A stretch of DNA of 63,797 nucleotides, counting the filler, from Sphacelaria rigidula (taxonomy: Eukaryota), in assembly GCA_964200075.2 (NCBI GenBank). It is 5 parts of 5 records of this genome, joined end to end, with 100 filler letters (N's around TTAATTAATTAA, not from the genome) between each part and the next. Parts side by side here need not be neighbours in the genome. Positions count along the whole stretch, not along the records: positions 12,781 to 25,460 come from CAXNAA020003510.1; 4 more parts are not named here. One strand, 5' to 3'. The position numbers and the translations under genes are program-made. Under the pieces are notes generated by a model. That model did no database searches and was not told the origin of the DNA. It worked only from the letters and a program-made list of their open reading frames with translations. Shown in pieces: positions 1 through 63,797 of this stretch (position 1 is the first letter of the stretch; every line of letters starts with the position of its first letter).

Positions 1-70
1 GTCTGTTCGTGCTTTTGGTCGGTGACACTTTTTGGGCTCATTTTGGGGGTCAGGCGCGCCCATAACTGTG
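1..70. mobile_element. Terminal inverted repeat end of a DNA transposon (same family as 27892-30077)
   Basis: gtctgttcgtg...ggtgacactttttt...gggggtcaggcgcgcccataactgtg matches 30005-30077 directly and 27892-27960 as reverse complement. Confidence 0.6.
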
Positions 71-79
71 TGTTATGTC

Positions 80-256
80 TTGTCTTGGCCGGATAAAGAG
101 CCCAATCAACCATCTGCCTTATCGAATTTTATTTTGAGATGCAGAAGCAAGTGGTCTCACAGCCACAGGTGCAACCTCTGCACACATTACTGTTCGCTGG
201 ACAGTAGTGAGCCTGTCTCGGGACAGTGCTACAGAACACGACGAGCTGTTCCCACA
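80..256 (+). repeat. Truncated LTR fragment, same family as LTR 1415-2017
   Basis: taaagagcccaatcaaccat...gcagaagcaa...gtgcaacctctgca...ggacagtgctac aligns to about 1850-2017 and ends in ...ttcccaca. Confidence 0.7.
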
Positions 257-363
257 CAGTGCTGATGAGACCGTGGAAGTGTTCTCCGTATGTGCTTCCT
301 CTTCATTTCTTCTGAGAGGCAAGTATAACTCGCATGGTATTCACTATACTAAAGAAAAGGTCC

Positions 364-675
364 TGATTTTTTATTTATTTTTTTGTCACCCTTTGAACCC
401 CTCCCCTTCCTCGCGACGAGTCCGTGGTCTCAGGGGGGATCACTCATCTCTCCCCGGTACACGTCTTGCATTTTGGTCTCGCGGATTGGGTCAGCACTCC
501 CGCACTGCGTCAACTCACGTCAAACAAACTCAGCCAACTACTTTGCTTACTCCCGTTCTCACGCTTTCCACATTGGAGGTCAGATACTACGAAGAAAAAA
601 GCCAGCGCACCAGGAATCGAACCCTCATTTTCTCCACCGCAATGGTGACAGTCGGACCATTGTACCACCGGAGCG
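364..675 (-). mobile_element. tRNA-derived SINE (family 1)
   Basis: Minus strand has an A-box-like TGGTACAATGG, a B-box GGTTCGATTCC and an A-rich tail; the body matches 13665-13890 and partly 52050-52200. Confidence 0.65.
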
Positions 676-729
676 GAGCGAACAAAGGAACAAGAACACA
701 AACTCGACGTTCCCCATTTTTTTTTTCTC

Positions 730-1154
730 ATTATGCCCGAGCGAGGTCCCACACAAAGTTTCAAAACACGAGTACCAAACCTGGGCCGGTACATGGCCTG
801 GAACATAATATGGTGTTCCGAATTTCACTCTGCCCCGTTTCCAAATCGCCCCGCCTCACCTCAATTTTGACAGTTGGACTTTCAAAGTTGGTACAGGGGA
901 AGAATGGGGAATACTGAAAAGCCCTTTTTCGGGACAACGAGTCTTATTCCCCTCTTTTTCGTGAGTAAACGGCGTTCCCCTGAAAAGTGTGGACTGGTTT
1001 TTGCCATTATCTCACGAAGAAAAACAAATCCCGGAAACACGTTTTTTAGTATGACCCATTCTTCTCCTGTGGCAATTTGAGAGTCCAACTCTCAAAATTG
1101 AGGAGAGGCGGGGCCTGCAAACCACAAATTCGCGTCTAGGCCGGTCCAGCCCGT
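730..1154. mobile_element. End fragment of mariner-like non-autonomous element family (see 56525-59248, 59365-60952)
   Basis: caactctcaaaattgagg...gggcctgcaa...taggccggtccagcccg|ta matches 60870-60952. Confidence 0.55.
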
Positions 1155-1159
1155 ATTTA

Positions 1160-1414
1160 TTTGACCTTTAAGCTCGCATCTCTACGAAGCCAGGACGGGG
1201 CACGCCGGGTGTTCACCGGACCAGGCTCACAATCAATCACGAAGCGCGAAGTACCCGTGATGTCTTCGACGACTCGCATGACGGGTGAGCTGCATCCTTC
1301 TAATATTGTTCGGCCCAAAGCGTGCTGATCATAGTGCATTTGGATGACAGCATCTAATGAGTTGCTTCATTTTCTGGTTCGCCACTCCAGCATACAGCCA
1401 CGGCGTACACACTG
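1160..1414. repeat. Dispersed repeat, left half; continues at 11659-11750 after the Copia insertion
   Basis: Reverse complement of the uninterrupted copy at about 62150-62460, which has a single CACTG at the junction. Confidence 0.8.
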
Positions 1415-2017
1415 TGTTGGAAATTTATCCAGCCTGCAGTCTAACTGTTTGTTTTCTGTGTGTGAGTTTTCACTCTGTAGCAAATTAGCGGCACAATATG
1501 TTTCGGTTCAACTAGGAGCCCCCAATATTGACCAAGGGTGCAAGTACTGTTTTCTATATGGATCCTTGAGTTCAATATCCTGGCAAACTTGCCACGTAAG
1601 CTCGGAGGATAAGATAGTGTGCTGCCATTGTTTGTGAGTGTCGTAGGTTGAGTAAGAATCCAGTCTGTGAGCTGGCAAACCAACACGTCAGAGTCAAGGG
1701 CGCGTTTTAGTCTACGTACGTGTAGAGCTTTGTTTTTTGTTCCAGGATTGAGTGATTGTAATCAGTGGTCCTCACTGCCCCAACCTATCTATCACTCTCC
1801 TCCACTACCATCAGTTCTCCGCTTTGAGAGAAAACTGTGAGTCCTGCTTTTCTTGGCCCACTAAAGAGCCCAATCAACCATTTGTCTCACTGATTTTATT
1901 CTGAGCTGCAGAAGCAACTGGTCTAACAACCAGGGTGCAACCTCTGCATACTACTGTTCGCTGAACGGTAATTAGCCTGTCGCAAGGACAGTGCTACGGA
2001 CACGACTTATTCCAACA
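1415..2017 (+). repeat. 5' LTR of outer Copia-like element
   Basis: Perfect 8-bp terminal inverted repeat TGTTGGAA/TTCCAACA, followed by GGGTTTGAGC, which resembles the GGTTATGAGC-type half-tRNA-iMet PBS. Confidence 0.8.
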
Positions 2018-2214
2018 GGGTTTGAGCAATCGATTCGCGACCACGTAGGTCATCAGGTCATCAGCCTTCGGTTCGAGACTACGTCGATCAGCACCAGCGA
2101 AGGGACTTCCCATCAAGGTCGTCACGGCAGCTGAAAGTGAGAAGAGTTCAGCCTTCATATATATTTTTGCACAAGGTTTCAGGTGTGATACTTTTTCACA
2201 CATTTTGTAACACG

Positions 2215-2459
2215 ATGAATAATCAAGGAGAGCCATCTGTTGCACAGCTCATCAAGAGCATCACGAAATTCTGGAACAAATTTCCTCGAATGGAAGCGCA
2301 GCACGCGCGCAATAATTTCCCTCACATATCCAGGGATTTCGGATGTCAGGAATAGAGGTGAACGTCCCGCGGAAACGTTTGATGACATGGAGCACATTGA
2401 AGGTGCCCAATCACTTCCAGTTGCACGACCCAGGTCACAATCAACTTCCCCACACACCC
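2215..2459 (+). pseudogene. gag: Outer element gag, N-terminal part
   Basis: MNNQGEPSVAQLIKSITKF/(frameshift)SGTNFLEWKRSTRAIISL resembles a Copia gag N-terminus; rejoins 8736 in frame when the inner element is removed. Confidence 0.7.
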
Positions 2460-2968
2460 TGTTCGGTAGAGTCAAGAGATATATGGCTTGAGCACCCAAT
2501 GCACAACCAAAAACGTGGAAGGCAATCTCGCATAGCGTCCACTGTCGAAGATGAAATCACAGAAGCAGAAGTGTATAGTTGCCTTGTACTGTCTCATTTA
2601 TATTCAAGCGCCCATGGGTAGGAAAGCACACACACACTGAACACGGTGGGGCCAGAGATGCGGAGGTGCATCTCTGTCGAGAATCTTTCTCGAACTACGG
2701 CAAATACCTCCTGTTTCATCCCGCAGAAACATACCGTATACTACAAGATTACTCCCCGTCGTTTCCGGATCATTCGAGAACAAAAGTGAGAACAACCAAC
2801 ACTTTGCAGAACATTCCGAGAATCGATCCGAAGCGTCGTTCTCAGTACCATTTCTGGAAATCACCAGTACCGTTTCCCATCGGTAAATCCGCCACATTTT
2901 CCTCCGACAGTCTCGTGATAGTATCCTGGATCTTAAATATACCATGGTTGAAAATCACACGATTAAGA
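2460..2968 (-). repeat. 3' LTR of inner Copia
   Basis: Direct repeat of 8227-8730; starts TGTTCGG and ends GATTAAGA (CA mutated) on the + strand. Confidence 0.92.
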
Positions 2969-3286
2969 CCCTCCTTGATTTTGCACACTGGGAAATCAAA
3001 CACATGTCGAAAATGCGAATCAATACACAAGAAAAATTCAGACCACTTCGACCAAAAACCGTTCCCTGTTCCCGAAGAAACACAAATCACACCCAAGCCA
3101 TGACCGAAATATAGTTTAGCCTTGGCTATCACACGAGTCTCGTGAGGATGCGCTTTGCTCCTGATGAGACACACTCAGCTACAGCCTCGCGGCCGCACCC
3201 CACTCCAAACGTTCATAGCTTGACGTAGAAAATACAAGGTCCAAGACTATTAACCGATCTCACTTCAACTTTCAACATTGTCAAAG

Positions 3287-3705
3287 TCACTTGATGTTCA
3301 TCAGAACATTCCTGTGGTACCTGAAGCTACCAACAGGCAAAGGTTTCGTCAAAACGTCTGCGTGCTGCTTAGGAGACTCGACATACTCCACTCGAATGAT
3401 TTGTTCAGACACTAATTCCCTCAGAAAATTATTATGCACATCAATGTGCTTGCTGTTGTGGGAGCTTCGCGAATTTTTCGCGAGTTGAATCGCCCCCTGG
3501 TTATCCTCATACACCGTCAGTGGCATACAAAATTCCTTCCTTTGCGGCTGCATAATTTCAGCACCGCCTTCACGAACATAGCATCTTTCACTACGTCGCC
3601 CATCGCCACGTATTCAGCCTGGGTAGGAGAGAGAGTTACACTCTTTTGAGTGCGAGAGAAAAATTCTACAACAGCCCCGCAGAAAAATATCGCCCCTCCT
3701 GACAC
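3287..3705 (-). pseudogene. pol: Copia RNase H (frameshifted)
   Basis: FFSRTQKSVTLSPTQAEY, YEDNQGAI, SKHIDV, QHADVLTKPL motifs. Confidence 0.92.
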
Positions 3706-4879
3706 TAAACGCCGATCATCGAATTTCGCGTAGTCTGCATCCGCATACCACTCGAACCCCTAGCATACGTGATTCCCAAGTCTATTGTTGTCTTGAGGTA
3801 CTCGAAAATCCGCAACACTTTGCGCCAGTCCTCAGGTGTCGGGTTTTTGTTGTGGTGGAATGCAGCTCTCACGGCGTCAGCGATGTCCGGGCGGGTGTTG
3901 ATGGAGAGCCACATCAAAGATCCCATCGCCTCACGGTACCTCCCCTCGAAATCCTCTCCCTCATCCACCTCGAAGTCAGAAGAAACAAACGCAGGGGTTG
4001 CAGCGGTCCTTTTGATCGAAAATCTTTCAAGAAACCGCTGAGCATACACAGACTGAGACAATTTGAGGGTACTTTTCTCGAGATCGTGTTTGTACTCGCA
4101 TCCTGCGTACCAGACCAGCTCATCGAGGTTCGTCGTTGAAAAATGTGCGTTGAGATCCTCTGCCTACTTTTTGCACACAGACTCAGCACCCACAACGAAC
4201 ATATCATCGACGTGAACCACAATCAGAACTTTGACCTCTTCGCCGTCCATCAGCCTGAACACACATGGGTCTATCAAACTCTGTTCGAAACCCAGACCTT
4301 TCAGAGTTTCCCCCAGTTTCCCGTACCACTCTCTAGCAGCTTGTTTCAGTCCATAAAGTGTCTTGTGCAAATGCACGATAGTGCCAGATCGTTCACCCGA
4401 ACCCGGCGGTAGCCTCATGTACACGTCATCCTCTAGTTCCGACTGAACGAAAGCTTGCTCAACGTCAAAATAAAAAATCGCCTGTCCCTTTGCGCAAGCT
4501 ATCGCTGCAGCTACTCGGTTAGTCGTAGTGGGTAGGGTTGGTGAGAACGTCAGAATTTCGTCAATTTTTTGTCGATCACCCCTAAAACCAGTCGAGCCTT
4601 AGCCTTCGTCATAACCATGTTCATCGGTTTTTCACTGAAATCCCACTTCGAATCTACTGCTTTCTCTCCAAACGGGGGTGAGTCAATTACGGTCCACGTG
4701 TTATTGCGTTCTAGCCCCTCTACTTCCTTGTTCATCGCGTCCAACCACACACTCTTGTATGTCGAACTGTACGTATCCTTCACAGACTTGGGGGCCGACT
4801 CATTCTCAAGAGTCACGTATGGGATCAACTCCAACCCAGACTCCCCTGAGTGTCTTGGGATCTGTTCCGTAGCCCACAA
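3705..4879 (-). pseudogene. pol: Copia reverse transcriptase (broken)
   Basis: KAKARLV, YMRLPPG, LHKTLYGLKQAAREWY, VHVDDM, TRPDIA motifs spread over several frames. Confidence 0.92.
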
Positions 4880-5171
4880 ACTCCCCGTGGCTGTCTACGA
4901 TGCATTATGATCACTCTCATTCTCCCGCAGATCTAGAACTTGCTGTTGACGTCGCTGCTGCCGACGCCGCGGTAGCAAGGCACGTGTCTGTTGCCTTGTC
5001 CGGCCAAGTGTCGGCTCAACCGAGTCAGGTTGATTCGCGGCATCCCCGCCGCCGCCGACAGACGATGTCTCCGAAAGATCGTCACCAGAGGATGAAGACG
5101 AAGCAGACGGCTGCTGGTCAGACTCTTCGCTGTTGTTGCCGCCTCGCTTCTCCTCAGGTTCCACCATCCCA

Positions 5172-6230
5172 TCAGGTTCCACCACCCCATCTGCCACACC
5201 TTAAGGTTCCTCTGCCGAAGCACCACCCGGAACCCCCCCCACCAGTTCCGAGATCCGACTCGTCAGAGTCAGAATCAGATCTCTCGACATCGCCCTCCCC
5301 GCTCTTCACATTCCGTGAGTTTTCCTCTCCCGGCATAGAAAACGGAATCGCTTGCTGCGATGTCGGGGGAGGTGAGTGCTGCCAAGTAACATCGCGAGTA
5401 GTGATTAAATATCTGCCTTTCGTCTGCATTCTCATGGTATCACGGGGGTAGCTGTAGCCAGGCCCTAAGTAAAAACACTCCTGTGCTTTCGGCATACACT
5501 TCGACGTCCTCCTATATCTACAGTATCCTGGCTTGAAGAAAGGGAGAAGCTTGGCTTCGGGCACTTCACCGTAAAACACCTCATCTGGGGACTTCTTCCC
5601 AGGGTTAGCAGTGGGAGCAGAACGGTTTAACGCATCTGCTGCCCAACGATACGACTCAGCCCACATCCTTGCCGGAACATCCACGCCATACAGTACTTTT
5701 GCCTGAATCCTAGCTGCCATAGCGGCTTTCTCAATCATCAAGATTGCTCGTTCGGCAACACCATTGTACTCGGGACTGTCTGCTGGGGTGTACTCTTGCC
5801 TTATGCCACGCTCACGACACAGATCACTGAAATAACCTGAAAACTCTCCACCACCGTCAGATCTTACGTTCTCTACTACTGAGGGAATACACTGTGCTCC
5901 TACATCAGCCAGGTATAGCTTAAACGCCCTCGTGGTGTCAGACTTATGTTTCCCGAAATACATCCAGATTTTCCGGGTGAAATCATCCCGGATGAGAAAC
6001 GAATACTTCATGCCACCTGCACTCTCGACCAATATCGGGCCAGACGCACTCATGAACACACGCTCAAACGACTTAGCTGCACGCATAGTGGTGGACGTAA
6101 GGATGGGTTTCCGGAACCCTTTTGCCATTGAGCAGCCTTTGCATTCGTGCAACTTGCCCACCAGTGTCACCCCCAGCTGTTTCGCCGTTTATCGTAACAA
6201 ACCCTCCTGCAGGTGCCCGTGTGACTGGTG
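5172..6230 (-). pseudogene. pol: Copia integrase
   Basis: HHCC zinc finger (HQSHGH...CKGC), RSDGGGEF, NGVAER; the first catalytic Asp appears mutated (FMSASGP). Confidence 0.9.
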
Positions 6231-6881
6231 AAACAAATTGATGTTCACCTGATTACGGTCAACATGCATCTTGCCCGGGGCAAGGACAGCTCGCGCGGAT
6301 TCATCGGGATCAGACTGATGATTTTTCGACGGGCAATTGGATGGCAGGCTACGGCGGGTTGCGGTAACGACATCGTTCCTGCCGTCCTTTTCAAAAAGCA
6401 GTTTCTTCCCACCGGGCAACGTGATTTCAGTGCCCTCTCTCGTCAATCTAACCGGCAAACGATGGTCAATCACTACACTCTGCGGGGAGAAACGGTTTAC
6501 GTCCAAACCAGGAACACCACGCACTTGATACTGACTGTTAACTTGTCTTCGCCACTACCTGTCGACAACCAGATTTTCCGAAGCCCGAAATCGACACCTT
6601 TTGACTGTTAGCCACCGTAACCGATCAGAGCAAGGCTCATAGTCATGCATGCAGTCACGCGAAGGGGTCATTTGACATTTTGCAGCATTGTCTGCAACCC
6701 AAACCTCTTGCCCCCCGTCGTCAAGAATTGGGCAGTCCCCTCGTGTACCATCTGCTGCAGACGCGTATTCGTCAGTCCCAACTGCTATAAGATCAAAGTC
6801 TACCGAGTCCTTAAAAGAGTCAGACGTACACATTGCGACCATTTTGTGGAACTCTTTCGAATGTCCTTTTCCTCCGCACAC
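6231..6881 (-). pseudogene. Copia zinc knuckle and aspartic protease (decayed)
   Basis: CGGKGH knuckle remnant; WVADNAAKCQMT is a degenerate D(S/T)GA protease motif; VPGLDVNRFS. Confidence 0.75.
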
Positions 6882-6958
6882 CTCGCAAACACGTTCTGGG
6901 CACTCAGATTTAAAATGGCCAGTTTTGCCACACGCGTGACAGGTGAGGTTTTTCTTAT

Positions 6959-8166
6959 CTACGGCTTTCTTCTTACCCGAGGAACTACCGTCATCCCCTG
7001 CTTTTCCATCTGACTGTGCATGTCCATCACTTGATCCAGCCGCGGATTTCTGCGACTTTCCGCCTCCTTTTTCTTACTCCTGTAGCCGAAACCCTTATTG
7101 CCTGCATATAGGGCATGGTTGTGATCACTACCACGCGAAGTAACCGTTTTCTTTAGAGACAGAAATTTATCCTTTACAACGGCCCGGGCCTTGTCAGTCA
7201 ACAGTGATGGTTCGAAACGCAGCTGATCTCGAATTGTGGTGTACTCAGCAGGGAGTAAATTTCGGAATTTTTCCACTATCATCTCACGGGGAATCTCCAA
7301 ACCCAACGTTACAGAACGCGAGTGCACTGACTGTAGTTGGATCCAGAACTCGTCTGTATCCTGCCTTTTTGTGTACTTCAGATTGTTGAACTCGTCTAAG
7401 ACACCCATCCTGGCTCCCAAGGTTTTGGGAGAGAACTGTTCGTCCAATGCACGCCATGCTGTGGACGATGATCGTGAATCCACAAGGATACGTCTCGCGA
7501 CCGGATCCTCGACAGTGTTGAGAAGCAAAGTATACGCAAAGCGAGCTCGCGTGATATCGTCCTGACTAACACCCAATCCTAACAGCTGCGGTTCATTAGA
7601 GGATCAACACAAAGCGGCGGGTCGCGAAACAATCCATCTCCGAAACCCCACATGAACGCATATTGCTGTACAGCACGCTTAAAAGTCGTCCATCTATAAC
7701 TTTTATTACTTGTAAACTTAGAGATATATTTTGCTTCGAATGTCCTTGGATCCACACTCATCAGTAACGACGCTGATTGTGGACTTCCCCGGTTTTGCAA
7801 ACTGCTATCGACATCTCGCATACCCCCTGTACTGGGAAAACCAAGACCAGACATCATTCCTGACGATGCGCCAGGGGCATGGGTACCTGTTGTGCCCCTG
7901 GGCGGTGCTCCCGCCCCCGCCCCTAGTCGACCCAATGCCAGATCGGCCGACCCGGTGAGTGTTGTGTCAGCCCCAAACTCTCTCGGGGCTGCTGTTTCCT
8001 GGGCTTCTAGCTGAGGCGCTTCTGTGCCCCCAGCAGTAGAAATCCCCCGAGCTCGAGACGTTTTCCATTCTTGAAAGCTGTGGTAGTCCTCTGGTGTTAT
8101 CGCCAACGCCTGAGGTGGAGCCTCGAGCTCCTCCAACACACTCCGCTCTTCTCCTGCACCGCTCAT
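6959..8166 (-). pseudogene. gag: Copia gag (frameshift near 7580)
   Basis: ORFs 7579-8166 and 6959-7576 immediately follow the 5' LTR; AWRALDEQF and LPAEY motifs are UBN2-like. Confidence 0.8.
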
Positions 8167-8226
8167 GATACAGCCTTGCTATCTAACGTACTTACCCTAC
8201 TCTTTGTTCTAAGAATCACGCTAGCG

Positions 8227-8730
8227 TGTTCGGTAGAGTCAAGAGTTATATGGCTTGAGCACCCAATGCACAACCAAAAACGTGGAAGGCAATCTCGCAT
8301 AGCGTCCGCTGTTGAAGATGAAATCACAGAAGCAGAAGTAAACAGTTGTCTTTTACTGTCCTATATTCAAGCGTCCATGGGTAGGAAAGCACACACATAC
8401 TGAACACGGTGGGGCCAGAGATGTGGAGGTGCATCTCTGTCGAGAATCTTTCTCGAACTACGGCAAATACCTCCTGTTTCATCCCGCAGAAACATACCGT
8501 ATACTACAAGATTACTCCCCGTCGTTTCCGGATCATTCGAGAACAAAAGTGAGAACAACCAACACTTTGCAGAACATTCCGAGAATCGATCCGAAGCGTC
8601 GTTCTCAGTACCATTTCTGGAAATCACCAGTACCGTTTCCCATCGGTAAATCCGCCACATTTTCCTCCGACAGTCTCGTGATAGTATCCTGGACCTTAAG
8701 TATACCATGGTTGAAATCACACGATTAACA
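8227..8730 (-). repeat. 5' LTR of inner Copia
   Basis: TG...CA termini; direct repeat of 2460-2968. Confidence 0.92.
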
Positions 8731-8735
8731 CACCC

Positions 8736-9733
8736 GCTCCCAAGGAACCGCGCCGTCTTAATTCGAAGGGGCAGCCGAAACAAGTGATCCAGTTGAGGAA
8801 CCGGCTGGCGGCGAAATGGACTTCTCCCGGGAGGATACACATGTGAGAATTTTGGTGAACAGATCTGAAGTTGATAATTGGGATCGCTGCAACGAACAAG
8901 TATCCAATATTCTATACGTGACAACTCCAGGCCCAGTAGGCAGTCTTCTTCTTCGCTTCGAGCCGGAGGGTCACGCAACACCGGATGGAAAAATTGCATG
9001 GGAGGCACTGGTCGGTAAATACGAGAACTCTTCGAAGCAACGGCGGCGTATTCTTATGCGTCAGCTAGATAACATCAAAATGTCACCTGGACAAAATCCT
9101 GAGGTGTTTCTGACCAAGATCTATGAACTGCGTGATCAGCGGGTGTACATGGGTGGACCCATTTCAGATTATAGACGCACGGACATCGTGGTGGAAGGCT
9201 TGACAGATGAATACGACAGGATAAACTATGGTGCGGAGCGTGACCCTGACTTCAGCATCTCCGACATCGAAGTAACAATGAGAAACATGTGTTCAAATCG
9301 CTTCGCACGTGAAATTGCGTTAGAGGGGGTACGCGACCGTGATTCCGCCATAATAGCGGCAACGCCGCTCGATTCATCTGCAACACCTTCAAGCTTCGCC
9401 GGAAGATGTTGTTCTTGTGGCAGACCAGGTCAACTTGTGCGTAAGTATCGTTCTGAAAGACAGGCTAGCAGCAGGAGCAGGCCTGTGAAATGGTGCAGTC
9501 TGCATCGAACAGATATACACGACAACTCCGAATGCAATAATCAAATCGGCGACGGTAGTACGTTCAAGAACAACGACAGGAACAATAACAATGACAGCAA
9601 CCACAACAATAATAGAGACAACAACGACATCGACGGACATCAACGACATGTAAACACCGTCACAGTGGATTCTGCATCTACGACAGCACCATCCAACATC
9701 CAAGTTCAAGAGATTAGCACCAACAGCGACTGA
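8736..9733 (+). pseudogene. gag: Outer element gag, C-terminal part with zinc knuckles
   Basis: DGKIAWEALVGKYE, GLTDEYD, CCSCGRPG and WCSLHRTDIHDNSEC motifs; in-frame TAA at 8759. Confidence 0.85.
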
Positions 9734-9827
9734 TACAAGCTCACCACCAAGCGGCATGAGCTTTAGCTTTTTTGGTGGTCCTGCAGACAAGGACAACACT
9801 AGGTCATCGGTTTCTGTATCATTCAAG

Positions 9828-10673
9828 ATGGTATGCGATTCCGGGGCCAGCTATCATTACATCGACGATTAGCAACTGCCCAATATTGAACAGGAGATGT
9901 TTGATTATGTGACACTCGATCCTCGCATGAGAATTCTGCCAGCAGGTCGCCATCTACTTAGCGGAAAAGGAAAAGGAATACTCCACTTCATCGTCTGGGA
10001 TCAGCAGGGTAATCAACACTCCGTCCGCCTTCCGGCCAATATTGTTCCGGGCCTCGGAAAACATCTTCTTTCACCAGTTGAAGCACTCACAAAAGGAGCC
10101 TCAACCGTGTTCTCCGTCGACTCTCACGTCGACCTTGGAAAAGTCAAGATTTCAATACGCACCGACAACAACAGCGGCACGCTCCACTTCATTAACATAA
10201 AGATTATTCGGGACCCAAGAAGCTTCAAAACAAACACCGGGTCAGCATTTACGACTAAGGTAGTGTCCGAGGAATGTATGGGGATGGGCACAGCATTAGT
10301 ACCTCCGCCGGACATCAAATCGACAGAAGCAGTCAAGATTGCCGAACTATCTTCGACATCTCCCGCTAGAACAGTGACAAAACCGTACGATTCAACGGGG
10401 AAAATGAGAAGGGGTGGAAACTACAGTAGGAACAATAGATCTTCATGGGTCAAGCCTACATCTGCATACAACAGCACAAGGGGAGAAAAGCCGAAATGTT
10501 ATGAAAAGAACAAACTTGTCGACTTCAACAGACGTGAAGATTACAACAGGAGTACAAGAAGATCGACAACTTCGCCGCAGAATAATCTCGAAAATCCTTC
10601 TCGTCACCGTCATCACTATCACTATCGTCATCACCATCGTCATCACCATCGTCATCATCAACTACAACAGTAG
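9828..10673 (+). pseudogene. Outer element aspartic protease followed by low-complexity tail
   Basis: MVCDSGASYHY*, in frame with ORF 9897-10673 (GKGKG...IVPGLGKHLLS); the His-rich end derives from a CATCAC microsatellite. Confidence 0.75.
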
Positions 10674-11312
10674 CACCAGCAGCATCAGCACCAGCCACAC
10701 TAGCACCAGCAGCCCAAGGTACGACACCAGGGCAGTTCAGGCATCAAAGATATAAGAACAGAGTATGTAAATAAAATGCTCGGCATCAAGAAAGCAGATT
10801 CGTCATCAGTACTGCAGCAGGTGCTAGATACCCTACCTGAACACGTGGGAAAAGGAAGGTGCTAGATACCTCCAAGGAAAATCGAACGCAAAATGCGCGA
10901 TACAGAAAATCCCAATCAGCCAACACGATCACTACAAAAGCAAATGAAGATCACCTGCTTTTTCAAGAAGTAACCATCCCAAGCGACTCCAACAAGCCCG
11001 AGGATAGCATCCACTATCAAGAAGCCAGCATCCAGCTACACGTCTTCATCGCACTTCAGCATCGCCAGAAACATCACTCACTTTGGAGCACAGGACTTAC
11101 TACATCATCGTCACGCTAATTGAACTCCCAGTGTTTCATTTGAAACGGAACACTTCGTGCGATTGGGTCGCCTCATTTCACCGTGCAGGATTTCACACCA
11201 CCACTACATACTGCAACAAATATGCCCGAGTGAGGGCGCAGAATGAGGGGGGCAGCTACAGTACAACACTGCCCAGAACGGACCGAACAAGATCAACGAA
11301 CGCCACTACAAC

Positions 11313-11608
11313 ACTACACAATGTTAGCCAAAAAACAAGATGATTTATGGGTAGCAGGGTAATAAAACACGGTGTGTGTGTTGTCGTCCCATCCATTCTG
11401 GACGCCAGTCTACACCTTTTGGTATATGTGGGCGTACCAGCCACACGGTACGTACTTGATTCCTATCATATAATGTATGTATAGACTTGCGTATAGGCCA
11501 TATGTATTGACTTGCGTATAGAAAGGATGGGACGACAACACACACACACCGTGTTGTATTGCCCTGCTACCGATAAGTCATTTTGTTCCTTGGCTAGCAT
11601 TGTGTAGT
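11313..11608. repeat. Imperfect inverted repeat with ~82-bp arms (11313-11394 / 11525-11608) containing a SINE tail
   Basis: actacacaatgttagccaa...gttgtcgtcccatcc versus ggatgggacgacaac...tggctagcattgtgtagt. Confidence 0.85.
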
Positions 11609-12680
11609 CTTACATACACGTGTATTACACGTGTTACACGAGTTATTCCAATACACTGCCTCATGAGTGTCTCACCATTCAAACACCACGCGGTATGATC
11701 ATCCCCTTTGCGCGGAATTGACATTTTCCCACTCCGCACAAGAGGTGGGGGGGGCGGGGGGTGCACCCGACGGTAGATGTGTACTATTCACTTCATTTTA
11801 GTGTAACAATGTACGACGTAGTTGATTTATGTGTAGAGTGCAATAGTTCCTTGTTTCTAGTGTTAATTATCAGTCACATTTCACCTTCCTTTTCCCACTA
11901 TTCCCTCTACGACTGAACGCCGAATTCGAAGTATTTCCGGCCGACACCACTGATAACACTCTAGTCATCATCGGAGCTGGGGGGCGCGGGGGAGTAGTCC
12001 ACCGTGCAACAATGGATTGAAAACAGTAGTAGATGTATGTTTTGATTGTTTTGGGTATGTGATTGTTATCGGCTCTGAACGTGAAAATGACTTTTGTCGA
12101 CCACCGCACTTGTCTGGTATTTTGATGTTTGATGTGATGGTGAAGTTGGAGACAAGATTGTCGTTGCTGTTGGAGGCACGAGAATGAAGTTTATGTTTGT
12201 TCGCAGGGATAATGAAGTCGGAAGCAAGATTTTCGGGACTATTTTCGGCAAAATAGTGAAGGTGAACTGATTATTATCAATGATCAATCTGGCCAGATAG
12301 TGAGGTTGCGCGCAGAATTTTCGGGATTGTTTTCATTTGTTTTGGGAATGGGAGTGACTCATGGACAACTTTTCCGCCGATAGTCCATGAGGGTAGAGTT
12401 GAGAGATATATGCCAACACTGAGTACTGTGACGCTAGCAGGTTTGCTAGTGCTGCAGCGTCTAAATGCTGTTGAGGGACTCCACTGCGCTACTGGCCTCA
12501 AGGTCTCAGTTGTCAGCCTTTACAACATCTTATCATTACTGCGGAGTGAAACACCTGCAGCCCTGCACCATCTGGCCTGGGCTTCACAGCAAGGGTCATC
12601 ATCCACAGGATGCCCTTGTCCCCTGGTCATCATCCAGGATCCACTGTATGTTCAACCGTGACGGCGTGATTTCCCACAGC

Positions 12681-12780
12681 NNNNNNNNNNNNNNNNNNNN
12701 NNNNNNNNNNNNNNNNNNNNNNNNTTAATTAATTAANNNNNNNNNNNNNNNNNNNNNNNNNNNNNNNNNNNNNNNNNNNN
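12681..12780. other. Artificial contig linker (also 25461-25560, 38240-38339, 51019-51118)
   Basis: Each is N44-TTAATTAATTAA-N44, giving stops in all six frames. Confidence 0.97.
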
Positions 12781-13010
12781 TATTTGGCGTGGTGGTCTGT
12801 AAGATAGGAGTCAAGTGCCGCTTCGTGCCTTTCGACCGCATGTTTTCGATCGAAAATTACCTCGTTGAATTTTTCTCCGCGCGTCGCTAATTATAATTTT
12901 GAGTTGAAGCCTTCAAGGAACATACATGCAGTGAACCTTTGAGATCGGCCAAAACAAATTCGACCGCACTTTTTCGATCGAGAAAAAAAGGTGCCAAGAC
13001 GCGTCCTTAC
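12781..13010. repeat. Dispersed repeat; inverted copy at about 22460-22696
   Basis: tatttggcgtggtggtctgtaagata...ttttgagttgaagccttcaaggaacata matches the reverse complement of 22460-22696. Confidence 0.8.
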
Positions 13011-13179
13011 TAGACATGGGTTTTGATCAACGAGGAAAAATTGTCCCAGAAGTTTCAGCAGATGGGCACCTTCCCCTTGCCTAGACGATTAGTACGATAT
13101 GAGGATCATGGCCCGACTCGTCTGTGTCGATAAGATATGCTTTGAGAGCTTAAATCCGTTTCTAGGCTGACCCAGCTCG
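13010..13179. mobile_element. Terminal fragment of the mariner-like family
   Basis: Reverse complement of 56525-56695; ends ggctgacccagctcg. Confidence 0.7.
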
Positions 13180-13664
13180 TGTGACAGAGGCGGGTCTTCC
13201 CCACTCCGGCGCCTAACCCAAAATATTCGATATTTCGTTATGTCAAATCCTGCCTCTAACCGTGACCCAAACTCAAGCCAGAGAAAAACCGATTACCTAT
13301 TTTCGGGCGACGGGGGTGCAGTGAATGTTCTTTGGTTAGCTCAAATGGGCGCCCGAGGCAGAACACGCGCTGGGCAGGCTGCGCGTACGTTCGGCGAGCG
13401 CCTGTGGCTTCGGGCTTACAGCCTTTTCAAAGATTCGAATGTTGTGGTCGGAACTCGGAACTAAAAGCAAATATATATTCAACCATCGGATTTTGGCACC
13501 CAACCTGCTTGCCCTGGTTTCCTTCAGCGAGTGCCCCTACTTTTTTTTTTTGTCTTGGATTAGCGTTAGGGCTAAGGTTTAGGGTGAGGGTCGTGTGACC
13601 ACGGCTGATATTGTGGCGGATAGGAGTACTCGGAATAATTTGATGTGTGACAATCATTTTCTTT

Positions 13665-13890
13665 TTTCAAGGTGTCTCATTTCCGTCGTTGAAAGCGTGA
13701 GGACGTGAGAACCAAAACGAGTTCATGAGGAGTTTGAGTCGACGCGGTGCACGAGTACTGATCCAATCGATCAGCGGGACCAACATGCGAAGAGTGTACC
13801 GGGGGAAAGATAAAGTAATCTCTTGCGACCACGGGCTCGTCCATAGGAAGGGCAAGGGGGAGAAGTGTGACAAAAAAGGAAAATCAATCA
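13665..13890 (+). mobile_element. SINE family 1 body (in the intron of the 5-phosphatase gene)
   Basis: Reverse complement of 380-580. Confidence 0.6.
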
Positions 13891-13919
13891 ACCAATGACT
13901 TGCAACACTCGACTCTCAC

Positions 13920-14328
13920 CCGCGACATTCCACGTTCCACAAAAGATTCTGAGATCAAGAGTCTCGCTCGGGCTAACACGAAATACAGAGCTGCTGCCGC
14001 CGCTGCCGCCAACTTCCCCCCCTACCCCGCCATGCTTTTCCTGCGCCTTCGACCTAGTCGCCTGCTCCCATGCGGATTGCACCAACGCAGGGTCCAGAGC
14101 CTCGCACCCACAGCTGCCATCCCCATCACCACGACTGACCTCGGCTTCAACACCAGGACATGGGCTGGGGCGTCCGGTGGGGAGGGCAAAGGGCGGGGGA
14201 ATACTGCTAGCACTACTGCGAGAAGACGTAGATACTGTCGAAGGTGGGAGTTGTTTTGCTAGTTCTTCGTGGCCCTGACTCGCTGCATGTTCTGTTCGTG
14301 GTCTCGGCACTGCTGATTCTAGCTCCAT
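13920..14328 (-). CDS. Inositol polyphosphate 5-phosphatase, first coding exon (partial gene)
   Basis: ATG at 14328; low-complexity N-terminus then LRIFCGTWNVAG, the canonical start of the IPPc catalytic domain; GTGAG donor at 13919. Confidence 0.8.
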
Positions 14329-14630
14329 TGCTCTGTTGATGGTTGTTCGGTGCTGGCAGTAACGTAACAGGCAAGTAGTACGAGCTCAATTGGCAATAAT
14401 GTATGGCATTTTTGTATGCGTGGCACCTCCACATCTTGCTGAGTCCTCGAGACCGCACGAGATATGCAACAAAGCTCAAATTCCGGCAAAGCAAGACAAA
14501 GCAGCACTGTACTCGTATCCGAAGTATTCAGATAAAGACAGCCTGGTCAAATCTTGCTGTGAAAAGCAGAATCAATCACAAACAAAGAAGAAAGTCGTCT
14601 TCGTCTCGGGGAACCGCACAAACGAAGGTT

Positions 14631-14783
14631 ATGGCACGCCGCGATGGCAGCGGAGGAAAGGATGTCGCCGTTTTCGTGGCGGGGGCAGCCGCAGGAGCTG
14701 CAACTCTCTACCTGCTGCTCACACGACGAACCCGATGCAATGAGCGCACTTCCCCCAGCCCAAGCACGACGAGAGTACCTGTG
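14631..14783 (+). CDS. Probable first exon of an unknown protein with an N-terminal membrane anchor
   Basis: MARRDGSGGKDVAVFVAGAAAGAATLYLLLTRRTR...; GC-rich; GTATGT donor at 14784. Confidence 0.5.
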
Positions 14784-15245
14784 GTATGTGTATCCTTGGT
14801 TGATGTTGAGTTATTTCGGAGTGAGATGCGGAGTTGGAGAGAGCATTCACTCGTGCATGTACTCTATCTCTTTCTTGGGATGCAGCACGGTACGTCCGAG
14901 TACGCAAACATGAATGTCGTCGCAGTCTGGTCGGTTGTTCTGTCTTCTCAACTGCAACCCTAAAACTCGTCGGTTGACAACGATGATGCACGTCGGACAA
15001 ACCGACATGTGTGATACCATTTTGCATCACAGTACAGTGCAACACAGTAGTATGTGCTTGTATTCGGTGCGCTGTTCTCTACCACACCGTACACATACAC
15101 TGCACAACGCCTACAGTCGTGTGCCGCGCAATGAGCTGCAATACAGGACGAAAGACTGTTGTATTCAGGAGTTATTTGGTGTTGCCCCGCCGCAAACTGT
15201 TCCTCCACCTCCTCTATTTAATGTCGGTTAAGTACACTGGCTCCT

Positions 15246-15310
15246 GTGCGGTGCGGTGCGGTGCTCTGCTCTGCTCTGCTCTGCTCTGCTCTGCTCTGCT
15301 CTGCTCTGCT
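15246..15310. repeat. Compound pentanucleotide microsatellite (GCGGT)n(GCTCT)n
   Basis: Read directly from the sequence. Confidence 0.95.
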
Positions 15311-15759
15311 AAACTGATGTTCGCCAACTGTAGTCTAGGCCATCCTTCATTGTGCCATGTGGAGGTTAGTCGACTTTTGCAGTGCAGAAACGTTACGCGT
15401 TACACCCGCGTGGACGCATAGGTACTGTAGTTTATTGGTGCCGTACTAGTGCTCTTGTTTACAGGACAAGTAGTCCCTGTCGTTCGCTTCTTGATCAAAC
15501 ACCCCAAATCATGCGTCTGCCATGCTGTTCATGGTCAAACGTAGTGCTGTACTGTCTACGCTGACTGGGTGCTCTTGTTTTGTACAGTATTGGATGCCAG
15601 TAAATTAAACGATATGCTTTCCCTCCCGATCGAAACCCCCAGTCCTTGCCACTTGCCACTACACAAGGAGCGTCGGCTATCGGCACATTGCTACTATAAT
15701 AGCTACGGCTATACTGTACATCGGTAGGCGCTGAACCGGCAGAGCAATATCTCACACGT

Positions 15760-16525
15760 CGTACAGATCAGCTCACTATAGCTCGAGCTAGCTCTTTTAT
15801 AGGGTAGCTCCCTGGTGAGCTATGAGAGCTACATGAGCTACGCATGTTTTCCCTGCATGAGCTACCAACCCGTAGCTCATCAGCTCATATTCGTCCTGGG
15901 TGAGCTGTGGGAGCTGTATGAGCCACGCACGTTTTCCCTAGATGAGCTACCAACCCGTAGCTCATCAGCTCATACTCGCCCTGGGTGAGCTCTGAGAGCT
16001 GCATGAGCTATGCATGTTTGCCCTGGATGAGCTACCAAGCCGTAGCTCATCAGCTCATATTCCCCTGGGTGAGCTACCAACTCGTAGCTCATCAGCGCAC
16101 GTTGACCTTGTGTTGAGCTATCGGACGTAGCTCACATGTACATGTTTGACTATAAGTGAGCTACCGCCCGCAGATGAGCTAGCTCATGAGCTGTCCTACG
16201 TGTGCAATAGTTGGTGTCACTAAATCAGCTTCACACTCCCCGTTTTGAGGAGTTGAAAGCTGAAAGTTGGACAAGAGTTCACACGTGGGACAGCTCATGA
16301 GCTACCTGAAATAACTAGTCGAAGAGAACTCTCAGATCCATCGTACAAAGACCCAAAACACGTAACAGCAGCGTCCGAAAAGCCAAAGGGTTACCTTTCC
16401 GCTACACCGCGTGCTCGGCGTCCATCGCTGTTGGGAGCTAGTACGGAAATAGTGAACTAATGAGCTAGCTCATCATCCGGATCAGTACTATAATAACACT
16501 AATATCCAGGTACAGTAGCTCATAT
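15760..16525. repeat. AGCT-rich element with a ~85-bp tandem unit containing hairpins
   Basis: About 3.3 units at 15811-16095, each with GATGAGCTAC-N6-GTAGCTCATC; many dispersed GAGCTA/TAGCTC motifs. Confidence 0.85.
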
Positions 16526-16729
16526 CATCAGTACCCAAAAACGTGATGGCGCAGCCAAAAGGGAAAAGGACAAGAATTTACATTATAGCCAATTTTACGG
16601 AGACGGCGAGAGTGCAATAGGTAATATGTTGAATCGGCATCAATTCCACTTGAAAAAAGAACGCATGATCCAGATGGACTGCGCTCGCGGTCTAAGGGTA
16701 GCCTTAGATTGCGAGCGTCGCCTCGGAAC

Positions 16730-16880
16730 AGGAACAGTTTCACTGGCTGATAGGTCAGGGACATCCGGGGACTTCCAGGGGAAGGGGAGTTGACAGGGTG
16801 GTGGGTGTCTGTTCGCAGAACAGCCGAAAAGCTCACCAAATCAACCATGTGTGTTTGAAAGTTTCCCAAGGAAAATTATA
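16730..16880. repeat. Dispersed repeat; inverted copy at about 33295-33450
   Basis: cagccgaaaagctcaccaa is the reverse complement of ttggtgagcttttcggctg, with flanking similarity. Confidence 0.7.
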
Positions 16881-17199
16881 CAGTCTTACGCCGAAAGAAA
16901 AAAAACATTATTCGGAACAGAATCCGACATCTTTTCGCCCCGATACGCACGCACACACAGCGTAACCCCAGATTCAGCAAGATGAGGTTGTTGCCTATGG
17001 TCTACATGACATGCGGGCGAAGTGTCAGCGCGTAAAAGTGCTGGAAGCGCGTGCACGGCCGTGCCTCCTGAATTGAGCACCTCTTCAGACAATAGATAGA
17101 CTTGTACCGCACAGAATGTCATGATCCGGAACATCATGATCCGGAATGTGTGCCAATACAGATCGATGTTTGTTTGACGGCGCAGAAACTGTGTAGTAG

Positions 17200-17545
17200 G
17201 TCATGAAGTGGAAGTGAGCGCACCCGCGTGTCAACATATGCATTCAGCGATGTCTCACGCAGTCTGGGCTGCAGAGACGCCGTTTTGAGGGCGTACGGAC
17301 GACATAACCCAAAATCCGTGTTCGCTCTGTGCTTTATGCGCGCCACCCATCACGTGCCGCCGAAGAGCATACGTGTTGTGTGTGTGTTGTGCTGCACCTC
17401 TGTGCCAAGTTTGAAGCCTGATGGTGACGACACGGTGGAGAAATCCACAAAGTAACGGTTCAAAGGTGGAGAATGCAGTCAAATGCAGTACTGAACCGTC
17501 CAAAGATACATGAGCTGCGGTTACACCGCATATCACAGTTGCGGT
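17200..17545. repeat. Left arm of a long imperfect inverted repeat (partner 25140-25460)
   Basis: ggaagtgagcgc...catatgcattca...gccgttttgagggc...aaccgtccaaagataca...gttacaccgcata matches the reverse complement of 25140-25460. Confidence 0.75.
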
Positions 17546-18228
17546 GAGTTACCATCGTCCTATTTACACCCCTTCATTTACACCCAGTACGATGGCAACT
17601 AGTGCAGGGTCCGCGAACGTGTCGGGTCTTGGGGGCGATAGCTCACCCTCCGATGGTTTCTCGTACCAATGGTGTGTACAGCAAGAAGCACTGCGGGCTG
17701 AGGTATCGCGCAGATGCGAAACTGCACCCCAGTGTGGGTGTGTGTCCACGCGAAATATTCAGTCGATACCGTCACGAAGGTCGGGTTCAAGGAACGCCTC
17801 TTTGTCGAATTGCTTCGTTGTACCCACGGAAAATGTCTCTGTTTGGGCACTCACCGCGCGTAAGAAAGTATCTCGGTGGAAATCACCTGTTTCATCATCC
17901 CAAATTATCCCGAAGATGATGTTTAGGCTGAAGTCGACACCTCGGAACGATCGTATCTCTTCGGTGATACTGTTCCGCAGCGATTTTTCCGTGCAAGGGT
18001 CATGTCACGGTTCGAATCGTGGCCGACTTGCTATCTCAGCAAGAAGCGGTCGACACAATAGCATACATGAACAAAACAAAAAACGATCTTGCTTTTAACA
18101 AAAAAAAAAGTGTTTGGAACAACATGATCGTTTGTTACTGAAATTGCAACTCCGGCCGTTAAGGAAACTGCCGCGTACACGGTACAAGCTGGTTCAGGTT
18201 GAAAACCCAAAATTTAGTCCCCGGCGAT

Positions 18229-18494
18229 TCCTCACGCCGTTTTTCCGAGTTAGACCACGAAATTTTGCACAGTTTTTCTCGAAGGCATTACCTAAAACTC
18301 GAAGAATGGGCTTTTTGAGGGGGGGGTTGGGGTCGAGATAGCCGGGATCCGCTACCTCCTCCGGTCAAGTTGGTCGACCGCGACCATGGATGAATATTCA
18401 ACAAAAAAAAAGCCCAATCTTCGAGTCTTGAGTAATGCCTCCGAGAACATGTGTGCAAAATTTCGTAGTCTAACTCGCCAAAACAACGTGAGGA
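18229..18494. repeat. Foldback/MITE-like inverted repeat with ~88-bp arms
   Basis: 18229-18317 is an imperfect reverse complement of 18404-18494. Confidence 0.7.
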
Positions 18495-18694
18495 AATTCG
18501 AAAACGTGCGCTGAAGTATCAAGAAGTCTGCGTGCCCCCCTGATTACTTCGTTGAATAAATAGAATCGCCCTTTTTGAGGGTTGCTATTACGGTACAAGA
18601 CCCAGCCGATTCAGTTTTTCGACTCGAGCAACACATGTTCCTTGGGATACCACCTAGACCTTAGATGTCAAACTTTTGAGGTTGAGGCATTTTG

Positions 18695-19255
18695 CACCGG
18701 TTTCCGGGGGTCTTTATGCTGGGACCCCCGGAAGCCGGTAGAGATCAGAGAAACTTTGAAACCGTGCCAAGAATACAATTTTTCCATTCGGAGCATCAAT
18801 ACCTTCGGAATTGCCAAGTCTGAGGATGATCTGAGCTTCTCTATAACAGATAAAAGGGAAATCGTCACAAGGCTCCGTGGGTCTTTCGTACGCATCATGA
18901 GTGGAAATCTGACGACGCCAAAGCTCCACATCACCGAAACATTACGGTTTCGGGCAAATTCGACCCCGTTGGAACCGTTTTCAAATCTGTTTCTCCCGTT
19001 AGATTCCCAAGCTGATGACGGTTACTACGATTTGAATCATATGGAGATTCGGTGGAAATTGGGCTTGGAACTCGTGTTTTCAATTTCGAAACAATTTAAA
19101 AGGCGCAGACTGGTCGAGATACTTTTGTCCACAGCGCCACCGCTATAGCGTCAAACAAAAATCCGGCTCTGTCACCCTTTTCGTCTATTCATTGCGGTCA
19201 GTATGATACCATGTATGCGACTATCGGGTGCGTATTGCGGAGGGCGTTTGCTGAT
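18695..19255. repeat. Dispersed repeat; direct copy at about 57745-58305
   Basis: Long colinear match (gaggatgatctgagctt...ctccacatcaccgaaacattacggtttcggg...cattgcggtcagtatgataccatgtatgcgact). Confidence 0.85.
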
Positions 19256-21279
19256 GACAGAATTTTGCGTTTTCAATCTGAATCAGCTTATACGCAAAGG
19301 TGCTCTGGTGTTCATTTTTCTTGTTACGTGACCGCCCGTGTCATGGACAGTGCGGGTTCCGCCACAAACAAAGCCTTGCGGGGGTTCTCGAGGTCCTTTG
19401 CAACGGTGTCGACGAATAAAGCTTGTAATTCGGAGGTGCCAACATTCGCCCAATCCTCTCGTCGGCTGAAAATCGTCAGCGAAATGTCAACAGCCAACCA
19501 CATGAGTGTTTGACACGTCACAAATGGCCTCGGGGTCAAGGCGTAACGGTAGGACTTCCGGCGGGCTTTGTGAAGAACGAAACATAACATTCGCCGGGTA
19601 TTGCAGTTCCGCACTAACTTTAACACGTACATGACCAACCCCGGCGAGAAACAGTCATAGCATATTTTTTCGACGTGATACCAGCCCCGTTATAGTCGGG
19701 GCCTTCGCTGCATACATCCCCGAAATGCACACCGAAGACAGAATGAAGCCCAAAAAATCCGATGATATGACATCGCAAGAGGTCCTGTCAATGATACGTA
19801 TTGGGGGGGAAGGAGAAGGCATGACTCTCGCAATCTAGTGCCGGACGTTTTTGCTATTCCCAGAGAGTAACATATTTGAGGAGCCTGCACAAGTACCGGT
19901 ATCCCTTGCAAAACGCACAGTGTCCGCAGAAAGAACACCTGCCCTCAACACTCAATATCCTGATGGTATGACCACTGCATCCTTCGCAGCGGCGGGCGGC
20001 CCAGGCCGCAAAATCGTTCGGGAAAATGTCGACCGCCCACATCAATACGCACGATGCGCCGGGATCGTTCGATACCCAACAAATCCTCGGACTTTCTATG
20101 GGAAAAAAAACGAGAGGAAATCGCGCCCGTTGACCCATCCACGTCGGCCGCCGCCGCGGGCACATCTGCAGAAATTGCACGGGGATGTCAAGCGCATAAT
20201 GTGACAATCGATCCTTCATCGAGCCCACATTACATCCTACGGTATACATGGTCTCCATCCATCCGCGATGCAGCCCGTGGCAGCCTCACGGTCTGGGTTC
20301 GCCGCTGTTGGTGCACCTAAGGCGAAATGTAGCGCACACGATGAATAGACGCAGAGAGGGTCAGCGAGCCTGAGTCGTGTGCCTTTCGACCCCCGGGGGA
20401 GGGGGGTATACTTCACGATACCACTGGAAATGGGACGGCGTCGCCGCGCAGCATGACTGATCGGCATAAATCGGATTCAGCATGCTCGCAATACTCCCAG
20501 AAGGTCCGGTTTCCCGTTGCTCACTCACCGACAGTTAGCTTCCAATGTCATGTACAACAGACACATTGTGCTCCCCTTATCCAACAAAATCACAGATTGC
20601 AACATTAAAATTATTGCAACCCCACCGCAGCCCCATCCGCCCAACATCATATCAAACAGAAGAAGAATTCTTCGGGATTGCGGTTGATGCACGGGCCTGG
20701 GGATCATAATAAACGAGGGGGGACAGAGGCATATGACTGTTGACGCGGACCTGCCTCGCCGAAGCTCTTGGAATCATACCTTTGCGTTGACCACTCTCTC
20801 GCACATCATCGTTCATCCGGTCCAAGTATAATTCCGGCACGTTCTCGCCCGTGTCTCCCCACGAAGCATTGGTTGACTATCTCACATTAGCTGATTGCAA
20901 CAATCCAGCCCGTGGTCAGGAGCAGCAAAAATAGAACAGAATAATAAAAAATACAAGAAAAAAAATAGAAGGGAACAGAGAAACGACAGAAGCAACGGCC
21001 TCAGCATGTGACTCCTCCGATGACGTGCTGCTACGGCACTCACAGTCTCCACCCGAGGTCGCCTCTGCTTCGTCGCCACTGTCACCCCCGGGATCCACTT
21101 CAGACACTTTCTACGATAGCCCCCCCCAAAAAACCAGCCCAAAAGTGTCACGAAAAAAATCGCCATACAGCGCCTGATGTTTGGGTTCAGGCTGGATAAA
21201 GTACCTCATATTGGCAACATTGGCGAGAATGAACCCAAGCGTGGGAATTCCCAGCTGCTCGTTNNNNNNNNNNGTGAAG

Positions 21280-24200
21280 ATTTTGCCTCCCAAAACCATG
21301 CATTTCTTTGGGAGGGGCTATCGTATGAAATGTCTTCATTGGCCATCACCAATTCCAACCCTTCGCTAACCGGTACGTTTTGCGCGTCGATATCCGGATC
21401 GCACCGCCCGTTGCACCCACACAGTATGGGATGGCAATCCTTTCCAAGCTTCGTGCATTTGCAGTTGCGTTCGCACCTGTGTTTCTCGGCCGCCAATGGG
21501 TTACACCGGCACAGAAGACGATTGATCCTCCCTGTGGGGTTGATGCGCCCGTGTTCCGATAAGTTGACAACATTGGCCTTCGTCATGGGCGTTTGCGCGT
21601 TTCGAGACGTCGTACTCCAACCGTGATTGTTTAGATCCACGTGCGCCATGGACTCCTCCATACCCCCCATCCAACATTCCAATACAGCTACAGCTCGCTG
21701 CGCTTGGAAGCGAAGCGCATCCGCGGGCGGCACAAGGTCTGTTGGCCTCCTGCCACCCAATTTTCACCTCAAAAACCTCCCCCAGTGGTTGTGGTTGTCC
21801 TTCGTCAGAGAGCTCATCTATCGGCCTGGGATCCCCATGACGCATGTCCATGATCACAGAGCTGCGAAAGACACGGAACGATGATGAAGGCAGGCAGGAT
21901 TGCGCGATCGAGTGCGATTGTCAACATCACCCATGTGCCTACCGATCCGCCGTTGCGCGAATCACTCATGTTTTTCGTTGATATCTCAGGGGTGGGGGGG
22001 GGGTGGGGTTTGAGAGATGGGCGAGAGTTTTGCCCAGCGATGGAAGCTCACATAGTCGGGGAACCGCTGTGAATAAGTACCTGTGCGATGGAAGAGCATG
22101 ATGCCAACACAACAAGTCATCGTAAGTGTTGGGAAAGCACGATTTTTGGGCCAGAGCCTCATTTTGGTGCTTGGCATCCTCCTGTATGCAGAGTCAGAAA
22201 GCTATGCTGTCTGTATGTCGCATTGCCCGCTTCTTTTCCACATCGCGCCTGCATGCTGTGCGAATCACACACTCTATGTAGACAGGACGGGCACGCTTGT
22301 ACAGTCTGTACTGTCTATTGAATATAAGTAAAGAAGTACCGCTTCACGAATTTCGCTTAGCCTTTTCGATTCACAGCTCCAAGTTCGCTCGGACCCAAAC
22401 ATAGCAAAACGAACTGAATCAGTTCCGCCGCACGAACTCGTTCGAGTCGAAAATGGTCTGATTAGGGCGTGTCTTCGCATTTTTTTTTCGATCGAAAAAG
22501 TGCGGTCGATTTTCTTTGCAGGTCTCATGGGTCCACCGAATTTATGTTCCTTGAAGGCTTCAACTCAAAATTATAATTAGCAGCGCGCGGAGAAAAATGC
22601 AACGAGGTAAAAAAACAATCGTTTTCGATCGAAAACATGCGGTCGAAAGACGAAGCGGCACTTGACTCTTATCTTACAGACCACCACGCCAAATAACACC
22701 TGTTCACAGGACCATGCAAACTCCATCCAACTAATTCTCTGAGAGAGCTACCACCCCAACCCTGCAGCATAGAGCACGAGTTGAGCACAGGGATAGATAC
22801 CTTGCAGTAGCTGGATATGCTTTTTTTTTTTTTGTTGGCGAAAACTTGCACATGTTCCCTCATGGTAGGAATCAGCGACGGAACTGCGTGGTACGGTGGG
22901 CAACCGAGTTGCGCGCACGCTCATGGACACTGCAGGCAGTACAAAGCTGCAGGCTGCTGAAGTCCTCTTCACGTCGCACTGTAAGGAGAGAGAACTGATG
23001 GTCCTGGGCTCTCTGCACTGCACGTTGCCCGCTTCTCCTTTATGCCCTCCTAAACGAAACACGCACACACGTACTCAAGACACCCTGCTTGCAACCAGTG
23101 CAGACAGTACGGACTGCCTGTACTGTACACGAGTGACCATGTGCCGTTTCACGAGTTTCACTGTCTTTTTTGGATCGAAAGCTCGAAAATCCATCTGGAC
23201 CCAACTGCATTAAAACAAGAAAATTTCGCTCAGATCGATTCCACCGCCCCATTTTTTCGATCAAAAAAACAAATGCTAACAGACCCTAAGACACGGCCTC
23301 ATGGTACACCTCTACAGACTGCACGGCACGGGCGCTGCAAATGACACGGGCGGATCGGGGTGCAAGACGTCTTGCAACCCAATACCGACGGTGTCGGCGT
23401 GCGTGGTCACCCTCCCTGTGGGTCAATCAACGTGCCCTAAATGTGTCCTTGTCCACTACAGTGTACAGCACTGTAGCCAACAGCACGCTACGTAACCCTT
23501 TCGTGTATACCGACACTCGCATACATTGTTTTACGGTGCAGTAAGTGCAGCACAACAGGTACTGTGCTTCAACTACAGCACAATAACTTCATCTGCACAA
23601 AATACAGTACAGTAAATACAGAAGCGTGCAGTTGTGCATGTATGTGTCCCATTTATTCTGGGCGCCAGTCTGCACCTTTCGGTATATGTGGATGCATGAC
23701 AGTGTTTATATAAGAACTTACCAAGAACCTCGCACAATTGTCAAACTTCACGCGGTCCAACTTGACCACCAGGGGTGCCTGCGGATCATCGTGTCGTGCA
23801 TCTTGCGCGCCAAACCATTTGACGCAATTCTTTGTCTCATGGAATCTACACATCATGGACAACACCATCTCCGTGCTGTAAACCCTGATGGACCTGCGTG
23901 GACGCCACGCATCGACTACCAGTGTCTCCGCTGCATACGGGTGCTCGGCAACAGTATCGTTACCACCCAACGCGGTACTTTGTCACTTGAACGTCACCTT
24001 TTCGACCATAAACCAGCACCGACGCTCCTGCCTTCATCCAAGCTTCGCAGTGGTGTCGCGTGTCGCACCGGCACTCCTTGGTGTGGAGCTCCCCGGTCGT
24101 GTGGTACCCTTATTTTGCGGGTGGTTCCACCTGAAGCCTTATACAATGACTCTTGTATGCGGGCTTTTACCTTCTTGTAATTTTTGTTGCCTTCGGCGTA

Positions 24201-24780
24201 AGATTGTATAAGCCAGAAACGAGGCCCAAAACGAGCGGATCAACCATTCTGACTCATCACGGCTACCAAATTGTCACTTTGTTCCCCTACAGATGGACTA
24301 CTGATGGACTATCATGCTGTCTAGCCGTATTTCTCGTGTTTGTCAGGACAATTCAGCGCGTGTGATACAGTCTTGCGCGAAAAAAAATCCAATACCGGGA
24401 TGCCCGCATAGAAGAACCATTTGACAATCATTCGGCTGATATCAGCCGTGAAGTAGACACCGTTCACACGAGCGGCGGGCCCGACACGAGGGAGTACCGA
24501 CCCAGCGGGTGGCATCGGTGGCAAGCTTCGCTCAAGGCGGTATGGTCGGTGTAGATTTCTGGCTGAAATAGTAATGATTTCCCGCGTGGGGTGGTGTGAA
24601 TAGTGGTGCTCTTCATTGGTGCAACTCCTACACAATGCAATGCCGATAGGTGGCGACCACGCTGAGGGCACCAGGCCAAAAGGACGCGTGCCGGCTAGTG
24701 CATGATGTATTCAATCCACGTGAAGAAGAATTAGGTCATCGGCTTTAACGAGGATTTTACACGACACACTTTTGTGCATG
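21280..24780 (-). pseudogene. Decayed, intron-containing AcademX-like transposase (XPG/PIN-like nuclease + Cys8 zinc finger region)
   Basis: Motifs in order: WASFL...NK; EHPYAAETLVV...SIRVYSTEMVL; LVPPADALRFQAQRAVAVLECW...DLNNHGW; LLCRC...CERNCKCTKLGKDC...CGCNGRC. GTAAGT donor at about 23718 and TTTCGCAG acceptor at about 21862. Confidence 0.6.
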
Positions 24781-25139
24781 CGTGCCTTGCGTAGCCAATT
24801 GCGCCGCCTTCAAAACTGAAAACTCCACGTGAATTACAGTATGGAAATGCGTGATGTGCTGCACCCCCGTTTCTCATGTGTGACTACTATACAAAGCTAC
24901 TGTGTGTACCGTACTCTGTAGTGCAATCGTGTACAGTATTCTGTCGCCTGCAGTCCAATACGGCGTGCACTGGGAACACGACACTAGATGCCCTGTTAAT
25001 ACCGACATGATTGACGGCACATCGGTTGGCGGGGCGATGTGGTGAAGCCAAATCCACGGTGCTAGCAAGTACGGTTGTACGCTTATCCCCATCTCTCCTG
25101 TGCTGCCGCAGGGGTGCAGTGGTTACGCCAGTATGGTTT

Positions 25140-25460
25140 CGCACGAGGATTATGCGGCGTAACTGCAGCTTGTGTATCTTTCGACGGTTGGCCGGTATTA
25201 TTTTTGATCGTGAAGTTCTCGACCGCCGCTGTAGGCACCAACGTGAAACTTGGTGCATTAGTCGGGCTCACCACAGCCAGTGTATGTACCGAAGCACAGC
25301 CCCTTTCCTTCCCCGACCAAATTAAAGAAAGCGAAATCCGATTATGGGCGATACCGTCTGTATGCCCTCAAAACGGCCATCTCGCGGCCTAGATTCTGTG
25401 CACCGTGAGTGAATGCATATGTGGACATGGTAGCGCACTCACTTCCGCATCATGACGACC
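25140..25460. repeat. Right arm of the long imperfect inverted repeat (truncated by contig end)
   Basis: Reverse complement of 17200-17545. Confidence 0.75.
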
Positions 25461-25640
25461 NNNNNNNNNNNNNNNNNNNNNNNNNNNNNNNNNNNNNNNN
25501 NNNNTTAATTAATTAANNNNNNNNNNNNNNNNNNNNNNNNNNNNNNNNNNNNNNNNNNNNAGTCAACTTATTATACTAAAACCAAGTAATTTCCTGACGA
25601 ATCATTATTTGTCCTAACTGTGAATATAAACCCAATGTAA

Positions 25641-26102
25641 CAAGGTTATGTCTTGTAGGGTATGGGTATATTCTGCAGGGTATGAGATCCCTTACACAAC
25701 TTACAGAACTTGTCGGGTACGGTATGGGAGGCTTACGGAAAAACCGTACCGGCAATCGGATATTTCTTTAAAAGCATACCCACGCTCCGGTTACGGGTAT
25801 GCATTCTGTACAGAACTCACAGAACTGTCGGGTAAGGGTATGGGAGGCTTACAGAATTCACAAAAACTGTCGGGTAGGGTATGGAGGTTGCACAGAAAGT
25901 CATACCCGCAACCGGGTATATCATCAAGAGCATACCCGTGCCCTCCGGTAACGGTCTGTGAGTCGCAAAGAGATCACAGAAGTAACGGGTAAGGGTATGA
26001 AAGTATTACAGAAGTCAGAGAACTGTCGGGTACGGTAAATACCCGTGAAAATGCCCCGGGTTTACAAAAAACCGTATCCTTATCCTTCAGAACACGACCT
26101 TG
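25641..26102. mobile_element. MITE with CAAGG...CCTTG termini built from ACAGAACTCACAGAACTGTCGGGTA motifs
   Basis: caaggttatgtcttgtaggg versus ccttcagaacacgaccttg; reiterated internal motif. Confidence 0.7.
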
Positions 26103-26749
26103 GCATTATCATCACTCCTGTTGTGGTACCTACGTTACTACAACAGTGGCGAAATACAGATGACACTTCACGAAAACTCTGAACGGCTTCATGGGGTTGA
26201 TGGAGAAAGACTACACAAACAATCGCGGTAGTATACAGCATGTGCACGGGATCATCAGCATCTATCGGCTTCACGTACACTCACAGAGAGTACATGAAGG
26301 AGCATTCACGGCTGCCCGTTCTCTGGAAGCCCTTCCGCACACGACAAAATCGCCGACGGGCCTTGACGACTTTCGGTGGCAGCTCATACTCTGTGCTATG
26401 CACGTCGATAACGGCCTGGGGTTAAATGATCACGACACAACCCCTGGTGGCGCAGATGAACCACCCGCGCTCGAGCCACTACTCGAGTCTAGGGGTGATC
26501 CATCCTGACGTTCTGCGGTGTTGCTCATGTTTCGTGTTTTCACTCAACCGTACCTCGTATCCCGTCAGATTCCAAACTTGAGAACTTTCCAACATTGAAT
26601 TCTTGTTGGAGTGCAGTTTTGAATCAAGGAGTTGCGTGAGTTGATCGATTGGAGGTACATGTTCAGGTCATGAGGTTTTGACTGGATTGAACCTATATCC
26701 GTACCTCCCCAGGGTATATACCTGTGCTCACACCTGCAATGTGGTATAT

Positions 26750-27592
26750 CTTTACCGGTATGAGAGGCTTACAGAGCTCACAGAACTGTCGGGTACCGGT
26801 ACTGGATGAAAGTCGTACAGAAATTACAGAAATTTTCGGGTACGGTGTGGGAGGCCTACAGAAAAACCGTACCGGCCATCGGGTATTTATTCAAGAGCAT
26901 ACCCGCGCTCCTGGTACGGGTAAAATTTCTGTACAGAACTCACAGAACTGTCGGGTAAGCGTATGGAGGTTGCACAGAAAACCGTAATGGGGTATCTCAT
27001 AAGAGCATACCCGTGCCCGCCGGTAACGGTACGGGAGTCTTGCAGAGATTGACAGAAGTATTGGGCAAGGGTATGAAAGTCTTACAGAGATTGCAGGACT
27101 GTCGGGTACCGGTATGCAAATCTTACAGATGTCACGAAACTGTCGGGTACGGTGAATACCCGGGAAAATACCCCAGGTATACAGAAAACGATACCTCACA
27201 GAACACAACCTTGGAAAACCGTATCAAGGGCATACCCGTGCTCGGGGTGCGGGTATAGATTCTGTACAGAACTCACAGAGCTGTTGGGTAAGGTTATGGG
27301 AGGTGTACAGAAGTCACAGAAACTGTCGGGTAGGGGGTGAAGGTTGCACAGAAAACCGTACCCGCAACCGGCTATTTTATCAAGGGCATACTTTTGCCCC
27401 CGGTAACCGTACGGGAGGCGTACAGAACTCACATAACTATCGAGTAAGTGTATGGAAGTCTCACAGCGTTTATAGAACTGTTGGGTACCGGTATGAGAGT
27501 CTTATAAAAAATACAGAACTGTCGGGAATGGTAAACACCCGGAAAAATACCCCGGGTATACAGAAAACCGTACCCCGAAGAACCCAACCTTG
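26750..27592. mobile_element. Two further partial tandem copies of the same MITE
   Basis: Same motif array; ends agaacacaaccttgg (about 27213) and agaacccaaccttgg (about 27592). Confidence 0.7.
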
Positions 27593-27891
27593 GAAGTATA
27601 GTGTATGCAATGTCAGCAAATTGAAGGTGTTGCGGGACATAATGTACTTGATTAGAATAGCGGGCGGAGCCCCCAAAACAAACCAGACTTCTCACACGCA
27701 GATGGGGGTGACCTAATGTGAATTAAATTATGGGCGATTATGACCGAGCGTTCAAACTCGGCACCCACCCAAAATTGAGGACCTGTTCAAAATCAGGCGA
27801 AGGACCAAAACGTGGGACACATGTCTTGTTTCACTATACCGCAGCAGAAACACTTCCACGCCCTCTCTTATGTCCTGGAGCTGTCACTGTT

Positions 27892-30077
27892 CTGTTATGG
27901 GTGCGCCTGACCCCCCACAAGGGGCAAAAAAAGTGTCACCGACCAAACACACGAACAGACCGCAGATCTTGTTCATCCCCTGACGATCCACGCCGTGAAA
28001 TCAACCACAGTACCTGTGATTCGAGTGGGGTTTCCACTTCACGATTTCCCATTTTTCTCGTCCCGGACTACGAAGCACGGTGTGCCTCGGCCACTCACCG
28101 GCGTGTATTTGTCCAAGATAGAATCTGACATATTTGTGTTACCAAAGAAGTTGTGGTAATCGAGAAAATCGCAAAAAAAAAAACTTTTCCCACTCAATTC
28201 GTTGTAAAACTCGGATCCTTGTGAGTTAAAAAAAATGCCCTGTCAAGGTGTAGCTGTCGTCTTGGCGCAAATGATGCTAAAATGGTTTCCTAATCGATGG
28301 CCTTGGCGATGAGTATCTGGGGAAACGGTTTGGGCTATGAGCGCAAACAAGCGACTCCAACCTTCGCCGGTTTCCACGATACGCGAAAACCTCACCCCTG
28401 TCCAACGGCCTCAGAATAGACTACACCCATGAATAACTCTTGAATGTGCAGATGATCGATACATCGGATGTGTGGAATGTTCGACAGGTGTAGAATTTGA
28501 ACCTTCGACCGAACTCCCAGAAGCTGTGTCTGCGAGACATTTACCCCCGTCTGTGCATCGCTCGTGTCGGTAGCAAGGGTAGCGCTTGTTCTCCTGCACC
28601 CAGTGCCATCACCACGCCACCATCGATAGCGTAGCTTAGTATCTAATCTCACCTGGCGGCAAGTATGGGCAAACTGAGGGAGAACAGAAAGCCACAGAGC
28701 AAGCTGGCGTTCAAGAAGAGAAGAACAGTATCTTGAACGCAATGGCAACACAATCCAACAGCCGTCAATATGAGTCGCACGAACGAACGCAAGAATCATC
28801 TTCGCGACCTTGCAGCAGCGAAGCGGATAAATGATCACACTAACACTAACCCTAACGCTGACCACAACGAAGGCATATCGAGAACCCTCGTGCAAGGGGG
28901 GTGCAACGTGTGCCGTAGGCGAAGTGTGCGTTGCCAGACCTCGAATCGGCGCCCCATGCGCCGATTTAGACAAAAACGTGTTCTGGGCAAGCTAGGAGCA
29001 TGCTAGGAGCACAGCCCCCATGAAAGATTCGGATTTTGTTGTCCACACCAAAATAAAGATGGACCAACTTATCCTCCCGAATGGTGAACTATACTGCGTC
29101 AAGACGGCACAAAAGGCACCATGGAGTCGTCGGCCCACTTTTGCTAAAGCCACATGACACCAAAGCCCGACTCATGTCTTTCAGTGGACCCACCCGTCCT
29201 AAGACACGCGTCTGTTGTATCGGCACTGATGGGTGACGGACGACGGACGACGGTTTGTTTTCATTCCCTCTTGGAACACAATACCTTTGGGAGTCCAGTT
29301 AACCCCTAGACAACGAGGGCAGTCCATCTAGACCATCCATACTTTCTTCGAGTAAAAAATGATGCTGATTCAGCAGGTGACCAACCCTCGCGGTCAAAGG
29401 GTTAGTATCATGTTCATGAGATGAGAAGTCATGTCGACGGGACGTCCTCGCTGAAATTCATCATTATATATGGCTCTGTCGCATGTTGAGCACATCATGT
29501 TGGCCCAAGTTCGATCCGCATCCCCCCAAAAAGTTGGTTCAGCGTCCTGGTTTTACCTGTAGAGTTTACCGGCGTTGGGCTACATATGTTCATGGTCGAT
29601 AATACTTGATTTGAGTGTGTACAACGAAAATTGGAATTTTAGTGGGGCTGACAGTCCCTGTGTGCTCCTCGCGTGCGCAGAACGGCGCCGATTTGGGGTC
29701 TACCAAGGCCTCACCTTGTCTAGGGAATGTATGTACCGCCCTTGCCCGAGGGTTCTCGGTGTGCGTTGGGTTGGGTCAACCCAACTAGTCTGCTGGGATT
29801 TCAGCGTATCGCAAGCGCGGACGAAAAGCGACGCAGTGGCATGCAATATATGAGGAACCAAACGGAAATCACGGTAGGGTACTGATTTTAGAATGCACTC
29901 CACCTTTTCTCGATATGAAATATAGATTCATGTCGTTCTCTTCCGATGACGTGAGCATATTTTACCCCACGAGCCCGGGTAAGCCCCAATAGTCGGTCTG
30001 TTCGTGTCTGTTCGTGAATTTGGCCGGTAACACTTTTTTTTGCCCATTTTGGGGGGTCAGGCGCACTCGTCACTGTG
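27892..30077. mobile_element. Non-autonomous TIR DNA transposon of about 2.2 kb
   Basis: ~70-bp imperfect TIRs (gtgcgcctgacccccc...aaaaaaagtgtcaccg / cggtaacacttttttt...ggggggtcaggcgcac); right terminus CACTGTG. Confidence 0.6.
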
Positions 30078-30643
30078 GTGTGTTTATGCATTGCGAAGAC
30101 GATTTGGATTGCCCGGGCGGCGATACTGTCGTTGTGCTCGTCTCTGTAGAACATGTTGGAACATGTTGTTAGTCGGCACGCAGTGCTGTCTGCACACTGT
30201 TAATTCATGGTGTGTTGTCTGTTTCACCAGAAGTGAAACGACAAGGCGCCGCTCACTGCTGCGTCACTCTGTGCGGCTGGTGCTCTGCGTTGGGGCGCTG
30301 TACTACTGTATTTGTTGTGTTGAAACATGTGAGTGTGGGCGTGATAAGCCGCGAGATGAGACGGCACGATTACTAGGCTTTACATTACTCTCGAAGTAAT
30401 TTCCAAGTCGAATGGAGCGATCTGATTCGTAGTTACCTAGTAAATTCTGTCTCGCTGCAATTCTAGTCTGCCTATTATTAATACCTGCACGTGGCCCGCA
30501 CGCAAATATCACTGCACTTTTGAACAGAAGCTTTGAGCTTCACCCCTTAGACAGTGACCCCTCCGCAGGTAGACTGAGGCGGACTATGCCACATATGGGG
30601 TTCAGAACAGCTCCTTTCTCGCTACCCAAAACGCATGTTGTCA

Positions 30644-31017
30644 TGAAAATGTGGATGTTTGACATCTATATATGGAGATCGCCATTTTAGTATGTGCGGA
30701 GAGATTTCCTTTTGTGACGTGTAACCTAGTGAACGGCTGGTACAGGGGTAGTTCCCGGGATCCCTGAAGTTCCCATATCTGTACAGTCGGATCTGGGACC
30801 CCAAGGTAACAGAGATCTGTCGAGGAGCGGTCAAGCCCTGGGGATCGCTTTCCGGCGAACTTGCTCGCGCTCGTCGAGCTCTCCCGAGTGATATAGCTGC
30901 CTCAACTCCACGAGTTACGGTCAATCCTTGACTACATAACACGAGGAAAATCATCGCCCACCTTCGACGGTTCCTACCGTCACCGGGAGTCACACGACCT
31001 CCACGTATATACAAACA
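30644..31017. repeat. Candidate solo LTR
   Basis: TG...CA termini flanked by the direct repeat TTGTCA (30638-30643, 31018-31023). Confidence 0.35.
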
Positions 31018-32469
31018 TTGTCAGGTTTGTACCGATTATGCTAGCATAATTTCGACATAAATTTCACGTAGGTAGCATAAAAAGTATAGCGTCGGCGAGG
31101 AGCATGAAAATCACAGGATTTCAGCGAGTAGCATAAAAAGCATAAAATCCACATTACTAGAATAATCGAGCATAATTTTCCATCGTAGGGGCTGGTACGT
31201 TGGACCCACTTCTATGACAAGCGCGAATCTCAATTTTTTCAACATCGGGATGAAAACAAGTCGGGGAATGTGTGTATTGAGACAGATTTGGACCAAATCG
31301 GGAGAGGAAAATCGGGGGGTCATGATCTCGGGACGGTTTCTCCCGATTGAAATAAAAAATCGGGGCAAATCGTTCGGAGATCATGATTCCCCCCGATTGT
31401 TTTGAGGTGACGTACGTGCATTGACGTACAAAGTACAATGTTAGACTGCGAGGCGTTTGATATTTTTGCAACGGCAACAGAAGACAGCCCCGTGACAGCA
31501 CAGGGCGTGCCAACTGCCCGCCTCAGCTGCTGAAGAAACTTCGCACGGGGTTCGACAAGCGGATAATAAGTGCTGACGGCATACCCTGCGGCGATAGTAA
31601 TATTTTTTGCTGCGCTGCGCTGCCATTTGTATCACGTGAACGAACGTTACTGTACTCTCCTAGCTGTTGTCGCTGTACTTGAGGGGTGATGTACGGCACT
31701 GCACTACTGAACTCTGCTCGCGCATTGTTTGTTCTCTGTTCTCGCAATACCGAGTGTGCTATCGTGTACTACTACACGGCATTATAATGTAATGGTGAGG
31801 TGTCCTGCACTGTATTACCCTAGGGTACCAAGGCACGACACTGTACTCGAAGGGTTGCTTACCGCCTGCGTAATCTTCGGCTCCATGCACGAGTATGCAG
31901 TACCACACTCATGTAGAAAATGACCGTCTGTGTACAGAACCATTTCAAAACTATGTGATACTGTGCTGTTGTCTATGCCATAAAACGGTCCCCCCGATTT
32001 CGAGTCCACGAATTTGAGTCGCCATGATGTTGAGTCCACGAATTTGAGTCGCCCCGATTTTTTTTCAATCGGGATCCCAAAAAAATCGAGATTCGTTGCC
32101 ATAAAGTGGGTCTCAGCATACATGCTTGCCTCCTCCCAAATTTTGGCCGAAAAGCTGCGATTGGCCGCGAGTCTTGAGTAAATGTGTATGATAGTTTTGC
32201 TTTGTCTTTGGACACGAGTTGCTCGACGTCAGACATGCAACGAGTAAACAAATCATATAAAGACTCCTCCATGGTACGTACGACATACGCTGGTTGTGCA
32301 CTAGATTGTGATGGATACTGCAATCAATAGTTTGCTAGAACAATAAGTGTGAACCTAAAAATAGTCCCGGAGAACCCCCTGATCGGTTTTGACCCTGCAG
32401 TCGATTGCGTGCAGAGTCAGTATGTATGCTGCACGAGTATGTCTTCGCTCGATACAACGGCAAAAAATA

Positions 32470-32674
32470 CAAGGGTAGGTCGAGTAGAGTATACTCAATC
32501 GCGGGGTATTTTGAAAGTCGTACTTGAAGTACACAGATTGGGGGTAGGGTTTCAGGAATAGCTTCCCAGCTATTTTTTGGGTACGACTCCCAACACTCTC
32601 CCCTGACTCGAGTACCCCAAGTACGTCTTAAAAAAAAAACCGCGATTGAGTATATTCTACTCGACCTACCCTTG
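32470..32674. mobile_element. hAT-type MITE
   Basis: 35-bp near-perfect TIR CAAGGGTAGGTCGAGTAGAGTATACTCAATCGCGG; 8-bp TSD AAAAAATA/AAGAAATA (7/8 match). Confidence 0.85.
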
Positions 32675-34363
32675 AAGAAATAGTCAGCGTGCTATCGCTC
32701 CTCACTGAACGCAGTTTACTGTATGTTGCTGATACCTCCGCGTAGTGCTTTTTTTTCACCATCGTTTTATTGCATTTTTTTTCATTTGCTCTGTACTTTC
32801 CTCTTCTTTTCCTTCTTTTTTTTGTTTTAGGTCGGCCATTTCTTTCTTGTGTTGACTTTTTTTTCATTACTTTTTTTTTTCTTGTTACGCCTTGGTCTGC
32901 TATGTCGTTCTGTTCGACCTTTTTTTTTTTTCTGTTCCTTCTTTTCTTCAGAGCGTATTTCAGTTTCGTTTTTGTTGGGTACGTCTACCATGAGACCACG
33001 GCTGGACCCCTGGAGGGTCAGTTAAAGTGCGACAATCGTGCTCCACAACAACACTACAGGCAGTGTGAAACTATGCTGGCAACACATGAGGGGTCAGGCA
33101 GGCGGCATACACCTCGAGCAGAGGAAAAAACACGTTGTATGTGCCCATTTTATCTCTGGTTGAATTGTCAGTACCAAAATGAGAAATATGACTTGATAGC
33201 GAAGTAGTCCGTCCACCTGTAGGTGAACAAAGAGATCATTTGGATAGCCCGTGATGGGTCAGAATGGTCGCTCCTATTGGGCCTTGTTCCTGGCTTGAAA
33301 TTTTCCCTGGGGAACTTCGAAACACCAAGGGTTGACTTGGTGAGCTTTTCGGCTGTCCTGCAGACAGGTCCCAACCCCCCTGTTGAACCATCGCCCCCTG
33401 GAAACCCTCAGATGTCCCTGGACTGTCAGCCGGTGAAACTGCTCCGAGCCGACGCTCGTTGTCCAAGGGTTAAGTCTGTATTTTTCGAACGCGGTTGGAC
33501 CAATTGCCGTGACCCTTGTCGCACTAGTTGAACGCGACACAGGCTCCAGGTGTACCAATCGGCGGCACGTTCGGACCGTGCTACAAAATGAACGAAGCGA
33601 ATGACGATTACAGGTGAACACCGTCGATGCATACGGCTTCCCGGCAGCCCACACTGCGTGCACCGCTCGTGAACGCATATTACGACACGCTGGTGCACTA
33701 GCTTCCACATCATGAGCAGCTGGGCGGCTGCTGCGCTGGCGAACAAACATCGATCTGTCCTGGGACAGCCACTGAAAAACGACTATAGCTCCTTCACATG
33801 TATCCTGTGGGAGTGCCCAGTCCGGGATACGCGGCCGTTCGCGCGCTGTCGGCGCTGCGCGGCGGTGGAACTTTGGCCACATGTCGTGTGAAGCACAGTC
33901 AACAACCTCATGTCGCTGAATCTGGGGTTGCGCGTTGCAGCAGTGCACAACGAGGTGAAGAAATGTTGAACTTTTGATGGTCGGCTTTACTTTGATTGCA
34001 GTCTGTTATCTTCTTTTCATGGGGCGGCTCGTCTTCCCCCTATCTACGAGCATAGCCCACTCGTGATGCCTGCGCTTTCACATGACTTTATCCTTCTTGG
34101 ATCCTTTCCCCCCCCTGGCCTGAGACAACCACCCCCCCGACTCGAATGCCCCAAACAACGCTGCGCCTGGAAATGATGCATCCACCAGTAGCAATCAGGC
34201 CTCCCCTCCCGCCGAACCTCCCATGCTTCCTGGCACTGCTTTCAGAGTGTGATGAGAAAGTGGTGCTTGACTGTGCCCCCGGTGTTGTAATCCCGTCCGT
34301 GTCCCGTGTGCCCTCGTTTTGAGTGGTGAGTACCCCTCAGATACAATGGACAATGTCAAGTTA

Positions 34364-36585
34364 CAGTTGTACCCGTTCAGGTATTGGGAACTCCGTCACA
34401 GTTTCGAAAGCGACTGCTTAGTAGTTCTGCCGTGTATTTTTGGCAGTATTGCATGCTCGCCACCGCGCAGAACTAAGGGTCCACGGAGGCGTCGGGGCAT
34501 GCAAACGTACCGCAAACCGCAGTTGTGTCGAGCAGCTGGACACCTGCTCGCAGGAGAGAGCGGACGGAGCACGGTGGGCAAACGTGCACACGACCCCCAA
34601 AGCAAAGCGATTTTGACGCAACAACAAACGAATCTGTACACCATCAAGGAAAAGAACAGAAAATGATCCATCAGTGGTGTCCGCAGCGACATAGGGGTCA
34701 GCTGCATGGTTTCAGATTTCCAATCCGAGCCTTGGAGCGCGAGAACGGGTCACGTGAGCAGCGAGGCAAAGCGATGGAAACTGGGCTGTGGGCGGACTGA
34801 ACGCGGGGGGTCCTCCAGCGCCAGCTGGCTATACCCTAGGAAGGGGAGCTTTCAACTGCGTTCGCGGTGGGAGAGAAACACCCCGCGTCGAGTGCCGGCA
34901 GGCAGTGGAGTGTAGGGTGTATTGGGTGTCCCCGCTTGGGCAGAAGAAGCGAGTTGGGGGCTTTGCACACGGCGATTGTGAGGGGTACTCTGCGGAGCAA
35001 TTTTCGGTTTTGAAGGTCAGTGTTCATTTGGATATGCGCGCAGAGGGTCCACGGTCGCCTTGCTTTGTCGCGACCGTAGGCTCTCCGCCCCACGACGGGC
35101 ACATGAGCAACGACCTCTTATCGAGTAGCAATCAAAATTGCCGCCGTATGCCTGAAATATCAGCCGGTCCGGTATGAAACGCAACAGAAATACCCGCTGG
35201 TGTTTCCAACTGGCCAAGACTGCTCGTGACTCGTCCACGCACCACACGATACAGTGAAGTAAAAAACGCGCCTCCCTCTCGACACACACCACCCCTCAGG
35301 CAATGATCTTCCGCCATTCTAGTTCGTATTCTTATCCGGAGGGCATGAGCGGATGGGCGCAGGCAGCGAAGCCAGCAGCCGACTTTAATTGCACAACAAA
35401 AAGGGCCCAGACACTAGGTAAGCGCGACAGTGGCGCTTCGAACTGTACCGCAGCGAAGTCAGTAACTCAAACTGTGGCATGCCGGCTCAACGGTACCACC
35501 TGGTCACAGCGAGCCATGTTGTGCTCACCTGCACTGCACCGCCAGGGGTCAAATACCGCGCGACTCTCTTCCCCCCTACAGTACAAACCACCAACAACAG
35601 CTTCTGTCGACACGGGCGGTAGTTCACGCACGGTTCCTCCACCGGCAATCGCCACCTTCCGGCACGTTCCTTTCTGAATCAAAAGGATACGGGGCGATCC
35701 TCGTCGATGTACCATATGTGCCGTCCACTTGTGCAGATACTGTACTCCCGTCACCGGTGAACAGGCTTGTTTAACAACTGCTTCACGAGGCGGCGGGCCG
35801 ACTCCAGGGGTTCGTCGTCCATCACGATGAGTGCTCAGGAACCAAGGAGAGAACGGGTCCGCAAAGTTTGCGCGACTGGGATGGTGGAATATTGACTCGC
35901 GCTGGTCGGTCGGGTAGGTGATCGCTGCCAGGCGGGTGTGAAATGCGTGTCGCAGAGCCTCCAGGTCCCCGACAACACAGGCGGTTGATTCCCTGCGCGG
36001 TGGCGAGTTCATCCGCGCCGAGTTCTGCAGCGAACGTGACAAACACGGCGAAGTCATTGATGGCCTCACACATCAAAATGGCGGTTGTATCCGATGGTAG
36101 TCACCGACCTTCGTCGCTCGTGTTGTACGTCGGGAAGGATCCTCGCTGGTTCCTCTGGACACGGGACACCACCTGACATGCGCTTGTGTTCTCGCGCTCC
36201 AAAGCTGGGATTGGAAGTCTGAAACCACGGAGATGATCCCCATGTCGCTGCGGGCACCGCTGGCGGGTTATCTTCTATTTTATTCATTGACGATGTGCAG
36301 CTTCATTTGTTGTTGTGTCAAAATCGGTGTGTTTTGGGGTCGCGTGCACGTTTGCGCACGGTTCTCTGTCCACTCTCCCCTAATCTCTCCTACGAGCGGG
36401 TGTCCAGCTGCTCGACACAAAAGCGGTTCACTTGTTACCGCCGCTGTGCCCAGGCGTTCCCTACACCCTTACTTTTGCGCGGTGGTGTGCACGCCACACT
36501 GCCAAACCAAGCGCGGCGAAACTACTATAACGATCTCTTTCGGAGTGCCATAACGGAGTTCCCAATATCTAAACGTGCACCACTG
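34364..36585. mobile_element. Tc1/mariner-like non-autonomous element with ~400-bp imperfect TIRs
   Basis: 34364-34760 is an imperfect reverse complement of 36175-36585; termini TA|CAGTTG...CCACTG|TG. Confidence 0.75.
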
Positions 36586-36784
36586 TGCGTACTGTACGGT
36601 AACACCAGTGCACTGCAGATCCCACCACATTGCCATCAAAATCACTGGTCACAAGTCCAAGCCGCTACAAACTAGTGACTGTTTGAAAGTATCTGCCGCA
36701 TATCAGTCCATCGCGCGCTCCCACAAAAGTGCGGTCACACGAGGTTCTCAACCCACCGCACTATCGTGCAAGCCCACTGCACGT

Positions 36785-37080
36785 GATGAGGAAATGTGGG
36801 AAGTACACGAAGGCGGTACGGAACGTTTAGTACGTCGAGACAATAGCGAGAAATCGATCGCCGCACTAGGAGATAGATGGTACCAACAGGCGGCGAGACA
36901 GGAAAGGGATAAGATTATGAAGAAAGTTTTTGTGGAACGTATGGAAGAAACGTAGTTAGCGCCCAAATGTTGGAGGTATCGCTATTAGGAGTAGGAACGG
37001 TGCTCCGTCTCGAAAAGGATGCGTGGTCAGTGGTCGAATGACTAGGGTAAGCAACAAGTGAATACGCCCCCCCCCCCCTC
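36785..37080 (+). mobile_element. 3' end of a 5'-truncated LINE
   Basis: DNSEKSIAALGDRWYQQAA...RPNVGGIAIRSRNGAPSRKGCVV...NK* then a poly-C tail; resembles C-termini of brown algal non-LTR RT proteins (from recall). Confidence 0.5.
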
Positions 37081-37169
37081 CCACTACACTGTGTGTACCG
37101 TTCCGTACAGTACAGACATCACGGTACGGTAAGTGGTAGGGGTACGTTGAGGGGTACGCTATCCTTCAG

Positions 37170-37834
37170 GGATGGAGTCGAAAGGCAAACATTTCTGAAA
37201 GGCCGATCGTAGCGATCCAAGCGGTGAGGGCACTCTGCTGCGACGCATATGCCGAAAGTAAGGCAATAGCTGGACGAAACCTTGTAGCTCGCAGAAAGAC
37301 ATCTGAGTCTGTCAATCATTTTCAAGTCAAAATGATACCGATTCAACGTACTACGTAGACCCCCCGGCGGTGGGCGTTTTATTTTTCACAGTGTGCCACA
37401 GAACTGCCACTATTTGATGATTGCTCGATGTTGGCGTTGCACGCATCTGTGTCGCTGTACAGTATCACGGCGTTTTCAAGACTAAGTACAGCAGCTAGCT
37501 GCCTAAAGGCAATCGAAGGTAATGACAGATATTGTGAATGAACTCATCAATCGGAAGATTTTATTTGTAATACAAGGTGTACATTACGTCTGATGAAGAC
37601 GAGCTGGGGTGGGCAACAGTCCCTATCCGCGGTTGGCAGGTCACGCGCCGGTTCATTTTAGGAGTTGGACGCCTGTGGAATTTCAGCAAAGCTTTATCGT
37701 TTTATAACGCCATGGAAAAAACGCGAAGCTGTTGCTGCGTCGAGCATGACTTTTATACTTGCGTGCAGAGGACCCTTGTCAGAGTTCGACTCAAAACTAC
37801 CAGCATTGGACTGCCCGTGAAACGTTTTGTGTGA
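37170..37834 (+). CDS. Possible terminal exons of an unknown gene (37170-37223, 37577-37639, 37769-37834)
   Basis: Three AG/GT-bounded phase-0 segments join into an open frame ending in TGA; no recognisable domain. Confidence 0.25.
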
Positions 37835-38533
37835 CAACCGGTGCGCCCCGGTGGTGTAGCTGATGCAGATGACTACAATTACGGAGGTCACAAGTTCAAA
37901 TCCCGACAGAAACATGAACGGAACGTTTCTGTTTCAGTTGAAAAGGGTGATTTCGGCCATTTCGCACGAGCTTCTGGACCACAAACGCAACCTGGTCTTT
38001 CTTGCCTCAGTGTGGGTTGGGTTTTTCTCCAAGCGTTATTCATTTAGAGCACTTTTCCGCTTCCCTGGAGCCCTAGTTGCAGAAAAACATCACGAGTGCC
38101 TTCTTTTTCCAACTACGGAAGAACCATCACCATCCGGAAATGAGTCGAGAAATAAGCATTGCAGCCCAGCCCCGGTTCGCCCCCCCCCTCCATCTCAGCC
38201 TGGTCCGGCGAGAACCCGGCGTGCTCCGTCCCGGCTTCGNNNNNNNNNNNNNNNNNNNNNNNNNNNNNNNNNNNNNNNNNNNNTTAATTAATTAANNNNN
38301 NNNNNNNNNNNNNNNNNNNNNNNNNNNNNNNNNNNNNNNCACCTGAGCTTTTCCGATGTACAACCAGCCGGGTACTCATCAGGCTGTGTGTGTGGGGGGG
38401 GGGGGGGTGCAATGGCAACGTGAGGACACTCGAAGCTGGGGCGAGATGGGGTTATGGTTTCACCAGGAACACGTGTGTTCTATGATCAACCACTTTCCGC
38501 TGCATTTGTGACCCACGCTGTTAGGCGCAGACC

Positions 38534-41500
38534 TGTCGAGTAGTCCACCTTCAGTACTCGTGCAGGTGCATGATGGGATGTCTGTTGATAAAGAGATATG
38601 GGTATGAGGTTTACATGAGACTAGGTCATGAGATATTCTCTGGAGTATGACCATGGCTGCTTGACATATGATGTGTGTGCGTGGAGGTGCAAAGATGACT
38701 TGCGGTTTATAACTGAAGAAAACTGTGTGTATAACTGCTTTGTCATGAAGTCTCTGACGCCCCGCTGGGGAGGAAGCCTTCGGAACAAGCATTGAGGCCT
38801 TTTTCTGAATCCAGACAAGTCTACAATATATGTTTATTCAGGAAACTTGTGGTTTCTGACCGGAGTCGCTGAGCCCTGCACAAAAAGCGAGGACGCTCGT
38901 TGAAGAAGAGGGGGCGACGGTGAACGGGTGCAGGAAGTCATTGAAAATGGCATCAGATGAGGAGTCTACGAAGGACTTCAAAACGCAGTGAGAACTGCGT
39001 GAGGAAGAGGTGCTGTGGTCGTCACAGTGTGGTGACAAAGCTCGTCTTGGTGCACGGGCGGAGTTGCTGTTCCTGTCATCGGGAGGCAACTGAACTTGTT
39101 TTTTGGAAATGGATCCATTGGAGGTAGCAGCTGGTGTAAAAAAGGCACTGCCAGTGGAGCTCTTTGAATGCATATTTCAAGGACAATCAGGGTGCTGCCC
39201 GTGTATTTCGCTATCCAGACCATACGTTCAAGGCAGGACCGGCACGCGTCGTCACCAGAGCCATGCTTGCCGGCATGATCCCTGTAGCGTTCAAGAACAC
39301 AGTTCAAGACAGGCTGCACACGAGGGGGGGTGGCAGAAGAGCCCAGAGGTGGTGAACCATGGAGCGCTTGGGGTGGGTGAACTGTGGCAGATGTAGGAAA
39401 AGGACGAGAGGCAAAGCAGTGCGTCGAACAAAGATGCATTAGCCCGATGCTATTGGCACTGTTGGGGTCGGGGGTGTCATATATGTGATGATACTGGAGG
39501 GCAGCGCGAGCCCGCAGCTCGCGATGCTTATGTCGATCCAATCTGCCACTGTGATAGGGCGGGAGAAAGGTGTGCTTCACACGAATCTCTGCTTCAAGGA
39601 AAGGTGGATTCCAAATTGGCGGATGTAGATCCGCGTGATCGACTTGCGATCGATGACCAGCGTCTAGCTGGGGACTTTCCTGGTGTGATTGAAGCAACAG
39701 GGGGGTGTAACCCGTGTGCAACGGGTAGGCAGGACAACTTTCAGACTTGTACTGCTGTTGAGCAATGCTACGGTAGGGGTTGCCCTTTTTGTTCCTGGTC
39801 TCTTTTTTGTCGGAGCCCAAATACATGAGGCTTACTTTACTGTGCAACCCGAATCTCCGGGGACCGAACTCCCAGAAACATGGTTGCACGCGGAGGTCTT
39901 TTCGTGAATCGGCATCATTTTCAGTATTTGTCAAGTAAAAATGATGCCGATTCTCAAAATGGCCTATCCAACACTCCGAACTGCCCCAAGAAACGTTTTC
40001 TCTAGAAACGTGCAACCCCTACCATAGCATTGCTCTGTTGACAATCAACATTCCTACGGCGACGTCACGCTTTAGGTGGTTTTGAGTTGGTCGTACTTGC
40101 TGTTTACATGGACAGCTTTGGCGTGTGCGGCGAAGATGACGGAGATTTATCTTTTGCGTCAACTGTCTGAGGAGGATGGCTTGAAGCCATCGGGAGGTGT
40201 TGCTCTGCGGGACCGTCTGGGTGTTTCCGTTTCTCTTCCTATTCCGGAAGACCGACCCGAGAACAGCTTCTCATCAATGCGCGGGTATCTGTGGGGGCAG
40301 AGGATTTCTCGCACTGGTTTGACGGTACTAATATACCGTTGGGTGGTGAGCTGGGTGGCACTGTGGGGGTGCTAGATGTAGCTGGACCGACAGTACGCGG
40401 AGCGAGTGTTCGAATGGAAGCGCTAAGTTCTGGTGTGCGTGATTTGTGGTCCGACTATTGCTGTTTCTCTGGAGTGGGCTGGAGGACTACACGGGAGGCA
40501 TTACTTGGGGTGCTTGCTGGTGGTGAGCGCCGAGTTGGATGATGCTAGAAAGCAAGTGCTAGTGTGATTGAGTGCTTGTTGAGATTGCGACTGAAAAAAC
40601 ACGAATAAACTACACTCTTGAATCGTTTGGGTACGATTTTAGTTTGTTGTGTTGTCTGTAGTTCTGTTTATATTGCTGTTTGCGCACGAGGCATGGCGGT
40701 CGAACGAGTATGATCGTATTGCGTATGCCGGGTGAAACCCCGACGTGCACGTGCATGTTTTTGTGTCTGTGTGTTGAATTGCTTTGGTCAGCGCATGATG
40801 CACGATGGTTGAGACTGAGGTTTCATTGCATATGATGGGTGAAATTCTGGCATGCATGTGTGGACTTTTACGACATGTTATTGATGTGCATGGTGTCAGA
40901 TGAACAGTCATGTCACAGTAGTTTTCCAATACTGCTGAACGTTGGATGAGGTACATCAAAACGATTCCTGTTTGCAAAATGCGGCGAAATTATCGTTGCG
41001 CGGTTTGCGCTACTGACTAAAGGAGCTGATAATTGCTGTTGCTGGCATGAACATGAGGGGATACGCTCCCGAAATGCTTAAGTTCGTATGTGAGCAGGTA
41101 TAACGCGAGTATTTCTATGGAATACAATGAAAATGGTGGGATGCTTGAAGTTCCAAGTTCCCTGACGTTTGAGGCTATTCGCGGGGGTCGAGTCCGAAGA
41201 CTTGTTTCGGGCTGAGATTCGACGCCTGAAGGCAAGTACCATAAGTTCAGACTAAGTCAAAAGGTGCGGGCACGGTTGCAGGCAAAGTACGGTATCAAGC
41301 TTTGAGTGCATGGTGTCTGCTACTGATTAAGATGGTAATATACTTGGCGCGTTTGCTTTGTGTGAGTATGCTATACTGGCAATAACCAATGAATGATTGA
41401 TTTCACTCAGTTCGATTGAGACGTTGTCTTCGAGTGTCGTTGTTCAGGGTTGAGCAAATTATCATTTCCTTCTGTGGAACATGACACTGCATGGTCGTGT

Positions 41501-41896
41501 GTCACTAACAGGCGCACAAAGGTAGCATAAACATGATTGTCGCTGTCTACTGTTTGTGTTAAACTCGCTTTCTACTTCGAGTAATGCGGGACTTTGGGGG
41601 TGCTGTAGAGTAGTCCACCTTCAGTCCACGTGCACGTGCATGATAAGCTGTCTGTTGGTACAGGAGATATGGATATGAGCTTTATGTGAGACTAGGTCAT
41701 GCGATATTCTCTGGAGTATGCCCATGACTGCTTGACATTAGATGTGTGTGCGTGGAGGTGCAAATGTCATTTCCGGTTTAACGAAGACAACTGTTTGTAT
41801 AATTACTTTGTCATGAAGTCTCTGAAGCCCTGCTGAAGAAGAGGAAGCCTTTGGAGCAAGCACTGAGGCCTTGTTCTGAATCTAGATAAGTCTACA
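38534..41896 (+). mobile_element. Non-autonomous LTR element (LTRs 38534-38825 and 41604-41896)
   Basis: ~292-bp diverged direct repeats with TG...CA ends (TGTAGA...TCTACA); 4-bp TSD GACC/AACC; G-rich PPT-like tract before the right LTR; no recognisable pol. Confidence 0.8.
39760..40035. mobile_element. MITE with GAG termini and 4-bp TSD (Sola2-like)
   Basis: 24-bp TIR GAGCAATGCTAYGGTAGGGGTTGC; TSD TGTT at 39756-39759 and 40036-40039; internal hairpin at 39907-39952. Confidence 0.8.
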
Positions 41897-44368
41897 AACC
41901 GCAAAGGTCTTGCCTAAGAATAGCTTTCGAGTAGAGTGGTGGGCACTTCGTCAAACAAGCCCGGGCATAGCTTTCGTTGCTCTGCTTGTACTGACTGCCT
42001 GCACAACAGCCGTAGCGCTGAATTTGACAATGCTTGTACAATAGAACGATTTTTTTTTCAGGTCTTATTTCATAGAATCAAAGCGGCTCTCAATAGCTGC
42101 GGGACGGTGTCTTCCCCGGTTCCCGCCAGGTATTAAAAAAATGACGACACGGTTTTTGCAAGCTCTATGGGACCTTGACGGGCACAGAGAATTTTGTTCG
42201 CATAAAATTCTGTTTTTTCCCACCTGAAAAGCGTTTTATCTGCCCGACTTTCGAATTCTAACTTGAACCTGTCCCTTTCACTTCGGTTCTATACTGATCG
42301 CTTCTTGCAAATCCTAGAATAGTTTGGTATGACTGTTCGACAGCATTTTCGTACGTTTGATCAAACCGAAAGCGAGCACTTTCCCGCAGATATCGAGAAC
42401 CGTTTTGATTCTATGGAATAAGGCAGAGAAACGAAACTGTTTTATTGTACAAGCATTGCTAAATTCTGTGCTATGGTTGTTGTGCAGCCAGTCAGTAAAA
42501 GTAGAGCAACGGAAGCTATGTCCGGACTTGTTTGACGTAATACCGACCACTCTGCTCGATAGCCATTTTCAGGCAAGACCTTTGCGGGTGGTGCTTGACG
42601 ACATGGGTCACAAATGCAACGGAAAGTGGTTGATCATAGAACACACGTGTTCCTGGTGAAACCATTACCCTATCTCGCCTCAGTCTAGAATGTCCTCACG
42701 TCGCCATTGCACACACACACAACCAAGCTCAGGTGACACGGTGGCAGCCCCCATATGGATCACGCCAGCAACAGTTAGGTCACCGCCAGAGAGATCTCTT
42801 TTTATTCCGCATGCCAAGAAGGTCTCCGCGAGCGTTTAATCTCTCATACACCCCCCCAACTGGGGTGTGGTAGACTTGCCCGTGTTGTGAACTCCCACGT
42901 GTACAGGTCGAGTAAAATCAACGATGACAACAGCACCCCCAAGTTGCGACTGCATCTTCCTATTGCCGCAACACCGTCCTTCTTGGCATGTGTGTGCGTG
43001 AGAGAACAGTAGCGGTGATGGCAACACCGCCCTGCTTTTCGGCCACATGTTCTGCAACGCACAGAGGTGCGTTCTGTCCAAAGAGAGAGGCAGACAGGAT
43101 TGGACATTTGCATTGGTCAACGCCACAGACAAAAAATAGTGTATCAGTCAAGATGTGACACCCCTCGGCACCTCGATCTTCTTTGCGGGGCTGTGCAGCC
43201 GTGAATCGCCTGCCGGCACATGGCAAATTGGTTATATGCTGGTAACATGATGCCAATCTCTCCAGCGATTGGGAATCGCCGAATGAGGACACACAAAGGA
43301 CACGGGCGAGGAGCTTCCTTTCCGCCGTTGCTCTTCCGGTGGTATCATCATCGACACGCGTGTACACCGCATTCATTCGGTGCACCTAGCCACACGTGCT
43401 TAATTGCTAGAGAAATGTTTTTTGCGAAGATGCTTTACCTTGTCACAACTGTTTGGCACAAAACCTGCATTTTAGTTGTGCCACTAGAACATCATTTTTG
43501 TGTCAAACCTCATTTTCGAGGATCATCGGTTGTCCGTTTCGAACCGCCGTTCAACCTTTTCAATGGTTTTCCTTTTCCATTACATGAAGGCGTTTTTTCC
43601 TCAAGATGGGCGAGGGGCGAAGCGCTGCTCGTGTGTGATGATGCCGAAACTTGGAGGGTATGCTGATTGGTACCACAGGCGGGTGTAAAAGTTACAAATG
43701 TAGTGGCGGCGCGACGCGCTGAGGGCGCAGTGTGCGTTGAAATGGTGGATACGACCGTTGCGCATATTTGTTTTTTCAACTCTTGTCTGATGGCAATCAC
43801 AGGGTTTACGATATCAATCGGGCACGCAGGCAGTGATAGATCCTGCCAGCCGTGTCATGAATCTTCGACCGGCTATGGGCCAACGCTCGGAGAGACACAG
43901 CAAAGAAGCACCCTTGAGGCTCGGGTATATATACGAGGGTTGGGGGCTCAGCGTTCCCGCTCAAAATCGCTCGATAGCTTCATAACTGTAGGTTAGCTCC
44001 TCCATCGCGATGGGTGGGTTCTGCCACGGCCCCTTACCGGCGTACCTGGCAAGGGGGCAACATCTGCTTACAAGTAGTACGAGAACTTTCGCAATGGGCG
44101 TGCTGGCAGTCTAGCAGCCATGGGGGTGATCGTGGCGGTAATCTTCTCTCGGTACCAACTTGAACCACGGCCGTTTCGGGTGTGTGTGTGAATATTTTGG
44201 TGACTGACCAACTACACTATACCGAGGTCGTGCGTAGTATTTTACTATCGAACAGAGTGACACGTTATGCAAGTCTAGCCTCACACCACACACGATCAGC
44301 AACAGTTCTCGTGTGCAGAGTGGCGCCCCTAGCTCTGAGAATACAGTACCGACTTTGTCATAAACTGG

Positions 44369-44736
44369 GGCCGGACGCCCCTGTGGCTCAGTTGATAACC
44401 ACGAATTCGTTACATGGCTGAGTCGTGGGCTCGAATCTCGGCGCGATCTTTTTTTCTTCTCACACAATGCCCAACAGTGGAGAGTGACCATGTAGTGGGT
44501 ACACAAAATTCGACTCCACGGTCGACAAGGGAAAGGGACTGCTGAACCCCTCGCGCGATAAAAAATAAAGGCAAGCATCGCAGAAAGAAGGTGAAGAACT
44601 AAAAACAAACAAGAAAGAAAAAAAATCTCCCGTGTTGGCCTTCCTCCTGTGACCCCGGTTGGTGCGCCCACAGATACCAAAATATGTAGACTGGCGTCCA
44701 GAATAGATGGGATAACAACATAACACAACACAACAC
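44369..44736 (+). mobile_element. tRNA-derived SINE (family 2)
   Basis: A box TGGCTCAGTTG, B-box-like GGGCTCGAATC, (ACAAC)n tail; second copy at 52625-52988. Confidence 0.75.
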
Positions 44737-45138
44737 TCCCGGATCGGGGCAGGTTTTTTGTAGCGACCGCTTGCGATTTGTGCAGTGATGTTCGTCCTTC
44801 GTCATGCTGATTCCTCCACCGCCAATCCACGTCTGCTGCGCCAGCTGTCCATACTGATTGTGATCACCTCTCTTCCTAAGACTGTTTCTTCTCTGGGTTC
44901 AACACAACTGATACTGTGGAACATCACTGCTTCAGCTCAAACATGAAAAATTACACAACTTACCGACACAAGAGCCTGCATATCATGGGAACGCAACAAG
45001 ACTGTATTGCTAAGAGTATGCCCAATATTGGCGATGGTGAAGCCATCACCTTGGCATTGCATATACTTGATGTTTCGCCTCCTCTTCCGCTGCTGTTGGT
45101 ATTGTTCCTCGTTCGTCGTGTGAAACATACGTGAGCAG

Positions 45139-45191
45139 GCAGTACCGCCGCTTGGCGCTTATTCTCCACCCAGATAAGAACAGGCACGCAG
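45139..45191 (+). CDS. DnaJ-domain protein, exon containing the HPD motif (upstream exons unresolved)
   Basis: QYRRLALILHPDKNRHA; AG/GT boundaries; phase 1 fits the next exon. Confidence 0.85.
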
Positions 45192-45576
45192 GTAGGAGGA
45201 CGCGGGCAATATATACTCCAGAAAACTGCACACATGAAAGCTGTACAAGTACTATCTTCAGTATGCGTGGGCCTGTGGTAGGATTGGAGTTTGGAACCCT
45301 TGTAGACTTGGATTTTGACGCTCGTTGGTTCATCCCGAAGACCGCAATAAACCTCTAGGATGCGCGGCAATGCAACCAGTCTCCTTGTCCTGAATAAATC
45401 AAAACTCGCTGCCGAAGGTGCGAACATCATATGGTACTCGCAGTGAATAGAACCTAGAGCCGTGTTAGCGAGAGGTATTGAATGAATGCGCGTATCCTTT
45501 ACTCAAGTCTGATTGACCCAGAGGTTATTTCAATTATACTCCTCACGCCTGCAAATGTTACGATTGCCATGCACAG

Positions 45577-45899
45577 ATGCGGAGGCTGCATTCAAGAAGC
45601 TCACGGCCGCCTTCGAAAAACTCAACGACCCTGTCCAGCAGGCCGCTAGCCGGGCGGATGCTGAACGTACCGCACATCGGGATCGAAGTCGAAACCGAGG
45701 ATCACCTCCTCACGGCAGCGGCAGGGGTGGTAACGGCACTCATCCTGCCCCCACAGATGCAAACAGTGATGTCAGGGCAGACGTCAACAGCGGACGGGGG
45801 GCAAGAGATGCACCCAGGTGGTGCCGAGAGGGAGAGTATATTCCCGAACAGAAAAGGAAGGAAGAAGAGGAGGAAGTTCGTGAGGCGAGAACGAGAAAA
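45577..45899 (+). CDS. DnaJ-domain protein, exon with J-domain helix III/IV
   Basis: DAEAAFKKLTAAFEKLNDP...; GCACAG acceptor and GTAAGT donor. Confidence 0.8.
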
Positions 45900-46650
45900 G
45901 TAAGTTTCCGCGAAGAGGGAAAATATTGGGAGGATTCTGGGGAGTATGGTATCAACCATGTAGACTGGTGTCCAGAGTAGATGGGATGACAAGACAACAC
46001 GCACACACACACGCACAAACGTGAATGCACAGAGCAGTATGGCGGCTTCTAGGTGGTTTGGTAACGATAGAAAGAGAGCAATGTAGTATCTACTTTACCG
46101 GGTATGTGTGGCACATGGTCTTGTACAGCAACGACCGCGCCCCCGTCGTGGAAGTGGTAGACGGAAGGTCAGTTTAGGTAGATAGTTGTGCCCACGGGGG
46201 TCCTTAAGTTGGGAGCCTGCTTTCTGTCGTTGAAAGAGTGAAGACGTGAGCAGCACATGAATATTCGAGGAAAGTCGACGAGCCTAGGGAGTGCTGATCC
46301 AATGCTCCATAATCAATCGTCAGGTGGGTACCAGGGCAGACATGAATGGATTCCTTGATATTACGGCCTCGTCTCGATTGAGGTGGGCAGCTAGCTACAA
46401 ATGTGACGAAAAATACGTAATAGGATTGCTTATTCGAGATACTGTGAAGATATCGGGCATCGGACACTATAATCAACATGTTGTCCGTTTCCACGGACGC
46501 ACATGTGTGCAGGCCTTGCTACCGGCTACTATCTGACTCGCGATAATCGAAAATTACGGCTTGGCTTTCCGCTCGATACGGCCGATGTCGCATGCTTCTA
46601 TCTCACATTCAACGTATGTAATGGTCAACTCATGCTTGCAAACTATACAG

Positions 46651-46749
46651 GAGCGATCGACGCGAGAGTTTTGGGAGGACTTTGAACAACAGGAGAAGGT
46701 GTTCAAAGAGAAAGTAGCGCACGCGAGGGAACTTGCTGCGGAGAGGACG
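46651..46749 (+). CDS. DnaJ-domain protein, coiled-coil exon
   Basis: ERSTREFWEDFEQQEKVFKEKVAHARELAAERT; phase 0/0; TACAG acceptor and GTGAG donor. Confidence 0.75.
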
Positions 46750-47217
46750 GTGAGCCGCATTGTCGTCGATGAGTACACGGGATGTCCATACTTTGGGACG
46801 CGCTACAGCACTGGCGATCCCATCGTACATACGTGAAATGCCAGTAGGCCAAACTTATGAACAAAATGTATAGGGTTCGAGTTCAGGCACAAGTCTATTC
46901 GTGCAGAATTTCTCTGGTGTCGCGGTGGCGGGACAGTGCCTTGCATATATTTTGACATATATATATATATATTAGTATATGTGGTGTCATGCTTGGCCAA
47001 TCACACGCAACCGATTCCACGCGCAGTACCGCTCGATTCGGGGTGCTCTGTTCTGCCGCATCTTTGCTCCTGCTTTCATTCACCACATGTCCATGGCTGA
47101 CGATGAGGATGTTAGCGTCCGTGAGTGTACAGTTTGTTGCCGCGTAGGGTGTCACGAATCTTCGACCATCTCGAATCCAGGCGCGATCCTAGCATTGCCT
47201 ACTACAATATACAGAGG

Positions 47218-47655
47218 GGGTAGAAAATTGGTGGCGCACGCTGATGCTGATTTCGCGAAGTTTGATATTAGGCGTTTCGTGTCGGGATTGGCTATTTCTT
47301 TACATGGTGTAGCCACGTTATTTTTCATGAACACCGAGAAACGTGACATTTGTCTACTCCTGAGACAGAATGCATACTCTGCAGCAGGGATCGTAGAAAA
47401 GAACTTGTCGCTAATGTACTGGATCACGTGCCACGTGCATTCTTCGTACCGCGTACGAGGAAAATCACCCTGCTACCGACCCCTACCGAAAGTTCCAAAG
47501 CAGTCAGCACATTGATGTGCATCGTCATGAGGACCGTACCATAGAAGAGACGGACGTGCCGTTCTCTGCCGCATGCTGACGTGCTGACAAAGCCCTATCG
47601 GTGGAGAGCTCTTCACACTTTACCAGAGAGATGTGTTCTTGAAGATAGAATAGCT
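47218..47655 (+). pseudogene. Copia RNase H remnant in an intron
   Basis: LVAHADADFA..RRFVSG, HIDVH and HADVLTK motifs with frameshifts. Confidence 0.75.
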
Positions 47656-48474
47656 GACGTGTGATCGATTCGAAATCTTGGACCTTCCTGTACGTCAAGC
47701 AAAATAGCTCTCAGATTGAGATTCCGTCGCGAGGTTCAGCGTAGGAGTCCGTCCCACTCGGGGTGAAGTGCATCATCACAACATGTAACCTTACTGTTTT
47801 TTCGGTCGCGTAGTGACTTTTCCGTTGCGGATAGTGCGCAACTAGAGATCGATTCTCCTTGCACGACGGGGTTCAATCTTTCGGCATGAACAGATGGGGT
47901 GTTACATTCAAGTTCCAGAGGACATATGGTCCACCAATTTGCGGAACAGGGCGGGCATTGACTGAGTGATTTCGCAAATTGGTGACAACCAAGAAGGTAC
48001 AGCGCAAAGTACTTGGCATTCATGCACATGCCGCGACCGGCGATGATTTGATATCATTCGACGAGATCCCTAGCCGTCTTGTTCGATGTAGATCTAAACA
48101 ACGTACGCAGCCTGTGCATCTGCTGGGCTCATCTTGGAGCACTTGTCAACAGGGGAGTGCCTAGAAACAGCCAGAAAGAAACCGTGCATATGAGCATACA
48201 ATGAAACCTCCTTGAAAATATTCCAGATTCCGTCCGTACCTGGCGTGGCCAGACGTTTAGAGTGGCATTTTCACCCACCGCGCAACCACCTGGCGTTCGA
48301 TTCCACGACCATACCACCCCAATCTTGAGCGATGTAAACCACCATTTCTTTCAGGGTGAGACTTAGCTTCACAGATGTGTCACTGTGCTCGGCGATATGG
48401 TCTCGCCCTTGCAAACATCCAAACCGCATGCCTGCGTCTACCGTGTTGCTGAACCCTACCCTGTCATTTTGTAG

Positions 48475-49020
48475 CGGGCGAAGGCCGAGGCAAGAGAGCG
48501 AGCCGACCAGGAGCGCGTGCAACGCTTGCGTGACAGTATTTTAGGAAACCAGGGCGCGAGCGAGGTGGAAGCAAAAACGGCTTCGTGGCAACAATTTATG
48601 ACTTCCCGATCATCCACCAGTACCATGTCGACGAAACGAAAACACACGAAAACTGGAACAATTGACAGCAGCCCCAAACACGAGGAGGCGGGAAAAGCAA
48701 GCGTGCCACCACCTCCACCCAGTACCACCGCCGACAGGGGGAAAGATAGTACCGCCAACAAGGGCAAAACGGGGGGTAATGCTGTTCAGGAAGGCGGAGC
48801 TGTTAGCGCGGGTGGTGTTGGCATACCGGGAACCCGAGGAAGATCTTCTCAGCACGATAAGGGCCGTGATGAGAACACATGTGGAGGAAGTGGAGCGACT
48901 TCTTTTGCGTGTTGGGTGTGCCGACGAGGATTTAAATCGGCTAGAGCGCTGGCGCATCATGAAGCCAAGTCGGAATTACACCTAATCAATGTTCAGTTGC
49001 GAGAGTTTCTCTCGCCGTGA
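48475..49020 (+). CDS. DnaJ-domain protein, last exon with C-terminal C2H2 zinc finger
   Basis: TTTTGTAG acceptor, phase 0; ...CWVCRRGFKSARALAHHEAKSELH...TGA. Confidence 0.75.
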   Translation, partial: RAKAEARERADQERVQRLRDSILGNQGASEVEAKTASWQQFMTSRSSTSTMSTKRKHTKTGTIDSSPKHEEAGKASVPPPPPSTTADRGKDSTANKGKTGGNAVQEGGAVSAGGVGIPGTRGRSSQHDKGRDENTCGGSGATSFACWVCRRGFKSARALAHHEAKSELHLINVQLREFLSP

Positions 49021-49477
49021 GGTCTCGTGGCCGTGTATTTACTGTTGTTCAAGGCAGTTGCGGGACACAGGCGTTCTGTCCCAACATGACTAGAGTGAGC
49101 CCCGTCTTGACCATCTTGGTCTCCCTTTCTCACACACTCGCCCCTCAGCTGCGTTGACATTTAAAGGAAGTCACTTTTATGTCCGAAACACTTCAAACAC
49201 GCCAGATTTTACTGGGAGGCGGACTTTCGGTCAAGCAATCATGAAAAACAGCAAGAAGGCATGGGAAAACACCAAGCCATACAACGGGCTACGCATATCA
49301 CGGTACACGAATAACACTAAACCTCTCCGTACGTCTCCGTGGACACAAGAGACATGGACAGTAATAATTGCTCCCACATCTATTCGACCCGAGACACATT
49401 GAGCGAAACATTTGCAACACCCTGTGCAGAGCCCAAAGCCCCAAGAACCCCACCACCGGCCGTTGGGAACGTCGTTA

Positions 49478-49532
49478 GCAGCAGTCCACGCAGCACAGCC
49501 AGCAGTCCACGCAGCACAGCCAGCAGTGCACA
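49478..49532. repeat. 21-bp tandem repeat AGCAGTCCACGCAGCACAGCC, about 2.5 copies
   Basis: Read directly from the sequence. Confidence 0.85.
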
Positions 49533-50531
49533 GCAAGTACTAGCTGCCCACATGAGCAGTCACATCCGCATGCCACCCAAAGCAGCTTCTTCTTCGCCCG
49601 CCTCTCCAGCGACACCAGCAACGTCTTCTGGTAAGGCTTTCCATCGCCAAATATATATTGCGCTGAGCAGCACAACGCCTGTTACCCATCACACCGAACC
49701 GAACATCAAACGATTTCCTGTGGCAAAAGCTACGAGATATTCATAGCTTGGCATGCCATGACGGGGACGTCGGTTGAAATGGATCCAACCGGAAACCGTC
49801 GATGACGTACTGCAATCAATGTGTTCTCGTATCGTCATATCGTCCTGGATGGACAGATATTGGAATATTCTTCAGAGTCATGGTGTACTTACAGGAACGT
49901 GGGACTTGCGGTATTACCAAGATTTATCTGTGAAATGATACCGACAATGGCTATTGCAATATAAAATTATGGCCAATGCACCCAGGTTTTACTGCTCCCT
50001 AGCTTGACGTCGAGCGATGTGTTGCTGTGAGCGAAACTTGCGCGAGCCGTTCATCAATAAACTGTGCTTCGCGTTACTAGAAGACTTGCAACGCGACTGC
50101 AGAAGAGTGAGTGGCACTATCACGTGATCTAAAACGCCATGTGCGGCGTGTTTGTACCAACTGCTGTATGCCGACCAGCAGTCGGCTAATCAAAAGGTGC
50201 GTCCTACCCTCAAGCATAAAAAAACTACATTGCCACAAAAACTGAACGCCGTCCGATATCGCCCTCAAGCAACAAGCCCAATAAGTGCAAGATTGCGTAT
50301 TCCTTGACGGGTAGACAACACAGCGCGCTTGACCCTACAGCATGGTCATCTTTCGGGTAGGCTCAGCAACACTAAGAACGAACGAAAGACGATCACATAC
50401 AGTCGATGCTTCGATTCTCTCACCTGCAACGACTGGCACATACTTCCGGAGCCGTCGCCATCCACAAAATCTCCCTCCGCCTCCCCCCGAAATAGCGGCG
50501 AGTTGTCGTTTCTGTCGGAAAAAATAAAAAT

Positions 50532-51018
50532 ATGGTTACTGTGAGATTGAGAGTCAGCTTTCTAGCCCTTTGCGGAATCGGCGTCATGTTACTGCAGATC
50601 CTGATTCCTAACGCTGGTGGTCCATGGGTTAAGGATTCCGACGAGTTAGTCGTTGGATGTATACACTCGAAAATGAACAAAAGTCTGTACAAGAGTCTTT
50701 GGAATCGCGACAGGTCAGTACCCTACGCTCACATTCAACCATTATTCGGAAAAAATATTTTGGAACGCATGGCACCATGTCCGACGTGTGATCATTACCT
50801 GCTCAATGTACACGGCAAATTGACGAGAAACATTTCATTGAATGATATGCTCACTCTCCTTTTTCTCCTGAAGTAAACACAACGGATCGTTCCTATTTGT
50901 GACTCGTCAGTGTTTCGCCCATTAGTGGAACACATAAAACAACACAAGAAACAGTGCCGTGTTGTTGAAAATCCGCGTATGTAACTGCAGGGTTATGACG
51001 AAGACCGAAAGTTTCATG
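50532..51018 (+). CDS. 5' end of an unknown secreted or type II membrane protein (exons 50532-50713 and 50991->51018)
   Basis: ATG plus hydrophobic VSFLALCGIGVMLLQILI; GTCAGT donor and CTGCAG acceptor are phase-compatible; runs off the contig. Confidence 0.4.
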
Positions 51019-51668
51019 NNNNNNNNNNNNNNNNNNNNNNNNNNNNNNNNNNNNNNNNNNNNTTAATTAATTAANNNNNNNNNNNNNNNNNNNNNNNNNN
51101 NNNNNNNNNNNNNNNNNNACTCCGCCTAGCTCTCTTTTTGGGCGTAAAACGACGTAAAAGCTCCAAAAAGACACTTTCCCAGATTTTTATTTTTGTCGAT
51201 GAGAAGGAGCGGCCTGAGGGTAAATTTGCGCTTCATGAAGCCATCATCCAAATGTGGATATCAATGATTTTTCTGACGTTCTCAACCTCCCACGAAAATG
51301 CTGTCTGAGCCCATAACCCGCCCCAAACCCACCCTCCCAGCCTGGGGCAGACACAAGATATCCTCGGTTTGAGATGCTCACGCGCTGGCGACCCTCATAT
51401 TCGTGAAGGCGATCTTCGATCTTGTGTATTGGGACGAATAAGAACAAATATGTTTCAGGCCTACATTTACTGTCATTATGGTTCGCCTAAGAGGGAAGGG
51501 GGCGGAGGCTGTGGCTTCAAGTCTGTATCTGGACGGGCCTCCTGTCTTTTGTACGTCGCGCAGTTCTTGCACAAAATGTGCCCGGCATTGCACGTTCGGG
51601 ATACTAGTCGCTAGATTGATAGCATGTACCTTATTTATATTATGTACCTCTGTCGCTGCTTTGATCAG

Positions 51669-51725
51669 GTTCGGAAAGCGTGTACAGAGGCCTTGGTGGA
51701 GATGAGCAAGGCGGTAGGCCCAGAG
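51669..51725 (+). CDS. PPP4R1: PP4 regulatory subunit 1-like HEAT repeat protein, exon
   Basis: VRKACTEALVEMSKAVGPE; AG/GTGAGT boundaries; phase 0. Confidence 0.8.
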
Positions 51726-52624
51726 GTGAGTGTTGGTCGGAGAGACGCGTGATTTTCGCTGGGCGCGTTTGCGTGTGTCGTGTGTGAACAACAAGTTCGA
51801 GTTTCAGAAGCACAGCGTCGACGTCGGTGAGTTTGGTTGGCAGACGCTATCGTTATATCGCAGATTGTGTTGTATGTCCACCATTCGCTCGGCGAGTGGA
51901 CTACTACTTGTCAGTAACACCGGAAGGGCGATGCTTTTTTGCGGGTTACCTGTAACGACTTGGACGGTCACTGAATGCTGCTGGTTTATGTTTTGTTGAA
52001 TCCCCGATGAGTATTTCCCGACATGAGCGATGCTCTACAGAAAAATTCGATTTCCGCTCTTGAAAGCGTGAGGACGTGGGTAGCGAATGCCGCTCGATTG
52101 GCGTCGATGGTGTACTCGTACGGGAGTGAAGCAAACCCCACTCAACACACCCTTGCAACGCAACTGCATGGATTCATCGGAACCACGCGCACCGAGAGAA
52201 TCGCCCTTGGGAAGCAGGGGGCGATTCGCATGCGGCTCCATGAGGAAGCAAGACGACTTGTTGCCTCGTCCCCCTGTGCATAGGACCCTACACCCAGGTG
52301 TCTCGTGTTGGCATCAAGGGCTTCGGTATGCCTCGTTCATTCGTGTGGCACATTGCAGTGATGTTGTTTTTATCATTTCGTTGCTTATCATCATGTTTGT
52401 GTTGTATAGTGCAGTCATTGATGTACACGTTTCTCACCTTTTTTAAAGTCACGTTGCCACGATGAGGATTCGTGTTGTCTGTGGCAAAGCTGTGTACGAT
52501 TTCATTCAAAAGCACAGTGTCTCCATACACACGCATATACAGTACAATAGGCATAACAAATCATGTATACTTCTATATGTGGAATATAGAGCACATGCTT
52601 ATTTTTGTGTGCTCTGTGAGTACT

Positions 52625-52988
52625 GGTCGCCCCAGTGGCTCAGTTGGTAACCACAACGACTGGGTCATGGGTTCGGATCTCGGTGAAGTCAGAGGATCTG
52701 GAATTTTTCTCACACCATGCCCAACAGTCAGTAGTGGAGGGCGACTATGTCGTGGATACACAAAGTTCGACTTCACGGTCGACGAGGTAGGGAGACCGCT
52801 GAAACCCTCTCGCGATGAAAAATAAGGCAAGCACGGCAGAAGGAAGGTAGAGTACTAGAGTAAGAATAAAATATCAAAAACACCTGTGTTGGCCTTCCTC
52901 CCGTGTGACCCCTGCTGAGGTACCCACATGTACCGAAAGGTGTAGACTGGCGCCCAGAATAGATAGAATGACAACCCACAACAGCAAC
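52625..52988 (+). mobile_element. tRNA-derived SINE (family 2)
   Basis: Colinear with 44369-44736; A box TGGCTCAGTTGG, B-box-like GGTTCGGATC. Confidence 0.75.
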
Positions 52989-53087
52989 CTGAACTTTTTT
53001 TAGTGCAGATGAATCAAGTACATATTCATGCGTGATGTATTTGCCATGCTTGTGTCTTTCTACGTGTCATGTTCCACTTCTCAATAG

Positions 53088-53270
53088 GTGAGTCTACGAG
53101 AACTACAGCCAGTGTTCATCAACCTGGCGTCGGACTCCTCCAAACTGGTGAGGACAGGGGCTTTGCAACACCTTGGGAGGCTCATCTCCACGCTCCCGGG
53201 GGAGGCCGTGACAGAAGACTTGGTGCAGTACTTTACGGCGACCGCTGTGGAGAGCATGGGAGATCCGGTG
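53088..53270 (+). CDS. PPP4R1: PP4R1-like exon
   Basis: LQPVFINLASDSSKLVRTGALQHLGRLISTL...LVQYF; phase 0. Confidence 0.85.
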
Positions 53271-54323
53271 GTGAGGCACTTCCTCCTTGCTCCTTCGATT
53301 GCAGTACATTGAACATCGACCACGCGCGGATGAGGAGTGTATAAATGCATCAATATACAGTATCATTGGTTGTCGTCACGAGTGTTGTTACTGTCGCGTA
53401 AGTAAGGTTAGCATATTATCGTAGTGCTGTTGGCGAAAGTGGAAATATAGTGATGATGGGAGGGTGGAGTGGAATTTCAATAATTACGCGTTTTTTGTAG
53501 AAAATACGGCGAGGATAGCAACGTTTACCTCCTAAGCTCCTGTGATCTCCTGCGTGGAACATTGCACGTTGTAGCTGTAACTTGGACGGAGTCGAACGTT
53601 TTGGTCGTTTATATTGGAATATGTCGTCACTATTATGAGCTGATGTACCTGATGTGTTGTGTTCGATGGTGTATGTATTATGATATGATGTTTTGTTTGA
53701 TTGGTTTTGACGTTGATTCTATTTTTCATCGGCGACATTTTCCCTTGTCTATATTTACAGGATGATATTCATATCTCCTGTCAGTATGGTATCTGTTTCA
53801 CCGTGGGGTGTGTTTTTGATCGCCCTTGTTAACGAGAGAGGGAATCAATCGCTCACAGCAACCAACTATTCGAACGGGTTTGATGGTACATACACATACA
53901 TACATACATACATAAGTGAACTTTTTTTTTTTCTAATTTTTTTTCCGTCCCCGGGAGAGATTCCATGCGCGCTTGTGTGTGTTGGTTTTGTTCCAGTCGT
54001 TGCCCTCGTCTGTTATTGGCGACTTTGTTCCGGACGTGTACGTGTTTTGGCCCGGGTGTCTCCTGTCCTGTCTTTTTTGTCGGTGTCATATTCCACTGTG
54101 TCGACGCACTTCAGATCGTTCATCATTGGCGGGAGAGGGATCCCGGTGTGTTGTATCGTGGTGTTTTTCCGAGAGGTGGGATGGTGCTCAGTGAGGCGGT
54201 AGTAGCTTTGTTGCCCCTGTTTGTTTTCTCATCGACCCTTTTATTTTGCAGCCGCCGTCATCATCGCTGATATAACGGTGGGTGGAGGATGACGTGAAGT
54301 TGTGCGCTACTCGCTGCCTGCAG

Positions 54324-54482
54324 GCGGATGCTGAGCTTCGATTGTATTGTGCCTTCTCCTTCCCGGCGGTGGTGATCACCATCGGCCCGGATCGATGGCA
54401 CGAGCTGCGTGACTCGTTTGGCGTGCTTTTGAGAGATCCAAGCTGGTCCGTGCGGAAGACGCTCAGCCACAGCCTGCACGAG
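54324..54482 (+). CDS. PPP4R1: PP4R1-like exon
   Basis: YCAFSFPAVVITIGPDRWHELR...WSVRKTLSHSLHE matches the PP4R1 signature CAYSLPGVALTLG..W..LR...WKVRRTLAFSIHE. Confidence 0.9.
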
Positions 54483-55030
54483 GTGAGCTGTGGTGGCACG
54501 CACGGGATGCTGAGACGGTAGGCGTCAGTCGGGTTGGTCGTTTTGGAACTGTTCATTTCGGCAGCCTGTTTCCTTTTTTTTTACAATGCAGAACGGTTTT
54601 GGCGTGTTGGCAGTGTTGAGTGATCGGCGTTTCTCGGAAGAGTGCATCCTTTGCGTCTTCGTTTGTTCTCTTGTTTTTCTCAAGCGCGAATAAAATCGGA
54701 TGAAAACCCATCGGGTATCAACCGTCTGACCCAAAAGAAGCTTCAAGATGAAGGGTAAGCCGTGGTAGGCACACGCACCCAACAGCCTAGACAAGAGTAG
54801 TGTGGAGAATACAAGTGCGTCATACGCAGTACGTATGTAGCATCATACGATGTGCTCCATCCGTGGGTGTTTAGGTTTGCGTTGTGTAATTATTTCATTT
54901 GTAGGGCTGGATACTGGACCAGTACACATTGACAGTACTACTGGTACCAGAAAAACGGCCAGTACTGCCAGTATCGTCCTTTCTACGCACGTCCCGTCAT
55001 AATGCCTTTTTACTTGACGGAAAACCCATC

Positions 55031-55200
55031 GTGCTGCAAATGAAGCCGAATCGTGTCCTTTTGCTCTAGTAAAGCCGAGTGGTGTGAACGAATGCAAGAA
55101 TCGAGCGAAATCTCTTTGTGCTGCAAATGAAGCCGAATCGTGTCCTTTTGCTCTAGTACAGCCGAATAGCGTGGGAAAATGCAAGGGTCGAGCGAATCAC
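55031..55200. repeat. Tandem duplication of an ~87-bp unit
   Basis: gtgctgcaaatgaagccgaatcgtgtccttttgctctagta occurs twice. Confidence 0.85.
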
Positions 55201-55890
55201 CGCTGGTTCGAAACATCAAATTTACCATATCTGAGATCTAATTGCTCGAAAGAGAGATGAAAAGTTGACCGCGGGTCAAAAAAGTCTCCGCGCAAAGTTT
55301 GCGCTGTTCCACGTGCCTTGCCTGCAGTGCGCGTTCCTAGGGTGCAACGCTGAAAGTAGAGCTCAAGGATCGCTTCGTACAGTAGTAATCAATTATACAA
55401 AAAGCAACTAACTTTGAGGCAAATCATTATGCGTCCGACCCTTCAAGAAGTGCGTCCGGCGGGGAGCCTTCGGCAGGGCTTCGCCGCGGACGCAAGGTAC
55501 TGGCATGATGCAGCATGTGATATACTCGCTGGCTCCGCCAATACCCAGCGGTGGTGATCGTTTTTTTTCTTCTCTAGCGCACCGAAAGCCTGTGCATCAC
55601 GCACAGAGCCCTGTTGCTGGATTTGCTCTCTTGCTGTAGAGCAGATTGGATGAAATGAGATGGATCGGGATCGAAAAAATGTAGCCGATGGGTAATTACC
55701 TGTAGGTGTTGTTTTTCTCGTACCGTGTTGACCGTTTCGTTCGAGACGCTATTTTTGTGGGTACCTTTTTCGTCAAATCTCTGTTTTGTGGTACCTTAAT
55801 TTGTGTGCGTTTGTTTTTATCGTCTTCTGTATTTTCGCGGTTGCTGCCTCTTTTCGCTTTTTGTTGATTTGTGTGGTTCTCCCGTGGCAG

Positions 55891-55971
55891 GTGGCGAAGG
55901 TACTAAAGGCGGATGATGTGGAGGATGATTTGGTGCCGGCTATGGAAGCGTTTTTAAGGGATATGGAAGAT
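55891..55971 (+). CDS. PPP4R1: PP4R1-like exon
   Basis: VAKVLKADDVEDDLVPAMEAFLRDMED; phase 0. Confidence 0.85.
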
Positions 55972-56431
55972 GTGAGTCTTTTTCTCGACGCGATTTTGGT
56001 GGTGACGTGCGACACCGAAATTTCGAACGCATATTTGTCATGTTGATGAGAGTGCTTCATACTTATCTGTTATACTGTACACATGTAGGTGGTGGCCTTG
56101 CTCACAACAGGATGGGCCATCGAGCTCGCCGCGTCTCGATTTCTTTCCTGTCTTCGTTGCCGTGTTCCTCGTGAAATGGAATGTATATACGTATATACAT
56201 CTGTCGTCGTCGTCGTCGTTGTCCCCGCTCCCGAAAGATGAATCCATAGTCACGAGGTATCGATCCATCATTCTCCCTGTACTGTGTCTGCTTCCCAGAC
56301 CATATTCGATAATGGGATTATCACGCCCGCAGCCCGTCAACTCGTTATGTATATATTGTATATGTTCCTTGCTAGTGCTGACCCCCAGTTCTCGCTTCCT
56401 TTTTTTCTGGTTGACGATTGATTGTTCGCAG

Positions 56432-56521
56432 GTTCGGCTAGGTGTAATTCGACATTTGGCAGAATTCTTCGAGCAGATGTCCCCTGACCGGCGAGAGAAG
56501 CATCTCAACGTTCTTGTAGAG
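56432..56521 (+). CDS. PPP4R1: PP4R1-like exon
   Basis: VRLGVIRHLAEFFEQMSPDRREKHLNVLVE; phase 0. Confidence 0.85.
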
Positions 56522-56524
56522 GTA

Positions 56525-59248
56525 CGAGGTGGGCCAGCCTGAAAACAGATTTAAGCTCTAAAAGCAATATCTCGTCGACACAGACGAGTTGGGCCATGAT
56601 CGGCTCATCGTATTAATCGTCTAATCAAGGGGAAGGTGCCCATCTGCTCAAAAGTGTGGGCCCATATTTTCTCGTTGATTGAACCCCATCTCTAGTAATT
56701 CCTATACCTGAGGGAGATAGCGCCTACACTAAAATTTCTATGAAACCCCCGATCGATACATTTAGCAGATGGCGACGAATTTTGGTGTAGACATTCTCTG
56801 GAGCAAGGGGAGACGACAGATACAGGCTGATTCACGGAATAAAACCCCAAATACACTCACCGGCAAAACTTCGCGCCGTTTGAAGGAGTTAGACCCTGGA
56901 AATTTGCACAGGTGTTCTATGGATCATTACGTAACTTTGCCAGGACGAGGTTTTCTTTTACTTTTTTACTTTTTTCACCGTTTTTCCGGGGTCCCAGTTT
57001 TGTCGGGAAAACTTTGATCCACTCGGACTCCCGTAGAACGGTAAAAAAATCATAAAAAAACTTCGTCCTTACAAAGTTGCGTAATGACCCATACAACACC
57101 TGTGCAAAACTTCAGGGTCTAACTCCTTAAAACGGCGTGAAGTTTTTCGCGTTTGTGCGATGAACCTTGCCGTGCCACGGTGAAACGGCAAACTACGAGA
57201 TTTTGGTATGAATATGGCGTTTTTGGGCCTTTTTCGACGTGACCATGGAAATTCCAGCACCAGTTAATCGAGTTTGGCCACGACACTCTGTGGGCTTCTT
57301 CCTTGGGAATTGCGGCGACAGAACGTTCGCGAAAAAAGTGAATAAAAAAGACTGTAGTGCCGGTGTTCTGGGGTCTCAAAATGGAGGACTTCGAAAAAAC
57401 GACTCCGATCCCGTCGGACCCCCGAAAAACGGTAAAAATAGAAAAATAGATAAAAATCGTTGATCGAAACTTGCGTGATGATTCATAGCACATTTGTGCG
57501 AAGTTTCAGGGTCTACCTTCCAATAAATGCGTCAAGATTGGGCGTATGTGCGAGGATGTGAGCTTAAAACGTGCAAACTCCTAACTACTCGGTTTGAGTA
57601 TGCAAACATCTTATAGGGTGAATTTTACGTCAAGGCAGGAAATATTGTATGAGACTTTCGAGTTTCTCCACCAGATATTGTACATGTATTCCTTGGACCA
57701 TCCCGGGACGCATCATGTTATTATTTTTTCTTCTGTCATTCTGTACCGCCTTTCCGGGGTCTTTGTACTGAGACCCCCGGAAGCCGGTAGGGAACGGAGG
57801 AACGTTGAACCCTTGCCGCGAACACAATCTTTCCGTTTGGAGCATCAATACCTACGGTACTGCCAAGTTTGAGGATGATCTGAGCTTTTCTACAACAGTT
57901 ATAGGGGAAATCGTCACGAGGCTCCCTGGGTCTTTCCTGCGTTCTAGGAGTGGAAATTAGACGACGCCAAACTCCACATCACCGAAACATTACGGTTTCG
58001 GGTATAATTCGACCTCGATGGAACTGTTTTCAAATTCTATTCTCCCGTTAGATTCATGAGGTGATGACGGTCACCACGATTTGAAGCATATGGAGATTCG
58101 GTCGAAATTGAGCCTGGAATTCGTATTTTTAATTTCGGAACAGTTTGAAGGGCGCTGGTTGGTCGAGACACATTTTTGTCCATAGCGCCACCGCTATAGC
58201 CTTACAAAAAATCTGGCTATGTCACCCTGTTCGTCTGTTCATTGCGGTCAGTATGATACCATGTATGCGACTATTGGGTGCGTATTGCAGAAGGCATTTG
58301 CTGTTGACAGACGTTTTTTTTTTTTCCGTGAACCAGCCTGTACCCTCACCTAATTCGCCATCTATCCCGAGATATGGCGCACATAAGTTTCCATACTAAA
58401 ATCGGTGTATTACGAGCAGAGGCACTAGATGCCCTAAATCTGGGTATCGCGTCTCAGTTTTTGAGAGTTGTTCGATAAAATTTCGTGTGGTGAACCGCTA
58501 GTGCATAATAGAAAAAAATGAAAACAGCTGGTTACCTTTTCCCTTTTTTTTTCATTTGTTTTCGTGTTTTTAGTGGAGTTATGAGGAGAAATGTACATCG
58601 CTGTTAGGCCTTATCTCAATGTTTTAGCTCAATTTTTGAAATTTTGATTTAAAAGTTAGCATGGAGGACCACGAAAGAGTGCCAGATAAAATAAAAAAAA
58701 TGGGCCTTCATTTTTTTTTCTCTTCGTAGAGGTTAGGGCGTTCTCGTGAAGAAATGGTCTTTACCAGACTTGAACGCCCTAAACCAATGAAGAAAATGAA
58801 AAAAATGATCTCACCCACTTGGTTTTGTTGATTATGCCCTAGCCACGCCCCACACAAAATTTCAATACATAAACACCAAACGTGGGCCGGTAAATGGCCT
58901 GCAAAATGCCGTTCCGAATTTCTTCTGACTGTCACTAAACGGCCCATTAAACGGCCAATACTTGGAGTCGGACCCTGAAATTTGGTATGGACAATGAGTT
59001 GGGCACAATAAAAAAAATTACTGGCGCACACAAGTTTTTTTTGCTTTACATGAGTTCAGGGCAATAATCAGTTTTCAGATATCGGTAAAATGCCCCTAAC
59101 TCACGGAAAAAAAACCCCTGTGTGCGCCAGTATTTTTTTTTATTGTGCCCTACTCAGTGTCCATACCAAATTTCGGGGTCCAACTCCAAGTATTGGACGT
59201 ATATTGGGCCTGCAATCTACAAAATCGCTTCTCGGCTGGCCCAGCTCG
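56525..59248. mobile_element. Mariner-like non-autonomous element with TA TSD
   Basis: TA|CGAGGTGGGCCAGCC...GGCTGGCCCAGCTCG|TA; internal subterminal hairpins. Confidence 0.8.
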
Positions 59249-59364
59249 TACAGTGAAAGATTTTCATGACTTTTTATTGTGTCCTGTAATTGAGAGACCA
59301 TGTTATTAATCGCTGCTTCAGCTTTGGTGGCCATGCGTGCCGACCGATGCTTTCGCAGTAACTA

Positions 59365-60134
59365 CGAGCTGGGCGACCCTAAGAACGAGTTCAAGCCCTC
59401 ATGGCCATGTCTTATCGACACAGTCGAACTGGGCCGTGATCCGCATATATCATGAATAGTCTATTCAAAGACTTGGTGCCCATCTCCTCAGAAGCCTGGA
59501 CCAATCTTTTCTCGTTTATTTAACCCCATGTCGAGTAATTCCTATACCGTACGCAAATGAGGTCCATACTAGAGTCTATATAATACCCCGGGACGATATA
59601 TGTACAGCGGATGATCACGATTTTTAGTGTGAACATTCCCCGGAGCACGAGGAAAATTCGTTTTTTATCTAGAGATATGTTGAACGTAAGACCCCCAAGC
59701 TGAAAAAAATATATCACGAGCAGAGGCACGGAAAGCACCACACTCTGGACAATGTATGGTCAACCGATGCAATACACAGAATGTACTGAAGAAAGTACGG
59801 GTCTATTGCAACTGCTAGTTTTTCGTCTATTGCATATATTGACCATATAGTATTCATGGTGTGAAGAAAAATGCGCTGAAACGTCCGTTTTCATCTTTAC
59901 TTCGAGGGTTGGAGTTTCAAATTTGGTATGGAGAATCGCTAGGGCACAACGAATGAAAAACCTGTTGGGACCAAGTTTTTTTCCCTCCTTTTTGTTCTTC
60001 ATTTCATGGGCGCGTTTTTGTGAAAGATGGACATTGGTTCTGGCCCTTACCTCTTTCTCAGCTCAATTTTGAGAAGTGTGATATAAAATTTTGTACGGAG
60101 AGTCGCAACGGCATACTTGAAAGCAGCAGTGGGT

Positions 60135-60165
<31 letters not shown>

Positions 60166-60952
60166 CATACATTTGTGAGTTAATCTTATCGTTAATAAAT
60201 GGTCCATACTGCACTAAAACGTCCTCAACTCATGACAAGAAGATGAGGCGTCACGACATCTTGTTGCGATATGTCCCAGTGATCTCCGACATACATTTGA
60301 CACGTCGGACAGATCGTGCTCTGTCTGAAATAAGTGATAAAAGAAGACTCCCGGATCCGTTAGTTGGAAAAAAACCCAGAATACGTGACCGCGGAGTCAG
60401 AAAAGCCGAAGCGCAACGTTTACGCTACCTGGTGTGGTCGGCGTCCGGTGCTGTAGGGAGAAAACGTGGAAAAGCGGGCCCAAATGATGCGGATCATGAT
60501 CCGGATCAGTATTCTGAGAGGAAGAAATTTCCAGACGAATCATGATCTGTCTGACGTGTGCAAGATTCCAAAGCTCAATGACCCAAATCTGGGTTGGTTG
60601 ATGGCCTGCCACGTATTGTTCCGAATTTCGACCGGCCAAACTCCTGAACCATCCGTTTTGACCTCAATTTCGAGAGTTGGACTTCCAAATGAAGAATCGC
60701 TAGAGCGTACTGAGGGCAAAATTTTTGAGATCAGTATATGTACATATATATTCATAAGTTACGGGCATTTTACTGAAATATGGATCAAAATTGTTGCCCT
60801 CAGCTCATGAAGAACAATTTTTTCGGTCCCATATTTTTTTTTGCCATCATCCCCTAGAGATCCTCCGTACCAAATTTGAACGTTCAACTCTCAAAATTGA
60901 GGTGAGAACGGGCCTGCAACCCACAGATGCGCTTGTAGGCTGGCCCAGCTCG
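59365..60952. mobile_element. Second element of the same mariner-like family
   Basis: TA|CGAGCTGGGC...GGCTGGCCCAGCTCG|CA; both ends are homologous to 56525-59248. Confidence 0.7.
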
Positions 60953-62149
60953 CATTTTAGTTCCTCTACCTTGTGGTGAGCCGGCCGGAAGATGGGACGC
61001 TTGATTCGGGCGGGTTTTTTTCGAGGGCGAAGCAGCCGAAAGCGTTGAACGAAACCGAGCCATCATCATACGTGTATAACGCTAACACCAATTATCCCTA
61101 TCCTCAACCGCACAGAAATGTGATGAGCATCATAATAGTGAGGCCTCGGCGCAACCATAGCTTTCGGCTTTTTGTTGAAATGGGGTACATATTTTCGAGC
61201 AAAAATGGCGTCGATTCAATAGCTGAAACAATCCGTGGCGATGCGGGAGCTCAATGCTTCGCCCTCCAAGGTTTACGGACGCTGTCCTTCGCCGGTGGCT
61301 GTCGCAGTACTTGATGGTAGCTGGCTGGCTGATTCCGACGGCAGACATTGCTTGGGTTGTCATGGTCTCTGATGGTGGGTCCAACGAAAGCAATGGTACA
61401 CGGTACGTAAAGGGGGGACGCGCGATTTTGTTCCGGTCCTTTGAGCTGCAAGAGGATGTGTTTGCAAATCATGACCCCCAAAGTTCACGGTGTACCGTTT
61501 CACTGCTTCTTCTGTGCGGTGTGACTGGAAATGTGCTCTGGGTTTCATGCAGGGTTGAAAATTGTGCCTGGAAATATCGAGTATCGATCGCGATTTTCGC
61601 AAGTCTCAGTATCGGAATCGCGAGACGGTAAGCCGATACTTTTCGATACGCAAACTGGCTCTCTTGGGGGCCCTGCCTGCAAAAAAGGGGAGGGGGTAGT
61701 GCATTCTTACCATCGGTCCGCCCCCCGTTTGTGCAGATATGACACTTCAAAAACAGCAAAAAAGCCTAGAAAAGCAGAGAACCGGTTGCTTGGCCATTTT
61801 CTGAGTATCGATAAAAATACCGATATCAACATTTTTTCGTCCATGTTTGAAAAAATCGTATCGAATGTTTTATTCCGTTCGATGGTCAACTCTGGTTTCA
61901 TGCGTCATCACGACCCCCTCCCCCCTCCCCCTACCGTCGTCGAACCTGGTCCGGCGAAAACCCGGCGTGCTCCGTCCCAGCTTTGTCGAGACGAACCCCT
62001 TTATGGGGGTTGGCTTCGACTGGCAACGACGATGTAGCCACTCACTGTCTAAGCTGTAGGCGACCAGGTTACAGTTTCTTTGCGCGCTTGCGTTGTCTCT
62101 GTGTTAACCATGATGGTGATCGAGCCACATCATGTTGTGCGGGGAGGGA

Positions 62150-62460
62150 GGACCTCGATTGCGCGCAAAAATGGGATGATTACACTACGTAGTGTTGGAA
62201 TGGTGAGACACCCATGAGGCAGTGTGTGAGCCGTGGCTGTCTCTGCAAGTGGCGATACTACAAAAATGAAGCAGCTCATCGGAGGCTGTCATCCAAATGC
62301 AAAATAAACAGCACGGTTCGGGCCGAACAATTTTTGCAGGATGCAGCTCACCCTTGATGCGGCTCACCCCAATACTCCACGGCGCTTCGCGCTTGGTGGT
62401 TGAGTGCGAGCCTGGTCAGGCAAAAAGTGGGCGTGCTCCGTCCCGGCTTTGTAGGGATGG
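62150..62460. repeat. Dispersed repeat; uninterrupted copy of the host of the Copia nest
   Basis: Reverse complement of 1160-1414 joined to 11659-11715; its end motif also occurs at 61940-61990 and 38195-38239. Confidence 0.8.
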
Positions 62461-62635
62461 GAGGTCAACGGTCATATGATTACCGCATGCAACATCATGA
62501 GTACCCTTCCCTCCCCGAGTACACTCCCCCCCTTCCCCTACAGACGTCTCCCGTGCACATCCATTGTAGTCTTGTCCCATTTTTCACACGATTTTTTTGC
62601 TTTCCTCTTATTTTCTTTTCACGTTGCCTTTGCAG

Positions 62636-62806
62636 ATTCTTCAGACCACTTCGCCCTTCAACTGGCGGCTGAGGGAAATCTTGGCGCAACAGCTGCCGCG
62701 TCTGGCTCCCCTGCTGTCTTTGGATAGCGTTTTTTTTGCAGTGGTGCCCGTGGCATTCGGTCTCCTCAATGACCCTGTCGCCGTCGTCCGAGAACGAACT
62801 TTCGAG
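62636..62806 (+). CDS. PPP4R1: PP4R1-like exon
   Basis: NWRLREILAQQLPRL...GLLNDPVAVVRERTFE; long polypyrimidine acceptor; phase 0. Confidence 0.88.
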
Positions 62807-63797
62807 GTACGCATTGTGCCGATGTACCATCAATTTGTGAAGGGTGCTTACGATGGAGTACTACACTCGAGGTACTCGGGATTTCCAGGGTGGTTCCAGT
62901 AATCAGTATTCCAGGGTGCCAGGAGTATCGACACGCTCACATACCCGTGCTCGACCTTCCCCCTGTCCCCTGCATCTTTTCAACCTGTGCAGATTGCTTT
63001 TTTCATGTTTCGGCCGGGCTTGTCAGTTGTTGAGAACCTGCTGGACTCGAGTACGAGTATTCGCAGCAAGAATCTCACAAGACTTTGCACGGGAGCAAAA
63101 CCCTGTTACAAGTCCTCGTGCAGTAGTATCGTGGTCTTTTCCCATGTTACCAGCAGGTGCTTCTGAAGCGTACCCTGCGCTGCTCGAGTACTCGCGATCG
63201 ATCGTCGAGATTCTAGTTCGGTAACAGTGCTCACCAAACGACCTGCTATTTGAAAATATGAATTGGTGAGAAGACCTGTGACCGTCCGTGGTTAAACCTG
63301 GGCAGCAGGTGGTCGCTCCGCTGCTCCAATTGGCGGGGGCACATTCGGGGGCTCGGCAGGCGTCGATGGTGTCTAGGGTACGCGAGCTTGCACACGCGCA
63401 TACTTACCAGGCAAGTACTGCGTTTTATAGTGTCCACTTGGGCACATGCTCCGGGGCAGGGGTTTTGAAGCTGGGTAGGGTAAAATCCCGTACTTGGGAG
63501 AAGCCAGGGTATCGATTGCTGAGCGCACAGGGTGCTCCAGGGTACGGCGGGGTACTTGAATGTTCAAGATGATGAAGCTCGGACATGGTACCAGTTATAA
63601 CTGGCCATTATCATTATAATGGTGATGATGGTGATGGTTATATGAAAAATTCGGGTAATGGTTTCTAACCATTATTTACCGTTACCGGCTGCGTATGCTA
63701 CATACAGCCTTTGAAAATTGGCCCAAATTTAACCCTTTTGGGACCGGACCCCCACTAACACAGGGTTGACCATGTGTTGGTGGAATAATAAATAATA

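What the first reader, a model, noticed from the sequence alone, without database searches (positions are those of the whole stretch)
21280..24780. AcademX-like (XPG nuclease + Cys8) transposase relic with spliceosomal introns in a probable stramenopile
Seen: on the minus strand, across frameshifts and GT/AG-bounded gaps, the motifs WASFL...NK (about 24220), EHPYAAETLVV...SIRVYSTEMVL (23950-23860), LVPPADALRFQAQRAVAVLECW...DLNNHGW (21740-21620) and an 8-Cys cluster (about 21515-21395) occur in order. Known: AcademX transposases carry an XPG/PIN-like nuclease (HEEADTR...V.S.DTDV), then LPPT.DAL..H..RA...W...GW, then a C-terminal Cys8 finger; as I recall they are described mainly from animals and red algae. 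Inference: this is a divergent, intron-bearing Academ lineage in a brown alga. The DDE core is not visible, so this copy would be an internally deleted derivative.
Basis: partly seen in the sequence, partly recalled or inferred. Interest (0 to 1): 0.72.

Follow-up and report, generated by a model that had tools for sequence, protein, structure and literature searches.

The report
Brown-algal AcademX transposon, deleted copy
This stretch is a dead, internally deleted copy of a cut-and-paste jumping gene whose fuller relatives in the same seaweed genome encode a spliced transposase fused to a predicted XPG-type nuclease, so it likely extends the AcademX group, which I found no paper reporting in brown algae, to that lineage.

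Summary
The element spans 16881-24206 (minus strand), with short CAGT inverted ends and a 4-bp TATA duplication; removing it restores an intact host repeat. Only 21787-20808 is coding: the last nuclease helix, a 9-Cys CXC-like cluster and an acidic tail, joined to the element's 5' region by a deletion at about 21787. 'WASFL' is flanking DNA, 'NK' is the inverted repeat, and 'EHPY...' is non-coding. The gaps are a deletion and nested MITEs, not shown introns. Fuller copies in the same genome encode one protein of at least 1633 aa: DDE transposase, XPG/EXO1-like fold (Z 15.2) and CXC tail. Two GT-AG introns are spliced in three probable RNA runs of one study. 20 of 33 short relatives have exact 4-bp duplications. 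Homologues occur in Ectocarpus, Nemacystus and Sphacelaria and form one clade apart from the animal proteins. A curated Ectocarpus TE catalogue lists no Academ. The defining paper and Repbase could not be read, so novelty is provisional. No earlier scan note on brown-algal Academ was found. Verdict: new member of a known kind, moderate interest.

The parts
16881..24206 (-). Whole non-autonomous AcademX-type element, 7326 bp including nested insertions
   Evidence: Many copies begin at 16881 and at about 24206; empty-site test
24177..24206 (-).
16881..16910 (+). 3' terminal inverted repeat (CAGTCTTACGCCGAA...)
   Evidence: this 16-nt end motif occurs 72 times in the genome against 0 for the reversed control
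24207..24210 (.). Target-site duplication TATA, 5' side
16877..16880 (.). Target-site duplication TATA, 3' side
   Evidence: a contig of run X5 joins 16867 to 24211 over 13 letters, as an empty paralogous site would
21336..21787 (-). Coding remnant: last helix of the nuclease fold (LVPPADAL...W), GW motif and Cys cluster; 81% identical to residues 1430-1581 of the spliced reference copy; a stop just upstream at 21764-21766
21401..21511 (-). Nine-cysteine CXC-like cluster (C-x-C-x9-C-x3-C-x-C-x6-C-x4-C-x-C-x3-C)
   Evidence: sequence; family profiles hit the LIN54 CXC domain at E=5e-3 and 3e-4
20808..21102 (-). Acidic C-terminal tail of the transposase, split by a 134-bp insertion at 20869-21002
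21785..21790 (-). Internal deletion junction joining the element's 5' region to the C-terminal tail; shared with sister copy G000:C22756
21790..24176 (-). 5' region of the element (likely promoter/5'-UTR); no coding signal in four tested frames, including the EHPY segment at 23710-23982
22166..23298 (.). Nested repeat block; core is an 829-bp high-copy MITE at 22462-23290 with 45-bp inverted ends
21103..21335 (.). Nested 233-bp inverted-repeat insertion (holds a 10-N gap) that interrupts the tail
20317..20779 (-). GT-AG intron downstream of the coding tail (3' UTR); both sites are kept in this copy, splicing was seen on the reference copy
   Evidence: joint 609-1099 on L016 in runs X1 and X2; sites
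18182..19291 (.). Nested 1.1-kb insertion, absent from sister copies; another copy at window 57737-58343
24207..24367 (.).
24368..25460 (+). Separate about 1.4-kb MITE with related CAGTC ends, cut by the contig end; not part of the element

Best explanation
The locus is a 7.3-kb internally deleted, non-autonomous copy of a multi-copy DNA transposon family, inserted in a host repeat with a 4-bp duplication, and its fuller relatives encode one spliced protein with a DDE transposase, a predicted XPG/EXO1-like 5' nuclease and a CXC-like cysteine finger, which most likely makes the family a brown-algal branch of AcademX. Shown: ends, TSD, copy number, deletion, domain order, retained acidic motifs, splicing of two coding introns. 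Inferred mechanism: the DDE domain of an autonomous copy would bind the short CAGT ends, excise the element and join it to a target cut with a 4-nt stagger. The fused 5' nuclease would trim flaps or overhangs on the excised ends or the strand-transfer product, and the CXC finger would help bind DNA. This copy and the 0.7-1.4-kb MITEs with like ends were likely moved in trans; this copy then collected at least four nested insertions and cannot make a transposase.
For: 148 matches to the tail and 88 to the transposase N-terminal part in the genome (lower bounds). TIR, TATA TSD and empty-site restoration. Exact 4-bp TSD in 20 of 33 short relatives with both ends found, 3 bp in 4; chance is about 1 in 256 each. 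Joining the exons of L016 at the RNA-shown joints gives a stop-free 1633-aa frame with D159, D315, GDFH and E528 aligned to animal homologues. 21 of 25 long homologues scanned hit DUF6589, 5 of 25 TCR/CXC; three are named from Antedon, Owenia and Branchiostoma. The predicted nuclease part matches XRN1 (Z 15.4), EXO1 (15.2), FEN1 (12.9) and XPG (12.6); first unrelated row Z 6.4. The predicted DDE part of a homologue matches P-element (Z 10.2, rmsd 6.5, 365 aligned) and Hermes (8.7) transposases. AcademX is stated to make 3-4-bp TSDs and carry a nuclease (passage of PMC10045372).
Against: No Repbase Academ sequence and not the defining paper could be consulted, so the name rests on one passage plus recall. 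L016's own frames hit no Pfam family; the Nemacystus homologue hits DUF6589 at 22 bits, under the cut-off of 27. Identity to animal proteins is only 21-24%. Only 2 of 10 long (4.5 kb or more) end pairs show a TSD. No full-length autonomous copy with both ends was recovered. The role of the nuclease is untested. The DDE fold was predicted on a homologue (P0016, 34% identical), not on the genome's own protein.
Confidence: 0.9

Rival explanations
1. One reading: one intron-split XPG-Cys gene runs from 24780 to 21280 in this copy, with WASFL and EHPY as divergent nuclease exons.
For: The motifs can be read in order, the EHPY segment travels with the tail in many copies, and a GT follows it at about 23720.
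Against: WASFL is outside the TIR and TSD. EHPY has a stop as majority state and no codon signal. Neither frame hits the family profile at E up to 10. The true XPG motifs lie elsewhere, in frames of fuller copies.
Confidence: 0.02
2. The family works like AcademX but is a separate, unnamed DUF6589-related lineage or superfamily.
For: Long branch and only 21-24% identity to animal proteins; short TIRs; a roughly 300-residue low-confidence insert inside the nuclease; no curated reference to compare with.
Against: Same domain order, same motifs in all three domains and the same 3-4-bp TSD as stated for AcademX.
Confidence: 0.07
3. The coding piece is a host XPG/CXC gene fragment captured by an unrelated non-autonomous element (Pack-type capture).
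For: The copy lacks its own transposase and many derivatives carry only the tail.
Against: The tail and the following 3' DNA are collinear with copies that carry the DDE gene; the same end motif lies upstream of a fuller relative (L075) and downstream of others; derivatives break at many different points in the same protein, as nested deletions do.
Confidence: 0.01

Closest known systems
AcademX lineage of the Academ superfamily (Kapitonov and Jurka 2010; Kojima 2020, Mob DNA 11:15). Neither paper was readable; traits from a passage of PMC10045372 and from recall
   Same: One protein with a DDE transposase followed by an XPG-type nuclease and a C-terminal Cys cluster; terminal inverted repeats; 3-4-bp TSD.
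   Different: Host is a brown alga (recalled range: animals and the red alga Chondrus). Two spliced coding introns and one 3'-UTR intron. A long low-complexity insert inside the nuclease. GEGE in place of the animal HEE(A/S/G)D motif. Nine Cys. Inverted ends only about 16-30 bp. The window copy itself is deleted.
AcademH (helicase-bearing Academ of animals and fungi; passages in PMC10045372 and PMC10799480)
   Same: DUF6589-related DDE transposase (the link of DUF6589 to Academ is recalled and echoed by earlier scan notes, not from a paper read here).
   Different: No helicase in the spliced protein or its scanned homologues; TSD 4 bp, not 9-10 bp.
Ectocarpus siliculosus CBJ31386.1 ('similar to solute carrier family 35, member F4') and Nemacystus decipiens g15026.t1
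   Same: 30-41% identical over the DDE and nuclease parts, same motifs.
   Different: Annotated as a transporter-like or unnamed protein, not as a transposase; the CBJ31386.1 model lacks the Cys tail in the alignment.
FEN1/XPG/EXO1/XRN1 5' nucleases and LIN54/MSL2 CXC domains (solved structures)
   Same: Fold of the nuclease part (Z 12-15) with the acidic motifs in place; Cys spacing like CXC.
   Different: Here fused to a transposase inside a mobile element; activity untested.

Membership tests
AcademX | DDE transposase of the Academ (DUF6589-related) type | tested here: met
   Met for the family, absent from the window copy. D159/D315/GDFH/E528 align with DUF6589-positive proteins; homologue folds like P/hAT transposases. 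L016 itself has no Pfam hit.
AcademX | XPG-type nuclease in the same protein, after the transposase | tested here: met
   Family: fold Z 15.2 to EXO1, 12.6 to XPG; profile hit to EXO1 E=6e-5; one transcript contig bridges both domains. The window copy keeps only the last helix.
AcademX | C-terminal cysteine cluster (Cys8, recalled) | tested here: met
   Nine Cys at 21511-21401; LIN54 CXC hit E=3e-4; 7 of 39 aligned proteins hit Pfam TCR at E up to 0.05.
AcademX | 3- or 4-bp target-site duplication (PMC10045372) | tested here: met
   TATA here, confirmed by the empty site; 24 of 33 short relatives exact 3 or 4 bp; only 2 of 10 long pairs.
AcademX | Terminal inverted repeats | tested here: met
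   CA(G/A)T ends, 83% over 30 bp; 72 and 196 genome hits against 0 and 2 for reversed controls.
AcademX | Similarity to or clustering with curated Repbase AcademX proteins | not testable with these tools
   No Repbase library; Kojima 2020 not held. Unnamed-function animal proteins of the same architecture stood in.
AcademH | Superfamily-2 (RecQ-like) helicase | tested here: not met
   No helicase family in Pfam scans of the reference frames or 39 aligned proteins; the nuclease stands in its place. The extreme 5' part of an autonomous copy was not fully seen.
AcademH | 9- or 10-bp TSD | tested here: not met
   No pair among 43 examined matches more than 5 of 9 or 5 of 10 flank letters.
Autonomous element (this copy) | Intact transposase frame | tested here: not met
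   Only residues about 1430-1633 remain, after a stop and broken by two insertions.

The most novel reading that the evidence does not exclude
Brown algae carry an old, diversified, unrecognised clade of AcademX transposons that has been missed or mis-annotated (as a solute carrier in Ectocarpus). In this genome at least one near-intact copy is still transcribed and correctly spliced, keeps every DDE and nuclease acidic motif, and drives several MITE families with 4-bp duplications. That would give the first tractable stramenopile system to test what the XPG nuclease does in transposition.
Probability: 0.45. Interest if true: 0.58.

Novelty: new member of a known kind. Interest (0 to 1): 0.4.

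Why it matters
Academ is among the least studied DNA-transposon superfamilies, and the job of the AcademX nuclease is only guessed from TSD length (PMC10045372). A brown-algal clade would add a eukaryotic supergroup to its range as I recall it. It would give a superfamily to several MITE families that would otherwise be filed as unknown or, by their CAGT ends, as Tc1/mariner, and it corrects a transporter annotation in Ectocarpus. A spliced, stop-free transcript provides a candidate cDNA for assays. The window copy itself is an ordinary dead derivative.

Tried and rejected
Pfam on eight window frames: nothing significant; on six frames of fuller copies: best FYVE E=0.007, under cut-off. Word-indexed search with the tail for longer proteins: 0 of 90 candidates. 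ESM Atlas: tail top score 0.83, MSL2-CXC at 0.77, leads only; 3' frame 17762-18004 nothing. Second gene in the 3' region: frames 19857-20285 and 19327-19689 are non-coding by codon test (all copies with stops). First idea that the 5' end lay beyond the contig edge (inverted match 17200-17326 with 25330-25456): rejected, that match is to a separate MITE. Idea that CAGTG-ended elements make no TSD (0 of 6): rejected, 8 of 13 short CAGTG elements have exact 4-bp TSDs. No holder was on record as RNA; X1-X4 are guessed RNA, all one study. PDB sequence search gave no transposase hit for the DDE part; only the fold search did. The tree is the quick IQ-TREE run, midpoint-rooted, 73 rows of 300-650 aa, shorter hits left out. 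Literature: nine searches found no paper placing Academ in brown algae or stramenopiles. Kojima 2020 and Yuan and Wessler 2011 are not held. Earlier scan notes: none on this genome or sequence.

Full report
Setting. The window is a string of contigs of about 12.7 kb joined by N-TTAATTAATTAA-N spacers. The finding lies in G000:C3510, window 12781-25460, of a 244-Mb assembly in 27,214 contigs. The closest named proteins to the family come from brown algae: Sphacelaria rigidula (93% identical), Nemacystus decipiens and Ectocarpus species. The host is therefore taken to be a brown alga.

Observation. Only the last block is protein. The frame 21763-21209 holds LVPPADAL...W, the GW motif and a cluster of nine cysteines (21511-21401). 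It has no Pfam hit but 148 matches in the own genome (150 of 225 candidates scored). A profile built from the C-terminal 750 residues of 22 non-brown-algal homologues hits it at E=2e-12; the best of 500 shuffles scored 2.9 bits against 44, and the next best of 1754 window frames had E=1.3. In 31 copies the substitution rates by codon position are 0.18/0.14/0.28. The EHPY segment is repeated (39 matches) but gives 0.185/0.187/0.213, stops in 11 of 15 copies and a majority stop at the Y, so it is non-coding element DNA.

Boundaries. Copies of the downstream DNA end sharply at 16881 and copies of the upstream DNA at 24206. The two ends are inverted repeats (83% over 30 bp), each flanked by TATA. 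Removing the element and one TATA gives a sequence that aligns without a gap across the junction to two other copies of a host repeat (75% over 316 nt at window 33161-33458; 72% over 264 nt in G000:C8397). A contig of run X5 shows the same empty-site form. WASFL lies in that host repeat and NK in the 5' inverted repeat. The DNA from 24368 to the contig end is a separate MITE of about 1.4 kb with related ends.

Internal structure. At about 21787 the element's 5' region is joined directly to the last part of the transposase gene. Sister copy C22756 shares the junction (91% over 255 nt), while fuller copies match only one side at a time. The window keeps residues 1430-1581 and 1580-1632 of the reference protein; 15 other copies tested break at various points from residue 735 to 1533, and one of the 16 spans the whole protein. 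Nested insertions lie at 22166-23298 (829-bp MITE core), 21103-21335, 20869-21002 and 18182-19291. These and the deletion account for the gaps read as introns.

The autonomous gene. Copies C16536 (L016) and C20591 (L017) carry three long frames in a row. Laying runs X1-X3 (guessed RNA, one study) and X5 on L016 shows joints skipping 424 and 644 nt with GT-AG ends in all three of X1-X3 and not in X5. One 4014-nt contig, about 1% different from L016, bridges both. A third GT-AG joint of 489 nt starts 20 nt after the stop codon in X1 and X2. Joined at these sites the gene gives 1633 codons without a stop, open at the 5' end where the contig stops. Splice sites sit at the same codons in copies 52-93% identical, are mutated in some, and two distant families (31-32%) read through without the second intron. 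Both sites of the 3' intron are kept in the window at 20779 and 20317.

Domains. The N-terminal half has D159 (IDNCD), D315 (AGDDET), GDFH and E528 (LDERQE), aligned with homologues at 21-29% identity. A search of 1.84 billion representatives gave 366 hits at E up to 0.001. Of 25 long hits scanned, 21 match DUF6589 and 5 match TCR/CXC. Three of ten looked up are named, from a crinoid, an annelid and a lancelet. A model of homologue P0016 (pLDDT 86; 34% identical to L016) matches P-element (Z 10.2) and Hermes (Z 8.7) transposases and integrases. The C-terminal half keeps the acidic motifs AIDL, VCYD, GEGE, SVDTD and GCDF. Its model (residues 166-461 disordered) matches XRN1, EXO1, FEN1, XPG and GEN1 at Z 11.8-15.4, with the first unrelated row at 6.4. 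Family profiles also hit EXO1 and the LIN54 CXC domain by sequence. The helix kept in the window is the last one of this fold; no catalytic residue remains. In a quick tree of the DDE region, L016 and the named brown-algal proteins fall in an 18-row clade (SH-aLRT 99) apart from the animal rows; most rows are unnamed and the root is midpoint only.

Target-site duplications. I fetched stretches around end motifs and counted only those where both ends were found: 11 of 20, 18 of 40, plus pairs in earlier loci. Of 33 elements under 4 kb, 20 have an exact 4-bp duplication, 4 an exact 3-bp one, 1 a 5-bp one, 4 match at 3 of 4 and 4 have none (one right end, L124, is doubtful). Of 10 pairs of 4.5 kb or more only 2 do, the window and L106. 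This shortfall is unexplained; chimeric assembly, recombination between copies or mis-paired ends are possible.

Mechanism. Shown: a multi-copy TIR element with 4-bp TSDs and a spliced DDE-nuclease-CXC gene. Inferred: cut-and-paste by the DDE domain; trimming of 5' flaps or overhangs by the nuclease (from FEN1/EXO1 chemistry, established knowledge, and the TSD argument in PMC10045372); DNA binding by the CXC finger; mobilisation in trans of this copy and of 0.7-1.4-kb MITEs with like ends.

Comparison and novelty. A passage of PMC10045372 states that AcademX makes 3-4-bp TSDs and carries a nuclease, AcademH 9-10 bp and a helicase (passages seen). The family meets every AcademX trait I could test and fails both AcademH traits. 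The wider definition and host range (animals, Chondrus, Puccinia) are recalled from Kojima 2020, which is not held. The curated Ectocarpus TE study PMC12477816 has no 'Academ' in its main text or five readable supplements; I read part 1 of 2 of section 5 and the whole 168-row annotation table. It curated mainly families over about 100 kb, and its FASTA libraries could not be read, so an unclassified model may hide there. An Ectocarpus homologue is annotated as a solute carrier. Other papers seen as passages only: PMC10799480, PMC3627910, PMC4455052, PMC12210899. Nine searches found no report of Academ in brown algae. Repbase could not be checked.

Verdict. Observation partly confirmed, interpretation partly supported. 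The locus is a dead deletion derivative. Its family is most likely a brown-algal AcademX clade with a spliced, apparently intact transcript. New member of a known kind; interest 0.4.

Noticed in passing
window 12681-12780, 25461-25560, 38240-38339, 51019-51118: Artificial 100-bp spacers (N run, TTAATTAATTAA, N run) join five unrelated contigs; synteny across them is meaningless.
   Followed up: yes
L076-L080, L026, L128, L146 (G000 copies of 4.6-7.7 kb): Eight of ten long end pairs have no target-site duplication although short relatives mostly do; three of them are 93% identical to one another.
   Followed up: partly
window 17762-18004 (-): An 81-codon frame in the element's 3' region has no majority stop and a dip at codon position 2 across 19 copies, but many frameshifts and no Atlas match; possibly a decayed captured or second gene.
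   Followed up: partly
protein P0055: A DUF6589-XPG-Cys protein labelled Prasinocladus malaysianus (green alga); if not contamination, AcademX-like elements also occur in chlorophytes.
   Followed up: no
L016 1186-1659 and 100-609: Summed contig depth in the probable RNA runs is far higher over the Cys tail and 3' exon than over the transposase; contigs cannot rank expression, but deleted derivatives may be widely transcribed.
   Followed up: no
window 13888-14385 (-): Frame with LDLRIFCGTWNVAG, recalled as an inositol polyphosphate 5-phosphatase motif; likely a host exon 2.5 kb from the element; no Pfam hit at E 0.001.
   Followed up: partly
window 5172-9733: Copia-type retrotransposon remains: integrase (E=1e-4) and two gag frames on opposite strands, with a 300-bp direct repeat at 2599 and 8362.
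   Followed up: no
window 25693-27595: Array of degenerate 41-46-bp units in higher-order blocks, just past the spacer on the next contig.
   Followed up: no
proteins P0097 and P0105; model of P0016 residues 45-168: Two homologues carry an N-terminal OTU-like protease domain; a brown-algal-clade homologue has a winged-helix-like domain before the DDE core.
   Followed up: no
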